A stretch of DNA of 64,000 nt from an uncultured Chloroflexia bacterium. Lineage in GTDB: Bacteria > Chloroflexota > Chloroflexia > QHBQ01 > JADMIH01. Under the pieces are notes generated by a model, which was not told where the DNA came from, searched no databases, and saw nothing but the letters and a program-made list of their open reading frames with translations. A program made the translations under genes and the position numbers. The DNA is taken from NCBI GenBank assembly GCA_963797095.1, contig CAWCNY010000006.1:704001-768000 (forward strand). The letters are read 5' to 3'. Every line of letters starts with the position of its first letter. Position 1 is the first letter of the stretch. Below, piece after piece: positions 1-64,000 of this stretch.

Positions 1-1
1 G

Positions 2-451
2 CTGGACACCTGGCCCGTCGAGAGCCTGCAACTCGGCTACAGGGCCAGCAGGTTCAAAGCCCACGGGCACCGCGAACTATCCGCAGGCGAGGTGATTCTG
101 AGCGCCTGTTTACGGCTCTATCGCGACGCGGAGAGAGGTTGCGACGCTCGCCTGCGCGCATTCTTAAAAGAACGGCAGGAGAAGCAGCCCCAGGGCAAAA
201 GCGCAGGCTCGACGTTCAAGAACCCTCCCAACTACTCGGCGGGCTGGCTGATCGAGCAGGTGGGGCTGAAAGGGCACAGGCACGGGCAGGCCCAGTTCTC
301 GCCCAAGCACGCCAACTTCATGATGAACCTGGGCGGCGCTACCGCCGAAGATGTGCTCTATTTGATACGCCTTGCCCAGAAAGAGGTCTTTGCACGTTTC
401 GGCGTTACCTTGGAGCCTGAGATCGAGCTAGTAGGCGACATTGAGCTATAA
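2..451 (+). CDS. murB: UDP-N-acetylenolpyruvoylglucosamine reductase, 5'-truncated by the window edge
   Basis: Frame open from base 2 (LQLGYRASRFK); SAGSTFKNP, HANF and LEPE motifs; lies upstream of ddl-ftsQ. Confidence 0.93.
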   Translation: MDTWPVESLQLGYRASRFKAHGHRELSAGEVILSACLRLYRDAERGCDARLRAFLKERQEKQPQGKSAGSTFKNPPNYSAGWLIEQVGLKGHRHGQAQFSPKHANFMMNLGGATAEDVLYLIRLAQKEVFARFGVTLEPEIELVGDIEL

Positions 452-500
452 TATGAGCTTAGGCGCGAGGCAACCAAACTCTAAGAATGGGAGCAATTCT

Positions 501-845
501 ATGGAAGGACCGTTACAAATGCCCAAAATTGTGGAAAAACCCTGGGGTCGCGAGATATGGTATGCTCATACCGACCATTACGCGGGCAAAGTGCTTGAGG
601 TGCTGGCAGGCAAGCGGCTCAGCCTCCAGATGCACGAGATCAAAGAGGAGACCCTCTATCTCCTCTCAGGCAAAGTGATCCTCACCTATGGCGACCGCAC
701 CTACGATTGGGAGGCCGGGCAGCTAGTCTATATACCGACGGGTACCATACACCGCTTCGAGGCGATAGAGGACTCAGTGCTGCTTGAAGTCTCAACCCCT
801 TATCTGGAAGACGTGGTACGCATAGAGGACGATTACGGGCGATAG
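501..845 (+). CDS. Cupin domain protein (mannose-6-phosphate isomerase-like)
   Basis: VEKPWGRE, SLQMH..KEE, IP.G..HRF and EVST motifs; GGGAG RBS before ATG 501. Confidence 0.8.
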   Translation: MEGPLQMPKIVEKPWGREIWYAHTDHYAGKVLEVLAGKRLSLQMHEIKEETLYLLSGKVILTYGDRTYDWEAGQLVYIPTGTIHRFEAIEDSVLLEVSTPYLEDVVRIEDDYGR

Positions 846-894
846 CCCTGATCGTCAATCGGTAGTCGGAATCGGTTGACCGTCATAAGGAACT

Positions 895-2067
895 GTGTTG
901 GCACGTAAGATACGAGTTGGTGTGCTTTTCGGGGGCCAGTCCAGCGAACACGAAGTTTCGCTGGCTTCGGCGCGTAGCGTCCTACGCGCAATGGACCCGG
1001 AAAAGTACGACATTGTTCCCATCGGCATTACCAAGCGCGGCGTGTGGCTCACCACGGGCGACCCGCTGGCCCAACTGCGGGCGGGCACGTCAGGCGAATT
1101 GCCTAGCCCTCCATCAGGCTCATCCCTAATAGCGCCCGATCCTCAAGGCGAAGGGCGTGCCGAGATAGTCGAGATCGTGCCAGGCAAAAACGGCATGACC
1201 GAAATGACCGCTCGCGTTGGCGAACGCCTGGATGTGATCTTCCCTGTGTTGCATGGCCCATACGGTGAAGACGGCACCGTTCAAGGCGCGCTTGCCCTGG
1301 CCGGCATACCATACATCGGCTCCGAGGTGCTCGGTTCTGCCGTTGGGATGGACAAGATCACCATGAAGAGCCTATTCCGAGATCATGGTCTGCCGGTGCC
1401 ACCCTACACATCTACCAGCCGTGCTGAGTGGGAGCGCGACCCTCACGATGTGCAGGAGCGGGCTGAACGTCTGCTTCACTACCCGATGTTCGCCAAGCCA
1501 TCCAACATGGGATCGAGCGTTGGCGTGAGCAAGATACACACACCTGAGGAGTTCGCCGACGCCGTGACGCTGGCTGCCCGCTACGACAGGCGCGTTCTGA
1601 TCGAGCAGGGCCTGGATGCCCGTGAATGCGAGTGCGCCGTGCTCGGCAACGACGCCCCGCAAGCCTCTGTAGTTGGCGAGGTCGTCCCCGGCAATGAGTT
1701 CTACGACTACCGGGCCAAGTATGTAGACGACAACTCCGACCTGATCATCCCGGCCAGAATACCAGACCACCTTGCCGAAGAAATCAGGCGCTTGTCCGTG
1801 CGGGCATTTACCGCTCTCGACTGTGCGGGTATGGCCCGCGTCGACTTCTTTGTGGAGCGTGACCTTTCGCAGGTGTGGATCAACGAGTTGAACACCATTC
1901 CAGGGTTCACGCGCATCTCGATGTATCCTAAGCTGTGGGAAGCATCAGGCATAAGCTACTCCGAGCTTATAGATCGTCTTATCGAACTGGCTTTCGAGCG
2001 CCACCAGGATCGTCATGTGAGCAAGAAAGCCCTGGATGATTTAGGTACCGATCTGGGCAACGTATAA
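895..2067 (+). CDS. ddl: D-alanine--D-alanine ligase
   Basis: FGGQSSEHEVS, LHGPYGEDG, GSSVG, FYDYRAKY and NELNTIPG motifs; GTG start. Confidence 0.96.
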   Translation: MLARKIRVGVLFGGQSSEHEVSLASARSVLRAMDPEKYDIVPIGITKRGVWLTTGDPLAQLRAGTSGELPSPPSGSSLIAPDPQGEGRAEIVEIVPGKNGMTEMTARVGERLDVIFPVLHGPYGEDGTVQGALALAGIPYIGSEVLGSAVGMDKITMKSLFRDHGLPVPPYTSTSRAEWERDPHDVQERAERLLHYPMFAKPSNMGSSVGVSKIHTPEEFADAVTLAARYDRRVLIEQGLDARECECAVLGNDAPQASVVGEVVPGNEFYDYRAKYVDDNSDLIIPARIPDHLAEEIRRLSVRAFTALDCAGMARVDFFVERDLSQVWINELNTIPGFTRISMYPKLWEASGISYSELIDRLIELAFERHQDRHVSKKALDDLGTDLGNV

Positions 2068-2075
2068 GGGGCAAT

Positions 2076-2951
2076 ATGGGTCGCCGAAGCAATACAAGTG
2101 ACCATCTCCAAATGGTTCCTCGCGTCCAGGCGCACGTGCTGGGGGCCGAGGGGCACCCTGCCATGCTCGGTGAAAGTGGCGGCAAGCGGCGCGAAGGTGC
2201 CGAGAAGCAGGGTTGGCGGTTATTCAGTGAGGACGTGCGGCGTGGCCGCTTCTTCGCGTTGGTGGGCCTTGTTCTCATATTCGCTGCGGGTGTTTCGTTT
2301 GCCACCTCGCCCGAATACATGGTGGACTCGGTGACGGTCGAGGGGAGCACCGTATTGAGCCTGGAACAGGCCAACGCCATCGCTGGCGTGCAGGGAGCCA
2401 ATATTTTCACGGTAGATGCCGAGGCGGTGCGCGAGCGCCTGGCCGAGAAAGCTGCACTCCTGAAGGGCGTGTCGGTCGAGACTCGCCTGCCCAATAGCGT
2501 CATCATCCACGTGCAAGAGCGCAAACCCGCGACCGTGTGGGTGATCGGCGATGGTACTCCGTTGCTGGCAAGCGACGACCACGTTGTGGTCGGCTATGCC
2601 TCTACCCTCAACGGCTTTGTCACCATATTCGACAGAGGTCCAATGACCGACACATTGGAGATAGGCAAGCCGCTGCCGGTGCACAAAGCCGATGCCGCCG
2701 ACACAGCCCAGCAAATCTACCTGACTCTCCCTGAAGCCACAGGTCTACAGTTGCGCCAACTCGAATGGGACCCGGCAGACGGTGTATCGGCCATTACGGT
2801 CACCGGTGAGCGGATTGAGTTCGGCACAGGCGATCAGCTAGAGCAAAAAATCAAGATCGTGCAGGCCGTAGTGAAACAATCGGCAACCAGTTGGCAGCCC
2901 TGGACCGTCCTTGATGTGCGCTCGGTGGACAGGCCAAGCATCAAGCGATAG
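2076..2951 (+). CDS. ftsQ: Cell division protein FtsQ/DivIB
   Basis: Single TM segment, POTRA-like region (V.V.G...LPNSV.I.VQER.P) and C-terminal LDVR; position after ddl. Confidence 0.85.
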   Translation: MGRRSNTSDHLQMVPRVQAHVLGAEGHPAMLGESGGKRREGAEKQGWRLFSEDVRRGRFFALVGLVLIFAAGVSFATSPEYMVDSVTVEGSTVLSLEQANAIAGVQGANIFTVDAEAVRERLAEKAALLKGVSVETRLPNSVIIHVQERKPATVWVIGDGTPLLASDDHVVVGYASTLNGFVTIFDRGPMTDTLEIGKPLPVHKADAADTAQQIYLTLPEATGLQLRQLEWDPADGVSAITVTGERIEFGTGDQLEQKIKIVQAVVKQSATSWQPWTVLDVRSVDRPSIKR

Positions 2952-2963
2952 CAGCACTGCAAG

Positions 2964-2998
2964 CACAAAACCGGCGCTACTTTGGCGCCGGTTTTGTG
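2964..2998. terminator. Bidirectional intrinsic terminator
   Basis: CACAAAACCGGCGC-7 nt-GCGCCGGTTTTGTG, a 14-bp perfect stem between convergent genes. Confidence 0.8.
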
Positions 2999-3064
2999 GT
3001 ATTCTATTCTATTGTTTGGCTGTTAGCCGATGTGCAGGCTGATGGCCTTTCCGGCCTCTCATAT

Positions 3065-4006
3065 TTATCTGTGTGTACCTGTACCTGGCGTCTCCGTTTT
3101 CAGGGCGAACTCGTACTTTGCGGCGCTGCCTGCGTCGACAGCTATTCCTTTGGTCATTGAGCTATAGCCTTGCGCGCTCACCGTGACCTCATACTGGCCT
3201 GGGGCAACCATGAAGCTCACACTCCCTTGCTTGTCAGTCGTCGCATGGGCGACGATATGGCCATCATGGGAGGCTACGACTACGTTAGCATTGACGATAG
3301 GTTTGCCGACCATCGCGTCGACCACGTTGATAACGAGCTTGTTGAGCGAAGGAGCGGGCGGCGTCATTGGCGTGAGGAGTGCATCATGTTGGGTTTCCTG
3401 TCCGGCCTTCACATCCAGGCCCACCTTCTGGCTGACATACTTATCCTTCTCTATGACCACGATGTAGTTGTTTGCGGGCACTTTGGCGACGAAAGATCCC
3501 TGGCCGTTAGTTTTTCCGGCAGCAACCTCATAATTCTTATTGTCCCTTACACTCACATGTGCACCTGCTAACCCCGTTTTCGTAACTGCATCCATCGTAT
3601 GCACGGATATCTTGCCGAGCATGCTCGTCTGCCACAGGACCGCATCCTGGGTGGTGTTGTTGCCTGATGTGACCGCGATATTGCCACTCCAGCCTTCGTA
3701 ACCCTTTGCCATAGCAGTTAGAGAATAGTTACCTGGGTCTAGCGTGAACCGTACTTCGCCCGTAGTGTAATCGGTTTTACCCACCGCCACGACGCCGGAT
3801 GCTCTGTAGACTACGACCGTGGCTCCGCCTACGGGCAATATACTGGGGTAGCTGTGCGCGCTTATGGTGGCCACTCCCAGACCGGGAATAGGGTCGCTAG
3901 AGGCAAGGCTGGCAGTTGGGAATGACATAGCGACAAGGGCCACGATAGCTGCGAATACGCTCCAGAAGCGTGCAGTTCGGGGCAGAACGTCAAATTTACG
4001 AAACAT
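3065..4006 (-). CDS. Secreted protein with three carboxypeptidase-regulatory-like (Ig/PEGA-like) domains
   Basis: Signal peptide; three repeats of V.D..T...I.GA.V.V...G.T...G...PG.Y.V...A.GY; GGAGG RBS. Confidence 0.8.
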   Translation of the reverse strand: MFRKFDVLPRTARFWSVFAAIVALVAMSFPTASLASSDPIPGLGVATISAHSYPSILPVGGATVVVYRASGVVAVGKTDYTTGEVRFTLDPGNYSLTAMAKGYEGWSGNIAVTSGNNTTQDAVLWQTSMLGKISVHTMDAVTKTGLAGAHVSVRDNKNYEVAAGKTNGQGSFVAKVPANNYIVVIEKDKYVSQKVGLDVKAGQETQHDALLTPMTPPAPSLNKLVINVVDAMVGKPIVNANVVVASHDGHIVAHATTDKQGSVSFMVAPGQYEVTVSAQGYSSMTKGIAVDAGSAAKYEFALKTETPGTGTHR

Positions 4007-4286
4007 CTGAAACCTCCAATTGACTGTGTTTGTCTTCTTGTGTTTGATTCGCTGACTGGTTTTGCTTCAGCAATTCGTTACTGTTCTACGCTGAAAATGA
4101 ACCGCATATTCAGCTGGTCTGCTAGTAGTTTAGCATCAAATATTGGTCTGTGGTGGGTTAATGCGGAATGAGCGAAAAGTACCAGGGTAGAGTCTGATGC
4201 TTTCGCTGTAGCCTTAGTTTCCTGGATTAGCCAGATCAGGTTACGTCTCACACCGGAGGTACTATGTCGCCTGCACTGGGCAAATA

Positions 4287-4318
4287 ACAAGGCCTGCGGA
4301 GTTCTCCGCAGGCCTTGT
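4287..4318 (-). terminator. Hairpin terminator between the two paralogues
   Basis: ACAAGGCCTGCGGA-GTTC-TCCGCAGGCCTTGT perfect stem. Confidence 0.7.
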
Positions 4319-4381
4319 GGCCTTGATATTACGCGATTTTCGGCTTTGTATCCCAGCCGACCTAAGCCTTTGATCTACTGC

Positions 4382-5356
4382 TCATCGGGTATCCGGCAGA
4401 TTATCGGGCAAAGGAATCGTGCATTCAGTGGTATTGCCTGCTATTATGACGACCTCAGTTGACATCGTCATATAGTTGGGGGCACTCGCTGTAACGACAT
4501 ACCTGCCTTCAATAAGGTCAAAGCTTATGGTCCCTACCTTGTTAGTCGTACCCTGAGCGACGATCTTTCCAGTCGATTCAGCTACCGTTACGTTGGCTCC
4601 TGGGATGGGATCTTTACTAATAGTATCAACGACATGGACATCAAGCATGCCTATCCCCGGCATAAGAATCGCATCGTAGTGGATATCCTTACCGACTATC
4701 ACATCAAGCATCGTCTTTTGTGCGACATACTTGTCGAGTTCCATGACGAATGTATAAGTATTCGCGGGTAGCTTGACATAATAGTAGCCCTTGATGTTAG
4801 TAGTGCCAACCGCCATCCGAAAACCGCCACGATCATAGATTGTTACCTGCACACCTTTCAGGAGTGCCTTAGTAACGCCGTCCATAGCGGTGATGGATAC
4901 TGCACCGGTCTGATCAGTTCGCCACATGACCGCATCCGTGGCGGTCTTGGTGCCTCCTCTGATCTCCACCTGGGAAGCCCAGTTTTCAAACTCGTCGGCA
5001 ACGACTGTGACAATATAGATTCCGGGACTCAACTTCAATTCAGCATTACCTGATTGGTTGGTGCTACCCTTGGCGATCAGCGTGCCTGACAGGTCGCGAA
5101 CTATGACCCCGGCCCCGGGAATGCCCAGCCAGAGTGGGTAGCTATAGGCGTTCAATTCCAGAACACCCTGTTTACCCTCATTTGGGGCGGATGCGCCTTG
5201 AAAGACCTCACCCGGACCTGGCGTACCCATATCCTTAGATGGGTTGATTGCTGCACGGCTTCCGGCCGGGAAAGTCATAGTAGCAAGTGCTACAATAACC
5301 ATGGCCATACCGGAGAGCTTTGCTGCTCTTTTTATGGATCGGAAAAGAGTGACCAT
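4382..5356 (-). CDS. Secreted protein with three carboxypeptidase-regulatory-like domains (paralogue of 3065-4006)
   Basis: AAGGAGG RBS before ATG 5356; signal peptide; shared blocks SYP, DAV.W.T and DKYV.QK. Confidence 0.8.
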   Translation of the reverse strand: MVTLFRSIKRAAKLSGMAMVIVALATMTFPAGSRAAINPSKDMGTPGPGEVFQGASAPNEGKQGVLELNAYSYPLWLGIPGAGVIVRDLSGTLIAKGSTNQSGNAELKLSPGIYIVTVVADEFENWASQVEIRGGTKTATDAVMWRTDQTGAVSITAMDGVTKALLKGVQVTIYDRGGFRMAVGTTNIKGYYYVKLPANTYTFVMELDKYVAQKTMLDVIVGKDIHYDAILMPGIGMLDVHVVDTISKDPIPGANVTVAESTGKIVAQGTTNKVGTISFDLIEGRYVVTASAPNYMTMSTEVVIIAGNTTECTIPLPDNLPDTR

Positions 5357-5711
5357 CTTGAACCTCCTTTTCCAGAGTTGACTGCATTCGTTCGAAATCG
5401 TGGCTGGGAGAGCAAGGCCACACATACAAATAGCCCAACCGCATTGTCTGGCCGGTCAGGAGAGGTCCTTCATGACACATTAAGAATATCCTTACTTGGT
5501 TACAGCATTGGTGGAAGGAGGTGAATGACAGGTGTCAGGTTGCAGATGGCTAGCTCAGATAAAGAGAGGTGGTCGGGCAACATCTCTTCGTCTGATATCA
5601 ATCTGCAATCCCCTCCACTACAGAGGGCGAAAATATGTTCCAGATGTCTTGCCTTACCAAATGCCTTGTTATGGGGACAAACGGAAGATATAACAGATGC
5701 AACTGGAAGAC

Positions 5712-5744
5712 TTATCCACAAATAGTGCAAAAGAGGTTTATAAT
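5712..5744 (+). promoter_or_regulatory. DnaA box and -10 element upstream of ftsA
   Basis: TTATCCACA at 5712-5720; TATAAT at 5739-5744. Confidence 0.55.
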
Positions 5745-5862
5745 ATGCGGAAGCGGAGTAGAATGATCTCCCTAGCTCGACCCAGGAGGTACTGGGAGCC
5801 GATAGGGAGGCATGCTATAAACTGGCCGCAATGCATGACCCTTATCCATACCTGGCAAACCT

Positions 5863-7272
5863 ATGCCCACTAACGACAGGATCATTGTCGGCATTGACGT
5901 CGGCACCCATAAGATATGCACAATCGTGGCGGAAGCCGAGCCTGGCCCCAATATGCTCAATGTACTTGGTGTGGGCGCGGTGGCCTCGGAGGGTGTCACT
6001 AAAGGACTCATTACCGACATAGTCAAGGCAAGTGGGGCTATAGCGCATTCACTGGAAGCAGCCGAAAGGCAGTCCGGTTGCCGTATTCTGTCAGCCTACG
6101 TCTCAATATCAGGGCATCATATCTCATCGTTTAACAGCCGAGGACTGGTATCCGTTTCTCACCCCGATCACGTGATCGGCGCTGACGACCTGGAGAGAGC
6201 AGTAGAGGCTGCAAAAGCGGTAGCTATGCCTGCTGGGCGCGAGTTGTTACACGTTATCCCACGCACTTATACGATAGATGGGCAGGAGGGCATACGGAAT
6301 CCGGTTGGGCTTTCGGGTTGGCGGCTGGACGTGGAGACGCACCTTGTTACCGGCGCTAGCAATGTGCGCGAGAACCTGATCAGGTGCGTGCAGCAGGCCG
6401 ACGTGGAGGTGGACGACGCGGTGTTGTCACCTCTGGCTGGGGCCGAGGCCACGCTAACAGAGCAGGAGAAGAATCTGGGCGTGATGTACATCGATGTGGG
6501 TCATGGTACGACCGACATTGCGATCTATGTCGAAGGCTCAGTATGGCACACCAAAATCATTCCCATAGGTGGATGGCACCTGTCGAATGACCTGTCCATC
6601 GTGTTCAACATACCCTACGAGGCTGCCGAGGCGCTCAAGTTGCAGTACGGACGAGCGGTGGTGCCTGGCAGCAAACCGCACACAACCACTCTGCCGCAAA
6701 CCGTTAATGGCAAGTCTCATCCGGCGGGCGTGGGGGCAGCCTATGCAGCCGGTGATAGCTATGCCAATGGCAAACGTGAGCGGCTGGACGGCGAGATGAT
6801 AGCCATCGGCACTGGTGTTGAAGATGCAATGCTGGAGACCATAGGCTTCAACGACGAGCCAAAGCAGATCGGCAGAGGTGAGTTGAATGAAGTAATGGCG
6901 GCCAGGTTTGATCAGCTCTTCGGTATGATAGCAGATGAGATCAGGCGGAGCGGATATGAAGGTCTACTCCCTGGCGGCGTGGTGCTGGCTGGTGGTGTAT
7001 CCACCATACCTGGAATAGAGCAGTTCGCACGCACCAAGCTGAAAATGCCGGTACGCACAGGGCGACCCAGGAAGATAGGTGGCCTTGCCGAGGCGTTCGA
7101 CAGCCCGGCTTATGCGACGAGCGTTGGTCTTGTGCTGTGGGGTTTGCGACAGATCTCTCACCCACAACCGGGTTTGCGGCTCACCATGGGTAGCATGGGG
7201 CGTACGCGAAATGAGGGTGAGCCGGATAACATATTGGCTAAATGGCTAAAAAGGTTCTTACCGGGAGGTTAA
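5863..7272 (+). CDS. ftsA: Cell division protein FtsA
   Basis: GIDVGTHKIC, IDVGHGTTD, GVVLAGG and YATSVGL motifs; C-terminal amphipathic WLKRFLP. Confidence 0.96.
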   Translation: MPTNDRIIVGIDVGTHKICTIVAEAEPGPNMLNVLGVGAVASEGVTKGLITDIVKASGAIAHSLEAAERQSGCRILSAYVSISGHHISSFNSRGLVSVSHPDHVIGADDLERAVEAAKAVAMPAGRELLHVIPRTYTIDGQEGIRNPVGLSGWRLDVETHLVTGASNVRENLIRCVQQADVEVDDAVLSPLAGAEATLTEQEKNLGVMYIDVGHGTTDIAIYVEGSVWHTKIIPIGGWHLSNDLSIVFNIPYEAAEALKLQYGRAVVPGSKPHTTTLPQTVNGKSHPAGVGAAYAAGDSYANGKRERLDGEMIAIGTGVEDAMLETIGFNDEPKQIGRGELNEVMAARFDQLFGMIADEIRRSGYEGLLPGGVVLAGGVSTIPGIEQFARTKLKMPVRTGRPRKIGGLAEAFDSPAYATSVGLVLWGLRQISHPQPGLRLTMGSMGRTRNEGEPDNILAKWLKRFLPGG

Positions 7273-7507
7273 GAACGTGATCGCGAGCATGGCCGCCAAA
7301 TTTTAACAATTTTAACAATTCGGCGGCCGTAGAGGTTGAAATGATTGGCGCTGATATTGTATTATCAGTCGTCGGCTCTATCGCATTCTTGCGATAGGGT
7401 CTTGAATTAGCTCAACTGTCGGTTCTCAGCACCGATATAGCGGCAGCCAGATCACTTTCCACACACCATCATATCGTGGCACTATCGGGGTAAGGAGGAG
7501 AATCGAG

Positions 7508-8881
7508 ATGTTTCCACCTAACGGGGGCAATACAAACCGCCCCGTGCCAATGTTCGGCCATGGCCGGGACAAAGACAAAGAACTTCCATCGGAGAACTTC
7601 GCTCAAATCAAGGTTATCGGCGTTGGTGGTGGTGGCTCCAACGCGGTCAACAGGATGATACAGGCGGGCGTGAAAGGTGTTGACTTCATATCTGTCAATA
7701 CCGACGCCCAGGCCCTGCTCAAGTCGGATGCCCCCACCCGCATCCGGATCGGTGACAAGCTTACCAAGGGCCTCGGTTCAGGCGGAAACCCTGAGACCGG
7801 CAGACGCGCCGCGGATGAGAGCAGCGAGGAGCTGTTCGAGGTCCTCAAAGGCGCGGATATGGTCTTTATCACGGCTGGTATGGGTGGCGGCACCGGTACC
7901 GGTGCCGCCCCCGTGGTCGCGCAGATATCGCATGAGATCGGGGCGCTTACCGTGGGCGTGGTAACCAAGCCCTTCATGTTTGAAGGTGCTCGTCGGCGGC
8001 AGGCTGCCGACGAAGGAATCGCGGCGCTCAGAGAGCAGGTAGACACTCTTATTACGATCCCTAACGACCGTCTCCTCCAGATAGCCGAGAAGAAGACCAC
8101 TATGCAGGAAGCGTTCCGCATCGCGGACGATGTTCTGCGCCAGGGTATCCAGGGCATTTCAGACCTGATCATCGAACCTGGATTGATCAACCTCGACTTC
8201 GCTGACGTGAAAAGTATCATGCAGGTGGCCGGCTCTGCGCTGATGGCAATAGGGCGTGGCACCGGCGATACACGCTGCGTGGATGCAGCCCGGCAAGCCA
8301 TCGAGTCGCCTCTGCTGGAGATCAGTATCGAGGGTGCCAAAGGTGTGCTGTTCAACATCACAGGTGGCCCTGACCTGGGCATCCTGGAGGTGAACGAGGC
8401 AGCCACGCTGATCAAAGAGCATGCGGACCCCGATGCCAACATCATCTTCGGCGCTGTGATAGATCCCGAAATGGGCAACGATGTGAAGATCACTTTGATC
8501 GCTACCGGGTTCGATTCGCTGCGGCGTAGCATCGAGATGCGTGGCGAGCACACATATGTGCGACGCGATACTGGAGCGTACTCTCCAAACTATGGCTCGC
8601 AGCCACCCAATCCATCACAGCAGCAGACCCAGGGCCATCCACATGGCCAGGGGCAACCTCAAGGATATACTAATGGGCAGGTGCGCATGCCTGCCGACTA
8701 TAGTAATGGCAACGGGAGCCAGCCTCCTGCCCGCACTCCAGACCACATCACCCCCGCACCAATGACGGTCCGCCCCATGCCTCAGAAATCTTCTCCTTAT
8801 TCCACACCCCAGGTTTCTGTCAACAGCCCCGACGATCTCGATATTCCTCCATTCCTGCGGGATAAGCACCAGAACCGGTAA
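7508..8881 (+). CDS. ftsZ: Cell division protein FtsZ
   Basis: [17 protein letters not shown] and INLDFADV motifs; C-terminal LDIPPFLR; AAGGAGG RBS. Confidence 0.98.
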
Positions 8882-8900
8882 GTATAGATGGGACGAAAGT

Positions 8901-8931
8901 GAAGGACGAAGGTTACCCGCCTTCGTCCTTC
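8901..8931. terminator. Hairpin between convergent ftsZ and CGNR genes
   Basis: GAAGGACGAAGG-7 nt-CCTTCGTCCTTC, built from the AAGGACG heptamer. Confidence 0.65.
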
Positions 8932-8935
8932 GTGT

Positions 8936-9583
8936 TTATGCCTCTGTCAGTTTGCCTTGCACCTTTCGGCGATAGTAGCGGCGGGCCTTGGCAGTGTTGC
9001 CACAGTCTTTCATGTCGCACCAGCGGCGGCTGTGGTTCTTGCTCGTGTCTATGAACATCCAGCCGCAGGTATCGCCCGCGCATTCGTGTACCCTGGCAAG
9101 CTTATTCGATATCAGGAGATCGGCGGCTGACCTGGCGATAGGCCAGAGAATACGCTCCAGGTTGCCTTCAGCGCTCTCCCAGCCCCATTGATAGCCATCT
9201 TGCGTGTGTTCGACGCGAGCGTGACACATGGCTTCGGCTATGTGGCTGTTGAGCAGATCGAAACTGTGGGTTTCGGGTGGCAAGCCCTCTGATGCCGCCA
9301 GGAAGGTGCGCTGGATCGACTCGCGCAGCTCTTTTGCCCTCCGGAAGGCTGATTCGGTCTCCTGGGGCCGGTCCTCGGCCACCTTATCGAGCGCCTGTTG
9401 TTCTTCACGAGTTATTACACCCGCCTGGCGTGCCCAACTGAGAATATCGGCATAAGATTCGAAATAGTCGTAGGTCGGGTTGAGCTTGTCGATGTAGTTG
9501 CCTCTTGTGTTCACAAAATCGAGGCACAACGCCCCGCCGACCAGGTCGTAGGTGCGCTCTCGCTTTTCTTCCATAGTTGCCAT
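8936..9583 (-). CDS. ABATE/CGNR zinc-finger family putative transcription regulator
   Basis: GGALCLDFVNT; C-x4-C-G-W-x-F-x-D-x-SKN-x-SRRWC-x-M-x2-CGN-x-AK; GGAG RBS before ATG 9583. Confidence 0.9.
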   Translation of the reverse strand: MATMEEKRERTYDLVGGALCLDFVNTRGNYIDKLNPTYDYFESYADILSWARQAGVITREEQQALDKVAEDRPQETESAFRRAKELRESIQRTFLAASEGLPPETHSFDLLNSHIAEAMCHARVEHTQDGYQWGWESAEGNLERILWPIARSAADLLISNKLARVHECAGDTCGWMFIDTSKNHSRRWCDMKDCGNTAKARRYYRRKVQGKLTEA

Positions 9584-9606
9584 ATCTGTTGCTCCGAATA
9601 TCAATA

Positions 9607-9696
9607 TAACCTGCAAAAAAGCCTTGACAGGTTAGGAAATCTGTGATATAATCTAACCATCAAAACCATTATAGATGGTTAACTGTGAAAAGTCAA
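9607..9696. promoter_or_regulatory. Overlapping opposed sigma70 promoters with two TAACC-N18-GGTTA palindromes
   Basis: Plus strand TTGACA(9624)-17-TATAAT(9647); minus strand TTGACT(9696)-17-TATAAT(9673); palindromes at 9607-9634 and 9654-9681. Confidence 0.8.
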
Positions 9697-9718
9697 GAGG
9701 TCAGGGCTGCGAACAGAG

Positions 9719-9928
9719 ATGAAAGGAGACATGGTGATGTTTGGCTGGTACGAGGCTGAGGCCGAGCAGAGGCAAAAGGAACGCCTGCACGAAGCCGAGC
9801 AAGAGCGAATGATCCGGACCGCCGGTATAGGGCGTCGCAGCCGTGCGAGGTTGCGGGGCCGAGCGATGGTGTGGGTCGGGAGCAGGCTGGTAGAGTCGGG
9901 TAGGCGTTTGCAATTGGATGATGAATAA
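9719..9928 (+). CDS. Small basic hypothetical protein
   Basis: AAAGGAG RBS favours ATG 9731; R..E.L.EAE..R and VG.RL...G.RL pattern; downstream of a consensus promoter. Confidence 0.65.
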   Translation: MKGDMVMFGWYEAEAEQRQKERLHEAEQERMIRTAGIGRRSRARLRGRAMVWVGSRLVESGRRLQLDDE

Positions 9929-9978
9929 CAGCACGTTGCGGATAACAGGCTAAAGGGCCGAGAGAAGGGAGAGGTGAC

Positions 9979-10125
9979 ATGGAAGTCATAGTTATTCTTG
10001 TTGGTGCTGCCTTGTTTGAGATGGCGTCGCTCCTGTGGGGGAAGGACACCAGATATGGTGTGACCGACCCGGAGTGGGAGCGCAGGCGCACCTGGCGGGG
10101 TTTCACGCGCAACGGATCGCGATAG
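9979..10125 (+). CDS. 48-aa single-TM microprotein (absent from the ORF track)
   Basis: GGAGAGGT RBS; MEVIVILVGAALFEMASLLWGKDTRYGVTDPEWERRRTWRGFTRNGSR; followed by a terminator. Confidence 0.7.
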   Translation: MEVIVILVGAALFEMASLLWGKDTRYGVTDPEWERRRTWRGFTRNGSR

Positions 10126-10143
10126 TACGCGAGATCGTTCGAC

Positions 10144-10175
10144 GGGGCATGGCAGCGTCATGCCCCTTTGGTTTG
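10144..10175 (+). terminator. Intrinsic terminator after the microproteins
   Basis: GGGGCATGGC-AGC-GTCATGCCCC followed by TTTGGTTT. Confidence 0.65.
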
Positions 10176-10280
10176 CCTGGGGTGACTGTTTCATTGCCTC
10201 TTTTGCTATAATAAGACATATATGAAACCATGCACCGTAAATGACGGTGTTAATATAGCAGAGAGGTCTAAAGAACGGGG

Positions 10281-11384
10281 ATGGTAGCAGAGGCTAGAGG
10301 GTATACATTAGAGGTTGCGGATAGCTTTGATGATGGTGTGGGCGTCACGCGGGAGGAGTGGAACGGTCTCCTCGCGCGGGCGGCTTCGAACGTTGTGTTT
10401 CTGACCAGAGAGTGGCAGGAGACGTGGTGGCGGCATTTCGGAGGGGCGGCAGGCTGTAGGCTCCACTTGCTGGCATTGCGCGAAAACGGAGGAGCGTTAG
10501 TTGGCATTGCTCCTCTTTTTGTTGCTTATGAGGCTTTGCCTCCTGTGAAGGAGTATCGGCCAGGCGAGTTGAGGCCGGAGCGCGAGGGGGAGCCGCTCAG
10601 GATAGTGCAGTTTGTGGGCGGGATCGACGTGGCCGACTATTTGGACGTGATCGCCGAACCGGAGTGGATGGAGGATATTTGGGCCGGTGTGCTCGACTAC
10701 CTGCTTGAGAGGCGTGGCGAGTGGGACGCTATTGATTTCCATTCGCTGCCTGAGTGGTCGCCTTCGCGGGAGATTGTGGCGCGGCTGGGGGCCGAGCGCG
10801 GGTTGGAGTTTCAGGTGGTGGCCGAGGATGTTTGCCCGGTGGTGGAACTGCCCGGCGATTGGGATACTTACCTGATGAGCCTGCGGAAGAAGGACAGGCA
10901 TGAACTAAAGCGAAAGGTGCGCAAGCTTGAGGGACGGGACGATGTGCGCTGGCATCTTGTACCGCCGGACGACCCTGATAGAATGCGGCAGGAAATGAAG
11001 GTGTTCCTGGAACTGCACAGGAGCAGCGGAGTGGACAAAGCGCACTTCATGGACGATAAGATGGCGGCCTACTTCCTCGATATGGCGGAAGATATGGCTG
11101 GCACAGGCTGGCTGGACCTGGCGGTGCTGGCTGTGGATGGCGAACCTGCTTCGGCCTACCTGTCGTATATATATGGGGAGAGGTTGTATCTGTACAATTC
11201 CGGATATTCGCAGCGGTTCGCGGCTTATAGCGCCGGTGTGGCGCTGCTGGCTTACAGGATTCATAAGGCGATCTTGCAGGGGGTGAAGTGGTTCGACTTC
11301 CTGCGGGGCGACGAGGATTATAAATACGATTTCGGGGCTAAAGATACGTATGTGTATAGGGCCGTGTGGACGAGTGGCGAGTGA
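10281..11384 (+). CDS. GNAT family N-acetyltransferase (CelD/BcsL, Acetyltransf_6-like)
   Basis: FLT.EW..WW, DYLD, WDTYL.SL.KK.R.EL.RK, YNSG and FDFLRGDE.YK motifs. Confidence 0.85.
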   Translation: MVAEARGYTLEVADSFDDGVGVTREEWNGLLARAASNVVFLTREWQETWWRHFGGAAGCRLHLLALRENGGALVGIAPLFVAYEALPPVKEYRPGELRPEREGEPLRIVQFVGGIDVADYLDVIAEPEWMEDIWAGVLDYLLERRGEWDAIDFHSLPEWSPSREIVARLGAERGLEFQVVAEDVCPVVELPGDWDTYLMSLRKKDRHELKRKVRKLEGRDDVRWHLVPPDDPDRMRQEMKVFLELHRSSGVDKAHFMDDKMAAYFLDMAEDMAGTGWLDLAVLAVDGEPASAYLSYIYGERLYLYNSGYSQRFAAYSAGVALLAYRIHKAILQGVKWFDFLRGDEDYKYDFGAKDTYVYRAVWTSGE

Positions 11385-11410
11385 CGAGTGACGAGTGACG
11401 AGTGACGAGT
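11369..11410. repeat. Heptamer tandem repeat (GACGAGT)x6
   Basis: Six units, one variant; supplies the TGA stop of the GNAT gene. Confidence 0.95.
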
Positions 11411-11524
11411 GGCCGGTGGTGTGCTGTGGATGTGTGGGCATAATTCGTGCATTGGGTTGTGTTTTGTTGGTATAGCTCAAAGTTAGATATAAGGTTAAGA
11501 TAGATCAAAGAGGATATAAGATAG

Positions 11525-12796
11525 ATGAGTAACATAGCGGTGATCAGTATGCATACCTGTCCTCTGGCGTGCCCGGAGGCTTTGCTCGGGGGGCGTGAGA
11601 CAGGTGGCATGAACGTGTATGTAAGGGAATTGAGCCGGGAGCTTGGGAAGCGTGGGCATCGGGTGGATGTCTTTACGCGGTTCCAGGACGAGCAGACGGC
11701 GCAGGTGGAGGAGTTCGGGGAGAACGCACAGGTGGTACACCTGGAAGCGGGGCCGCGAGCGCCATATGATAAGAACAGGTTGCCCATGCACGTGGACGAG
11801 TTCGTGGAGGGGATCGAGGAGTACGCCCGCGCTGAGGGGCTCAAGTACGATGTGATCCACAGCCATTACTGGGTGTCGGGCCTGGTAGCGCGCAAGTTGC
11901 AGCAGGCGTGGGATGTGCCCTTCGTGCAGATGTTCCACACGTTGGGCGAGTTGAAGAACAGCGTCGCCAAGGCGGTCGGCGACCGGGAAGTGGCGGCGAG
12001 GATCGTGGGTGAGGCATCGGTGATGCGCTGGGCCGACAGGCTGATAGCGGCCACGCCTCTCGAAGAGGAGCAGATGGTATGCCTGTACGGGGCTAACCAG
12101 TGCAAGATCGAGGTTATTCCGGCGGGCGTGGATACCAGCCTCTTTTATCCTCGTGATAAAGAAAACGTCAGGGAGTTATTGAGCTTGCCTGGTATCGAGA
12201 CGCCGATCCTGCTGTTCGTAGGACGGATCGAGAGGTTGAAGGGGATAGATACGCTGCTGGAGTCGGCGGCGGTGGTGAGCCGCTACTGCTCAGGGCGAGA
12301 TTTGAAGGTGCTGATCGTGGGTGGCGGCGGGCAGACCGAGGAGGAGAACGCGGAGCTACGACGCGTGGTTGAGCTGCACCACGACCTGAACCTTGAGGAG
12401 CAGGTGGAGTTCGTGGGGTCGAAGCCCCAGGAGATGCTGCCGCTCTATTACTCGGCGGCGGATGTGACGATCATGCCCTCGCATTACGAGTCGTTCGGGC
12501 TGGTGGCTGTGGAGTCGATGGCTTCGGGCACGCCTGTGATCGCCTCGAACGTCGGTGGATTGTCTTACACTGTAGTGGATGGCGAGACCGGCTTCCTGGT
12601 GGAGCAGGAGAACCACTTCCAACTGGCGGAGCGGGTGCATACTCTGTTGAAGAACCCGGAGATGCGAGAGCGGATGGGGGAGCAGGCGCATTTGCATGCT
12701 CAGCAGTATTCGTGGGAGAATATCGCTTCGCGGGTACTAGAGGTGTACGAGGAGGCGATCAAGGAGAGGCAGGGCGCGGAGCCTGCTTGCGCTTGA
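11525..12796 (+). CDS. GT4 glycosyltransferase, MshA-like
   Basis: HTCPLA...GGMNVYVREL, HSHYW.SG, FVGRI..LKG and PSHYESFGLVA.E motifs. Confidence 0.85.
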   Translation: MSNIAVISMHTCPLACPEALLGGRETGGMNVYVRELSRELGKRGHRVDVFTRFQDEQTAQVEEFGENAQVVHLEAGPRAPYDKNRLPMHVDEFVEGIEEYARAEGLKYDVIHSHYWVSGLVARKLQQAWDVPFVQMFHTLGELKNSVAKAVGDREVAARIVGEASVMRWADRLIAATPLEEEQMVCLYGANQCKIEVIPAGVDTSLFYPRDKENVRELLSLPGIETPILLFVGRIERLKGIDTLLESAAVVSRYCSGRDLKVLIVGGGGQTEEENAELRRVVELHHDLNLEEQVEFVGSKPQEMLPLYYSAADVTIMPSHYESFGLVAVESMASGTPVIASNVGGLSYTVVDGETGFLVEQENHFQLAERVHTLLKNPEMRERMGEQAHLHAQQYSWENIASRVLEVYEEAIKERQGAEPACA

Positions 12797-13179
12797 TGTG
12801 GACCAGATGAACCACAGAGGCCCAGAGGCCCAGAGGTTATTTGTGGTTCTTGTACACGAAGAGACGAAGGAGAGCGAAGGGCACGACGATTCTTTGGGGT
12901 TTGAAGTTCGAAGTTTGAGATAGTTGTGGATTGTGGGAAGGGTGCATGCGATCGTTGGGATCATGTGCGCCCTTTCTTCATGTTCGGTTGTGCCGTGCCT
13001 GCTGCTCTTTTAGTATTGGGTTGGTAAGGTGCCGGACTCGGATGACATTGGGATGTTGTTTGCCCATCGGCTTCGTTGCTGCGGGGTTGGATTCGAGTCC
13101 TTATGCATTAGATCATAGCACATGAGTTCTGATATCACAAGTACGCAAATGGCTACATTTTTCGCAAATTTGGTGAGAC

Positions 13180-14388
13180 TCAGGGAGTTGGTTGGGTTGT
13201 TGGTAGGGCTGTGCTTACAGGTGAAGGGATTTCGGTACAGGCAGTTTTAGCGGGCATATCGAATTTGAAGGTCCATGTGTTGGTGGAGGAGTAGCCGGGT
13301 GGGCGGCTGCCGGAATAGGTATCGTTTACCAGAAGTATCCAGTCGGTAGTAGGGGCGTCCATGAGGGATTGGCCTGAGTAGCGGAAGCCGGGGTAGCCTC
13401 CGCGAAAGCCGGGGAACGGGCCGCAGTTGCCGAAGGAGCAGTCGCTCCAAAGCTGGATGGGCATAGAGCTCACAGAGCTTACGCCCGTGGTGAGGCTGGC
13501 GGTAGTGGTCCAATCGTTGGTGTTGGTGGAGGTGCCATCGATGAGAGTGCCGGTGTAGCTCATGTTGAAGCGGGCCTCGGTGGCTGTGATGAGGACGTAG
13601 TTGAGGGTCATCAGCACGTTGTTTCCGTAGGCCGGCCTCGGGATATCCATCAGACGGCATTGCTTGTCGAGGGTCGTTGCCAGGTCGAATGTAAAGGTGA
13701 TAGGTTTGTTGGGTGGCGGGATGGGGCTTGGCGATGGTATGGGAGTAGGAGTGTAGTAGACGCCTGGGGGCGCGGTGGGGATGGGGGAAGGGTATGGTGT
13801 GAAATAGGGCGAGTAATCGAGCATGGTGGGGAGTGTGAGGTGCATCGTGAGGGTGTCGGGTAGGGAGCCGAGCAACGACGTGTCAAAGACGAGGTAGCCG
13901 AACTGGGGAGTGGTTTCGCCTATAGGGTGGGATTGCCAGCCAAATTCGAATGTGTCAGTGTCCGGACTGAGGCTGGTTTGAGGAAGTACAGTTCCATCAT
14001 CGAGAGTCAGGCTTGGAGGTCTGTTATCCAGGGAGTTAGTTGCGATGAAATATGGGTAGGGCAAGGTTGGTCCTGCCACCGTGTAGGTGAAGATGAGGCG
14101 GTTGAGATCGGCGTAGCGGGTTTGGACAGAGACGGTTATGCCGTCGAGGGTCTGGGAGACAACGGAGGGTGTTGGACCGAGGGATGGAAGGGTAGAGGTC
14201 GGCTGGGGTGTTGGTAGGTAGACGAGATAAGCATAGACGGGGGTCGCGGTGGCGAAGGGGGAATAGGGAGTTATGGGCGGGTCGTTCTGGGCCACGAGTT
14301 GGGAGATGAAGAGGAATGCGGCTACTACGCCCGCTGCGAGCAGCAGGAGCAGAGAGCAGCCGATGATGGTGGGGTCGAGGCGGCGCAT
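13180..14388 (-). CDS. Membrane-anchored Pro/Thr-rich protein (DUF4179-like beta domains)
   Basis: N-terminal TM, PT linkers, SQT.DGITVSV...YAD.NRL...YTV and WTF.F motifs; GGAG RBS before 14388. Confidence 0.6.
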   Translation of the reverse strand: MRRLDPTIIGCSLLLLLAAGVVAAFLFISQLVAQNDPPITPYSPFATATPVYAYLVYLPTPQPTSTLPSLGPTPSVVSQTLDGITVSVQTRYADLNRLIFTYTVAGPTLPYPYFIATNSLDNRPPSLTLDDGTVLPQTSLSPDTDTFEFGWQSHPIGETTPQFGYLVFDTSLLGSLPDTLTMHLTLPTMLDYSPYFTPYPSPIPTAPPGVYYTPTPIPSPSPIPPPNKPITFTFDLATTLDKQCRLMDIPRPAYGNNVLMTLNYVLITATEARFNMSYTGTLIDGTSTNTNDWTTTASLTTGVSSVSSMPIQLWSDCSFGNCGPFPGFRGGYPGFRYSGQSLMDAPTTDWILLVNDTYSGSRPPGYSSTNTWTFKFDMPAKTACTEIPSPVSTALPTTQPTP

Positions 14389-14521
14389 GAAATCTCCGGA
14401 GGTGCGGGATTGGTGTCGGCATATAGTCGGCATATAAACGTAGGGTGGGTTGGTTGCGGAGATTGTGCTCGTCAGGAGGGCGAGGCACAGCCCTATATGT
14501 GTGAAATGGCCGAATGTAGTA

Positions 14522-14719
14522 TCAGCCTGTGCCTACGATTTCTTCTGCGCAGATGTCGCAGTAGGGGGTGGTGGAGTTGGCTACTCGGATGCCGCAGTTC
14601 TGGCAGATGCGGTAGCCTTCTGACTTGCATTGGTCGCAGAGGACGGGGCCTTCGGCGTTTACAGGGCGACCACAGCGGATGCAGTGGTTGGTTTCGTTGG
14701 ATGGGTTTTCTGAGGGCAT
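14522..14719 (-). CDS. 65-aa double zinc-ribbon protein
   Basis: Four CxxC pairs (CIRC, CDQC, CQNC, CDIC); AAAGGA RBS. Confidence 0.7.
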   Translation of the reverse strand: MPSENPSNETNHCIRCGRPVNAEGPVLCDQCKSEGYRICQNCGIRVANSTTPYCDICAEEIVGTG

Positions 14720-14732
14720 TTGGGTCCTTTCT

Positions 14733-14815
14733 ATTGCGTACTGCGTATTTCTTATTGGGGCAGTTCTATATTGATGGGGTATACAGTACGCAATACGCAG
14801 TGCGCAGTACGCAGT
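14733..14815. repeat. Inverted pair of TACGCAG-type heptamer tracts
   Basis: TTGCGTA CTGCGTA near 14734 and (CAGTACG/CAATACG)x4 at 14784-14815. Confidence 0.8.
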
Positions 14816-14816
14816 C

Positions 14817-15854
14817 TTACCATTGGATCTTTACTACCAGGGCTGTTATATCGTCCTCGTGGGCGCGATAGTTGTATGTGGCTGAGATGTCGGCTGGGTC
14901 GGGGAGGGAGCGCTCAGCCGAGCGCTCGTCGCTGCGGTCTACCAGGGTGGCAGCCGGGTCTATGGAGTTCATTGAGGCGGCGATCTCGTCGGTGGTGAGG
15001 TTGGCGTAGACGCCGTCGCTGCAGAGGAGGAGACAGTCGCCTGGTTGAAGCTGGATGGTGCTGAACTCGGGGGTGGAGGCCTCGGCGGAGTCGCCTAACT
15101 GACCGAAAACGAGGTTGCGCTGGGCGAAATATTTGACGGCATCCGGATCGAGCTTACCGAGGTCGAAGCCGGTGAAGGTGTCAAGCTCGTTGTCTATGGT
15201 TTCGGCCTGTTCGGGAGTTAGCCTCCCCTCTATGCAATCGAGGTGGACGAGATCCTGGTCCTCGGTGAGGAGGAGAAGCTCGCCATCGGAGTAGAGGTAG
15301 CAGCGGGTGTCGCCGTTCTGGCTGATGACGGCGCGGCGTCCGCCTTCGCAGAGGATAGTGGCGGTGAGGCAGGCGGCGGCCATCACGTCGCCCGCGGTTT
15401 TGCCTTCGGGTATTTGTTCTGGGGGAATGTCGCCCCCGGCGTTGATCTCGTGGAAGACGCGGGCATCGCCCTGGGCTATGACGGCAGAAAGGATCTCGCG
15501 GGCGGCGGAAACGGAAACGTTGTTGGGAAGGTCCTGGAGACGGTCGTCGAGGGTAGCGCGAAGGATGGCGGCAGCGTGCTCACCACCGATCTCTTTGCCG
15601 TTGACTACGCGGCGGCTGCCACCCATGCCGTCTATGACCGCGTGGGCAAGGCCGTTGTGGGCCGACCAGTAGGCGTCCTCGTTGCGCTCAGGGTGAGCAC
15701 GGCTGGGGGTGGATTTTACCCAGATGCGGGCGATGGTGGACTGGGGGGGTTGGGTTGTGGGTGGGTCCATTTGGGTTTGTAGCCGGTAGCCGGTAGCCGG
15801 TAGTCGGTAGTCGGTAGCCGGTAGTCGGTAGCCGGTAGTCGGTAGTCGGAACAT
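14817..15854 (-). CDS. PP2C/PPM family protein Ser/Thr phosphatase
   Basis: NEDAY, IDGMGG, GDTRCY, LTED, LLCSDG and DDITALVV motifs; the N-terminus is encoded by a heptamer tract. Confidence 0.9.
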   Translation of the reverse strand: MFRLPTTGYRLPATDYRLPATGYRLQTQMDPPTTQPPQSTIARIWVKSTPSRAHPERNEDAYWSAHNGLAHAVIDGMGGSRRVVNGKEIGGEHAAAILRATLDDRLQDLPNNVSVSAAREILSAVIAQGDARVFHEINAGGDIPPEQIPEGKTAGDVMAAACLTATILCEGGRRAVISQNGDTRCYLYSDGELLLLTEDQDLVHLDCIEGRLTPEQAETIDNELDTFTGFDLGKLDPDAVKYFAQRNLVFGQLGDSAEASTPEFSTIQLQPGDCLLLCSDGVYANLTTDEIAASMNSIDPAATLVDRSDERSAERSLPDPADISATYNYRAHEDDITALVVKIQW

Positions 15855-15892
15855 TCTGTTGCTAGTCCTCCTACTACTGACTACCGACTACC
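15779..15892. repeat. (GTAGYCG)x10 tract with a short inverted partner tract
   Basis: Ten units at 15779-15848; CTACTGA CTACCGA CTACC at 15874-15892. Confidence 0.95.
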
Positions 15893-15900
15893 ATTGTTCT

Positions 15901-16608
15901 TCACGGTCTTGGTAGCAATTCGAGTACCAGATAGCTACCGGAGGCAGTGGGGGCGTTGTGCTGGTAGAAAGGTAAGGCGTCGGGGTCGCCCATGAATATC
16001 CGGTCGCCGGGTTCGAGGTCGTAGGAGGAGTCGGGGTTGGCGTTGCGGATTGTGCCGAAAGTCTCTAGCGGCGTGAAGGTGTTAGAACCAACTGGTTTGA
16101 CGAGGGTATCCAGTTCGGCTCCTGGGCAGGAGCGTATGGTGACGGCATTACCGGGGGTTAGGGATAGGTAGCACTGCTTGCGGTGAACGAGGTATTGCTT
16201 CTGGCCGTGGATGTCCATCGGCTGCACCCACTGGCGAAGGTCGATATCGGCCTGGCTGCCCAATTCGGCGTCGGTCCTGCCGACCATGTATTCGCCGGGT
16301 TGGGTGATGGTGAAGCCCTGGGCGGGGTCGGCTGTGCCCGATACGACGATGGCGAACTGGGCGCTACCGGCGGGTGCCGAGGTGCCCGATTGGGGAGGTG
16401 GGACGATACCGGATACGGGAGTGATGGTCGGGGCGGTATCGGGCGATGCAGTGCCGGAGGTAGCGGCGGGGTCGGTTGTGGGGGTCGCGGCGGGGTCTGT
16501 GGCCTGCTGAGCCTGGGCATCAATGGCATTTATGAAGTAGCCGCAGTTCTCGCAGAATTTGCCGATCTCCTGGTCGGGGGCTCCGCAATTTGGGCAGGTG
16601 ATTGTCAT
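15901..16608 (-). CDS. Zinc-ribbon plus divergent FHA-like domain protein
   Basis: CPNC..FCENCG; A/T/P-rich linker; VGR.D....DIDL; VHRKQC in place of VSR.H; L.PGDRI.MG. Confidence 0.7.
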   Translation of the reverse strand: MTITCPNCGAPDQEIGKFCENCGYFINAIDAQAQQATDPAATPTTDPAATSGTASPDTAPTITPVSGIVPPPQSGTSAPAGSAQFAIVVSGTADPAQGFTITQPGEYMVGRTDAELGSQADIDLRQWVQPMDIHGQKQYLVHRKQCYLSLTPGNAVTIRSCPGAELDTLVKPVGSNTFTPLETFGTIRNANPDSSYDLEPGDRIFMGDPDALPFYQHNAPTASGSYLVLELLPRP

Positions 16609-16623
16609 TGGTGTCTCCTGCGT

Positions 16624-16732
16624 TCGTGAATCGTGAAACTTGAAACGTGATACGCGACGACGAAAGACGAAGGACGATTATTACGAGTGACGAGTGACGA
16701 GTGAATACGCAATACGCAATACGCAATACGCA
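16624..16732. repeat. Mosaic heptamer tract
   Basis: CGTGAA-type units, then ACGAARG, then (ACGAGTG)x3, then (AATACGC)x4. Confidence 0.9.
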
Positions 16733-16749
16733 CTATCTCGCGTATCACT

Positions 16750-18096
16750 CTATGGTTTTGCTAAGGTCCATTGTTTGGTCACTGAGTCGTATTGCATTGT
16801 TCCCTGGAAGATCCATGTATATTGGCCTGTTTGGGGTGATTGGCCGAGGTGTTGGACGCTTACCGTAACGAGGGAGGTGTCGCCGTTGGCGTCGAAGGAC
16901 CAGTCGCCCAGGATGTTATCGCCGGGGAGTTTGGCGGTGCTGGTGTTGGCGACGGCCTGGCGGATGGCTTCGCGATCTTTCTTGTTGGCGGTGGCTATAG
17001 AGTTGACGGCTACTCTACCTGCCTCGTAGCCGAATGGTGCCCAGTCTTCGTTGCAGTCGTTTGGATACTGAGACTTGTAGCTGCTGTACCAATCTGCGCC
17101 CGCACCGGTTAGGCGAGCGGCGGGGAGACCCACGATGGTGGCATAGACCTTATCATCGTCTTCGAGGCCGGCATTGCGCAGGTTGTTGATGAATGTATCG
17201 CCCAGGGCGTCGGCCCCCATGAAGGAGCCATCGTAGCCTAGGGAGCGCAGGTCGCGGAAGACCAGGTCGGGGTGGTTGGCGTCGCTGCCGCCGAAATAGA
17301 CGAGGTCGGCACCGGAGTCGATGATGCGGTTGGCAAGCTGAGTGTAGCTCTCGGCGTGGATGTCTATGCTTTCGGGACCGCCCGCGACGGTGAGGCCGAG
17401 GTTACCGGCTTCGCGGGCGAAGACCTTGGCTATGCCTTTGCCGTATAGCTCGGTGTCGTCGAGGACGAACACCGATTTAGCGCCGATCTCGCGGGCGTAG
17501 GCGGCGGCAGCCGCGCCCTGGAGGTCGTCGGCTGGCACCACGCGGAAGTAGTTGCGGGTGCCGAGGGGATAGTAGATGTATGGCTCGCCTGCGCTGCCTG
17601 TGCCTGGCTTGGTGAGGCCGGGGTAGGTGTTGCCGGGGCTGATCATTGCCATGCTGACGCGGTTGAGCACTGGTATGCTGATCTTGGCCGCGCCTGAGTT
17701 GTAGGTGCCTATATAGACCATCGCATCGGGGTCTTCGACGGCGCGGCGGGCGTTGGCAAGCTCTACATCGGGGTCCCAGTTATAGGAGCCATCGGCACGT
17801 GCGACGGCGTCGTTGAGGGGAACATACTCGATGCGAAAGTCTCCGGCGTGGTCGTTGGCTTCATCAATCGCCATTTGAGCACCATGAACGATACTGTCGT
17901 AGCCGCAGCGGTCCTTGCTGCCGAAATTGCCCGAAAGGGGGACGGACGCGTAGATACGTACCAGCGATGGATCGCCGGAGCTACCCTGCCCGAAGACAGG
18001 GCTGAGGACGAGAAATGTGATTATGCCGAGCACGAGAGCAACGAGGACGGGGACGATTACCTCGACGGTGTTCAGGGTCAGGTTTCTTGGACGCAT
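16750..18096 (-). CDS. Membrane-anchored LivJ/LivK-type (class I) amino-acid substrate-binding protein, orphan
   Basis: PLSG, IGTYNSG, ISP.NT.P.LT, YFRV...DD.QG, D...YGKGIA, FMGAD and FDANGD motifs; no permease or ATPase nearby. Confidence 0.88.
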   Translation of the reverse strand: MRPRNLTLNTVEVIVPVLVALVLGIITFLVLSPVFGQGSSGDPSLVRIYASVPLSGNFGSKDRCGYDSIVHGAQMAIDEANDHAGDFRIEYVPLNDAVARADGSYNWDPDVELANARRAVEDPDAMVYIGTYNSGAAKISIPVLNRVSMAMISPGNTYPGLTKPGTGSAGEPYIYYPLGTRNYFRVVPADDLQGAAAAAYAREIGAKSVFVLDDTELYGKGIAKVFAREAGNLGLTVAGGPESIDIHAESYTQLANRIIDSGADLVYFGGSDANHPDLVFRDLRSLGYDGSFMGADALGDTFINNLRNAGLEDDDKVYATIVGLPAARLTGAGADWYSSYKSQYPNDCNEDWAPFGYEAGRVAVNSIATANKKDREAIRQAVANTSTAKLPGDNILGDWSFDANGDTSLVTVSVQHLGQSPQTGQYTWIFQGTMQYDSVTKQWTLAKP

Positions 18097-18360
18097 TTGT
18101 GAGTATTTTGGAATTCGGAATCCGGAGTTCGGAGTTATCGGGTTGAGGTTCGAAGTTACGCTAGTTCAGTGTTGGTGTAACCTTTGCACAATGTGACCAC
18201 GTAGTTTCATATAGTGAGGTTACGTTTGAGCGCACTGAGAGTTAGGTCGAAGGGGGTTTCGATTGTGCGTGGCAGTGGAACTGAGTATACTATAAGCCAG
18301 CCGACGGTACAACAGCAATGCCCAGGCAGAGATTTCGCGTGAGGATGTGGATATTGAGGT

Positions 18361-20868
18361 ATGGCTAAGAGTAAGGCTACACATGCTAAGAAGGTTGAGT
18401 GTCCGACTTGTCACGAACATGTGGTGCCGGACAACGGATATTGCCCGAATTGCGGATCACCTATAGAGGTTAAGGCCGATGGATCTGTGGCCGCGCCTTC
18501 AGGCTCCAGCACGGCTGCGTCAGCCGATGCGGCTGGTGCCGGGACCGTGACTTGCCCTGTTTGCGGCACGCAGAACAAGGCCGGTGAGGAGTACTGCACC
18601 AATTGCGGCGCGCCGCTGGCGGCTGTGCTGGGTGGGAATGGTGCCGGCGCGGCGGCTGGTACGGCGTCAGCGGGGGGAATAGGGCAGGCGATCGAGTGCT
18701 CGGTGTGTGGGAGCGAGATCCAGGCGGGCGAGGAGTATTGCCCGAATTGTGGCGCGCCACGAAGCGCGTCTACCGCTCTTGCGTCGCCTGATGGAAAGTC
18801 GGCGGATGGAGCGCAGGGCGATGGGCAACCGCTTGTTTGCCCGAATTGTGGCGCGCCCCTGAGGCCGGGGGCCAAGTTCTGCCGTGAGTGCGGGCAGCGT
18901 TTTACGGGGCTGCCGACCGACAAGGGTACGCCCGCAGCAGAGCGTGGGTTGCAGGTCGGGCAGATCCTGGCCGGGCGGTACAAGCTGGTATCGGTGATCG
19001 GCGGCGGCGGCATGGGTATGGTGTTCAAGGCGTTCGACCTGAACCTGAAGACGCGGCAGGAGCCTGAGGGGAGGCCGGCGGCGGTGAAGGCGATCCTGAA
19101 CACAAGCGACCCCGAATTGCTGGCACAGGCGGTGGACGAGCGCGAGATGTTGATCCGTCTGGATCACCCGAATATTGTGCGCATTTACGATATTGTGCAG
19201 GATAAGGGCGTTCCTTATATAGTGATGGGGTTCGTGAAGGGGACCAGCTGGAAAGAGATGTACGACCAGAACGGGGGGCCGCTGCCTGAGGGAGAGGCGC
19301 TGAGGCTGCTGCTGGGGATACGTGGGGCGTTCGAGTATTTGCATGGCAGGACGCCTCCGGTGGTGTACCGCGACTTCAAGCCCGGCAACGTGATCCAGGT
19401 GGACGAGGGGAACGGCAGGGTGCGACAGGTGCTGATCGACCTGGGAACGGCGATGGAGTATTTTCCAGGCCAGAAGCGCGAAGCGTGGGGCACTGTTGGG
19501 TTCGCGCCGCCTGAGATCGGTGGGATTTGCGAGCAGCCACCCTCGATGGACTTGTTTGCTATCGTAAGCACGCTGGCGGCGCTGCTGGGGGTGGACGTGA
19601 GCAACCAGGGGATCGGGGCACCCCCCAGGAACGAGTGGCCCGTGTCGCCTGAGATCTATGATTTCGTGGCGCGGGGGCGTGATGCAGACCCGCGCGTGCG
19701 CTTCCAGACTGTGACCGAGTTGTTCGACCAGTTGGAGGGAATAGAGCGGTTCATCAGGGGACAGGAGCGGGCACGGCTGGCGGGCAAAGGCACGATGAGC
19801 GGGCACGGCACAAGCCCGCTGACAGGGTCGCTGGTGCCAGTGCAGAGCACGATCATCACGGGACGGCTTACCTCAACGGTGCAGGGGACGACGGGGAGGA
19901 TCAGCGCGCTGCCTGCTCTAAGCTCGGCGGATCCTGCCGGGCAGATGTTGCAGGAGGCGCGGGATTTGATGTCGGCGGCGCGTTACCCTGAGGCGTTGCA
20001 GCAGATCGATGCGGCGCTGAAGATGCACCCGGCCAGTATCGACGGCTATTTGCTGCGAGCGGCGGCGTTGAACAACATGGGGCAGGTGGATGCTGCTAAG
20101 GAGTTGCTGGCGCAGGCCGACAGGTTGAGCACCCCCGCGACGCGCTGGCGCACGCTGCTGGTGGACGCACAGGCGGCTGAAGCGGCTGGTGACTATAAGA
20201 AGTCGGAGACGCTGTTCGGGGACCTGATTAAGCTGGTGCCGGGTGAGGTGCTGCCGAAGCAGGCGCTGGCCGATATTTACCGTCAAACGGGAAGGTATCA
20301 GCAGGCCGCCGAGTTGTACGGGCGGGTGGTGGCGGCGGACCCTGCGAACGCCGACGCGGTGCTTGGATGGGCCGATAGCCTGGTGGCGTTGAACCATACG
20401 AACGATGCTATCAGTGTGCTTGATGCGGTGAACGAGAACGCGCTCCGGTTCGTGGACGCGCAGTTGCGACTTATCGAGTTGTACCTGGCGAGGATCGATG
20501 CTTACCTGAGCAAGCAGTGGCGTGTATTGCGCGGCCTTGGGCAGAACAACCCCGATTTGCAGGCTTTGTGGGGCGACCTGGGGTTGGCAGGGAGGGCTAT
20601 TGCGGGGTTGAACGATAGGACGGAGTTGACTCACTATTACAGGTTGCAGGCCGATTGGTGGTACGCGGCATACAGGCTATCGAAGGCGGGCAAGCTGCCG
20701 CCCAATTTGGAGTGGCCCGACAGGCGTCCGCACAAAGCGGACAACCCCGAAGAGATCGGAGAGGCGTGCCGGGAAGCGTACAAGCGCTATTTGCAGCGCT
20801 CCCCCGACGCGGTGGATAGAGAGGATGTGTTGGCCCGGATTTACTTCGATGTGGAGGAGTGGCAATGA
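18361..20868 (+). CDS. PknG-like Ser/Thr protein kinase with four N-terminal zinc ribbons and C-terminal TPRs
   Basis: Eight CxxC; GGGGMG.V, AVK, YRDFKPGN, LIDLG and GTVGFAPPE motifs; DPA and PGEVLPKQALA in the TPR region resemble PknG. Confidence 0.9.
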   Translation: MAKSKATHAKKVECPTCHEHVVPDNGYCPNCGSPIEVKADGSVAAPSGSSTAASADAAGAGTVTCPVCGTQNKAGEEYCTNCGAPLAAVLGGNGAGAAAGTASAGGIGQAIECSVCGSEIQAGEEYCPNCGAPRSASTALASPDGKSADGAQGDGQPLVCPNCGAPLRPGAKFCRECGQRFTGLPTDKGTPAAERGLQVGQILAGRYKLVSVIGGGGMGMVFKAFDLNLKTRQEPEGRPAAVKAILNTSDPELLAQAVDEREMLIRLDHPNIVRIYDIVQDKGVPYIVMGFVKGTSWKEMYDQNGGPLPEGEALRLLLGIRGAFEYLHGRTPPVVYRDFKPGNVIQVDEGNGRVRQVLIDLGTAMEYFPGQKREAWGTVGFAPPEIGGICEQPPSMDLFAIVSTLAALLGVDVSNQGIGAPPRNEWPVSPEIYDFVARGRDADPRVRFQTVTELFDQLEGIERFIRGQERARLAGKGTMSGHGTSPLTGSLVPVQSTIITGRLTSTVQGTTGRISALPALSSADPAGQMLQEARDLMSAARYPEALQQIDAALKMHPASIDGYLLRAAALNNMGQVDAAKELLAQADRLSTPATRWRTLLVDAQAAEAAGDYKKSETLFGDLIKLVPGEVLPKQALADIYRQTGRYQQAAELYGRVVAADPANADAVLGWADSLVALNHTNDAISVLDAVNENALRFVDAQLRLIELYLARIDAYLSKQWRVLRGLGQNNPDLQALWGDLGLAGRAIAGLNDRTELTHYYRLQADWWYAAYRLSKAGKLPPNLEWPDRRPHKADNPEEIGEACREAYKRYLQRSPDAVDREDVLARIYFDVEEWQ

Positions 20869-20911
20869 GTTGTGGTGAGTAAGTATATGGTGAAACGAAG
20901 CAACAACGTGG

Positions 20912-21025
20912 TTGTCATCCTGAGCGAAGCGAAGGATCTCGCTCCTCGCGAATACCTTTTGGCGTGGCGCTCTCTCAAAGCGTGATCTTGGGGATCGAGA
21001 TCCTTCGCTTCGCTCAGGATGACAA
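20912..21025. repeat. REP-like palindrome with 30-bp perfect arms
   Basis: TTGTCATCCTGAGCGAAGCGAAGGATCTCG at 20912-20941 and its exact reverse complement at 20996-21025. Confidence 0.95.
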
Positions 21026-21110
21026 AGGCGACGGGGTGGCTTTGACGAACATTTGCCTTATCAGCGAGCCTTTGTTGAGGACAACGAAGGTTGATGGGAG
21101 AGTTCACTGG

Positions 21111-21401
21111 ATGATGAAGTATTACGTTTACATCATGTCCAATCAATCGCGAACGATTTATGTTGGAGTAACCAATCATCTGGAACGTCGTGTATACGAG
21201 CATAAGCAGAAACTGATTGAGGGGTTCGCAAGCCAGTACAATGTCACCAGGTTAGTATGGTTTGCTGAGACTGAGGATGTGCGTGATGCTATTGCGCGAG
21301 AGAAGGGGATCAAAGGTTGGCTCAGGGCTAGGAAGAAGGCTTTGATTGAGGAAATGAACCCTGGGTGGGAGGATCTTAGCACTGCATGGTTCACTAGATG
21401 A
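21111..21401 (+). CDS. Small GIY-YIG nuclease (UPF0213/YhbQ-like)
   Basis: YYVYIM...TIYVGVTN.LERRVYEH and AI.REK.IKGW.R.RK..LI...NP.W.DL motifs; GGGAG RBS. Confidence 0.92.
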   Translation: MMKYYVYIMSNQSRTIYVGVTNHLERRVYEHKQKLIEGFASQYNVTRLVWFAETEDVRDAIAREKGIKGWLRARKKALIEEMNPGWEDLSTAWFTR

Positions 21402-21500
21402 CACCCCTTCGTGGGTAGGTCATGCTGGAAGTGTATGGGGCTTTACGCCTGGTGGGTCGGCTTTTGCCTGGGTAGTTGTCGATGCTTGATCAGTAGAGAG

Positions 21501-21530
21501 CGAGATCCTTCGCTTTGCTCAGGATGACAA
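21501..21530. repeat. Third copy of the palindrome arm
   Basis: CGAGATCCTTCGCTTTGCTCAGGATGACAA, one mismatch to 20996-21025. Confidence 0.9.
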
Positions 21531-21616
21531 AAGAACAATGGTGGCTTTCCTAATAGAATTTCGGGACTCGGATATTGAATAGAGGCGAGGCTAAGACGTT
21601 TTGGTGAGGAGAAAGA

Positions 21617-22921
21617 GTGATGGTGAAGTTTAGAGTGACGCCGCACCCGGCTGAGGCGCAGGTTTTGCAGGGGCAGAATATGGCCCGCGTTATGTATGAT
21701 GTGGGGGCCGACGCTAGCGCGGGGCCTTCGGGGCCGGGGGCTGTGCCTGTCTTCCTTAGCGTGGTGCTTGACCAGTCGGGGAGCATGGAGGGGCAGAAAC
21801 TGTACGCCGCCAAAGAGGCGTTGTTGCGGTTGCTGCACCAGGTGCCTTCGAACGATAGAGTGATAATACAAATCACGTTGTTCAGCGATGATGCGCAGGA
21901 GTTCCTCGCGCCTATTTCAGGGACGGATTTACAGAAGCGGATGGAGCCTGTTTCGAGAGATGTCCAGAATATCGCCGCCGGCGGAGCTACGTCGCTTGGG
22001 AGCGGGTTGCGGGTGGCGTTGCGCGCCTCGCGGCCCTATTCAGAGTATGCTCGGCGCGTGTTGATGATCACCGACGGCAAGCAGGAGGGCACTCTCCCTG
22101 TTAGCGATGCTTACAAGGCAGCCAACGAGCTTGCCTCCGCGGGGATCAGAGTCGATGCCTGGGGCGTGGGCAACGGCTGGGAGGCCGACCAGTTGCGCAC
22201 CATCGCGCACAACACCGGGGGAGAGGCCGATGCTTTGCCCGATGCTTTCGGCCTGGTCGATGCCGTGACGCAATTGTTCTCTGACGTTCAGAGCACAAAG
22301 GCCAGCAACGTGCGCCTGGTGCTGAACACCCCCGTTGGCACGCTGATCAAGAGCGTGCGGCAGGTCTACCCGTCGGTGCAGGATAGAGCGGCACAGATGA
22401 TAAACGATCAGAAGTGGGTTATACCTATCGGGGCGTTGACCCAGGAAGAGCCCAAGTTTGTCATCGAATTGGAGACCACGCCAAGGGGAAACAACATACC
22501 ATTCCGCATCCTGGTGCCGACGGTGCTCTATAACCTGGGGAGCGAGGAGTTCGCGGATGAACTGGATAGGTCAGCGTGGTTCTTCGTGAGATGGGTAGGA
22601 TCGCCGGGCGAAGTGAAGATGGACGACCAGTTGACGCGCTTCACCGGAGAGGAGGAGATCGCCAGCCTGTCTCAAGAGGGTTTCGCACTGCTTGAGGTGG
22701 GCGCGGTGGACGAGGCTACCGCCAAGCTGAGCGCGGCGCTCACCAAGGCTGTGCAGATCAACAGCCCACAGGCGGTGGTGTTAAGCGCCGTTGTGAACCC
22801 GAAGACAGGGCGACTGGTGAGCACCAACGCCAGCGACGCGATCAACAAGACAGGCAAACTGCATACCGGTAAGACAGGAAGGATCATTTCGAGCACGGGC
22901 AAACTGCCAGGACCACAATAA
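21617..22921 (+). CDS. von Willebrand factor A domain protein
   Basis: MIDAS residues LDQSGSM, GAT and ITDG; C-terminal TG[RK][LI] repeats. Confidence 0.9.
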   Translation: MMVKFRVTPHPAEAQVLQGQNMARVMYDVGADASAGPSGPGAVPVFLSVVLDQSGSMEGQKLYAAKEALLRLLHQVPSNDRVIIQITLFSDDAQEFLAPISGTDLQKRMEPVSRDVQNIAAGGATSLGSGLRVALRASRPYSEYARRVLMITDGKQEGTLPVSDAYKAANELASAGIRVDAWGVGNGWEADQLRTIAHNTGGEADALPDAFGLVDAVTQLFSDVQSTKASNVRLVLNTPVGTLIKSVRQVYPSVQDRAAQMINDQKWVIPIGALTQEEPKFVIELETTPRGNNIPFRILVPTVLYNLGSEEFADELDRSAWFFVRWVGSPGEVKMDDQLTRFTGEEEIASLSQEGFALLEVGAVDEATAKLSAALTKAVQINSPQAVVLSAVVNPKTGRLVSTNASDAINKTGKLHTGKTGRIISSTGKLPGPQ

Positions 22922-23039
22922 TTTTAGATTTTAGATTGCGGATTGAATAGCTCCAATTCCCGCAAATGGCTTCGGCGCTGACTAAGGCGAAGCTAAGAAA
23001 GATAGATCCGAAATCCGCAATCTAGAATCCGCAATCAAA
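22921..23039. repeat. Inverted pair of ATTTTAG/ATTGCGG heptamer tracts
   Basis: ATTTTAG ATTTTAG ATTGCGG, then AATCCGC AATCTAG AATCCGC. Confidence 0.8.
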
Positions 23040-23056
23040 GAGGGGGGTTTGGTTTA

Positions 23057-23866
23057 GTGATCACTTTAGATGAGTTGAGGCGGCTGGCTAACAGCGTTGG
23101 CATGGAGAGGCTGGTGATAGTGGGCGGTGCCGTGAGCGGTATCGCTATACTTGTGCTGCTGATCGGCTGGCTGCTGATCGGTTTTTGGGCGGGGTTGCTG
23201 GGGGCATTGGTGGTGCTGGTCGGTTTCTACTTGTCTCTACGGAATATCCTGGCGAGATTGGCGGGTGGAGCGACGTTAGGGGCGACCGGTGCGCCCACCG
23301 TGCGGATCGACTTGAGCAAATTACAGGGGAACGAGCGCGCGTATGTGCGGCGGGCGTTGGATAGGCGGGCCAGTATCGAGCAGGCGGTAGCGGGTGCGGG
23401 CGACCCCGGTGTGAAGCGGGCGCTTGTTGATGCCACGCGGGATTTGCCGGAACTTGTGCAGACGATCTATGAGCTGGCGTTGAAGTCGCAGGGCGTGGGG
23501 GATGCGTTGCGCTCATCGGGCACGATGGTGAGTTTAATACAGGATACACAGCGGCTTGACGCGCTGATCAAGTCGACAACAGACGAGTTTCAGAAGAGCC
23601 AGTACCGGGCCACACTGGACGGCAAGTTGCAGCAGATGCAGAATATGACGGATACCGAGGTTGCGCTCAAGCGATGGGACGCTCAACTGGGCAACGCGCT
23701 TGGCACGCTCGATACTATCCTGTCGCAGGTGCTGAGGATATCTTCATCGCAGGTGCTATCTTATACTGGGGAGACGGCTGACGACCTGTCGACCACCCTC
23801 AAGCGCGAGGTGGAGGAGTTGAAGGCCACTTCGGATGCGTTCGATAGCGTATACGGGCGGACATAA
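23057..23866 (+). CDS. Two-TM membrane protein with a helical/coiled-coil C-terminal domain
   Basis: Hydrophobic hairpin followed by heptad-rich helices; co-oriented with the vWA gene. Confidence 0.7.
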   Translation: MITLDELRRLANSVGMERLVIVGGAVSGIAILVLLIGWLLIGFWAGLLGALVVLVGFYLSLRNILARLAGGATLGATGAPTVRIDLSKLQGNERAYVRRALDRRASIEQAVAGAGDPGVKRALVDATRDLPELVQTIYELALKSQGVGDALRSSGTMVSLIQDTQRLDALIKSTTDEFQKSQYRATLDGKLQQMQNMTDTEVALKRWDAQLGNALGTLDTILSQVLRISSSQVLSYTGETADDLSTTLKREVEELKATSDAFDSVYGRT

Positions 23867-23969
23867 GGGACGGCGAAGGGCGAAGGACGATGACAGGTGA
23901 GTGCTGCATGAGTTGTGGTGCTCATGAGTTGTGGTGCTAAGGTGCAATCATGGAAGGCATCAGAGATAG

Positions 23970-24545
23970 GTGAGAGAAATGGCAGTACAAATCGGACGGC
24001 GATTGTTTACCATAGATGAGTTCGAGAAGATGATCAGCGATGGCATTCTTAAAGAAGATGAGCGTGTCGAGTTAATTAGAGGTGAGATCATCGATATGGG
24101 CCCGATCAAGCATCCGCACGCAGCCTGCGTGGCAATCTTGGAATTCCTGTTGGGAGAGAAACTTGGTAGGAGAGCATATGTTTGGGGGCAGAATCCGATA
24201 TGGTTCGATGATAGGAATCGCCCACAGCCGGATGTAGCTTTGTTGAAGTGGCGGGGTGATTTCTACCAGCGGAAACGACCAGGCGCGGAGGATGTGCTTT
24301 TGATTATCGAGGTCGCGGATACGTCTTTGCGGCACGACAGGCGTGATAAATCCACCTTATATGCGGAGGCAGGCATACCCGAATATTGGATCGCCAATAT
24401 CAAAGAACGAGTGGTTGAGGTCTTTTCAGAGCCTGTCAACGGTACGTATCAGAAGACCTGGACGGCAAAGGCGGGCGACACAATATCTCTGCCGGGCGAT
24501 TTGCAGGCAGAGATAGACGTTAGCGAGATATTCGACATAGAGTGA
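23970..24545 (+). CDS. Uma2 family (DUF820) putative endonuclease
   Basis: ERVELI.GEI, PQPD and IEVADTSL..D...K..LYA.AGIPEYWI motifs. Confidence 0.92.
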   Translation: MREMAVQIGRRLFTIDEFEKMISDGILKEDERVELIRGEIIDMGPIKHPHAACVAILEFLLGEKLGRRAYVWGQNPIWFDDRNRPQPDVALLKWRGDFYQRKRPGAEDVLLIIEVADTSLRHDRRDKSTLYAEAGIPEYWIANIKERVVEVFSEPVNGTYQKTWTAKAGDTISLPGDLQAEIDVSEIFDIE

Positions 24546-24549
24546 GAAT

Positions 24550-25990
24550 ATGGCAACAGTAGCAATTGGAAACAGTACCGGTGCGGCTCCGCAGGCCGTG
24601 GCGGCTCGTGGTGTTAGAAGCAACTCGCGAGTTGGGCGGCTGCGGTCGTGGATGCTGGCTATCGTGGCGGCTTCGGTGTCGTTCAGTTTGCTTGCCGGAT
24701 TTATATCCTGGCAGGCCAACCTGGTGACCTACGACAACTACCGTAAAATCGTGGATGAGGGATCGGTAAGCGTCGACTCGGCGTTGCGGGCGAGAGCCGC
24801 TGTGCTGGACCACATGAGCGCGGCGGCTACCTATCTTGAGACGACAGGGGCAAACCAGCCGGCGGCGGAGGAACGGGCGCGCGAGCGGTGGGCGGCTTTC
24901 AGCGACGAGGCGAGGCGGTCGTGGCAGAACCTGACCGACAGGAACTCATGGCGAGTACGCGGTATACTCGGCGGCGGACTCGGCGGCGAGCGACTATATC
25001 CAACAGATCGGGGCGATGTTCTCGTATTACCAGGCCGGAGAGGCCAATAGGGCGGGCGATGCCTTCCTTGAGGCGCGTGAAATATTGAATACGCGTTTGG
25101 TGCCTGCTCTGGGCGGTCTGGAAGCTGTCAAAGTTGAGGACATGGAGACGACCTACGCTGGCGCGGCGGAAACGATCTCAGGCTGGACTACAGCGCTGAC
25201 CTGGGGAGCGTTGGTGCTGGTCCTGATACTGGCAGCGGGGTTGCTGGCGATCAGGAGAATGCACTACCGGTGGTCATGGCCGGTGGGAGCGGCGCTTGTG
25301 GTGTGCGCGGCACTGGCTGGCCTGATGCTGTTTCAGTTGAACCAGGCGCGGAATGATGCGCGTGTGATGGTACGCGAGGCGTATGACAGCATAGCGGGTG
25401 TGCAGGACATGGCGGCGAACCTCAGCCAGGGGCGCGCGCTGGAGAGTATCGCCATATTCGACCCGGACCAGGCGGCTTCCCACCTCGGAGATTTCGACCA
25501 GTATATGGAGTTGGTGGAACAGAGGCTGTGCGGGCCTCGCGATTGCACGGCCAACACATTCCTTTCGGGAGGTGACCAGATCAGCGCGGCGGTCAGCGCG
25601 GCGGCGGTGGACGAGAAGAACAGGCTGGGTCTGGCTAGGTTGCCTCTGGTGGCGAACGTGACATTTCCAGGTCAGGCGGCTGCCTACGAACAGTTCCGCG
25701 TGAATTACAGGAAGTGGCTCGATGCGCATGCAACTTTGGCGCAACAGGTAGAGGCGCGGCAACTGGCCGCGGCATCCCAGACCTCAACGGGCGACAGCGC
25801 CTCGGCGTTCGCCGACGTTGTGGCGAGCGTGGACGCCGCTGGGCAGGTGGCACGCGCCGAGTATGACAAGATCTGGCAGGGCGTATACAGGACGACCACC
25901 ATCAACCAGGCGTTGGCCCTCGCCTTCCCATTGATGGGGTTGATCGGCGCATGGGGCGTGTGGGTCAGGCGTAGTGAGTTGTTTGCGTGA
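24550..25990 (+). CDS. GlnX-like membrane protein with two helical extracytoplasmic domains, split by a +1 frameshift near 24944
   Basis: Removing one A at 24944-24945 joins ORFs 24550 and 25016 into about 479 aa with a TM-helical-TM-TM-helical-TM layout. Confidence 0.6.
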
Positions 25991-26092
25991 GACGAGGAAG
26001 GACGACGAGTGACGAGTGACGAGTGATACGCAGTACGCAGTACGGACTCCGGGCGACTGACAACCATTAACTTTCGTCTTTCGTCTTTCGTC
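25991..26092. repeat. Mosaic heptamer tracts
   Basis: (GACGAGT)x3, TACGCAG units, then (TTTCGTC)x3 at 26072-26092. Confidence 0.85.
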
Positions 26093-26106
26093 CAGCGAGG
26101 TGAGTT

Positions 26107-26952
26107 ATGCGAATTGGGGTTGGGCTGCCTGGCACTTTGCCGGGGTCTGATGGTCGCTTGGTGTTGGAGTGGGCTCGGCGGGCTGACCGTGGGCCTTTCT
26201 CCAGCCTGGGAGTGCTCGATAGGCTCCATTACGACAGCTACGACCCTCTAAACGTGCTGGCGGCTGCGGCTGCGGTGACCGAGCGGGTGCTGCTGGCGAC
26301 CACTATCGTGGTGGGGCCGATGCACAATACCTATATGCTCGCCAAGAGCGCCGCCTCTGTGGATGCCTTGTCGGGGGGCAGGGTGGTACTGGGATTGGCT
26401 GTGGGGGCGCGCAAGGACGATTACGATGTCGCAGGGATAGACTATGGCGGCAGGGGAAGGCGGATGGTGGAGCAACTGGCCTCGCTACGCGATATCTGGC
26501 AAGAGGGCACGGTTAGCCCGACCGGAGCGCGCAAAGACGGGCCGCCTCTGCTGGCCGGCGGGTTGAGCGATGCCGGGTATGCGCGCATGGCCCGCTACGC
26601 GGATGGGTATGTGCATGGCGGTGGACCTACCAGGGCTTTCGCACGTGCGGCGGATAAGGCTCGATCGGCGTGGCTGGCCGCCGGGAGGCCTGGTATGCCG
26701 CAGTTGTGGGGACAAGGGTATTTCGCACTTGGTGGAGAAGAGGCTGCAGAGGCCGGAGCGCGCTATTTGCGCGAGTATTATGCCTTTACCGGAGCGTTCG
26801 CTGAGAGGATTGCCTCCGGTCTGCTGACCACCCCGCAGGCGATTGCGGGGTTCGCACGAGGCTATGAAGAGGCCGGGTGTGATGAGCTGGTGCTATTCCC
26901 CGCCATAGGTGACATATCGCAGTTGGATATGCTGGCGCAGGCGGTGAGGTGA
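26107..26952 (+). CDS. LLM class flavin-dependent oxidoreductase
   Basis: DPL..LAAAAAVTERV.L.T, LAK.AASVD.LSGGR..LG, R.ARYADG and G.DEL motifs. Confidence 0.88.
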   Translation: MRIGVGLPGTLPGSDGRLVLEWARRADRGPFSSLGVLDRLHYDSYDPLNVLAAAAAVTERVLLATTIVVGPMHNTYMLAKSAASVDALSGGRVVLGLAVGARKDDYDVAGIDYGGRGRRMVEQLASLRDIWQEGTVSPTGARKDGPPLLAGGLSDAGYARMARYADGYVHGGGPTRAFARAADKARSAWLAAGRPGMPQLWGQGYFALGGEEAAEAGARYLREYYAFTGAFAERIASGLLTTPQAIAGFARGYEEAGCDELVLFPAIGDISQLDMLAQAVR

Positions 26953-27030
26953 TGGAGGATAGTTCCAAGTTCCAAGTTCCTGGTTGTCGCTGATCGATTG
27001 TTGGTTGTTTTGATTTGCCTTTGATGATAT

Positions 27031-29226
27031 ATGCCTGAAATTGGAGCGAGACAGCGTAGTCGGAAAGTTGTAGTGTTGGGTGGTGGCCCGGCGGGTTTGT
27101 ATTGTGCGCTTTTGCTCAAGAAGGCGAACCCTGCGTGGGACGTGGAATTGATCGAGCGCAATCCCGCCAATGTGACCTACGGATGGGGTGTTGTCTTTTC
27201 GGATCGCACCCTTTCTTCGTTTCAAAGGGTCGATTATAAGAGCTACACTGCCATTACCGAGCAGTTTGTGGTATGGGATGCCATTGATGTTCGCTATAGA
27301 GGAGAATTGATCTGCTGTGGCGGGCATGTAATCGCGGCGATTGAACGGCGAAAGTTGCTCAACATACTGCAGGAGCGATGCGCAGAGCTTGGGGTTGAGA
27401 TGCGGTTCGGTGTGGATGTCGCGGACCTGTCGCAGGTGCCTGAGTGCGACCTGTTGGTGGCGGCGGACGGTGTGAACAGCATGGTGCGGCGGTCGTTCGA
27501 GGCGGTGTTCAAGCCAAAGACCGAGATGGGTCGGGCCAAATACATCTGGCTTGGAGCCAACAAGGTGTTGGCCGCCTTCAACTTCATCTTCCATGAGACC
27601 GAGCATGGTTTGTTCCAGGTGCATGCCTATCCGTTCAGCGGGACGACCAGCACTTTCATTGTGGAGTGCGCCGAGGACGTGTGGCTGCGGGCGGGGCTGG
27701 ACAAGGCCGATGAAGCCGAGAGTTTGGCGTTCTGCCAGGATCTGCTGGCGGACGACCTGGGTGACGTGCCTCTTCAATCGAACAATTCTAAGTGGATCAG
27801 CTTCGCGACGCTCAAAACCGAAAAGTGGCACACGACACTCCGAAAGCCAAAATCCAAAATCCAAAATAGTATTGTCTTGATGGGCGATGCGGTGCATACT
27901 GCGCACTTCTCGATTGGGTCGGGCACGAAGCTGGCGATGGAGGACGCTATCGCGCTGGCGGAGGCATTGGAGAAGTACGGGGATATCGAAAAGGCGCTGG
28001 ACGCGTACGAGCTAGAGCGCAAGTCCGTTGTTGAGACGTTTCAGCGAGCGGCGCGGGAGAGCCAGGTGTACTTCGAGACACTGAAGCGATATCTTGTGCT
28101 ACCTCCTATGCAGTTTGCGTTTCAACTCCTTACCAGGAGCGGCAGGATCAGCTACGACGACCTCCATTTTCGGGATACGAAGTTTGGCGATGCGGTCGAT
28201 AGGTGTTTCGCTTCGACTGCAACGGAGGCAGCGGTAGGAGGCGGGTTTGCACCCTCGCCCATGTTCGCCCCGCTCACGGTGCGGGATGTCACTATGTCGA
28301 ACCGGCTGGCGGTGGCGGATGCGGTCGCGTCGGAGGGCACTGACGGTACTCCTGCTATGGCGGCTTCGAGAGGACCCTCGCTGAGTGGGTTTGGTCTTGT
28401 TGTAGTCGAAAACTGTGTTGTATCCGAGGATGGGCGTGTGACCCCTTTGGATTGTGGGATGTACAGGGACGAGCATGGGAACGCATGGGCCGAGTATGTG
28501 GAGGCAGTTCACAAGCGGTCGGACGCGAAAGTGGCGTTGCAATTGAATCACGCGGGGCGGCGAGGGGCTACAGAACCGCGCTTGTGGGGCCTTGATAGAC
28601 CGTTGCGCGAAGGTGGATGGGAGTTGGTAGCGGCCTCGGCGGTGCCGTATACGCCGAAGAGCCAGACCCCGAAGGAGATGGATCGCGCTGATACGGAGCT
28701 GGTGCGCGATGACTTCGTGCGGGCGGCTTGCATAGCCGACAGGGCCGGGTTCGATATGCTGCTGTTGCACATGGCCCATGGCTACTTGCTGGCGGGCTTC
28801 TTGTCACCTCTGACCAATCTGCGCGAGGACGAATATGGAGGCGACCTGGATGGTCGGGCGCGCTTTCCATTGGAGGTGTTAGAGGCGGTGCGGCGGGTGT
28901 GGCCTGATGGCAAGCCCCTGGGCGTGTCGCTAAACGCTGAGGACAATATCAAAGGTGGTTTCACTATAAAGGATGCTATTATACTAACGCGGAAACTCAA
29001 AGAGAAGGGGTGCGACCTGGTGCATGTGCTGGCGGGCCAAACCGTGCCCGCAGGGGACCTGCCTTATGGCCGTGGCTTCCTCACGCCATTGAGCGACCGC
29101 ATCCGCAACGAAGCTGGCATCATGACTATGGTCGGCGGATATATGGCGACGAGCAGCGATGCGAACACAGTGCTGGCGGCTGGCCGGGCTGACATATGCG
29201 TAATGTCGGGAGTTGGTAATCGATGA
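27031..29226 (+). CDS. Bifunctional aromatic-acyl-CoA monooxygenase/OYE-type reductase (AbmA / salicylyl-CoA 5-hydroxylase family)
   Basis: GGGPAGLY, GWGVVFSD, AADGVNS and GDA.HTAHFSIGSGTKLAMED; C-terminal AHGYLL..FLSPLTN.R.DEYGG. Confidence 0.88.
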   Translation: MPEIGARQRSRKVVVLGGGPAGLYCALLLKKANPAWDVELIERNPANVTYGWGVVFSDRTLSSFQRVDYKSYTAITEQFVVWDAIDVRYRGELICCGGHVIAAIERRKLLNILQERCAELGVEMRFGVDVADLSQVPECDLLVAADGVNSMVRRSFEAVFKPKTEMGRAKYIWLGANKVLAAFNFIFHETEHGLFQVHAYPFSGTTSTFIVECAEDVWLRAGLDKADEAESLAFCQDLLADDLGDVPLQSNNSKWISFATLKTEKWHTTLRKPKSKIQNSIVLMGDAVHTAHFSIGSGTKLAMEDAIALAEALEKYGDIEKALDAYELERKSVVETFQRAARESQVYFETLKRYLVLPPMQFAFQLLTRSGRISYDDLHFRDTKFGDAVDRCFASTATEAAVGGGFAPSPMFAPLTVRDVTMSNRLAVADAVASEGTDGTPAMAASRGPSLSGFGLVVVENCVVSEDGRVTPLDCGMYRDEHGNAWAEYVEAVHKRSDAKVALQLNHAGRRGATEPRLWGLDRPLREGGWELVAASAVPYTPKSQTPKEMDRADTELVRDDFVRAACIADRAGFDMLLLHMAHGYLLAGFLSPLTNLREDEYGGDLDGRARFPLEVLEAVRRVWPDGKPLGVSLNAEDNIKGGFTIKDAIILTRKLKEKGCDLVHVLAGQTVPAGDLPYGRGFLTPLSDRIRNEAGIMTMVGGYMATSSDANTVLAAGRADICVMSGVGNR

Positions 29227-29267
29227 GCTACGGGCTTACGTGTGCCAATCTATAACTTGGAGATTGC

Positions 29268-29690
29268 GTGAATACACAGTCCAGAGGTGATCTCGTCAGG
29301 ACCACAGGTTTGTATTTACTGACACTTGCGGGGAGTGGGTTAGTGCTGCTATGGTGGTGGGGCATGGGCGGCTTTGCATGGCACCATTTCTTGACGCCTG
29401 CGGAGCAACTTGAGCTACCGGCTGTGATGCCCTATGACGTTGAAGTGCCTTATCCCTGGACGCCCGGATTCGGGCGCGGGTTGATGGCGGTTTTGTTTGT
29501 CGCAATCATTGTATTCGTTGCGGCGAATACGGGGATATTGGCGAGTCGTGTGAAGGGAGTCTCTGTTCACCTTAGTTATCGTACCTGGTCAAAGTGGGCA
29601 TTGGGCGGATGGTTAGTATTATTCTTGCTGTCGTTGTGGGCATGCGCTCTACTCTTCTGGGGAACGACGATGTGGGACGGGACTCGGTAG
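29268..29690 (+). CDS. Hypothetical membrane protein (3 TM)
   Basis: GGAG RBS with GTG start; three hydrophobic segments. Confidence 0.55.
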   Translation: MNTQSRGDLVRTTGLYLLTLAGSGLVLLWWWGMGGFAWHHFLTPAEQLELPAVMPYDVEVPYPWTPGFGRGLMAVLFVAIIVFVAANTGILASRVKGVSVHLSYRTWSKWALGGWLVLFLLSLWACALLFWGTTMWDGTR

Positions 29691-29720
29691 CTTTGGGCCG
29701 AGATTGGATTGTAACTGAAG

Positions 29721-30503
29721 TTGATTCTTGACCTGACAAACAAGAGGGCTGTAGTAACAGGGGCCGGGCGCGGGATCGGGCGGGCTTCGGCGTTGGCTCT
29801 CGCGGGCGCCGGGGCTGATCTTGCGGTTACAGCCCGCACGATGGCTGATCTGGAAAGCCTGGCGCGCGAGATCGAGGCGTTGGGTAGGCGGTGCGTTGTA
29901 CTGGAATGCGACGTTACCGATCCGGAGGCTGTGCAAGCTATGGCCGAGGGCGCGCTCGCGGGGTTAGGTGGAGTCGATACCCTGGTGAATAACGCGGGAC
30001 GCGGGGAGAGCCACCCGTTCAAGGACCATCCAGATGAACTCTGGCACAAGATGATCGCGGTCAACCTGACGAGCGTGTATTACGTGACCAAGGCATTCGC
30101 GCCCTCTTTGATGGCTAACAAGTGGGGCCGGATCATCAATATCGCGTCTACGGCAGCGAAGGCGGGTGAGAAGTATGTGGCCGCCTACACGGCAGCCAAA
30201 CATGGGGTGCTTGGGCTGACGCGGTCGCTGGCGGCTGAGCTTGTTGGGTATGGGATCACGGTGAACGCGATCTGCCCCGGCTTCGTGGACACCCCTATGA
30301 CAGAGGATAGCGTTGCCAACATAGTGCGTCGGACGGGTATGGACGCGGAGCAGGCGAGAAAGCGGCTCGAAAGCGCCAACCCCCAGAAGCGGCTGATCCA
30401 GCCAGATGAGGTGGCGGCTATGGTAGTGTACCTGGCGTCGGATGCGGCAAGCGGTATCAACGGGCAGGCGATCAATATCGATGGGGGAGCAGTAATGAGT
30501 TGA
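29721..30503 (+). CDS. SDR family oxidoreductase (3-hydroxyacyl-CoA dehydrogenase-like, AbmB-like)
   Basis: TGAGRGIG, NNAG, Y..AK and ICPGFVDT motifs. Confidence 0.92.
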   Translation: MILDLTNKRAVVTGAGRGIGRASALALAGAGADLAVTARTMADLESLAREIEALGRRCVVLECDVTDPEAVQAMAEGALAGLGGVDTLVNNAGRGESHPFKDHPDELWHKMIAVNLTSVYYVTKAFAPSLMANKWGRIINIASTAAKAGEKYVAAYTAAKHGVLGLTRSLAAELVGYGITVNAICPGFVDTPMTEDSVANIVRRTGMDAEQARKRLESANPQKRLIQPDEVAAMVVYLASDAASGINGQAINIDGGAVMS

Positions 30504-30549
30504 TGGGTGGTGAGGGCCAATGCGTACTGCGTATTGCTTATTGTTGCTT

Positions 30550-30598
30550 TCGTCACTCGTCACTCGTCACTCGTCACTCGTCACTCGTCACTCGTCAC
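30550..30598. repeat. Heptamer tandem repeat (TCGTCAC)x7
   Basis: Seven perfect units; reverse complement of the GACGAGT family. Confidence 0.97.
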
Positions 30599-30635
30599 GC
30601 ACCGTTCGTCGTTCGTCCAACTCAAGGAGTTTGTT

Positions 30636-31427
30636 GTGGAGCTTGATTTTCGGTTTGAGGTCAATGAGGGGATCGGGACTGTTACCTTCGACAGGCCGGA
30701 GGTTATGAACGCGCTTACTTTCGAGGTTTACGCGCAGTTCCGCGACCTGCTGGAAACGCTCCGGTACGACGAGAGCGTGAAGGTGCTGGTGGTGACGGGG
30801 GCAGGCGAGCAGTTTTGCTCAGGTGGCGATGTGCACGAGATCATCGGAGCGCTCCTTGAGCGCGACGTTAAGGAGCACCTGGCCTTTACACGTATGACGG
30901 GGGCTGTGGTACAGAATATGCGGCTGCTCGACAAGCCGATCATCGCGGCGATCAACGGGATGGCGGCGGGGGCGGGATCGGTGATCGCGTTGGCCTCGGA
31001 CCTGCGGGTGGCCTCCGAGCGGGCGCGGTTCGCGTTTCTGTTCACGCGGGTTGGGCTGGCAGGGGTCGATATGGGGTCGGGCTATCTGTTGCCCAGGCTG
31101 GTGGGCACAGGTCGTGCTGCCGAACTGCTGATGTTCGGCGATACAATCGACTCGGCCACAGCAGACCGCTACGGGCTTGTGAACAAAGTGGTGCCGCACG
31201 ATGAGTTGATGCCGACCGCTCTGGAGTGGGCGCGCAGACTGGCTGGTGGGCCGACGCTTGCGCTCTCGATGACCAAGCGAATGGTGAACAACGAGCTGAA
31301 TATGGACCTGGTGACCGCTCTGGAAGCCGAGGCGCAAGCGCAGGCGTTGATGCTGATGGGAAAGGACCACAAGATCTTCTACGAGGCTTTCAAGAAGAAA
31401 GAGAAACCGAAGTTCGAGGGAAGATAG
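30636..31427 (+). CDS. Enoyl-CoA hydratase/isomerase family protein (AbmC-like)
   Basis: FCSGGD, KPIIAAING.A.GAG and LF.RVGL.G.DMG motifs; AAGGAG RBS before GTG 30636. Confidence 0.9.
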   Translation: MELDFRFEVNEGIGTVTFDRPEVMNALTFEVYAQFRDLLETLRYDESVKVLVVTGAGEQFCSGGDVHEIIGALLERDVKEHLAFTRMTGAVVQNMRLLDKPIIAAINGMAAGAGSVIALASDLRVASERARFAFLFTRVGLAGVDMGSGYLLPRLVGTGRAAELLMFGDTIDSATADRYGLVNKVVPHDELMPTALEWARRLAGGPTLALSMTKRMVNNELNMDLVTALEAEAQAQALMLMGKDHKIFYEAFKKKEKPKFEGR

Positions 31428-31539
31428 GAAGTTCGGAGTACGGAATGATTTTCACCCCGAAGATTCCGCAGAAGTGTTCGAGATTCTTGAGGTTCGTAGG
31501 AGCAGACCCACCTGTTTATTCTGTCTGGAGAAATGACTT

Positions 31540-31962
31540 ATGTTCAATACTATGGGACCTGGTGAAAAGAGGTTAGTCAATCCTTCCAAGTTAGTTAAGC
31601 CTATCGGCTACAGTCATGGGATAGAGGTGACACAGAGACGTTTTGTTTTTCTCGCCGGGCAGATCGCGGTGGACTCCGAAGGAAATCTGATCGCAATGGG
31701 TGATGTCGTGGGGCAATACAGGCAGGTGTTATCCAATCTGCAAGCGGTAGTGGAAGCAGCCGGTGGTTCGATGCTCGACATTGCCAAGCTGACCATTTAT
31801 GTGAAGGACCGGGACGACTACAGGGCACACCTGGAGGAGTTGGGGCGCGTGCACAAGGACTTCTTCGGGTCGTATTACCCCGCGACCGCGCTGGTGGAGA
31901 TCTCGCGCTTCTTCGAGGAAGGTGTGCTTGTGGAGATCGAAGGGATAGCGGTGCTTGCTTAG
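31540..31962 (+). CDS. Rid (YjgF/UK114) family protein lacking the catalytic Arg (AbmF-like)
   Basis: GYSHG, LAGQ, YPATALVE and LVEIEG motifs. Confidence 0.88.
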   Translation: MFNTMGPGEKRLVNPSKLVKPIGYSHGIEVTQRRFVFLAGQIAVDSEGNLIAMGDVVGQYRQVLSNLQAVVEAAGGSMLDIAKLTIYVKDRDDYRAHLEELGRVHKDFFGSYYPATALVEISRFFEEGVLVEIEGIAVLA

Positions 31963-31974
31963 GAGGGCGACAAA

Positions 31975-32553
31975 GTGGTTGATGATTCTGCCGCCTCGAA
32001 TAGAAGGAACCTTATCGCCTGTAAGGACGTTATAGATGGCGAGGAACATGAGCCGAAGTCGTTGAGAGAGGCGGGCACTGAGAAAATCGTGGGCAGGAGA
32101 GTGATTGATTGGTCGGAGAGCCTGGGTAGCTACGGAATGGGCGGGCCGGGATTCTTCGGGTTGAGATTGGCAGCGCAGGGCGAATACCCGGAGGAATGGC
32201 TAGCATTGAGGTTATGGGGCGCTGACAACTGGCTCTTGCTCGACGATCAGTGGGTGGGAGCGCACCCCAACCAGTATGATATTCAGGAGCCTCTCTACAG
32301 CAATTTCGGCGAGGAGGGAAGCTGGGATAGAGTGTCGGAGAAGGTGCGCGGTGCGCTGTTGAATGATGTCAAGATCGAGCGCGACCACTCGCTGATTTTT
32401 CTGACGGTGGACGCTGCGCCGCATAGATTGGAGATCCCCGCCGACACATCCAGGCTACCGCTCTACGGAGGCACGATGCAGCCCCATGTCTGGAACCCCG
32501 ACGAGGACCAGCGGGACGCGTGGATCATCGCGCAAGGCGAGTTGTGGGTCTAA
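31975..32553 (+). CDS. Hypothetical protein
   Basis: AGGAGG RBS with GTG start; fills the gap between operon genes. Confidence 0.6.
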   Translation: MVDDSAASNRRNLIACKDVIDGEEHEPKSLREAGTEKIVGRRVIDWSESLGSYGMGGPGFFGLRLAAQGEYPEEWLALRLWGADNWLLLDDQWVGAHPNQYDIQEPLYSNFGEEGSWDRVSEKVRGALLNDVKIERDHSLIFLTVDAAPHRLEIPADTSRLPLYGGTMQPHVWNPDEDQRDAWIIAQGELWV

Positions 32554-32555
32554 TT

Positions 32556-33786
32556 ATGAATTTTGACCTTACACAAGAGCAACAACGCATCCAAACCCTG
32601 GCGCGCGAGTTCGCGCAGACAGAAGTTGCGCCCGTAGCGCGAGAGGCCGACGAACGCGGGGAGTTCCCTGCCCAGCTGGTGCCGCGCATGGGCGAGTTGG
32701 GCTTCCTGGGCGCGCTGATACCGGGCGAGTATGGCGGATCTGGCCTTGATTATCTTAGCTACGCGCTGATTTGCGAGGAGTTGGGGCGCGTCAATTCGTC
32801 GGTGCGCGGCTTCTTGACCGTACACGCGGGCCTGGTGGCGGGCTGCATCACCGAGTGGGGCACTGAGGAGCAAAAGCACCGCTACTTGCCCAGGCTTGCC
32901 ACAGGCGAGTGGATCGGGTGCTACGCCCTCACCGAGCCGAACGCGGGGTCGGATGCGGCGAGTATCGAGACGACCGCCGCGCAAGTTCCGAGTTCCGAGT
33001 TCCAGGTTCCAAGTTCCAGAGTCAGCTGAGCCAACCGGGAACCAGGAACCAGCAACCGGCAACTCAGATTACACTCTGGAAGGAGAAAAGATCTGGATCA
33101 CCAACGGGGCCAGCGCCAGGCTTGCGATAGTGTTCGCCAGTATTGACAGGAGCCTGCGACACAAAGGGATCTGCGCCTTCCTTGTGGAGACCGACACTCC
33201 CGGGTTCAATAGAGAGGCCATGCCGGGCAAGGAGCTTGGGCACAGGGCCTCGGAGCACGTGCACATCATCATGAAAGGGTGCCGCGTGCCGGGTGATGCC
33301 ATGCTTGGCAGTCCTGGTGAGGGATTCCGGGTGGCGATGTCGGCGCTCGACCGGGGTAGGCTCGGAGTGGCTGCCGGGGCTGTGGGCGTAGCGCAGGCCT
33401 GCCTCGATGCCTCGGTGGCCTATACGCAGGAGAGGTGGCAGTTCGGCCAGCGGATCGCCGATTTCGAGATGGTGCAAGCCAGCCTGGCCGATATGGCCGC
33501 CGATGTTGAGGCCGCGCGGTTGCTCACTTACAAGGCTGCCTGGACCAAAGACAGGGGCTTGCCCGCCACGAAGGCCACCTCCATTGCCAAGCTGTTCGCC
33601 ACCGAGGCGGCGGCTCGCGCGGCGTCGGAGGCGGTGCTGCTGCATGGCAATCGGGGCTATTCAAGCGAGTACCCCGTTGAGCGCCATTACCGCGATATCA
33701 AGGGGTTGCAGATTTACGAGGGCACCAGCCACATCCAGCGAATCATCATCGCGCGAGAGTTGGTTGGGCGGGAGAAGAAGGCTTAG
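32556..33786 (+). CDS. Acyl-CoA dehydrogenase, frameshifted at an internal heptamer-repeat insertion
   Basis: ALTEPNAGSD in one frame; GEKIWITNG, R.QFG and IYEGT in the +1 frame; repeat insert at about 32985-33065. Confidence 0.85.
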
Positions 33787-33819
33787 GGTTCAGCGCAGGG
33801 TTGGGCCGCACTGGAAAGG

Positions 33820-34635
33820 ATGATTCCTGTGATAAAGAACAAGCTTCACATCGCACTGGCCGCTTTGGGCCTGCTGGCGGGCATAGCAGCCACCCTTGTC
33901 TGGGGTGCGCTTGCCTCCAGCGCGCAGCCTGCCACCAACTGCCGCGACTTCGCCGAGACCGGGCACAAGGTGTGCGGCAAGTTCCTCGACTACTGGGACC
34001 AGCACGGCGGCCTCGCCCAGCAGGGTTACCCCATCTCCGACGAGTTCGCGGAGTTGAGCGACCTAAACGGGCAGCCCTACACGGTGCAATACTTCGAGCG
34101 CGCGGTGTTCGAGCTACACCCGGAGAACCAGCCGCCTTATGATGTTCTGCTAACACAGCTAGGCACGTTACGCGCCAGGGAGAAGTACCCGACAGGCTTC
34201 CCATCGGCCCAGGAGGTGCCATTCTACGAGGACCGCACAGGCCCTGTCGAGTTGATCCAGTCGTTCTATAACGCGGTCAACCGCAAGGAGTACCAGCGGG
34301 CTTACAGCTACGTCGAAACTAACACCCTCGCGATCAGCTACGACGACTTCGTGAAGTTCTACGAGCCGATCTCGCTGGTCACCTCCTACCTGGGCACGCC
34401 CAAAGAAGAGGGCGCAGCGGGAAGCACCTACGCCAGCCTACCCTTCGTGGCCGTTGGCACCTACACTGATGCCTCGGTTCGCACCTTCTACGGGTGCTTC
34501 GTGCTGCGACATACCAATCCGGGGATCGACCCCGACCCTAACTCTACGCTATGGCGCATCTACGGCTACGCGATCAACGAAGCCCCGCCCAACCTGCCCA
34601 TCGCCCAGATGCTGTCAAGCGGGTGCAAGGAATAG
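33820..34635 (+). CDS. Secreted protein with a Chloroflexota-type F.ETG...VQYFERA domain
   Basis: Signal peptide; YW..HGGL..QGYP.S.E and VQYFERAVFELHPEN motifs. Confidence 0.8.
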   Translation: MIPVIKNKLHIALAALGLLAGIAATLVWGALASSAQPATNCRDFAETGHKVCGKFLDYWDQHGGLAQQGYPISDEFAELSDLNGQPYTVQYFERAVFELHPENQPPYDVLLTQLGTLRAREKYPTGFPSAQEVPFYEDRTGPVELIQSFYNAVNRKEYQRAYSYVETNTLAISYDDFVKFYEPISLVTSYLGTPKEEGAAGSTYASLPFVAVGTYTDASVRTFYGCFVLRHTNPGIDPDPNSTLWRIYGYAINEAPPNLPIAQMLSSGCKE

Positions 34636-34744
34636 TTCCTGCTTGATAGCTCGTACTGTGTACTGCTTTTCGGAATATCAAGATACGTCACTGAAGGATT
34701 CTGCTGTGCCTTTGGTTGGGCGCGGCAGATGAAAGGAGATCATT

Positions 34745-35554
34745 GTGTTTCGGATTAATCGTTCTATAGTTTTGCCTGTTCTTGGCGCTATGGCGGCGCT
34801 GGGCGGCGTTGGGATGGGGGTTTCTCTGTCCCAAGCTCAGCCTGCATCCAATTGCCGCGCTTTCCCTGAAACGGGGCAGCAGATTTGCGGCAGGTTCCTC
34901 ACCTACTGGGCTCAGCACGGCGGGTTGGCCCAGCAGGGTTATCCGCTCAGCGGCGAGTTTACCGAGGTAAGCGACCTTGACGGCAAACCCTACACGGTGC
35001 AATACTTTGAGCGCGCCGTGTTCGAGCTACACCCGGAGAACCAGCCGCCGTACGATGTGCTGTTGTCGCAGTTGGGCACGTTCAGGGCCAAAGAGAAGTA
35101 CCCCAACGGCTTCCCAAGCAACGGCCAGACCCCGCCACCCTTCTACGAGGACCGCACCGACCCGGCCAACTTCATGCAGTCGTTCTACAACGCGATCAAC
35201 CGCAAGGAGTACCAGCGGGCTTACAGCTATTTCGATACAGGGACCGACAAGCCGTCGTATGACGACTTTGTGGCCGGGTACAGCGATACAGTGAGCGTGA
35301 CCGTCTACATAGGCAAGTATGAGCAGGATGCAGGCGCGGGCAACGTCTACGCAAGCGTGCCGACCGTACTGGTGGCGGCCCACACAGATGGGAGTGTGCA
35401 TACATACGCCGCTTGTTATATACTCCACCATACAAACCCCGGCATAGACCCCGCGCCCGATGCCGCGCTCTGGAAGGTGCAGAAGGGCACCGCCACCGAG
35501 GATACCTCGGGAACGCCCATAGCCGCCTTGCTTGAGAGACCTTGTGGGCCGTAA
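34745..35554 (+). CDS. Tandem paralogue of 33820-34635
   Basis: Same domains; near-identical DNA blocks; AAAGGAG RBS. Confidence 0.8.
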   Translation: MFRINRSIVLPVLGAMAALGGVGMGVSLSQAQPASNCRAFPETGQQICGRFLTYWAQHGGLAQQGYPLSGEFTEVSDLDGKPYTVQYFERAVFELHPENQPPYDVLLSQLGTFRAKEKYPNGFPSNGQTPPPFYEDRTDPANFMQSFYNAINRKEYQRAYSYFDTGTDKPSYDDFVAGYSDTVSVTVYIGKYEQDAGAGNVYASVPTVLVAAHTDGSVHTYAACYILHHTNPGIDPAPDAALWKVQKGTATEDTSGTPIAALLERPCGP

Positions 35555-35573
35555 AGCTACGAAATAAGCAATA

Positions 35574-35644
35574 GGGGCACCCACGCGAAGGTGCCCCGTC
35601 GGCCACAGATCGCGGCTTGCGAACAGGGCACCCGTGTGGGTGCC
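35574..35644. repeat. Two GGCACC...GGTGCC hairpins (terminator or REP-like)
   Basis: GGGGCACC-8-GGTGCCCC and GGCACCC-4-GGGTGCC. Confidence 0.55.
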
Positions 35645-35695
35645 AATACGGGTTTGTGCACTATTTGTCGGAGTGCTTAGTCAGGAGGGAATACA

Positions 35696-37045
35696 ATGCC
35701 GTATTCGGAGTACTGGAACCCTAAGAACGAGACGATGCCGCGTGAGGAGATCGAGCAGCTACAGCTTGTGAAGCTGCGGCGGATGGTAGATTACGCTTAC
35801 GAGCGGGTGCCGTTCCATCGGAAGAGTTGGGACGCGGCAGGGTTCAAGCCTGAGCAGTTGAATTCGCTGGATGATCTGCGCCGCATTCCGTTCATGACCC
35901 GCGAGGAGTGGATGGAGTCGTTGCAGGAGAAGCCCCTCTTTGGCGACCTCCTCTCCACCGACCCGGTGCACGCTACGCGCTACCATCTCACCTCAGGCAC
36001 CACCGGGCGGACGCCTATCCGCGTGCTCGATAGCCTGAAAGACTGGGAGTGGATCGCCGAAATGTGGTGCTATGGGCTGTGGGGTTTCGGGATCAGGCCC
36101 GAAGACATAGTCTACTTTGCCTTCGGCTACGGTTCGTTCATAGGCTTCTGGGGCGCGCACATGGCCTGCGAGAAGATGGGCGCGCTCGTCATCCCCGGCG
36201 GCGCGCAAACCACCGAGGCCCGCATCAAGCAGATCGTTGAGCTAGGCGTGACCACCGTTTGCTCCACCCCCACCTACGCACTGAACATGTGGGCCAAGGC
36301 GCGGGAGATGGGCATCGACCTCGCAAAAGAGAGCAAGGTCGACAAGCTGATCGCGTCGGGCGAGCCTGCCGGCTCCATCCCTGCCGCCAAGCGCCAGCTT
36401 GAGCAAGCCTGGGGCGCGAAGTGCGGTGACACCGCTGGTATGACCGAGCTTGGCACGATCATGATCTTCGAGTGCTCGCACCAACCCGGCGGCACCCACA
36501 TCATCGAGGACCACTATATAGAGGAAGTGATCAACCCCGAAACGGGCGAGCCTGTCGGCTACGGCGAATTGGGCGAGCGCGTGGTCACCTCCTTCGGTCG
36601 CGGCTTCATCCCGGTAGTACGCTACCGCACCAAGGACATGGTGATGAAGGTGCCCGCATCTACGTGCACCTGCGGCAGGACCTGGGATATCTACGACGGC
36701 GGCATCCGTGGTCGCTGGGACGATATGAAGTTGATCCGTGGCACCAACGTCTACCCACGCGCCGTGGAGTCCATCGTTCGCGAGTACGAAGCGATAGAGG
36801 AGTTCCAGATCTACGTCTGGCGCAAAGACGACCTCCAGGACGAGATCAGTGTGAAGGTAGAGATCAAGCCCGGCCACGAGGACGCGTGGCACAACCTGCA
36901 CCGGGCTATGGTCAAAGACCTGGCGCAGGCGCACGAAGGTTTGCGCTTCAACGTCGACCGCGTCGAGCACGGCACCCTCCCCAGGTTCGAGCTAAAGGCC
37001 AAGCGGCTGGTAGATGCGCGGCCAGTAGCAAGATACGACGAGTGA
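35696..37045 (+). CDS. Phenylacetate--CoA ligase (PaaK) family protein
   Basis: TSGTTG, GEP, GMTELG, RYRT.D and GR.DDM..IRG.NVYP motifs. Confidence 0.9.
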   Translation: MPYSEYWNPKNETMPREEIEQLQLVKLRRMVDYAYERVPFHRKSWDAAGFKPEQLNSLDDLRRIPFMTREEWMESLQEKPLFGDLLSTDPVHATRYHLTSGTTGRTPIRVLDSLKDWEWIAEMWCYGLWGFGIRPEDIVYFAFGYGSFIGFWGAHMACEKMGALVIPGGAQTTEARIKQIVELGVTTVCSTPTYALNMWAKAREMGIDLAKESKVDKLIASGEPAGSIPAAKRQLEQAWGAKCGDTAGMTELGTIMIFECSHQPGGTHIIEDHYIEEVINPETGEPVGYGELGERVVTSFGRGFIPVVRYRTKDMVMKVPASTCTCGRTWDIYDGGIRGRWDDMKLIRGTNVYPRAVESIVREYEAIEEFQIYVWRKDDLQDEISVKVEIKPGHEDAWHNLHRAMVKDLAQAHEGLRFNVDRVEHGTLPRFELKAKRLVDARPVARYDE

Positions 37046-37104
37046 TGAGTGACAAGCTTTCCGACTACCGACTACCGACTACCGACTACCGACTACCGAC
37101 TACC
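37037..37104. repeat. GACGAGT-type units plus (CCGACTA)x6
   Basis: Six perfect units at 37061-37102; GACGAGT GATGAGT overlaps the ligase stop codon. Confidence 0.95.
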
Positions 37105-37125
37105 ATCCGATTCGAAGGATGACCT

Positions 37126-37950
37126 GTGAGCAATAGCACTGACATAAACCGTGAGGTGGCGGCGATCTGGGACGCTAATGCCGCCTGGTGGGACGAGCAG
37201 ACGGGCGAGGGCAACGTCTCGCAGAAATCGCTGATCATGCCCGCCATCGAAAAGCTGCTTCAATTGCAGCCCGGTGAGACTGCCCTTGAGGTGGCTTGCG
37301 GCAACGGGTACTTCTCGCGGCGCATGATTGGCCTGGGGGCCGCCAGGGTGGTGGCCCTCGATTTCAGCGCGAAGTTCATCGAGATCGCCCGCGCCAGGAC
37401 CGGGCAAACAGGGCCGAGCGACAAGATCGAGTTCCACCGGATAGATGCTACAGACGAGGCGGCGCTGCTTGCCCTCGGCGAAAGGCGATTCGATGCGGCG
37501 GTAGCTAACATGGCGCTGATGGACATGGCCGAGATCGAGCCGTTGATGCGAGCGCTGTCACGCCTCTTGAAGCCGGGCGGGCGGTTCGTCTTTTCGGTGA
37601 CGCACCTCTACTTCAACCACACAGGGATTTCCAGGGTATTGGAGGAGGTCACAGGCGAAGATGGGCGGCTCGCGGAGCAATTCAGCGTGAGGGTCACGCA
37701 CTACGCCAGTTTCGGGGACGGCACGCCCAGGCTGGGGATCGCAATCCCGGACCAGCCCAAATCACAGTACTACTTCGAGCGCACCCTGGCAGGCTTGCTT
37801 GGCGCGGCCTTCCGCGCGGGCCTGGTGCTCGACGGTCTTGAGGAACCCACCTTCGGCCCGGAGGTCGAGGCTAAGCGCACTATGTCGTGGGTAAACTGGC
37901 ACGAGATCCCACCTTTTATGATAGCGCGTCTGCGCGTACCAATGGCTTGA
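37126..37950 (+). CDS. Class I SAM-dependent methyltransferase
   Basis: LEVACGNG, VALDFS, FD...NMALMD and LKPGGRFVFS motifs. Confidence 0.9.
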   Translation: MSNSTDINREVAAIWDANAAWWDEQTGEGNVSQKSLIMPAIEKLLQLQPGETALEVACGNGYFSRRMIGLGAARVVALDFSAKFIEIARARTGQTGPSDKIEFHRIDATDEAALLALGERRFDAAVANMALMDMAEIEPLMRALSRLLKPGGRFVFSVTHLYFNHTGISRVLEEVTGEDGRLAEQFSVRVTHYASFGDGTPRLGIAIPDQPKSQYYFERTLAGLLGAAFRAGLVLDGLEEPTFGPEVEAKRTMSWVNWHEIPPFMIARLRVPMA

Positions 37951-37966
37951 CGCGGAGGGCACACAG

Positions 37967-38770
37967 ATGGCAAACGGACGCTGGGTAGTTGTGCTCGCGG
38001 TGGTGGGCTGGCTGGCGGCTGGCCTGTCAGCGGGCATCCTGATCGGTGTCCTTATAACCAGATCGGACAGCCAGGTCAATAGCACCAACGCCATACCTAC
38101 CGCAGTGATAGCGCAGGTCGTTGAGCCTACATCGACCGTTGCTTTGCCCGCCGAAAGCGTATCCACCGCTACGCCCGTGCCGCTGGAGCCTTCGGCCACG
38201 CCTACTGTACCCGAAAGTGCCCCATCCCCGACTCCTATGGTTGCCGCGAGCGAACCGTCTGCTACCCCTCAAGCGGTGGGGAAGTCGGCTGCGCCGCCTG
38301 CCTTCGTGGGGGTGGTAGACAACTCGGATGCGTTTATCGGGATCGCGAAAAGCGGTAAGTCAATGCTGGTATATGTGTGCGACGGCAACCAGGGCCATGA
38401 GACAATAGCCGAATGGTTCAAGGGAGATGTATCTGATAGCAATAACTTCGATCTGGTATCTGAGGCGGGCGCTCACCTGGCCGGGAACGTGGCTGGGGAT
38501 GGGATTGATGGGATCGTAACCCTCCCCAACGGTACGAAGCTCAATTTCAAGGCGAGCCAGGTATCGGGAGATGGTGGGCTGGCCCGCGTGGAGGAGAGCA
38601 AAGGTGGCAAGCCGAGGATAAGGGGATGGATATTCATGCCGGACGGGCGGTTCCGGGGCGATGGGTTCCCCACCTATTGCCAGGGAGACGAGGCAAGCGG
38701 CAACGTATATTGCCCGGCGGCAGGGACTACTGACCAGTTCTTTACGTGGTGCCGAAGTTGTTACCCGTAG
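37967..38770 (+). CDS. Membrane-anchored Pro/Thr-linker hypothetical protein
   Basis: N-terminal TM, PT linker, YVCDG motif and Cys-rich C-terminus. Confidence 0.65.
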   Translation: MANGRWVVVLAVVGWLAAGLSAGILIGVLITRSDSQVNSTNAIPTAVIAQVVEPTSTVALPAESVSTATPVPLEPSATPTVPESAPSPTPMVAASEPSATPQAVGKSAAPPAFVGVVDNSDAFIGIAKSGKSMLVYVCDGNQGHETIAEWFKGDVSDSNNFDLVSEAGAHLAGNVAGDGIDGIVTLPNGTKLNFKASQVSGDGGLARVEESKGGKPRIRGWIFMPDGRFRGDGFPTYCQGDEASGNVYCPAAGTTDQFFTWCRSCYP

Positions 38771-38788
38771 GATGATAGGAGGTTAGTT

Positions 38789-39001
38789 ATGGCTGAGACA
38801 AAGACCGATCTGATTGGCAAGCCGTTGACAGCGCAAGAGCGCGAGATATTGGACGTTTATGGAGCCCTGAAACGGCTGGCCGCCCAGGATGACCTCCCGC
38901 CCTGCGCGGCCCGCAACGTGCGCAAGGCGCTATCTTGTATGTGGCAGGCCACCAACGACCTGCGCCTGCAGTTCGAGCAACTCTATGACGTCGGTGTGTG
39001 A
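38789..39001 (+). CDS. 70-aa hypothetical protein
   Basis: AGGAGG RBS; compact helical sequence with DLPPC and WQ..NDL. Confidence 0.75.
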   Translation: MAETKTDLIGKPLTAQEREILDVYGALKRLAAQDDLPPCAARNVRKALSCMWQATNDLRLQFEQLYDVGV

Positions 39002-39061
39002 AATGTACAAGTGGAAGGGGTTGCGCAAGGCGCTAAAATCTGCTAACATTCGGCCATTATA

Positions 39062-39131
39062 ATCAGGGATCAGGAACCAGGGTGCAGTTTGCCGTATGCA
39101 AAACGCATTGATTCCTGATCCCTGATCCCTG
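39062..39131. repeat. Inverted pair of ATCAGGG/CCCTGAT heptamer tracts
   Basis: ATCAGGG ATCAGGA ACCAGGG, then TTCCTGA TCCCTGA TCCCTGG, in the leader of the RidA gene. Confidence 0.8.
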
Positions 39132-39147
39132 GAGAAAGGGTGAAGCC

Positions 39148-39612
39148 ATGCAAAGCGACCTTATCACGCATGTGCAAGCGGCTGACGCGCCACCGGCTAT
39201 TGGTCCTTATTCACAGGCTGTCGTAGCAAACGGGTTTGTGTTCTGTACGGGGCAGGTGGCAATAGATCCTCATGGCGACCACATTGTAGAGGGCGATATC
39301 AAGACGCAGACACACCGGGTGATCCAAAATCTTGGCGCTGTGCTATCGGCTGCCGGGTCGGGCCTGAGCCATGTGGTCAGGACCACTGTGTTCTTGACGC
39401 GCTTTTCCGACTTCGAGGCGATGAACGAAGTATACGCGCAGTATTTCACCGAGACGCTGCCCGCACGCTCCACTGTGCAGGTGGGGGCGCTTCCACGCGG
39501 ATTGCTGGTGCAGATCGACTGCATAGCCGTAGTGCCCGGCTCTGTGGTGCAGGTGATCGAAGCAAGAGAATCGGAGTCGTTGTTTGATCTCGATGCGGAC
39601 GCGGATTTCTAG
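39148..39612 (+). CDS. RidA family enamine/imine deaminase
   Basis: AP.AIGPYSQ, GQ, MN.VY and PARS motifs; acidic C-terminal extension. Confidence 0.88.
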   Translation: MQSDLITHVQAADAPPAIGPYSQAVVANGFVFCTGQVAIDPHGDHIVEGDIKTQTHRVIQNLGAVLSAAGSGLSHVVRTTVFLTRFSDFEAMNEVYAQYFTETLPARSTVQVGALPRGLLVQIDCIAVVPGSVVQVIEARESESLFDLDADADF

Positions 39613-39660
39613 GTCTAGGACGAAACACGCGGGACGAACGCTCTCAAATAGATTATCTTG

Positions 39661-39737
39661 AACCGGGAACCAGCAACCAGCAACCAGCAACCAGCAACCA
39701 GCAACCTGGAACCTGGAACCTGGAACCTGGAACCGGT
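39661..39737. repeat. Eleven-unit heptamer tract AACCGGG (AACCAGC)x5 (AACCTGG)x4 AACCGGT
   Basis: Counted directly; the 7-nt register is kept across the switch in unit sequence. Confidence 0.97.
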
Positions 39738-39776
39738 AACTTCCTTCGTCCTTTACCGCCGTACAAAGGAGTACAA

Positions 39777-40553
39777 ATGGCCGTAACTACTGCGAACAGT
39801 AGAGAGCAAGGGCGAGCACCGCTCCCTTTGACCAGCAGGCGCGACCTCTGGTGGGTCAGGCCGCTGGTGACGGTGGTGGTGCTGGGCGCGTTCGTGGTTT
39901 ATTCGACGGTGCGGGCCTTCGTATACGCCGATTATGAGGTAGGGCCGTACCTGTCCCCCTTCTACGCGCCCTTCATACCGATAGATTGGAACCTGTTTGG
40001 CTACATCGTTTCCCCTGCCTTCTACATCCTGATCTTCCCCCTCAGTTTCCGGCTCACCTGCTACTATTACAGGCAAGCCTACTACAGGGCTTTCTTCTGG
40101 GACCCTCCCGCGTGCGCTGTGCGCGAGCCACGTCCCAGGAAGAAGTACACAGGAGAGCGGAGCTTTCCGTTCGTGTTGCAAAACATACACCGCTACTCCC
40201 TCTATTTCGCGTTGATCTTCATCGTCATACTGGCGTACGACGCGGTCAGGGCGTTCTTTTTCTCCGATGGGTTCCACATAAACGTGGGATCGCTGGTGTT
40301 CGTAGCGAACGTGATGCTGCTGGGTGTGTACACGTTCTCCTGCCATTCATGGCGGCACCTTATCGGAGGCGGTGTAGATTGCTATTCCTGCGATGCCATG
40401 ACCAAGACACGCTACGGGCTTTGGAAGCGATTCACCTTCTTGAACGAGCGCCACGCGTGGTTCGCCTGGATCAGCCTGTTCGCAGTGGCGCTGACCGACC
40501 TGTATGTGTGGTTGGTAGCTTCGGGGGCGATCACCGATTTCCGTTTTATATAG
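39777..40553 (+). CDS. Succinate dehydrogenase membrane anchor, mycobacterial Sdh1 (Rv0249c)-like
   Basis: YLSPFY, FR.TCYYYR, PPACAV, YTGE..FP..LQN.HRY, SCHS.RH and H..FAW.SL motifs. Confidence 0.85.
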   Translation: MAVTTANSREQGRAPLPLTSRRDLWWVRPLVTVVVLGAFVVYSTVRAFVYADYEVGPYLSPFYAPFIPIDWNLFGYIVSPAFYILIFPLSFRLTCYYYRQAYYRAFFWDPPACAVREPRPRKKYTGERSFPFVLQNIHRYSLYFALIFIVILAYDAVRAFFFSDGFHINVGSLVFVANVMLLGVYTFSCHSWRHLIGGGVDCYSCDAMTKTRYGLWKRFTFLNERHAWFAWISLFAVALTDLYVWLVASGAITDFRFI

Positions 40554-40619
40554 CCATTTCTTCTAACGGATGGCCTGCCCGGCGTACGCGGATGCAGGCC
40601 AGGAATAGTGGAGCGGTAA

Positions 40620-40943
40620 ATGATAGATAAGTTCAAAGTGATCGGCATGTGGGCGGTGACTATGTTGGCGGGGAATCTCCTGGCTTTGGGGTTAGGATAT
40701 GGTGGAATGTTCATCGCTGACAAGTTCGACCTGTATGTACGAGGAATTGGGCCGAATACTGCGGGCACGCCTCTTTCCGCGCATATCGCCTGGGGATTGG
40801 TAGGGTTTCTAGCGCTGTTCAACCTGCTGATGGGGGCGGTGCTGGTGTTATTGCTGTTCTGGCTTGTGGGATCGGTGGTTGGCCTGCTCGTGAGGCTTGT
40901 GCAGCACATCTACTTGAGATTGGCGCAGACCACAGGAGTTTAA
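40620..40943 (+). CDS. Small hypothetical membrane protein
   Basis: GGAG RBS; two to three hydrophobic segments. Confidence 0.5.
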   Translation: MIDKFKVIGMWAVTMLAGNLLALGLGYGGMFIADKFDLYVRGIGPNTAGTPLSAHIAWGLVGFLALFNLLMGAVLVLLLFWLVGSVVGLLVRLVQHIYLRLAQTTGV

Positions 40944-40969
40944 TACGATTGTTGATATTCTGATGGAGT

Positions 40970-42772
40970 GTGCAGTTGGAATCATACGACACATTCGAGC
41001 ATGACGTACTGGTGATAGGTGCGGGAGGGTCGGGGCTGCGAGCCACTATCGCGGCGGCGCAGGCCGGGCTGAACGTGGGGGTAGTGTGCAAGTCGCTGCT
41101 GGGAAAGGCGCACACCGTGATGGCCGAAGGAGGCGTGGCGGGCGCGCTGGGCAACCTGGACAAGAAGGACAACTGGCAGGTGCACTTCATGGACACCATG
41201 AGGGGCGGGGCCTTCCTCAACAACTGGCGCACCGTCGAAATCCTCGCCAAAGAAGCCCCTGAGCGGGTGCTTGAGCTTGAGCAGTGGGGAGCGGTGTTCG
41301 ACCGCACTCCTGAGGGCCTGATCATGCAGAGACCCTTCGGGGGACACACCTATCGCCGCCTGAGCCATGTGGGCGACCGCACCGGGCTTGAGCTGATCCG
41401 CACGTTGCAGGACAAGGCGGTGTCGCTCGGCATGACCTGCTATATGGAGACCACGATCATGAGGTTGCTGAAGGACGGCGACCGGGTGGTGGGGGCGTTC
41501 GGCTATTACCGCGAGTTGGGGCGGTTTTTCCTGATCAAGGCGAAGGCGGTGGTGCTGGCGACCGGGGGATGGGGCAGGATGTACAGGGTTACGTCCAATT
41601 CCTGGGAGTCGACGGGGGATGGGGCTATCCTGGCCTTCAACGCGGGAGCCGAGTTGATGGGTATGGAGATGGTCCAGTTCCACCCTACAGGCATGGTGTG
41701 GCCGCCCGGTGTGCGCGGTCTGCTCGTAACAGAGGGCGTGCGCGGCGAGGGCGGCATCCTGCGCAACAAGAAGGGCGAGCGCTTCATGTTCGACCCCAAG
41801 TACACCCCTCCCTCCTACAAGGGGCGCTACGCCGATACCGAGGAGGAGTCCGCTCGCTGGCTGACCGATAAGGACAACAACAGGCCGCCACCCGACCTGC
41901 TCCCCCGCGACGTAGTGGCGCGGGCGATCTACCGCGAGGTGCTGGCGGGCAGTGGCTCTGAGCATGGCGGCGTCTATCTCGACGTGACGCACCGAGGCGC
42001 TGACTACATCAGGAAGAAGCTCCCCAGCATGTACGAGCAATTCCATGCCCTCGGTGATATTGACATAACTAAAGAGCTGATGGAAGTCTATCCCACCATT
42101 CATTACACGATGGGCGGGGTGAAGGCCGAGCCTGAAACGTGCGCGACCAATGTGCCGGGTCTCTTCGCGGCGGGTGAGACGGCAGCGGGTGTGCATGGGG
42201 CCAACCGGTTGGGCGGCAACGCCCTGTGCGACCTCCTTGTATTCGGCAAGCGGGCGGGCGAAGCAGCTTCCCAGTACGTGCAGTCGGTTGATACAGGGAA
42301 GATAGACGACGCGGAGTTGAGCGCCGAGATGGATAGGATGCTGGCCCCCTTCCAGTCGCAGGGCAAGGAGAACCCCTACCTGATCACCGAGGAGTTGCAG
42401 GCCGCAATGCAGGATGGGGCGATGATCGCCCGCACCGAGGACGGCCTGACGGGCTGCCTCCGGAAGATAGCCAGTTTGCAGGAGCGCGCCAAAAACATCC
42501 ATATAGACGGCAACCGGCTCTATAATCCTGGCTGGCACACCGCCAGGGATATACGCAATATGCTGAAGGTGTCGGAGATCATCGTAAGGTGCGCGCTAGC
42601 CCGGAAGGAGAGCCGGGGCGCTCAGTGGCGGCTCGACTATCCCGACCCCGACCCGGAATGGGGCAAAAAGATGCTGATCGCTACCAGGGGATCTCAAGAC
42701 GAGGTTGTGATCGGGACCACACCCGTGCCCCAAATGCCGCCGGAGTTGGCTAAGCTATTCGAGAGTAAATAG
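40970..42772 (+). CDS. sdhA: Succinate dehydrogenase/fumarate reductase flavoprotein subunit
   Basis: GAGGSG, AHTVMAEGG, QFHPT, TEGVRGEGG, HYTMGG, HGANRLGGN and ESRG motifs. Confidence 0.93.
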   Translation: MQLESYDTFEHDVLVIGAGGSGLRATIAAAQAGLNVGVVCKSLLGKAHTVMAEGGVAGALGNLDKKDNWQVHFMDTMRGGAFLNNWRTVEILAKEAPERVLELEQWGAVFDRTPEGLIMQRPFGGHTYRRLSHVGDRTGLELIRTLQDKAVSLGMTCYMETTIMRLLKDGDRVVGAFGYYRELGRFFLIKAKAVVLATGGWGRMYRVTSNSWESTGDGAILAFNAGAELMGMEMVQFHPTGMVWPPGVRGLLVTEGVRGEGGILRNKKGERFMFDPKYTPPSYKGRYADTEEESARWLTDKDNNRPPPDLLPRDVVARAIYREVLAGSGSEHGGVYLDVTHRGADYIRKKLPSMYEQFHALGDIDITKELMEVYPTIHYTMGGVKAEPETCATNVPGLFAAGETAAGVHGANRLGGNALCDLLVFGKRAGEAASQYVQSVDTGKIDDAELSAEMDRMLAPFQSQGKENPYLITEELQAAMQDGAMIARTEDGLTGCLRKIASLQERAKNIHIDGNRLYNPGWHTARDIRNMLKVSEIIVRCALARKESRGAQWRLDYPDPDPEWGKKMLIATRGSQDEVVIGTTPVPQMPPELAKLFESK

Positions 42773-42791
42773 GATGTAGGGCACGCCTATC

Positions 42792-43077
42792 ATGCGTATT
42801 GACGCTTTCGTTTGGTTGCCCCACATCGTGGATAAATTGGCGATCAAGCACCATGTCACGCAAGATGAAGCCGAGGAAGTGTTCTTCAATAGAGCGAAGT
42901 ATCGCTTTGTGGAATCGGGGTTATAATCAGGGTGAGGATGTTTATTCCGCCAGTGGGCAAACTGACGGCGGTAGATATCTGATCGTCTTCTTCATACACA
43001 AGCAAGATAATACGGCAATGATCCTGAGCGCACGCGATATGGACAAGAATGAGCGCAGAAGATATGAGCAAAAATAA
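42792..43077 (+). pseudogene. BrnT (DUF497) family toxin with a +1 frameshift at GGGG 42917-42920
   Basis: ATG 42792 reads MRIDAFVW..DKL..KH.V...EAEEVF; the other frame reads GQT..GRYL.VFF..SARDM...ERRRY. Confidence 0.75.
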
Positions 43078-43348
43078 TACGCGCAAACAGACCACTATCT
43101 CGAAGGCGAAGAGCGTAGATGAGATAGCAGACTACTGGGATACCCATAGCCTGGATGACCATTGGGAAGAGACATCCGAGGTCGATTTTGAGGTAAGGGC
43201 ACAGCGCCACCACAGAATTACCATCGATCCTGATGTTTATGTGAAAATCGAGGAGCAAGCCCGTACAAGAGGTGTCCTGCCTGAAACGCTAATCAACCTA
43301 TGGTTGGTTGAGCGATTGCAGAAGGCAGAGAGTTCGCCATCGTCCTAA
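43064..43348 (+). CDS. CopG/BrnA-like antitoxin
   Basis: E.ADYWDTHSL.D and A..RGV..ETLINLWL.E.L motifs; overlaps the toxin 3' end. Confidence 0.8.
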   Translation: MSKNNTRKQTTISKAKSVDEIADYWDTHSLDDHWEETSEVDFEVRAQRHHRITIDPDVYVKIEEQARTRGVLPETLINLWLVERLQKAESSPSS

Positions 43349-43383
43349 GAACCAGTATGTTGTCTCGAAGGAGAGAAAGTAGT

Positions 43384-44361
43384 ATGGCAACCGAAACCGA
43401 GCAGAAGAGTACCACCACCCTGACACCAGAACAGGCAACCAGGCTGCGCGAAACGGGCGAGATGCCATCTCAGCCCGCGCAGACCGGGCGCACGGTTACG
43501 CTGCGCGTGTTCAGAGGCGACGCCGATGGAGGCACCGAGCAAGAGTACGCGGTGCCGACCTTCCCCGGCATGGTGGTGCTCGACGCCATCCACTATATCC
43601 AGCACCACATAGATACCACCCTCTCCTGCCGGTGGAACTGCAAAGCGGGCAAGTGTGGCTCGTGCAGCGCCGAGATCAACGGGCAGCCGCGTCTCATGTG
43701 CAAGGCCCGCGTGCGCGACTATGCGGGTGAGGGCAACACGATCGTGGTCCACCCACTCAAAACCTTCCCGCTGATCAAAGACCTTGTGACGGACGTATCC
43801 TGGAACTACAGGATGTCTGCCCGCATCGCGCCTTTCACGCCCAGAGAAGATGCTCCGAGGCCCCTGGTTATGCAGCAGATGGATGTGGACCGCATACAGG
43901 AGTTCCGCAAGTGCATAGAGTGCTTCCTGTGCCAGGATGTGTGCCATGTGCTAAGAGAGCACAACCGCAAAGACATATTCTACGGCCCCAGGCAGATGAT
44001 CAAGCTGGCAAACCTCGATATGCATCCCTACGATGGTCTCGACCGGCGTGAGATGGTAAAGGAGGAGTCGGGTGTGGGGGCGTGCAACATCACCAAGTGC
44101 TGCACCGAGGTGTGCCCTGAGCATATTCACATCACAGACAACGGAATTATACCTCTCAAGGAGCGGGTAGCCGATCTCTATTTCGACCCAGTGATGTGGT
44201 TAGCGCGCAAGATGGCGTTCCAGAATAATCGAGGCAGGCCGAGCGCCTCCAACTTCCAGCCCGTGACCATGTTCGGGTCGGCATACCCACCTCCCACCGA
44301 GTTCGAGTGGCGCGCCCACGCAGCCCCGCAAGCCGCTGCCGAGGATGGAGGGCGGGCCTGA
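43384..44361 (+). CDS. sdhB: Succinate dehydrogenase/fumarate reductase iron-sulfur subunit
   Basis: CKAGKCGSC..C, CIECFLCQDVC and CNITKCCTEVCP; AAGGAG RBS. Confidence 0.93.
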   Translation: MATETEQKSTTTLTPEQATRLRETGEMPSQPAQTGRTVTLRVFRGDADGGTEQEYAVPTFPGMVVLDAIHYIQHHIDTTLSCRWNCKAGKCGSCSAEINGQPRLMCKARVRDYAGEGNTIVVHPLKTFPLIKDLVTDVSWNYRMSARIAPFTPREDAPRPLVMQQMDVDRIQEFRKCIECFLCQDVCHVLREHNRKDIFYGPRQMIKLANLDMHPYDGLDRREMVKEESGVGACNITKCCTEVCPEHIHITDNGIIPLKERVADLYFDPVMWLARKMAFQNNRGRPSASNFQPVTMFGSAYPPPTEFEWRAHAAPQAAAEDGGRA

Positions 44362-44486
44362 GGGCGTGATAAAGTCGGAGATAGAGTTCAACCCGGAGAA
44401 CCCGAACCGCGCGAGAGCCGTAGGGCCGGGCCAGGAGTGAGATAAGAAAGGCGCGAAACAGGTGCGGAGGTCGCTCTGAATAGTTA

Positions 44487-46841
44487 TTAGGCTTGGCGTA
44501 GGGCAGAGCAAATAACGTCTTCCAGGTCCATCGCTTCCCCTTCGCTCCATGCCGTCTCGAATTCCTCCGCGCTCAATTTTGCGCGCATACTGTCTACCGA
44601 GATCTCGTATGCTCTCCTATCATTCGGTTCCATCTCGTAATCTATCATCTGAAACAGTTGCGTTGCCGCTCCGAATAGGCTGACGGCCTTGAGCGCATCT
44701 CCCTTCGTACCATATACACTCGCCAATCCTATCAGGCAGTCGCCAATACCAACCTTGTGACCGATCTCCCGGCGTAGCACAAGGCTCTGATTGAACAACA
44801 TCTCCGCATGCTCCCAGTTATTACGTGCCATCGCAACCGTGCCCAGGTTTGCCATGGCTAGAGCTATACTGCGTTTGCTGCCGCTCTTTCTATGTAATTC
44901 CAGGCTCTCGCTAAAGAGTTCCACAGCTCTATCGTAATCACCCTGCGTGCGCGCCAGCACGCCCAGGCTATTCAAAGTGCGCCCCAGGTTGGCATGGTGT
45001 TCCACTTCGCGCCATAATCCGAGGGCTTTCATATAACACGTTTCTGCCCGGTCCATGTTGCCGAGCATTTCTTCACATACTCCAAGAGCGTGTAGAGATC
45101 TCCCTGTGCCCTGCTTATCAGCAAGGGTGGTGGAGATCGCCAGGCTTTCCTGCGCTAACTCTTTGGCTCGTTCATAGTCGCCTTGGCGTAACGCTAATCC
45201 GGAGGAGATGTGCAGAGCCCGCGCTCTCTCTGCAGAAAGTGATTCTCCGCTGTAGGCCAGCGTTTCGTCCAACCACTTTCTGCCCTCGCTCAAATAGCCT
45301 CGTATCTCCCAGAAAAGCCATAATGAGATGACCATCTTGAGCGCAAGATCGTCCTGTTGCTCGGTCAACCAGCCAAGAGCGGCGCGGATATTATCGTGTT
45401 CATGCTCCAACCGGTCGAGCCATTCCTTCTGGTTGGGGCCGGTCAAATTCGGCGCGGCGGTCGCGGCCAGTTGCACATAATGGCGGGCGAGGTGGTGCAT
45501 AACCTCCTCTTCCTCCCCACGCTCGTCCAGCCGTTCAAGCGCATACTCTCGAATGGTCTGTAGCATCCAGTATCTAGGCTCTTCCCGTCCTCGCGGCTCT
45601 GCTCGCTGCACCAGGCTCTTGTAAATCAAAGATTCGAGTCCATCCAGCACATCTAATTCAGCGTCTCCATCGTGGCTGCACATAGCTTCCACCCCATCGA
45701 GACCACAGCCGCCTGGGAACACGGCCAGTCTTCCCATAAGTCTCTGCTCAGGTTCGCTCAGGAGGTCGAAACTCCAGCGTATAGCTGCGCTCAACGTCTG
45801 GTGGCGTGCTGGCACATCCTTTGGACCACCTGCCAGCAAGGCGAGACTGCTACCGAGGCGTGCGAGCAATGCCCACGGTGGGAGAAGTGGGATTCGGGCT
45901 GCGATAAGCTCGATAGCAAGGGGCAACCCGTCAAGGTGGGCGCAAATTGATGCCACCGTTTGTGCGTTTTCCTCGCCCAGGGCGAAATCCCTTTTGGCCG
46001 AGCGTGCCCTGGTCAGGAATAGCTCTATTGCCGGGTAATCCGAAAGATGCTCTACGGATGGAAGATGTGATAAGTCCGGCAGCCCAAGAGGCCGTACCAC
46101 AAACTGCTCTTCGCCCCGCACGCGCAAAGCCTCTCTGCTGGTGACAAGAGCAAAGATATGTGGACACGCTCTGAGCAGGTCGGCTATAGAGGGACCGGCA
46201 TCTACCAGTTGCTCGAAGTTGTCGAGGACGAGGAGCATATGCTTGTCTTGCAACGCGTGCTCCAGGTCGGCAACGGTGGTTTGTTGGGCTATTCTCAGGC
46301 CTAGAGTCTGTGCTATCAGGTCGGGTACAAGGCTGGCGTCTCGCACCGAGGCTAATGCAATAAAGAATACTCCATCTTCGAAATCATGGGGCAGAGATCG
46401 GGCAACTTCCACAGCGAGGCGCGTCTTGCCTATGCCGGGAGCGCCCGTCAGCGTGATAAGACGGGCTTTTTCCAGTAGCAACTTATGGCGCAGAGCAGCG
46501 ATCTCTGCGCCTCGACCGATTATGGGCGTTAGGGGAGTGCTCAGGGTGGGGTGGGCGTTCGCTGCGAGCTGGGGTTCCTTGGTTTGAGAGTTGTTTTGGG
46601 CGTTAGCCTGTCCTATACGGGCTAACCGGATGAGATTTGCTCGCTCTTGCTCGGGTATCTGTAATTGTTCTGACAGCAATTCGACCAGTTGCTTGGAGGG
46701 CCTGCGTTCTCCAGTCTCAATTTTCGTAATGGTCCAGGGCGAACAGCCTATCCGGTCGGCCAACTCCTCCTGGGTCAAATCGAGGGACTTGCGTCGCTCC
46801 TTCAACCAGCGGCCAAATGTTGTGTCGTCGTTGCCGTTCAA
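44487..46841 (-). CDS. XRE-HTH / NB-ARC-type STAND ATPase / TPR regulator
   Basis: FG.WLK.RR...LTQEELA; GAPGIGKT; LVLDNFE; GLPLAIEL; TPR array. Confidence 0.9.
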   Translation of the reverse strand: MNGNDDTTFGRWLKERRKSLDLTQEELADRIGCSPWTITKIETGERRPSKQLVELLSEQLQIPEQERANLIRLARIGQANAQNNSQTKEPQLAANAHPTLSTPLTPIIGRGAEIAALRHKLLLEKARLITLTGAPGIGKTRLAVEVARSLPHDFEDGVFFIALASVRDASLVPDLIAQTLGLRIAQQTTVADLEHALQDKHMLLVLDNFEQLVDAGPSIADLLRACPHIFALVTSREALRVRGEEQFVVRPLGLPDLSHLPSVEHLSDYPAIELFLTRARSAKRDFALGEENAQTVASICAHLDGLPLAIELIAARIPLLPPWALLARLGSSLALLAGGPKDVPARHQTLSAAIRWSFDLLSEPEQRLMGRLAVFPGGCGLDGVEAMCSHDGDAELDVLDGLESLIYKSLVQRAEPRGREEPRYWMLQTIREYALERLDERGEEEEVMHHLARHYVQLAATAAPNLTGPNQKEWLDRLEHEHDNIRAALGWLTEQQDDLALKMVISLWLFWEIRGYLSEGRKWLDETLAYSGESLSAERARALHISSGLALRQGDYERAKELAQESLAISTTLADKQGTGRSLHALGVCEEMLGNMDRAETCYMKALGLWREVEHHANLGRTLNSLGVLARTQGDYDRAVELFSESLELHRKSGSKRSIALAMANLGTVAMARNNWEHAEMLFNQSLVLRREIGHKVGIGDCLIGLASVYGTKGDALKAVSLFGAATQLFQMIDYEMEPNDRRAYEISVDSMRAKLSAEEFETAWSEGEAMDLEDVICSALRQA

Positions 46842-47014
46842 CGAAGGTCTCCAATGCCTGGATGGAGCAAGTTGTACAACTTTTGGTGCTAGGGATTGTG
46901 CTAACCATTATACGTCACGGGCTGCTTTAATGGAAATAGGTTTCACCAGTGCGGCCAAGCCGTCACAAAGCAGACAAGGCATTTACTTATCGCGCCGGGA
47001 AAGGAGAATAAAGG

Positions 47015-47413
47015 ATGACAACAGATAATGCAGCTATCCGAGCAATCATCAAACAATGCTCAGACGCGTGGAATGCAGGCAACGGTAGGGCCTTCGCTGC
47101 CCCCTTTGCCGAGGACGCCGACTACATCATCATAGATGGTCGGCATGCGAGAGGGCGCGATGTGATCGCCGTCGGGCACCAACGAATATTTGAGACGATA
47201 TATCGGGACAGTAACCTCAAGATCGATATTGAAGAAATGCATTTCTTGCGCCCGGACGTGGCGGTCGTATGTTGCCTGGGGCTTCTAACAGGCGCCCGCG
47301 GTGAGAACAAATACAGGGAACAGGCACGGAGTGGTTGGGTGATGACCAAAACCGATGGTGAGTGGCAAGTTGCGTCTTTCCAGAATACGCCCATTGCACC
47401 ACCGCGCCAGTAA
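47015..47413 (+). CDS. SgcJ/EcaC family NTF2-like protein
   Basis: AWNAG....FA..F.EDADY....G....GR, FL.PDVA and W....FQNT motifs. Confidence 0.85.
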   Translation: MTTDNAAIRAIIKQCSDAWNAGNGRAFAAPFAEDADYIIIDGRHARGRDVIAVGHQRIFETIYRDSNLKIDIEEMHFLRPDVAVVCCLGLLTGARGENKYREQARSGWVMTKTDGEWQVASFQNTPIAPPRQ

Positions 47414-47440
47414 GGCCAGTAAGGCCTGTAGGGCCGGAGC

Positions 47441-47914
47441 ATGATAAAGATGTGGGGGATTGAACACAGGCCCGCTATGACCCGACCAATCTCTGAAAGG
47501 GGACTTATATTGGTCAGCGAACACGCTTTGAGTCTGGTACAGGCATACCTTCGCAGCCAGGATACAAATCTCTTCGCCCACGATGCTGAGTTTCGGTTCA
47601 TGTCGCAGCATGAGCCGCTGACCGGGCGGCAAGCTATAGATGTGATCTTAGGCATGTTGTGTCGCGAGACATTTACGCACGTCCGATGCGAGCAGGTGAA
47701 GATGCTGGGTATGGAAAACTGTGTCGTGGCCGAGTTTGTCTTTCGCGGTCGGAATACCGGGCCGCTCATGGGAGCGCCTCCGACCGGCAAGACGGTTGCG
47801 ATTCCGATGATCGCGGTCTGCGAAGTTACAGGGTCGTACATAACACGTACGCGACTCTATTGCGATACTTGCCAGATAGGCAGACAGCTAGGGCTTGACC
47901 CTAACTCATGGTAG
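47441..47914 (+). CDS. SnoaL-like ester cyclase family protein
   Basis: E..F.G..TG.LMG.PPTGK.V.IP motif; start position uncertain. Confidence 0.78.
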   Translation: MIKMWGIEHRPAMTRPISERGLILVSEHALSLVQAYLRSQDTNLFAHDAEFRFMSQHEPLTGRQAIDVILGMLCRETFTHVRCEQVKMLGMENCVVAEFVFRGRNTGPLMGAPPTGKTVAIPMIAVCEVTGSYITRTRLYCDTCQIGRQLGLDPNSW

Positions 47915-47947
47915 TTGCGAGTTTTGCACTTGAAGAGGAGAATCATT

Positions 47948-48700
47948 ATGAATCGAGGTTTCATTCCACGCGTCGGAACGATGGGAGGTGCGCTGTTCGT
48001 GGTTCTGGTGCTGGTGGCCGACTTCACCCTCGTGCCTCAGCCTCCACAGGCGGGGGTATCACCACAGACGATAACAACTTTCCTGACGAACAATCAGGGT
48101 GGCTTACGACTGACAGGGTTGGTCGAAGGCATTGCCACCGCCTTTTTGCTGTGGTTCGCTGTGAGCTTGTCGGATTACCTGCGAAATACAGGCGCTTCAG
48201 AAGCCACCCCGCACAGTGAAGATAACCGGATGGCAGCTACCCTGTGCCTGGCCGGGGGATTGGTTGCTGCGATATTGAACTGGATTTGGTCCGTCCTCAT
48301 GGTGGCCCTTGCCGCTGCTCCGGCAGGAGGAGCCGCTGATAGCGTCTACGCTCTCTATGGCGTATCAACCACAGTGCTCTCTTTTATCCCGTTCCCGGGA
48401 TTCTTATTTCTCGCGGCGTTTTCGTTGCAACTTATCAGGAGCGGAAGCCTTTCGTGGCTCGGCTGGGCCGGTTTCGTGGCTGCTGTGTTCCAACTGTTGA
48501 GTGGAATCGGAGCCACACTTTCTACGACCGGGTTGTTTGCACAGTACGGCGGCTTTACTTTGCTGGCGTTTCTGCTGCTACTGGCCTGGTTGCTGCTGGC
48601 AAGTGTTGTACTGACCCGGCGCACATGGACAATGCCCGCGAATAGTAATTTGCGGATGCAGCAGAACAAGGACGGTAAGCCCTATGCAGGTCAAGCGTAA
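47948..48700 (+). CDS. Multi-TM membrane protein (DUF4386-like)
   Basis: About six hydrophobic segments; W.GW motif; GAGGAG RBS. Confidence 0.65.
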   Translation: MNRGFIPRVGTMGGALFVVLVLVADFTLVPQPPQAGVSPQTITTFLTNNQGGLRLTGLVEGIATAFLLWFAVSLSDYLRNTGASEATPHSEDNRMAATLCLAGGLVAAILNWIWSVLMVALAAAPAGGAADSVYALYGVSTTVLSFIPFPGFLFLAAFSLQLIRSGSLSWLGWAGFVAAVFQLLSGIGATLSTTGLFAQYGGFTLLAFLLLLAWLLLASVVLTRRTWTMPANSNLRMQQNKDGKPYAGQA

Positions 48701-48782
48701 CCTTGCTTTTAGAAATAGGCGTAGCCATTCATAGTGCGGTTTGCCATCAATTTATCAAGAAGTCAGAATGGAGGATACGGGA

Positions 48783-50039
48783 ATGATCAGCAGATTCAGA
48801 TTTGTAGTTGCAATATTCATACTGCCCATGCTGTTAGCATCACTGGCTGGCGCTCATTATGCGTTCGCCTCGACCACGGCTCAGGCGGGCGCTCAGACCT
48901 GGACGGTGCTTGTGGGAGGGGAATCGGCTCCGGTGGCCGGGCCTGAACACCCAACCAGCGCCTGGACCTACGCTCGTTTCTACCCGCAGAATATCACAGT
49001 GCATAAAGGGGACACGATTATATGGAAGCTGAACTCTATGGAGATTCACCAGATAGTCTTCCCGGCCCCAGGCCAAACCTATCTCCCCTTTACGCAGCCC
49101 GATCCCAGCAATCCGCAGGCCCAGATGATCAACCCGTTGGTTGCCTATCCCCAGGGTGGTTCAGAGTATGACGGAACCGCCCTGACCGGTTCAGGATTGC
49201 TTGGGTCACCTCCTTCCAACACCCAGGAGTACAAACTGACCTTCACTCAGGAGGGCTCCTTCAACTACATATGCCCTATGCATTCGGCGCAACTTCCCGA
49301 AGGCCAGGTAGTTGGCATGATCGGCTCGGTAACCGTCATTGGCGCGGATCAGCCCCTTCCAAAGACCCAGACCCAGATCGACGGCGAGGCCCAGGCCGCG
49401 ATCGAAGCGGACAATCAGGCGGCAAAGGCAGCCGAACCTGCGGCCCAACAAGTAGCGCCACCTTCGCCGGGTCCTGACGGTACGATGATCTTTCATGGCA
49501 ATGTTGGGTGGGATAACGGTGCGCTTTCTTACATGCGCTTCTCACCTCAGGATTTCACCATTCATGTGGGCGATACGATAGAGTGGACACAAATCTCGAA
49601 TCAGACCCCTCATACGGTTACACTCTACTCAGGCCAGCCTGAGCCGCCGCTGTTCGTTACTGAGCCGGAATCTGGCGGCCCGCCGAAGATCTTGCTCAAT
49701 CCCGCCGCGTTTGCACCTGCGGGCGGTAGCACATATGATGGCACAGGCACCAGCAATTCCGGCTACATGCCCGGTAAGCAGGACCCGGCCCCGGGCCAAC
49801 GAACCTACAGTTTGACTTTCACCAAGCCTGGCACATATGAGTACATCTGTGTGCTGCATGACGAGATGGGGATGAACGGTCACATCACGGTACTTGCGGC
49901 CGGTAGCACGCCAGGAATGCCACAAACCGGTCAGGGCATGCAGGCTGCAAATTTGCTGCTGCCCGGTTTGGTAGGAGGTGCTCTGTTGCTCATGATAGGG
50001 TTGTTGGTCTTGATAGGGCGGCGCATATCCAGAATATAG
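48783..50039 (+). CDS. Secreted two-domain cupredoxin (type 1 copper) protein with a sortase-like C-terminus
   Basis: Two H...C-x2-H-xn-M ligand sets; signal peptide; MPQTG followed by a TM and an RR tail. Confidence 0.85.
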   Translation: MISRFRFVVAIFILPMLLASLAGAHYAFASTTAQAGAQTWTVLVGGESAPVAGPEHPTSAWTYARFYPQNITVHKGDTIIWKLNSMEIHQIVFPAPGQTYLPFTQPDPSNPQAQMINPLVAYPQGGSEYDGTALTGSGLLGSPPSNTQEYKLTFTQEGSFNYICPMHSAQLPEGQVVGMIGSVTVIGADQPLPKTQTQIDGEAQAAIEADNQAAKAAEPAAQQVAPPSPGPDGTMIFHGNVGWDNGALSYMRFSPQDFTIHVGDTIEWTQISNQTPHTVTLYSGQPEPPLFVTEPESGGPPKILLNPAAFAPAGGSTYDGTGTSNSGYMPGKQDPAPGQRTYSLTFTKPGTYEYICVLHDEMGMNGHITVLAAGSTPGMPQTGQGMQAANLLLPGLVGGALLLMIGLLVLIGRRISRI

Positions 50040-50107
50040 AAGCCAATAGCCAGCAGAATCAGATATCCCCCGACTGTCAGATTCAGCTTCGCAGGCGTGC
50101 AATCTGG

Positions 50108-50183
50108 TTCTAAAATAGCCAAAATGACGGCGAAGCCGTCATTTTGGCTATTTTAGAAAGCCCCTCCCCAATTTGGGGAGGGG
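50108..50183. repeat. 24-bp perfect inverted repeat with an adjacent CCCCTCCCC/GGGGAGGGG hairpin
   Basis: Arms at 50108-50131 and 50135-50158 with a GAA loop; second hairpin at 50161-50183. Confidence 0.9.
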
Positions 50184-50297
50184 TCGTTGGGCATTCCCGA
50201 TTTATTTTGCGGACGAACCGAAAATTCTGGATGTCTAATGTTAGAAAGCCCCTTTGCCGTCCCTCGCTGCCTCGGATATATGAGGGTGTTCTGATTT

Positions 50298-51221
50298 CTA
50301 TTCCCAGCCGCCGGTGACTACCGTCTCGAACTGGTCCATCGTCCAGTAGCCATTGGCTATGTATCGCTTGATGGCGAAGGCGGGGTCTACCGTGTCGTCC
50401 ATCACGTCCCGCAGGCGGAACGCACCTTTATAGCCGTAGCTGGCGATCTTCTGAGCCGAGGCAGCATCGTAGACGCCGAATGGATACGCGAAGAAGGGCG
50501 TTTCGTGCCCCACGATGGCCTCGATGGTGGCCTTCGGCTCAACGAGTTGGCGCTGCCAATCTTCATCTGTGTTGTACTCCGTGACCATGTGGTGGTCCCA
50601 GGTGTGAGGCTCTATATCGAAGCCTTCGTCGCTGAGAGTCTTGATCTGGTCCACACCCATGAAGTTTTCCTTCCCAAGGGTGACGGTCATCACGAAGAAA
50701 ACAGCCGTGAAGCCGTACTTCTTGAGGAGTGGGCGCGCCGTTATGAACTGATTATCAATATTGTCATCAAAGGAGAGCATGATCGGCTTGGGTGGCAATG
50801 GCTTGCCGTTTATTTCGTAGTCGTACACTTGCTGGGCGTTGACGCCTGTATAGCCGTTGTCCTTGAGCCACTTTAGCTGTTCTTCCAGCAGGCTTGGGGG
50901 CACGATGTAAGCGCGGTCGTCCTCGGTGTCGGCAGGCTTCCAGTCGCGAATGTGGTGGTAGCAGAGCACAGGCACGAAGTCGCGATCCGCTGCCGGGATG
51001 GGCGTGGGTGTGGCGGTTGGAGCTTCTGTAGCGGTGGCTGTAGGGAGAGGGGTTGCAGTATCTGCTGGTATCGGTTGCGGGGTAGCGGTGGCTGGCGACT
51101 GTGTCGGGGCGATAGGCGTGGCGGTGGGCGGATCGTCGCCACAGGCGGCGACGATGAAGGCTGTCGCCAGCAGAAATATCAGGGGAAGGAGATAGCGCAC
51201 AATTAATCGAGGCATGGTCAT
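50298..51221 (-). CDS. Polysaccharide deacetylase (CE4) lipoprotein
   Basis: Lipobox VAAC, PT linker, PVLCYH, SFDD, HTWDH and FAYPFG motifs. Confidence 0.9.
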   Translation of the reverse strand: MTMPRLIVRYLLPLIFLLATAFIVAACGDDPPTATPIAPTQSPATATPQPIPADTATPLPTATATEAPTATPTPIPAADRDFVPVLCYHHIRDWKPADTEDDRAYIVPPSLLEEQLKWLKDNGYTGVNAQQVYDYEINGKPLPPKPIMLSFDDNIDNQFITARPLLKKYGFTAVFFVMTVTLGKENFMGVDQIKTLSDEGFDIEPHTWDHHMVTEYNTDEDWQRQLVEPKATIEAIVGHETPFFAYPFGVYDAASAQKIASYGYKGAFRLRDVMDDTVDPAFAIKRYIANGYWTMDQFETVVTGGWE

Positions 51222-51380
51222 GAATCCAAATCTGTCTATTACCCCACGCTTGGGATGTGGCCTTAATGTCACAAAATGCCGCCAAAATGGGCTGTTTCCA
51301 GATGAAGTTGCTCTCCTTCTACGCACGGAAAATGAATTATGACCATGCCTCAATTAATCCACGATCTTGACGCATGGAAA

Positions 51381-51422
51381 GAGGAGCCTTTCTAATATGG
51401 GGAGGAGCCTTTCTAATATGGG
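51381..51422. repeat. 21-bp tandem duplication
   Basis: (GAGGAGCCTTTCTAATATGGG)x2. Confidence 0.9.
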
Positions 51423-51628
51423 ATGGGACGTGGGCAGCGCCGGGATCATTTTACCAGATCTGAGGGAATGAGCGTAGGGGAAGGACGAAGGACGACAAGT
51501 GGAGAGCACCGAGTAAGTGCGTGTTGGGGATTGTCAAAGTGCTGCCTCCGTCGTATACTGGCGGGGCTAATGGCTCTATGGCAGTGTGCCATTATATCCC
51601 TGAAGATCGGGAGGTATTGAGATCATAT

Positions 51629-53608
51629 ATGAGCGATAACACCACAGGCACAATCGAAACATTATTGCATGAAGAACGCGTATACGAGCCATCACCTGAG
51701 TTTGTGGCTCAGGCAAATATCAACGACCCCGATGTGTACGAGTGGGCCGAGCGCGACCCCGACGGCTATTGGATGGAGCAGGCGAAGCTCATAGAGTGGT
51801 TCCGGCAGCCGAAGCAGGTGCTTGAGTGGAACCCTCCATTTGCCAAATGGTTCCAGGATGGCACCCTCAACGCTTCGTATAACTGCCTGGACCGTCACCT
51901 CGCGGAGCGCGGGAACAAGACAGCATTGATCTGGGAGGGCGAGCCGGGCGATATTCGCACCCTGTCCTATTCTGACATGTACCGGGAGGTGAACCGGGCG
52001 GCCCAGATGCTCAAGAACCTGGGTGTGGGCAAGGGCGACCGGGTGGCGATTTACATGCCCATGATCCCGGAGGCGGCTATCTCGATGCTGGCCTGCGCCC
52101 GCATCGGTGCTCCTCACACGGTGGTGTTCGGGGGCTTCTCGCCCGAAGCCCTGCGCGACCGCATTATTGACGCCGAGGCCAGGCTGGTGATCACGGCGGA
52201 CGGTGGCTACAGGAGAGGCGGGGTGGTGGCCTTGAAAGCCAATACGGACGCCGCTCTCGATGCGCCCGATCTCCCTGTGGAGCACGTGCTCGTAGTGCAA
52301 CGGGTGGGCGCGGGCGTACATGGGCTGACCATGCAAGAAGGCCGGGATGTCTGGTGGCACGAGGGTCTGGCGGAAGTGCCTGAGGATACCGTCGTCGAGC
52401 CTGAGCAAGTAGATGCCGAGCACCCTCTTTTCATCCTGTACACATCGGGCACGACCGGCAAGCCGAAGGGCGTGCTGCACACGACGGGCGGTTATATGGT
52501 GGGCACCACTCTGACCACCAACTGGGTGTTTGACCTGAAAGACGATGATGTCTACTGGTGTACGGCAGACGTGGGGTGGGTGACCGGGCACTCGTACATT
52601 GTGTACGGGCCTATGTCGAACGGGGCAACCCAGGTGATGTACGAGGGCACGCCCGATTTCCCCGACAAGGATAGGTGGTGGCGGATTATCGAGAAGCACA
52701 AGGTTACGATCCTCTATACAGCACCAACCGCCATCCGCGCCTGTATGCGCTGGGGCTCCGAGTTCCCCGCGCGATGCGACCTCTCTTCATTGAGGCTGCT
52801 TGGCACAGTTGGCGAGCCGATCAACCCCGAAGCCTGGGTGTGGTACAACATCAATATAGGCAGGGAAAAGTGCCCGATTGTCGATACGTGGTGGCAGACC
52901 GAAACCGGGGCGATCATGATCACCCCTCTACCTGGGCTGGTGCCGACCAAGCCCGGAAGCGCCACAAAGCCCCTGCCGGGCATCGCGGCGCAGGTGGTGG
53001 ACGAGCATAGCAACCCTGTAGCCAAAGGGTCGGCGGGCGGCCTGCTGGTGATCAAGAAACCGTGGCCGTCCATGCTGCGTACAGTGTGGGGCGACGATGA
53101 GCGGTATATCAGCCAGTACTGGAGCAAGTTCGGCGACGCCCACGAAATTTACTTCACAGGCGATGGGGCGCGCGAGGACGAGGACGGCTACCTGTGGCTG
53201 CTGGGCAGGGTGGACGACGTGCTCAACGTGGCCGGGCACAGGCTCGGCACGATGGAGATTGAGAGCGCGCTTGTGAGCCACGTGTCGGTAGCCGAGGCGG
53301 CGGTGGTAGGCGTGTCGCACGAGATCAAGGGGCAGGGCGTGGTGGCCTTCGTCACGCCGAGGGGTGGCGTAGAGGCCGGGCCTGCGCTGGTCGAGGAATT
53401 GCGCAACCACGTGGCCGAGAAGATCGGTCCAATCGCCAAGCCCGACCGTATATACTTCACCTCCGAGCTGCCCAAGACCCGGTCGGCCAAGATCATGCGC
53501 CGCCTGTTGCGCGACATCGCCGAGGGGCGCGTGCTGGGCGACACGACCACCCTGGCCGATCCCACCGTGATGGCCGCTATCAAGCGGCAATACGAGGAGA
53601 ACGAATAG
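51629..53608 (+). CDS. acs: Acetyl-CoA synthetase
   Basis: [34 protein letters not shown] and [12 protein letters not shown] motifs. Confidence 0.96.
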
Positions 53609-53725
53609 CATCTCTGACCGGCACAACACCTATAAACCGGTGCTTAATCCTGTCCAATCGCCCCTATGCAGATTAGGTCATTTGTGCTAAATTGAGGCCA
53701 CATATATCTTGCAGAGGAGTGGGAA

Positions 53726-54118
53726 AGGATAGACAGAATAAGCACCGTTTGCATCTTCGTCGCCGATCAGGTTCGCGCCAAAGAGTTCTACACAAATATC
53801 CTCGGGTTCGAGTTGCGCCAGGATTCTCCTCTTTACTCTGGAGCTGCGTCGAGATGGATTGACGTTGCTCCCGCCGGTTCGGTAACCGATGTGATCCTCT
53901 ACCTGCCCGACGAAAACTGGGAGCACTACAGGCAGGTGGTCGGCCAGTCGCAGGCCTTAACCTTCAGCGTCCCCGATATGAACGCGCTCGTTACCGACTT
54001 GAAGGCCAAATGGGTCACCTTCACACAGGAGCCTGACGTGCAGCCCTGGGGTACCTACGCCCAGATACTCAACTCAGAAGGTAACCGTCTGTTGCTGGTG
54101 GAAGAACCGAAGGGGTAG
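53726..54118 (+). pseudogene. VOC/glyoxalase family gene lacking a canonical start codon
   Basis: GAGGAG RBS, then AGG-ATA-GAC; frame reads IDRISTVCIFVADQ.RAKEFY..LGF...QPWG...EGN. Confidence 0.6.
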
Positions 54119-54142
54119 GCTGCAGTTACGGGGGCATAGGAA

Positions 54143-55006
54143 CTATGCGCCTGATCGAAGCGTCAGCAGTGTGATCTCCGGCCTGCAATTAAAGCGTACA
54201 TAGGGCTTGACCATACCGATCCCCCGGTTGGTGTATTGCAGCATATCTCCAACCTGGTAGAGCCCGCTGTGGTACTTCACGCCCAGGTAAGGCAATCGTA
54301 GCGGGCCGTAGAAAGGCACCGCCACCTGCCCGCCGTGCGAATGCCCCGATAGCTGGAGGTCGAAGCGCCCGGTAGTGGCGGATTGATCCGCAAAGTCCGG
54401 TTCATGAGCAATCAGGATCGCCGCACCCTGGTTGGGGGTCTGCGCCAGTGCCTGGTCAAGATCGTCTTGCTGCTGCCAGACATCATCCACACCTGCGATG
54501 GTCAGCAAGTCGCTGCCGCGCTCCAATGTACGAGCGGCGTTCCTTAGCTCAATGGTAGGCGTGGCTGCCAGCACTTCGCGCACGCGATCAGCGCCCTGCC
54601 AGTGGTCGTGGTTGCCGAGCACCACCAGCACTCCGTCTTTTGCCGAAAGGTAGCTGAACGTCGTAGCGATATCATCGCCTGAGCGGCGTGGGCCGGTTGT
54701 GAAGATATCGCCCGTGATCACCACAAGGTCGGCGGCCATTGCGTTGACCCTGGCGACCACATCCTGTATATGAGCGCGGGTGATCCAGCCTCCCGCGTGA
54801 ATGTCGCTGATCTGCGCGATTCGATAATTATGGAAGGAGGACGCGAGGCGTGGCAGGGTTAAGGCTACCTTTTCTATATGCACCCATTCCGGTTCAACGT
54901 CGTAGGCATAGCCCGCGCCGCCCACAGCCGCCAGGCTCGCACCAACCGATAGCTTGACCGCTTGCTTGAGAAAAGAGCGTCTGGTTAGAGCGTTCTGGTA
55001 ACGCAT
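54143..55006 (-). CDS. Tat-exported metallophosphoesterase (YkuE-like)
   Basis: TRRSFLK signal; SDIH, TGD, GNHD, AHEPD and GHSHGGQ motifs. Confidence 0.92.
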   Translation of the reverse strand: MRYQNALTRRSFLKQAVKLSVGASLAAVGGAGYAYDVEPEWVHIEKVALTLPRLASSFHNYRIAQISDIHAGGWITRAHIQDVVARVNAMAADLVVITGDIFTTGPRRSGDDIATTFSYLSAKDGVLVVLGNHDHWQGADRVREVLAATPTIELRNAARTLERGSDLLTIAGVDDVWQQQDDLDQALAQTPNQGAAILIAHEPDFADQSATTGRFDLQLSGHSHGGQVAVPFYGPLRLPYLGVKYHSGLYQVGDMLQYTNRGIGMVKPYVRFNCRPEITLLTLRSGA

Positions 55007-55164
55007 GGCAACATCATACCAGGGACCATGCCGCGAATCCGACGATGCGAGTGGCGCATAGATTGCACCTGAGTGCTTGACGGTGGGGCTGCCGCCGGGA
55101 AGTGACTGGAAGGCGGGCGCAGGGCACGGCTCGCCCTTACAGGCCGCTTGGGAACGCGCTATTG

Positions 55165-57948
55165 TTAGTGCTGCACCTTATACGCGATGAGGTTATTACC
55201 GTCCATCACATAAAGAGTGCCGTCTGGTGCGTAAGTCATGCCCGTTGGCGCATCCGGGAAATTGCCCGTGTCGATGTCAATATTCTGTATATTGCCGCTT
55301 TGCTTGTTGATTGAGAAGAGGCCGCCTTCCTGGCACGATACGTCGAGCCAGTTTCCGTTCTCCAGGACATACCAGGGCGAGCACGTCATCTGGAAGGTGC
55401 GCACAAACTCCCCCTGCGCGTTCAACTGATTCACGCGCCTGAATGATATCTCAGCTTCGTAGATCGTGCCATCGCCCGTGATAGCGATCCCCGCGCCGTT
55501 GTCGAAGCCTTCGGGCCGTTCGCCTATGTACTCCGTGAGCGGATTGCCCCCATCGAGGGTGTACACCTTGATGCGGCGGCCTGTCATATCCGAAACGTAC
55601 ATATTGCCGTCCGGGCCAAACGCCAGGCCAATAGATATTTGCGTCTTGTTGTTCAATTGCACTTTACGCAGGATCTGTCCGTCAGGTGTTAGCACAAGTA
55701 GAGCCACCGAAGAGTCGGCGCTGTTGTTGAGCAGGTAGAGATTGCCGCCCGGTCCGACAACGATATCGCCGGGGTGGTCAAGCGGGTTGTTCCCGTTTTC
55801 GTCGAGAACCGGCAGGGTGCGGCTCTCGCCTGTGGTTGTATCGAAAACGATGAGGCGATTGGTGTCCCAATCGGGCACGTATACTTTCCCGTCCAGGTAG
55901 GCGATGCCTCGTGAGGCATTGATCTCCTCGCCGGCGGTCCACCTGTTTATCTCCACCAGCTCGGTTTTGTGTTGAAGCTGCTCAAAGTTGGTGAAATACC
56001 AGGTGCCTCCCACCAAAAGCAGACCGACAACCCAGGTCACGCCCTGCATGGCGAATGGAAGAGGCTTATATCCGATGGAGCGTTGGGCGCGCTGCCACCG
56101 GAAAGCCAGCACGAACGCAATGGCCACTATGATTACCGCGAGGATCGTGACCCAGCCGCTGGCAGCCGGCAATTGGCGCGCTCCAAGGGGGTCCACGAAC
56201 GGGAGGATGCCCCGAAGGTCTATAGTGACCTGCCCCAACAGTGGCGGGTTGCCTACTGTGTCCTGGCCCGCATACCAGTCGAGCACCGGGTTGCCGGGCC
56301 ACATGTGGCGGGGGTCGATCAGCATCGGCCACATCAGCATGAAGCCGGGGATCGCCAGTAGCACGTAGAGGGCGCGGAAGAACCAGCTACGAGCCGCAAA
56401 GAGGGACATAGCCAGGGGAGCGGCCATGAGAGGGCAGAAAGTGGTGAGGAAGCGGGCGGGCGGGCACCAGAGGCCGTTCCAGAAGTAGAACGAGAAGATG
56501 ATGAAGAGGTAGGGGAGGGAAGTGACGGCCATCCAGGCCAGCAGGCGGCGGTCGCTGCGGCGGGCCGACCTGAACATGAAGATCAACCCGGCCACCCCCA
56601 GGATGTAGATCGGCGCGTAGATGAACAACCCGTATTTCTGGTCGAACAGGAGGCCAATAATAGAGGTGGTGAAGTGAGTGAGGTCTTCGCGGCCCTGCCA
56701 GGGCCAGAAGAAGATCTTGTCGTAGGGGCGCTCAGGCGTGCGGTTGTCGGGGAAGAGCGCGCCATAGAGAAAGAGGTTGTGCCAGATCATAAGAATACCG
56801 GAGATCACCACCGGCACAACAAGATAGGAGGTGCCGCCAAGCAGGCGGAGCAAACCTGGGCGGGCTACACTCTGCGGTTTGAGTAAATCGGTGCCGCCAA
56901 CCGTAACCTGCACGGTTTCGGTGGCGGGCATGCGCGTGAGGCGATAGTAACGCCACCACTGAACCACAGCGTAGAGGAACAGGCCCGCCGACAGGGGCAT
57001 ACAACGCCAGGCAACCCAGGGGATGGCGGCGATACAGAAGCCGATCAGCAAGCGGCGGATTGGTCCATTGGCTCCCCAGCCGAGGGCCAGCCTGCGCAGC
57101 GCGTATAACAGGAACAGCCCGCAGGTAAGCTCAGTGAAGATCAGGTAGGTATACGACATGACCGGGTTGCTGAAGGAGATCGGCAGCCACGCGGCAAAGG
57201 CGATCCACTTGATCCCGGTCAATTCATAGGCGAAAAGGAAGACATTGAGCGCGGTGATCGCACCGATCAAACACATAAAGACAATAGTGGCGGGCCACCA
57301 TAGCTGAAACAAGCCGCCGATCAACCAGGCCGGGATGATCAACACCGACATTCCAGGCCAGTGAAAGTTGTACTGCTCGTCGGCAGGGCGCGCATTGGTG
57401 AAGCCGTTGTGTGTGGGTAAGGGGTAGGGGGCCGGGATGCCTACGAAGTTCTCAGGGTGGGGGGCCATCGAGTAGAACTTGTCTTCGTCGTGGTTGGCGA
57501 ACTGGTTCGCGATATTAAGGTCGCCGTCCTGCACGATGCTCATGGTTACCATGAGATAGAACGGCTGGTCGCCCGTGGGTGGGCTATTGTAGAGAATCTG
57601 CTGGTTGACGAAGGCCAGGTAGACGCCGAGCGTGAGGAGGAACACCAGCGCCTTCCAACCCCAATGTAGGGGCGGGTGCGACAGGTCCGCGCCGGGAGCC
57701 ACCGCCGGAAGCACATAACCCTGCGAAACTGCATCACTTGCCGTTACATGTGCCGCGCCGTTGGTAGAGGGCATGGCCGGGAAATACGGCGCATCGTCGG
57801 GGTTGAGTGGGGTGGTGATTGGTGCCCTGCGCACGCCCGCATCCTGATCGTGGTCGTGGAGAGCGGTCCGCCTGGTTGGTAGCGGCGGCACATATTCGTT
57901 TGCGGCGGGAGCCTGCTGGATTTCCGACCTGTCGTCTTTTTCGATCAC
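55165..57948 (-). CDS. Polytopic GT-C-like membrane protein fused to an NHL/SMP-30-like beta-propeller
   Basis: GDQ.FY....S..DGDL, more than ten TM segments, GL....P and PARF; C-terminal G.A..PDG..Y repeats; start overlaps the lgt stop (ATGA). Confidence 0.7.
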   Translation of the reverse strand: MIEKDDRSEIQQAPAANEYVPPLPTRRTALHDHDQDAGVRRAPITTPLNPDDAPYFPAMPSTNGAAHVTASDAVSQGYVLPAVAPGADLSHPPLHWGWKALVFLLTLGVYLAFVNQQILYNSPPTGDQPFYLMVTMSIVQDGDLNIANQFANHDEDKFYSMAPHPENFVGIPAPYPLPTHNGFTNARPADEQYNFHWPGMSVLIIPAWLIGGLFQLWWPATIVFMCLIGAITALNVFLFAYELTGIKWIAFAAWLPISFSNPVMSYTYLIFTELTCGLFLLYALRRLALGWGANGPIRRLLIGFCIAAIPWVAWRCMPLSAGLFLYAVVQWWRYYRLTRMPATETVQVTVGGTDLLKPQSVARPGLLRLLGGTSYLVVPVVISGILMIWHNLFLYGALFPDNRTPERPYDKIFFWPWQGREDLTHFTTSIIGLLFDQKYGLFIYAPIYILGVAGLIFMFRSARRSDRRLLAWMAVTSLPYLFIIFSFYFWNGLWCPPARFLTTFCPLMAAPLAMSLFAARSWFFRALYVLLAIPGFMLMWPMLIDPRHMWPGNPVLDWYAGQDTVGNPPLLGQVTIDLRGILPFVDPLGARQLPAASGWVTILAVIIVAIAFVLAFRWQRAQRSIGYKPLPFAMQGVTWVVGLLLVGGTWYFTNFEQLQHKTELVEINRWTAGEEINASRGIAYLDGKVYVPDWDTNRLIVFDTTTGESRTLPVLDENGNNPLDHPGDIVVGPGGNLYLLNNSADSSVALLVLTPDGQILRKVQLNNKTQISIGLAFGPDGNMYVSDMTGRRIKVYTLDGGNPLTEYIGERPEGFDNGAGIAITGDGTIYEAEISFRRVNQLNAQGEFVRTFQMTCSPWYVLENGNWLDVSCQEGGLFSINKQSGNIQNIDIDTGNFPDAPTGMTYAPDGTLYVMDGNNLIAYKVQH

Positions 57949-58976
57949 TGCTCGGTACCTTGCGGTTCCTGGGCCGGAAGCTTGGCCCCTGGATGCGATG
58001 GTCCGCTATCGATAGGAGCTTTCACACGACGCACGCGAGAGGGCTGCTTGCGAGGAGAGCCTGTTTCGATTGCGTAGGTGTTGGCGGAAGTGGGACGTGC
58101 CGATGTGGAAGGGCGCTTGTGCAATTCGGCGGCGGTCAGGTTGGCCTCCGAGAAGGCGGCGGTGCTGCCGGGCCTGTGGCGGATAATGAGGGCGGTCCAG
58201 CCGATAACGATAGTCAAAAGGGCCACGAGGGCGGGGGTCTTGAAGCCCGCCACGGTGGCGCTGTCCACCCTGATCTGCTCTATGATAAAGCGTCCAATCG
58301 AATAGCCGATCAAGTATACCCACAGGAGGTCGCCTTCGCGCAACTTGAGGCGCTTCTGCCTGCCGAGCCAGAAGAGGAGTCCCGCCAGGGCGAAGTCCCA
58401 GATCATCTCATAAGCGAAAGTGGGGTGGAAGCGGGCGTTGGGGTCAGGGTCCTGGATGCCCGCCACTTCGCGCTGGCGGTCGACGCTGATAGGGATGCAC
58501 CAGGGGAGGTCGCATTGTGACCCGAAAGCCTCCTGGTTGAAGAAATTGCCCCAGCGACCGATCCCTTGCGCGATTGCCAGCCCCGGCACTATGATGTCGG
58601 TCCACTTGAGGAAGGAGAGCTTGTAGCGGCGGCAGTAGAAGATGAGGGCGAGGATGCCACCAACGACTGTGCCCTGGATGCTGAGCCCGCCCTGCCTGAT
58701 ATCGAACCACCGCCCTATATCCTGGTAGGCCGGGTCGCCTATCTGCGACACGATGAAGCCGGCACGTGCGCCCACTATGCCAGCGATGAGCACCCAGGGG
58801 AACATCTGCCAGACGTGATCAGGGTCTTCGCCGCGCCTTCGCGCTTCGCGGAAGGCTACAAACGATGCCACGATCACGCCGATCATGATCATGATGCCGT
58901 ACCAATAGACGGGAATATCGATATGAAAGCCGAATATGTCGAATGGGCCTATTCTAAAGGCTTCACGGTTAGGCAT
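57945..58976 (-). CDS. lgt: Prolipoprotein diacylglyceryl transferase
   Basis: WYG, GAR, GRWGNFFNQE.FG, HPTF.YE and Y..GRF.IE..R motifs. Confidence 0.93.
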   Translation of the reverse strand: MPNREAFRIGPFDIFGFHIDIPVYWYGIMIMIGVIVASFVAFREARRRGEDPDHVWQMFPWVLIAGIVGARAGFIVSQIGDPAYQDIGRWFDIRQGGLSIQGTVVGGILALIFYCRRYKLSFLKWTDIIVPGLAIAQGIGRWGNFFNQEAFGSQCDLPWCIPISVDRQREVAGIQDPDPNARFHPTFAYEMIWDFALAGLLFWLGRQKRLKLREGDLLWVYLIGYSIGRFIIEQIRVDSATVAGFKTPALVALLTIVIGWTALIIRHRPGSTAAFSEANLTAAELHKRPSTSARPTSANTYAIETGSPRKQPSRVRRVKAPIDSGPSHPGAKLPAQEPQGTEQ

Positions 58977-59037
58977 TTGGTCTCCTTAGCCATAAGTCGA
59001 AGTTAATGATAGCGGAGTTATTGGGGGGTGTCAAACG

Positions 59038-61026
59038 CTAATTCAACTCATTATCATACCACCAGTAGCGCCACGTGTCATAGAGAGAGGGCACGCCGCT
59101 TTCGAGGGTCACATCGTACTTGCCGTCGTAGGAGCGGGCATGTAGCTGGCCGTTGTCGATGTAAGCCATCAGGCCGGGACCGAAGCCTACTTTGTCGTAG
59201 GGCAGGAAGGTGCGAGGCACCGGGTAGCGAATTGTGAACGCCTGGGCGAGAGTGGTTTCCATGGTGTCACCGTTGAAAGGTTGGGGGGCGATTGGCATGC
59301 TCCATACCGACCAGTCCACATCCTTGCTGTCGTAATCGCTTACGTAGAGCACTCGATTAGCCGCCACGGTGAACGGGTATGAGCGCAGATAACCTGCCTT
59401 GGTAATAGCCGTCGTGATGGCAGCCTGTCCATCAGGCGAGATCGAAACAGCAGCCAGCGACCAGGCCACCAGGGTGAGGCCATCCCTTATCCCTTCGCGC
59501 CCTACCAGCACAATGCCCCCGTCGTTCTCCTGTGCTACCGTCCAGTACATGGGAGATACCACCCGGCTGCCCGCAGTGAAGGCATCGACATAAGTTATGG
59601 CAAGGGTACCATCCGGATTGGCAGGGTCAAACACGCGGACCGTGAAGCGCTCAGGGTCGAATTGCGAATAGAGGACATCGCCGGAGAATGCGCCCTGGCG
59701 TACGAAGGTGGCCGCCAGCCAGTTACTCTGATTGATGCCGAAATCGGCTGCGGCCTTCGCCAGGGTCACCGGATTTTGTGGGTTAGCCAGGTCAATTAAG
59801 ACCAGCTGCTCGCGTTCGCTTAACTGTTGCGGCCCCGGTGATGGCTCGAACGTGTTGACAAGCACATATTTGCCGTTGGGACTGATCTCCGCCGACTCTA
59901 TGCCAAGTCCGGTTGTCTCATAAATCAGGCGCGGTTCGCTCACGCCGTCAAACTGCAGTAGATAGAGCTGGATATGCGTGTCGGGGGTAATATGGCCTGA
60001 AGTCTGGTCCTCACCCGACCACTTCGCCAGCAGGATGCGATTGCTGTTGTAGTCTATATCAACCGGAAGTTGGCGGGCGTCCACGCTATCCGACACGGCA
60101 AGCGTGGCCGAGATCGCGCTATCGAAGGAGAGATAGGTAAGCGTGTAGCGGGTTTCCACGCTGCGTACTGGCGTATCCCCCAGTTCGGGCATGAGGCCGT
60201 TGAAGCCCCAACGCCCGTAGTCGTACAGCCACATGCCGGTGCTTCCGCACAGAAATTGGTCGTATTCGGAAGGGTCAATTGGAAGCTCGCGGTAATCGGA
60301 GCCTGGTTGGCCCGACAGATTGGATACGGCCAGCACGCGGCCCTTCAATTCGTAATTTTCGCCTTTGACGAAAAATGGGCCGGGAAACGGGGTTGGTATG
60401 AGGGATGCGCCCGTTGGTGCGACATCGTAGAGTACCTTGCCGTCGGCGCAGCCACCCTGCACCCGGCTGTAGCTGTCGCTATTAGGCAACCGGTGTTCGT
60501 CTATGCCGCCGGAATCGTTTGTGGCGAGGGTGTAGAGGGCGGAGGTATTGCCCTTGGTCCGCAGGATTACGGTGCCGCTCAATGCCTCACTGTATACGTT
60601 TTCCTGCGCCTCCTTGAGCATTGCGTTCGCGCCGCGATAGTCATCCTGTATCTTGTCTAGCTCGCTCAGGGTTTGCATGACGGCGATCCAGTTTTGGTCG
60701 CGCTCAAAGGCCAGGCTCCGGCCATACAGATCGTCCATTTGCTCGATCTGTTCAGACGCTCTGGCGGCTAGTGCATCGGCATCGCGGTAACCTGAGGCGG
60801 CGGTAAAATAGTCGCGTGCGGCCTGCCAGTCGTTGCGGCCGATGGCTTGCTGCCCGGCTTCGTAATTGTTCGACTGGTCCTGCTGGTGCCACCACTGCCA
60901 CCCTGCGAAGCCGGTCACCACCACAATGAGAAACAGTCCCAGCACCAGGTCGCGCCCGCGCGTGGACCCCGACCTGGGCATTGGTTCAGGGGTGAGGTCC
61001 TCAATGACGGAGATTTGATCGTCCAT
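59038..61026 (-). CDS. Membrane-anchored hypothetical protein (TPR-like helices plus beta-rich domain)
   Basis: Single TM; Y..G..A....W..A...F..A.GY.DA pattern; ISP.G repeats. Confidence 0.65.
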   Translation of the reverse strand: MDDQISVIEDLTPEPMPRSGSTRGRDLVLGLFLIVVVTGFAGWQWWHQQDQSNNYEAGQQAIGRNDWQAARDYFTAASGYRDADALAARASEQIEQMDDLYGRSLAFERDQNWIAVMQTLSELDKIQDDYRGANAMLKEAQENVYSEALSGTVILRTKGNTSALYTLATNDSGGIDEHRLPNSDSYSRVQGGCADGKVLYDVAPTGASLIPTPFPGPFFVKGENYELKGRVLAVSNLSGQPGSDYRELPIDPSEYDQFLCGSTGMWLYDYGRWGFNGLMPELGDTPVRSVETRYTLTYLSFDSAISATLAVSDSVDARQLPVDIDYNSNRILLAKWSGEDQTSGHITPDTHIQLYLLQFDGVSEPRLIYETTGLGIESAEISPNGKYVLVNTFEPSPGPQQLSEREQLVLIDLANPQNPVTLAKAAADFGINQSNWLAATFVRQGAFSGDVLYSQFDPERFTVRVFDPANPDGTLAITYVDAFTAGSRVVSPMYWTVAQENDGGIVLVGREGIRDGLTLVAWSLAAVSISPDGQAAITTAITKAGYLRSYPFTVAANRVLYVSDYDSKDVDWSVWSMPIAPQPFNGDTMETTLAQAFTIRYPVPRTFLPYDKVGFGPGLMAYIDNGQLHARSYDGKYDVTLESGVPSLYDTWRYWWYDNELN

Positions 61027-61150
61027 GCGGGTAACACCGGGAGTCGCGGATAAACTCTCCCTATATCATATCCGCAAGGCGGAATGGAGTCCAGTTCGGA
61101 CACACATTCTCCGTCCCACCGGGGCGTTGGGCGCGCCCTGTAAGTAGAGG

Positions 61151-63793
61151 CTAGTGAGTGACCCTGTATTCGAGGATTTTGTCACCCGACGTCACAAAAA
61201 GCATGCCGTCGGGACTGTAAGCTAGCCCCTGAGGGTTATCGGGCCGTGGGCCGTTGCCCCTGTACTGCGCCAGCTGCACGTAGTTGTCCTGCGTATTGAC
61301 AGACAGCAGACCTGTGTCGCAGCTTCCTTCTATCCACTGGTCTGCTACAGGTGAGTCCACGAAATAGTCCGGTATGCAATAAAGCTGGTAGGTGGCAATC
61401 ACATCATCATTCTGGTCCAGCTTCTGGATGCGCTTGTAAGTCTCCGTTGTATAAACATATCCGTCAGCATCCACGGCCACCCCACGCGGGTTATTGAGAA
61501 TCTCGTCCTCGCCATTGTAGACGGTCAAAGGCTCGCCCCCTGTTTTGGCGTATCTGAGCACAGAGCCGAGCAATTGGTCGGCCAAGTACATTGTGCCATC
61601 GTCACCGAAGTAGAGGGCTTTTCCGAGAGGGGTCTTGCCATCCAGGGCTATTTGACGCACCACTGTGCCGTCCGGCTGTATAGCGAACAGGGCCTGGTCG
61701 CCCTCGCCGTTGTTGAGCACGTACAGCAGCCCGTCGGGACCAATCGTTACGCTGCTTGGGTGCTCCCACACTATGGGCTTGCCGTTCTCCGCCTTCGCTT
61801 CCAGGCGGGAATAATCACCGGTTGTGGTGTCGAGAACACCTATGTAGCCTGGGAGCCAACCGTCCTCCTGCCGCTCGCCGAAGGCGGGGATGTAGACCTT
61901 CCCATCAAGGTAGGCGATGGCCCCGTTGTTGGGCAGCTGCTCAGGCAGTATCCAGTGTGTGACATATTGGAACGTGGTTTTGGGGTGCAGGAAGTCGTAA
62001 TTGATAATACCCCACCCCGCTATTATCAACGCTACAATCACCAGGGATACCGTCAGAAGCCGGGCATTCGACCGCCCTGCCACAGTGCTTCGACTTGGCG
62101 CTACTTTATCCAGGCGCAACAGCAATAGCACGCCGACAAGGACGATCAGCATGCTCACCAGCAGCAGCCACCCGGTGCGCAAAGGAAACCATACCTCGTC
62201 AGGGCTGTTGAACCTGGGCACGAACGGGCGCAGGTCCACATGCAATGGAGAATGCTCGTTGGTGGCTATCCATTCGAAGACGGCGCTCCAGGCCCCCGAC
62301 CACATGGTGAGGGGGTTGTAGAGCATAACCGCCATGAAGATGAAGCCGGGCAGAGCAAGCAGCGCATAGAGCACCTTGTACACTACGCTCCCCGCGAGCG
62401 CGGCCAGCGATACCGCCATAGGCGCGGCGAGCAGCGGCACAAGTGTGGACGCGTAACGCGCCGGGGGGCACCAGTCGCCTCCCCACGAGCTATAGGCCGC
62501 GATCATCGCCATGTATGGTAGAGATGCCAGCGTGATCCACCCCAGCAGCCGCCGGTCGCTTCCTCTGCCGGTCCGGAACATCGCGAATACGCCCACCAGG
62601 GCCAGCAGGTAGATCGGCGTAAAGGTAAGCAGGCCGAAGCGCTGGCTGAAGAGAAGGCCAAACGCCCCTGTGAGGAACTGCTTCAATTCATACCTGCCAT
62701 CCCACGGCCAGTAAAACTCTCCCACCCCCGACCCGCCGCGCTCGTCCGAAGGAGGCACCACAGTTCCATACAGGAAGATATGGTAGGCCAGCAGCACGAC
62801 CGCCAGCACCACTATGGGAGCCAGGAACGCTATGATCCTTAAGAAATCACGCGAGACACCCTGAAATGCGACTCGGCGCATCAACTTCAGCCTGGCCCCG
62901 GTTTTCAACGTGGGCAGGTCCTCTGGCGCGATGCTACGCCACCACTGGACCAACATGTATAAGAACAGCGCGGCGGAGATAGGAAGGCATCTTTCCGCGA
63001 GCCAGGGTATGAAGCCTATACAGAAACCGACGGCGAGCAAGCGCAACGGCCCATTGGCTTTCCAACCGAGCGCAAGCCTCCGAAACGCGTAGATCACGAG
63101 CAGGCCGGTGGGTAATTCAGAAAAGATGAGGTAGGAGTAGCTCATGATCGGGCCGGTGAACGCCAGCGCGGCCCATACCACCCAGGCCACCCACTGGCGG
63201 CCTGTGACCTCGTATGAAAGGAGGAAGATGTTCGTAGATACCAGCGCCCCTACCAGGCACATGAAGATGGTGGTAGCGGGCCACCATAGCTGGAACCACC
63301 CACCTATGATCCAGGCGGGTACCAGCATAGCGCCCAGGCCGGGCGGGTGGAAGCCGTATATCTCTTCGGGTGGGCGTGCCGAAGATTCGGCCATCTGGGG
63401 GGTCAGAGGATAGGGCGCACTTATGCCGACGTAATCGTCCGGTTGAGGGGCCAGGCTATAGAACTTGTCCTCGTCCAGGTTGTTGTAATTGTTGCTCAGC
63501 TCAAGGTCGCCGTCTTGCGCCAGGCTGATGGTGTCCATCAGATAGAAGGCCTGGTCTCCCGTGGGCGGATTGCTGTACTTGATGATCTGGGGAATGAAGG
63601 CCAGGTAAATAAGAAACGTAAGCGTAAAGCACAGAGCGATCCACCGGGATGGCAGGGCGGTGGCACCCCCTGAGTCGGCGTGATTCGGCACCGTAGGGAG
63701 GAGCGCCATGATGCGCTGCAATTGATAGTGGAGTCTGGTAGTGGTGAGAAGCGTTGTGGCGAATCGGTTTTCGGGCTTTTTTGGGCTAACCAT
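61151..63793 (-). CDS. Second GT-C-like/beta-propeller protein (paralogue of 55165-57948)
   Basis: Shared PPTGDQ.FYLM, DEDKFYS.AP, FQLWWPAT and WCPPAR blocks; true start may be about 63709. Confidence 0.72.
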   Translation of the reverse strand: MVSPKKPENRFATTLLTTTRLHYQLQRIMALLPTVPNHADSGGATALPSRWIALCFTLTFLIYLAFIPQIIKYSNPPTGDQAFYLMDTISLAQDGDLELSNNYNNLDEDKFYSLAPQPDDYVGISAPYPLTPQMAESSARPPEEIYGFHPPGLGAMLVPAWIIGGWFQLWWPATTIFMCLVGALVSTNIFLLSYEVTGRQWVAWVVWAALAFTGPIMSYSYLIFSELPTGLLVIYAFRRLALGWKANGPLRLLAVGFCIGFIPWLAERCLPISAALFLYMLVQWWRSIAPEDLPTLKTGARLKLMRRVAFQGVSRDFLRIIAFLAPIVVLAVVLLAYHIFLYGTVVPPSDERGGSGVGEFYWPWDGRYELKQFLTGAFGLLFSQRFGLLTFTPIYLLALVGVFAMFRTGRGSDRRLLGWITLASLPYMAMIAAYSSWGGDWCPPARYASTLVPLLAAPMAVSLAALAGSVVYKVLYALLALPGFIFMAVMLYNPLTMWSGAWSAVFEWIATNEHSPLHVDLRPFVPRFNSPDEVWFPLRTGWLLLVSMLIVLVGVLLLLRLDKVAPSRSTVAGRSNARLLTVSLVIVALIIAGWGIINYDFLHPKTTFQYVTHWILPEQLPNNGAIAYLDGKVYIPAFGERQEDGWLPGYIGVLDTTTGDYSRLEAKAENGKPIVWEHPSSVTIGPDGLLYVLNNGEGDQALFAIQPDGTVVRQIALDGKTPLGKALYFGDDGTMYLADQLLGSVLRYAKTGGEPLTVYNGEDEILNNPRGVAVDADGYVYTTETYKRIQKLDQNDDVIATYQLYCIPDYFVDSPVADQWIEGSCDTGLLSVNTQDNYVQLAQYRGNGPRPDNPQGLAYSPDGMLFVTSGDKILEYRVTH

Positions 63794-64000
63794 AATCGAG
63801 TTTACCAGGCTAAAGATGGCTTATAGACAGCGAAAATAGACGGGGAGTCAAAGAATACCGCATAAACCCGTCCGGGCGCTTTGCACCACTACTTTCAGAC
63901 GCGATATCCTAGACTACATGGGCCACCCGCATATCCCAGGTAGATAAATATCTAGCTCGAAGCCCATTATACACACCCTGCCAGAGCTTTGTGAAGCTTT

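Follow-up and report, generated by a model that had tools for sequence, protein, structure and literature searches.

A divergent PknG-GlnX-type gene cluster with a candidate class I receptor in an uncultured Chloroflexia bacterium

Introduction

The studied role of the protein kinase PknG is metabolic sensing, according to the part of PMC9769921 available to us, and the same part gives the topology of GlnX as four transmembrane (TM) helices and two helical bundles. The accessible portion of Lisa et al. 2021 (PMC8546545) mentions a Chloroflexi homologue of PknG, in Ktedonobacter, so the statement of the initial annotation of this DNA, that no description in Chloroflexota was known, has to be amended. 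Related components also occur in the TerY-P triad, which is defined, in the section of PMC11090510 that we could use, as a TerY-like vWA protein, a PP2C phosphatase and a kinase with a fused Zn ribbon; the available text of PMC7159879 also notes the theme of a Zn-ribbon kinase with PP2C and a standalone vWA protein. We describe here a Chloroflexota gene cluster that is distant kin of the amino-acid-sensing PknG pathway of actinobacteria and that differs from it in its putative receptor protein.

Results

Gene content and conservation of the cluster

The cluster lies at positions 14522-25990 of the window (the whole stretch of 64,000 nucleotides that was analysed) and is made up of two divergent gene runs, one on the minus and one on the plus strand. 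ORF coordinates and Pfam matches place the eight genes of these two runs where the initial annotation had put them; it had overlooked two further ORFs, which encode GIY-YIG and Uma2 domains. The features are as follows.

14522-14719, minus strand: double Zn-ribbon protein of 65 aa with four CxxC motifs (Pfam DZR_2 1.8e-5, below the cut-off)
14817-15770 (ORF to 15854), minus strand: PP2C Ser/Thr phosphatase (PP2C_2 2.3e-8, SpoIIE 8.1e-7)
15901-16608, minus strand: protein with an N-terminal Zn ribbon (DZR 0.002), a linker rich in Pro, Ala and Thr, and a divergent FHA-like domain
16750-18096, minus strand: solute-binding protein of class I (LivJ type), anchored to the membrane at its N-terminus (Peripla_BP_6 1.2e-26)
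18097-18360: divergent spacer of 264 bp between the binding-protein and kinase genes, with a 7-nt repeat at 18110-18133
18361-20868, plus strand: PknG-like Ser/Thr kinase of 835 aa (Pkinase 1.6e-25, PknG_TPR 5.1e-18)
20964-21401, plus strand: GIY-YIG nuclease-domain ORF (GIY-YIG 1.1e-15), an interloper between the kinase and vWA genes
21617-22921, plus strand: vWA protein whose MIDAS start is intact (VWA 1.5e-16)
23057-23866, plus strand: 2-TM protein whose cytoplasmic domain is helical (no Pfam match)
23970-24545, plus strand: Uma2-family endonuclease ORF (Uma2 2.9e-34), an interloper between the 2-TM and 4-TM genes
24550-25990, plus strand: GlnX-like 4-TM sensor gene, broken into the frames 24550-25050 and 25016-25990

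The gene arrangement is not due to chance. The cluster is syntenic in all eight relatives fetched, as far as their contigs extend, and an Ardenticatenaceae locus has the kinase, vWA and sensor genes in the same order. Among 41 related genomes the kinase and sensor genes are both present in 25, the kinase alone in one, the sensor alone in none and neither in 15; thus the two occur together in 25 of the 26 genomes that hold either. Within the genus the distribution is patchy, eight of 24 genomes being without both genes (three of these genomes are 85-91% complete).

The kinase belongs to a PknG-like clade

The kinase has eight CxxC motifs, which make up four Zn ribbons, followed by a catalytic domain with the motifs YRDFKPGN and DLG and then by a PknG-type TPR domain; it has no strongly scoring membrane segment. 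Among solved structures, PknG of M. tuberculosis is closest (2pzi, E 1.5e-38), and the alignment, over residues 159-704, takes in the Zn-ribbon, kinase and TPR regions, pairing 'lidlg' with LIDLG of PknG and 'lvpgevlpkqala' with the PknG TPR. The motifs and this alignment confirm the PknG hallmarks recognized earlier, namely the CxxC domain, the DLG and the TPR tail. The Pfam PknG_TPR match scores 65.4 bits against a cut-off of 27, spans profile positions 46-240 of 340 only, and is the sole match to that family in the genome.

In an IQ-TREE phylogeny of 66 kinase domains, a PknG-like clade of 38 rows that includes this kinase is split from 28 other Ser/Thr kinases with support of 100/99. The actinobacterial PknGs fall in another group of this clade, to which the kinase is sister. 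Its proposed grouping with PknG stands, and neither the tree, nor the comparison of the 4-TM protein with GlnX (below), nor co-occurrence in other genomes refuted the initial reading of the locus.

The 4-TM protein is a distant homologue of GlnX

The sensor matches the NCBIfam model NF058618 ("GlnX family") with E 2.3e-16 and 59.9 bits, below that model's curated cut-off of 250, and hhalign aligns it over its full length with six actinobacterial GlnX proteins (E 1.9e-6) at a probability of 89.6, which is not above 95. With the Chloroflexota sensor HMM alone, no actinobacterial GlnX came up at E <= 10. A search of 1.84 billion proteins with the Chloroflexota sensor profile reached GlnX-family proteins at 1e-10 to 1e-4, with which the sensor aligns in full length at a probability of 99.85; a profile of those matches in turn found the gene upstream of pknG in six of six actinobacterial loci (1e-23 to 1e-57), and one of these six proteins passes the GlnX equivalog cut-off (1.1e-253). 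The structural model (pLDDT 93.5) has four TM helices and two periplasmic four-helix bundles, the topology published for GlnX. Thus the GlnX likeness claimed for the 4-TM protein holds up, as a distant relationship. In structure comparisons its first bundle resembles four-helix-bundle sensor domains (Z 17.3), the best match being 5xsd, XylFII with the LytS N-domain.

A single extra base splits the sensor gene

Relative to all five relatives aligned, the sensor gene has one extra base near 24943-24946; the relatives' sensor is a single open frame of 452-527 aa, and intact orthologues with 452-505 aa are among them. The insertion may mean that the module is off in this strain, or it may be an assembly indel error. 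The GIY-YIG and Uma2 ORFs were found in none of the eight relatives' clusters and are interlopers, and the GIY-YIG ORF (regional G+C 0.525; one 60%-identical relative elsewhere in the genome) stands outside the system. The Uma2 ORF resembles the PADLOC candidate family PDC-S03 (3.1e-17). One may ask whether the module of this strain is decaying, its sensor truly truncated, its cluster invaded by selfish nuclease genes and its signalling lost. The split gene, the two nuclease ORFs found in this cluster only of the nine compared, and the dispensability indicated by the eight genus genomes without the module all favor such decay, but both halves of the sensor are still open and 71-77% identical to the relatives with no other stop, and the remaining cluster genes are all intact. 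Moreover, the extra base sits in a short run of GGAA, a plausible place for an indel error of the assembly, and the sole public contig found stops at 24923, short of the insertion site. On balance, decay is a possibility that we regard as doubtful.

The class I binding protein is a candidate receptor

Among solved proteins, the binding protein is most like those that bind amino acids and Leu/Ile/Val (3.8e-9 to 4.1e-6), and a hydrophobic segment covers its residues 5-39. The initial annotation had it take the place of GlnH, and several observations agree with this. The binding-protein gene adjoins the kinase gene in all seven relatives' loci that extend that far, which belong to two families of the order. 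The Ardenticatenaceae locus has a binding-protein fragment upstream of its kinase gene. There is no LivH/M-type permease gene (BPD_transp_2) on the 1.06-Mb contig that carries it, the 12 matches in the genome all being on other contigs, unlike the situation of three other Peripla_BP_6 genes of the genome, which have permease genes within a few kb. Finally, the co-fold with the GlnX-like sensor that had been suggested passed its controls, with ipSAE values of 0.69, 0.73 and 0.69 against 0.00 for the best of three controls; partner pLDDT was at least 88 and the runs shared at least 80% of contacts. These co-folds used self-built alignments, and 58 of 80 solved complexes attain the mark applied, as do two of 110 mismatched pairs. 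The predicted sensor interface is enriched in invariant residues (15 of 27, against 92 of 310 other periplasmic residues), and that of the binding protein is not (12 of 22, against 157 of 382).

The kinase-sensor module could be real and the binding protein nevertheless have another role, the GlnX-like bundles binding the signal directly or through an unlinked partner. Many four-helix-bundle sensor domains do bind their signal directly, and the first bundle superposes on domains of chemoreceptors and histidine kinases that do so, such as those of PcaY, Tsr, Tar and McpN (Z 11.8-16.9); the describers of GlnX matched its second domain to CHASE3 and raised direct sensing (in the portion of PMC9769921 at hand). 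In addition, none of 27 loci of other phyla holds a binding-protein homologue, so the receptor step would be lineage-specific; the co-fold may owe its pass to the solved XylFII-LytS N-domain complex (5xsd), and the binding-protein side of the interface has no special conservation. Against this stand the retention of the gene beside the kinase, the missing permease, the margin of the co-fold over its controls and the enriched sensor interface, and we think it unlikely that the binding protein is not the receptor. The replacement of GlnH by a class I protein is a proposal that has gained support from linkage and modelling, and the contact itself is a prediction.

Related modules in other phyla

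GlnX-family sensors of Cyanobacteria, Acidobacteriota and Armatimonadota adjoin genes for PknG, Zn-ribbon PP2C, vWA and Zn-ribbon FHA proteins, which is a new observation. Among the 27 loci with GlnX-family genes in other phyla, a vWA gene is upstream in 23 and a PknG-like kinase gene in 18; by Pfam annotation, a Waterburya and a Chthonomonadaceae locus have PknG, Zn-ribbon PP2C, vWA, Zn-ribbon FHA and GlnX. Homologues of the vWA protein are present in four of six actinobacterial pknG loci, and a Streptomyces locus runs glnX ... pknG, vWA, FHA. This makes the Chloroflexota cluster one member, divergent and rearranged, of a PknG-GlnX module that spans several phyla, with a candidate class I receptor as an addition. 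PP2C, vWA and FHA partners are present as first noted, but they are not a peculiarity of Chloroflexota: other phyla have them alongside PknG and GlnX too. The kinase domains of Cyanobacteria, Acidobacteriota and Armatimonadota group in a single short-branched clade, a pattern that suggests transfer between phyla.

Partner proteins

The 65-aa protein has its CxxC motifs at residues 13, 28, 39 and 54, and a homologue lies downstream of PP2C in two of the eight relatives' loci. The PP2C protein contains a DGMGG motif and matches NCBIfam Stp1/IreP at 4.1e-19, below the cut-off. The first 28 codons of its ORF cross a 7-nt tandem repeat (GTAGCCG x10, 15779-15849, by TRF), and relatives align from residue 24-43 on only; the likely start, judged from these sequences, is Met29 at 15770.

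The protein at 15901-16608 has no Pfam FHA match, and its model has a pLDDT of 64.3, with one of five models above 42. FHA domains fill the best five Foldseek rows from the PDB (E 5.7e-3 to 1.2e-2, probability 0.95-1.0). In its alignment with the canonical Zn-ribbon FHA proteins of cyanobacterial and Armatimonadota clusters the GR is invariant, but where these have V-S-x-R-H-A this protein reads V-H-R-K-Q-C. The Ser and His of the FHA SxxH contact phosphothreonine, and both are replaced here; the FHA assignment is weak.

The vWA protein has its DxSxS at residue 52 (DQSGS), and its C-terminus is extended by about 230 aa. The 2-TM protein, with a hydrophobic stretch at residues 14-69, is encoded in six of the eight relatives' clusters and missing from both loci of one family; an atlas lead connects it to the Rv2743c family (score 0.93). 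A paralogue of its gene adjoins genes for PspA and another class I binding protein.

Discussion

We consider it probable that the genes of this locus make up a PknG-GlnX-type module for transmembrane signalling by Ser/Thr phosphorylation, which would work as a five-step relay. The membrane-anchored class I binding protein would capture an extracellular small molecule, probably amino-acid-like, and would then dock at the membrane-distal tip of the sensor's first periplasmic four-helix bundle. From the sensor, the signal may travel by way of the short cytoplasmic loop and the conserved 8-residue C-terminal tail to the kinase's TPR domain. The soluble kinase would then phosphorylate threonines of partner proteins; the candidate substrates are the vWA protein and the Zn-ribbon/FHA-like protein, the latter in its Thr-rich linker. 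PP2C would reset the switch. The data establish the gene content, the kinship of the kinase and the sensor with PknG and GlnX, the conservation of the linkage and the fold of the sensor; the relay built on them is proposed.

It is quite improbable, in our judgment, that the core is instead a TerY-P-like phosphorylation switch (vWA, PP2C and Zn-ribbon kinase) for stress or conflict, for example anti-phage defense, in which envelope damage, and not a nutrient, would be what the 4-TM protein perceives, and the binding protein would have no part in the input. The gene set does match the triad of PMC11090510 and the theme of PMC7159879, as far as the available parts of these papers define them. Zn ribbons sit on the kinase and the FHA protein (and on PP2C in other phyla), the module is accessory in the genus, the short-branched kinase clade suggests inter-phylum transfer, nuclease ORFs lie within the cluster (Uma2 being like PDC-S03), and the 2-TM protein leads to a PspA-partner family and has its paralogue near PspA. 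However, no effector-like domain (nuclease, protease or pore) is conserved in the cluster, and PADLOC, which we presume to hold TerY-P models, gave no match for the vWA, FHA-like, binding and sensor proteins, a match of only 0.0023, to a candidate family, for PP2C, and only generic kinase models for the kinase. The PknG-GlnX-type reading is favored further by the grouping of the kinase with PknG, whose studied role is metabolic (PMC9769921, in the part available), and by a binding protein that is conserved, stands without a transporter partner and passed the co-fold with the sensor.

Organization of the cluster and its conservation in relatives

The source genome is a Chloroflexota genome of 6.0 Mb in 8 contigs. 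The initial annotation had described two divergent gene runs in this part of the window, and ORF listing with Pfam searches confirmed them; two further ORFs that it had overlooked lie among the cluster genes.

Features of the cluster (window coordinates)
14522-14719, minus strand, 65-aa protein with four CxxC motifs (ORF listing and Pfam)
14817-15854, minus strand, PP2C phosphatase (ORF listing and Pfam)
15901-16608, minus strand, FHA-like protein: N-terminal Zn ribbon, Pro/Ala/Thr-rich linker and conserved C-terminal domain
16750-18096, minus strand, Peripla_BP_6 binding protein (1.2e-26) with an N-terminal hydrophobic anchor
18361-20868, plus strand, kinase of 835 aa
20964-21401, plus strand, GIY-YIG ORF, overlooked earlier, between cluster genes
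21617-22921, plus strand, vWA protein whose MIDAS motif begins DQSGS
23057-23866, plus strand, 2-TM protein
23970-24545, plus strand, Uma2 endonuclease ORF, overlooked earlier, matching PADLOC candidate family PDC-S03
24550-25050 and 25016-25990, plus strand, helical membrane-protein (sensor) gene in two frames
14784-14815, 15779-15849, 15873-15892, 16625-16732, 18110-18133, 22921-23036, 23872-23890 and 26004-26092, heptanucleotide arrays

The neighbourhood of the binding-protein gene also includes genes for a glycosyltransferase, an uncharacterised protein, a luciferase-like enzyme and a flavin oxidoreductase. Relative to all five of the relatives aligned, the sensor gene has one additional base near 24943-24946, which splits it; in relatives the sensor is a single frame of 452-527 aa. 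Among public reads, one soil-metagenome run with 0.14 of the words yielded a single contig covering 24773-24923, which stops short of this site and bears on neither the indel nor the habitat. Judged from the sequence, the gene may be broken in the source genome, and eight intact Chloroflexota orthologues (alignment A1) stood in for it in our analyses.

Orthologous clusters were compared at eight loci from two families of the same order. The kinase, the vWA protein and both halves of the sensor are present at 8/8 of these loci, and the binding protein at 7/8, the eighth contig ending inside the kinase gene. The FHA-like protein (6/8) and the PP2C (5/8) are missing only from loci that end before those genes; the 2-TM protein (6/8) is missing in one family (f3), and the small Zn-ribbon protein is found at 2/8 loci. 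Neither the GIY-YIG nor the Uma2 ORF was found in the clusters of the eight relatives. On a wider scale, the co-occurrence of kinase and sensor genes, a check named by the initial annotation, was borne out: among 41 related genomes the sensor is present in 25 and the kinase TPR in 26, with both in 25, the kinase alone in one (a fragmented genome), the sensor alone in none and neither in 15, the last including 8 of the 24 genomes of the genus. At an Ardenticatenaceae locus the order is binding-protein fragment, kinase, vWA, a 171-aa protein and sensor.

Several side observations were made on these genes. Elsewhere in the source genome the GIY-YIG ORF has one more relative and the Uma2 ORF about six. 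Short tandem arrays of differing heptanucleotides, 2.4-10 copies each, fill the intergenic spacers of the cluster, an arrangement reminiscent of cyanobacterial STRR repeats. A "YRLPATx" repeat at the N-terminal end of the PP2C ORF, considered as a phospho-acceptor motif, was rejected, being the translation of one of these 7-nt arrays, 5' of the likely start. The sole paralogue of the 2-TM protein in the source genome (48% identity) lies on another contig (locus L151, G000:C4:702000-717000, 4475-9631) in a run of genes for PspA/IM30, SBP_bac_11, a small membrane protein, the 2-TM paralogue, a Peripla_BP_6 protein with an overlapping start and a divergent ANTAR response regulator. This neighbourhood hints at a functional tie of the 2-TM family to class I binding proteins, to the Psp envelope-stress system or to both, and it fits an atlas lead connecting the 2-TM protein to the Rv2743c family.

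The kinase is PknG-like in a broad sense

The closest solved relative of the kinase is Mycobacterium tuberculosis PknG (2pzi, E 1.5e-38, residues 159-704), followed by Corynebacterium glutamicum PknG, and the alignment to 2pzi spans the last Zn ribbon, the catalytic domain and the TPR region. Its match to PknG_TPR (PF16918; 5.1e-18, 65.4 bits against a cut-off of 27, profile positions 46-240 of 340) is the only one in the source genome. The kinase motifs GGGGMG, YRDFKPGN and DLG are intact. In PknG the rubredoxin-like domain consists of two CxxCG motifs before the kinase domain and is missing in Corynebacterium; here the Zn module has four Zn ribbons (eight CxxC), the last of which aligns to the rubredoxin region of 2pzi, and the rubredoxin family PF16919 is absent among the best 25 of 30 families listed by the Pfam search.

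A phylogeny of 66 kinase domains was inferred with IQ-TREE. This order contributes 8 of them, the Ardenticatenaceae type 7, Cyanobacteria, Acidobacteriota and Armatimonadota together 17, and actinobacterial PknGs encoded beside glnX 6; the remaining 28 are other kinases, the nearest non-PknG matches. The tree covers 7 of 14 Ardenticatenaceae-type proteins and roughly half of the other kinases, and omits the kinases of loci L021 and L025, which are cut by contig ends. The 38 PknG-like rows separate from the 28 other kinases with support of 100/99, in agreement with the initial assignment of this kinase to the PknG clade. Within that group the 15 Chloroflexota rows (100/98) form the sister group of the other 23, which are actinobacterial, cyanobacterial, acidobacterial and from Armatimonadota (99/97); since the Chloroflexota rows lie outside the group that holds the studied PknGs, they are PknG-like only in a broad sense. 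The kinase domains from Cyanobacteria, Acidobacteriota and Armatimonadota (L023-L047) form one clade (100/100), and its short internal branches suggest recent transfer of the whole module between phyla.

The membrane protein is a divergent GlnX-like sensor

A profile of the A1 orthologues, run against 1.84 billion representative sequences, gave 120 matches at E <= 1e-3, which fall into three tiers: close matches, others at 1e-39 to 1e-26, and proteins of 440-540 aa at 1e-10 to 1e-4. One member of this last tier led to 27 loci (11 from Cyanobacteria, 10 from Acidobacteriota, 5 from Armatimonadota and one from an "Actinomycetota" MAG). The distant matches are mostly named "hypothetical protein", one of them "CHASE3 domain sensor protein", and the nearest atlas clusters are labelled PF28326 "Sensor_actino". 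A profile of the distant tier (A3) in turn matches a 438-516-aa ORF upstream of pknG at 6/6 actinobacterial loci (1e-23 to 1e-57), and one of these six ORFs scores 1.1e-253 on the NCBIfam GlnX equivalog. Plain HMMER with the Chloroflexota profile found 0/6 of the actinobacterial GlnX proteins. By hhalign, the sensor aligns end to end over 383 columns with the six GlnX proteins from beside pknG (probability 89.6, E 1.9e-6) and with the intermediate A3 family at probability 99.85 (E 7.8e-31).

On the GlnX-family models (NF058618 / NF041460, cut-off 250) the Chloroflexota orthologues fall below the cut-off, at 59.9, 51.5 and 31.9 bits (E 2.3e-16 to 7.9e-8); cyanobacterial and Armatimonadota proteins pass that of NF058618 at 303 and 292 bits, and an actinobacterial control, at 468.7 bits, also satisfies the equivalog model. 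Of 151 Chloroflexota genomes drawn, 5 gave an NF058618 match at E <= 1e-5 and none gave one above the cut-off. Pfam gave nothing better than 0.003 on the sensor proteins, with 4HB_MCP_1 in 4/8 members. One of the five matching genomes of that draw (locus L150, G260:C15) has a GlnX-family match of 234.7 bits, just below the cut-off, and no kinase match within the 17.9 kb covered.

An AlphaFold model of the sensor from a 54-row alignment (pLDDT 93.5, pTM 0.86) places two helical bundles in the periplasm and has four TM helices, with 6 residues in the cytoplasmic loop and about 8 in the short tail. Its helices span 39-110, 113-139, 148-174 and 178-249, followed by 256-316, 318-339, 388-414, 418-468 and 471-491. 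This topology is the experimentally supported one for GlnX, as given in PMC9769921. Foldseek with the full model found no PDB match at E <= 0.001, and a wide VIA-align search was needed for structural matches; there the first bundle superposes on four-helix-bundle sensor domains, best of all on the LytS N-domain of the XylFII-LytS complex (5xsd; Z 17.3, rmsd 1.4 A, 120/121 residues), and a NasR structure covers both bundles (Z 17.1). All three sensor alignments have a basic tail ending R-x-S-E-[Y/L] after TM4; this conserved tail, like the loop between TM2 and TM3, is conspicuous across phyla. The full-length hhalign homology, four TM helices and two bundles uphold the initial description of this protein as GlnX-like, with scores below the family cut-off.

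Related gene sets in other phyla

In 23 of the 27 loci from other phyla the GlnX-family gene has a vWA homologue upstream, and 18 of the 27 have a PknG-like kinase. Three of the four loci lacking the vWA gene have fewer than 500 bases of upstream sequence; the fourth, L022, has 5.4 kb and no match. By Pfam, a Waterburya locus encodes PknG (rubredoxin, kinase and PknG_TPR, 3.6e-69), a GNAT protein, a Zn-ribbon PP2C, an uncharacterised ORF, a vWA protein (VWA_3 and VWA_3_C), a Zn-ribbon FHA protein (6.1e-14) and, as the last gene, the GlnX-family sensor; the set at a Chthonomonadaceae locus differs in lacking GNAT.

Actinomycetota were reached through a Micromonospora kinase, as the "Actinomycetota MAG" locus (L031) did not lead to typical actinobacteria; strong PknG_TPR matches occur in only 3/61 genomes drawn from the phylum of L031. 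In an 81-genome Actinomycetota draw PknG_TPR was found at E <= 1e-20 in 5, a count that says little because small genomes dominate the draw. At four Streptomyces-type loci (L139-L142) a vWA homologue (VWA_3 and VWA_3_C) lies downstream of pknG, and in Streptomyces sp. NBC_01537 (L139, 1262-11147) glnX is followed at a distance by pknG, the vWA gene (VWA_3_C 9.2e-24) and an FHA protein (3.1e-15). The locus with the GlnX equivalog has an SBP_bac_3 GlnH between glnX and pknG, and no vWA match.

These findings support the view that the locus belongs to a PknG-GlnX module found in several phyla, of which it is a Chloroflexota version that has diverged and been rearranged. More tentatively, and at slightly worse than an even chance, we propose that an old, horizontally mobile module of five genes (PknG-type kinase, PP2C, MIDAS vWA, Zn-ribbon FHA and GlnX sensor) spans at least five phyla, that the mycobacterial and corynebacterial GlnH-GlnX-PknG-GarA pathway is its pared-down derivative, that vWA and FHA proteins are partners of PknG, and that in the Chloroflexota a class I binding protein, docking at the tip of the first sensor bundle, was recruited independently. 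If so, Streptomyces would still keep the vWA and FHA genes behind pknG, and their products would be unrecognised partners in PknG signalling.

PknG orthologues are described as mostly confined to Actinobacteria by Lisa et al. 2021 (PMC8546545). The literature within our scope, which took in few subscription journals and no supplements, yielded no description of GlnX homologues outside Actinobacteria, nor of vWA, FHA or PP2C partners in or outside them. The 2026 NCBIfam GlnX-family model and automatic "PknG" names at JGI indicate that curators and pipelines already recognise parts of the system.

A likely receptor for the sensor

The nearest solved relatives of the binding protein are amino-acid and Leu/Ile/Val-binding proteins. 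All 12 matches to LivH/M-type permeases (BPD_transp_2) in the genome fall on contigs C3, C4, C5 and C8 and none on the cluster's contig, C6, and three other Peripla_BP_6 genes of the genome adjoin permease genes. The initial annotation had put a class I protein in the place of GlnH; the gene adjoins the kinase gene and no SBP_bac_3 GlnH is present, and the protein's contact with the sensor is a co-folding prediction.

Residues 40-443 of one relative's binding protein were co-folded with residues 45-492 of its sensor, using our own alignments. Three runs gave ipSAE of 0.69, 0.73 and 0.69 against 0.00 in three controls, with partner pLDDT >= 88 and at least 80% of contacts common to the runs; the mark is reached by 58/80 solved complexes and 2/110 mismatched pairs, counts that are rough since own alignments were used here. 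The predicted interface consists of the tip of the first sensor bundle (145-158 and 193-209) with touches from the second bundle. Invariant residues make up 15/27 of the sensor's interface positions vs 92/310 of its other periplasmic positions (odds ratio 3.0, p 0.009, overstated as the sequences are kin), and the binding-protein side shows no enrichment in invariant residues. The co-folding result may mirror the likeness to XylFII-LytS-N, because that complex is solved and is the best structural match. No binding-protein homologue was found in the 27 loci of other phyla. The receptor of the sensor is likely a class I binding protein specific to this lineage. It would dock on the tip of the first four-helix bundle, and the sensor, which has no enzymatic domain, would hand the signal to a separate Ser/Thr kinase.

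The FHA-like protein

Pfam gave no FHA match in the Chloroflexota FHA-like protein. Its structural model is mediocre (pLDDT 64.3); in Foldseek, FHA domains take all five top rows (E from 5.7e-3) and most of the list. Compared with canonical Zn-ribbon FHA proteins it keeps GR, has V-H-R-K-Q-C for V-S-x-R-H-A and carries an 11-residue insert. The phosphothreonine-binding residues that define the GarA/OdhI-type FHA family we take to be the canonical V-S-x-R-H-A/SxxH, and GarA and OdhI have an N-terminal phospho-acceptor Thr motif and no Zn ribbon. Considered as a GarA/OdhI-type substrate, the Chloroflexota protein has no canonical FHA domain and its N-terminus is a Zn ribbon.

Comparison with known signalling systems

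With the GlnH-GlnX-PknG-GarA/OdhI pathway (PMC9769921 and PMC8546545) the cluster shares a soluble kinase that combines a Zn module with DLG and a TPR of PknG type; a sensor in which four TM helices carry two bundles in the periplasm and the C-terminal tail is short and basic; an adjacent extracytoplasmic solute-binding protein; and an FHA-type partner. It differs in having a class I Peripla_BP_6 protein rather than SBP_bac_3 (as at the actinobacterial locus L138), four Zn ribbons rather than one rubredoxin domain, a Zn ribbon and no canonical SxxH in the FHA-like protein, PP2C, vWA and 2-TM genes in the cluster, and a divergent arrangement instead of glnX-glnH-pknG; sequence similarity is low, with the sensor under the family cut-off. 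The clusters of Cyanobacteria, Acidobacteriota and Armatimonadota have the same five protein types in the order kinase, vWA, sensor (with other genes between), and their vWA proteins are homologous to the Chloroflexota one over about 390 residues (1e-17 to 1e-27). Those clusters, however, lie on a single strand and have PknG_rubred, PknG_TPR matches of 1e-58 to 1e-69, a canonical FHA domain (6e-14) and no linked binding protein, whereas the Chloroflexota version is much more divergent and includes the class I binding protein.

The TerY-P triad of vWA, PP2C and Zn-ribbon Ser/Thr kinase has the same three-protein composition with recurring Zn ribbons (PMC11090510); the present kinase differs in being PknG-type with a TPR, and a GlnX-type sensor and FHA-like protein are added. 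A PADLOC library that may be without TerY-P models gave no match for the vWA, FHA-like, binding or sensor proteins, a PP2C match of 0.0023 to PDC-M21C and generic matches for the kinase, so that filing the cluster under known defence systems finds no support. In the type VI secretion proteins PpkA/PppA/Fha1 a kinase, a PP2C, an FHA protein and a vWA domain act together at the membrane; there the vWA is itself part of the kinase, as a domain in the periplasm, and the output is assembly of the secretion system. The Chloroflexota cluster has no secretion genes beside it. In XylFII-LytS and TorT-TorS a periplasmic binding protein with no transporter docks on a helical-bundle sensor domain (PMC6321045); these sensors are histidine kinases, whereas the present one has no enzymatic domain.

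Periplasmic signal transfer from GlnX to PknG is still termed uncharacterised in the abstract of a 2026 preprint (10.64898/2026.07.02.735984). The Chloroflexota cluster adds another lineage of the sensor-kinase pair, highly divergent and accompanied by a binding protein of another class, and thus an independent system in which to locate the docking surface and the cytoplasmic relay, together with a high-confidence sensor model. In Cyanobacteria, Acidobacteriota, Armatimonadota, Chloroflexota and a Streptomyces, PknG and GlnX genes are recurrently tied to genes for vWA, Zn-ribbon FHA and PP2C proteins, which points to partners invisible to corynebacterial and mycobacterial work, and the role of PknG outside Actinobacteria becomes approachable by experiment in non-pathogenic hosts. 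We consider the main value to lie in the partner set common to several phyla and in a receptor-sensor interface that can be tested.

Base composition around the cluster

From 10000 to 33000 of the window (23 kb), plus-strand GC skew is +0.11 to +0.37 in each 1-kb bin, independent of gene orientation, and outside this block it is about 0. On the coding strand, minus-strand genes have a third-codon skew of -0.55 to -0.62 and plus-strand genes one of +0.18 to +0.40. Across the source genome |skew| >= 0.15 occurs in 219/1202 5-kb bins, in runs of 5-50 kb of both signs; in the orthologous region of relatives the skew is +0.12, +0.07 or about 0. Among lineage-specific changes, losses of plus-strand C predominate (C>T 69 vs G>A 22; C>G 51 vs G>C 13).
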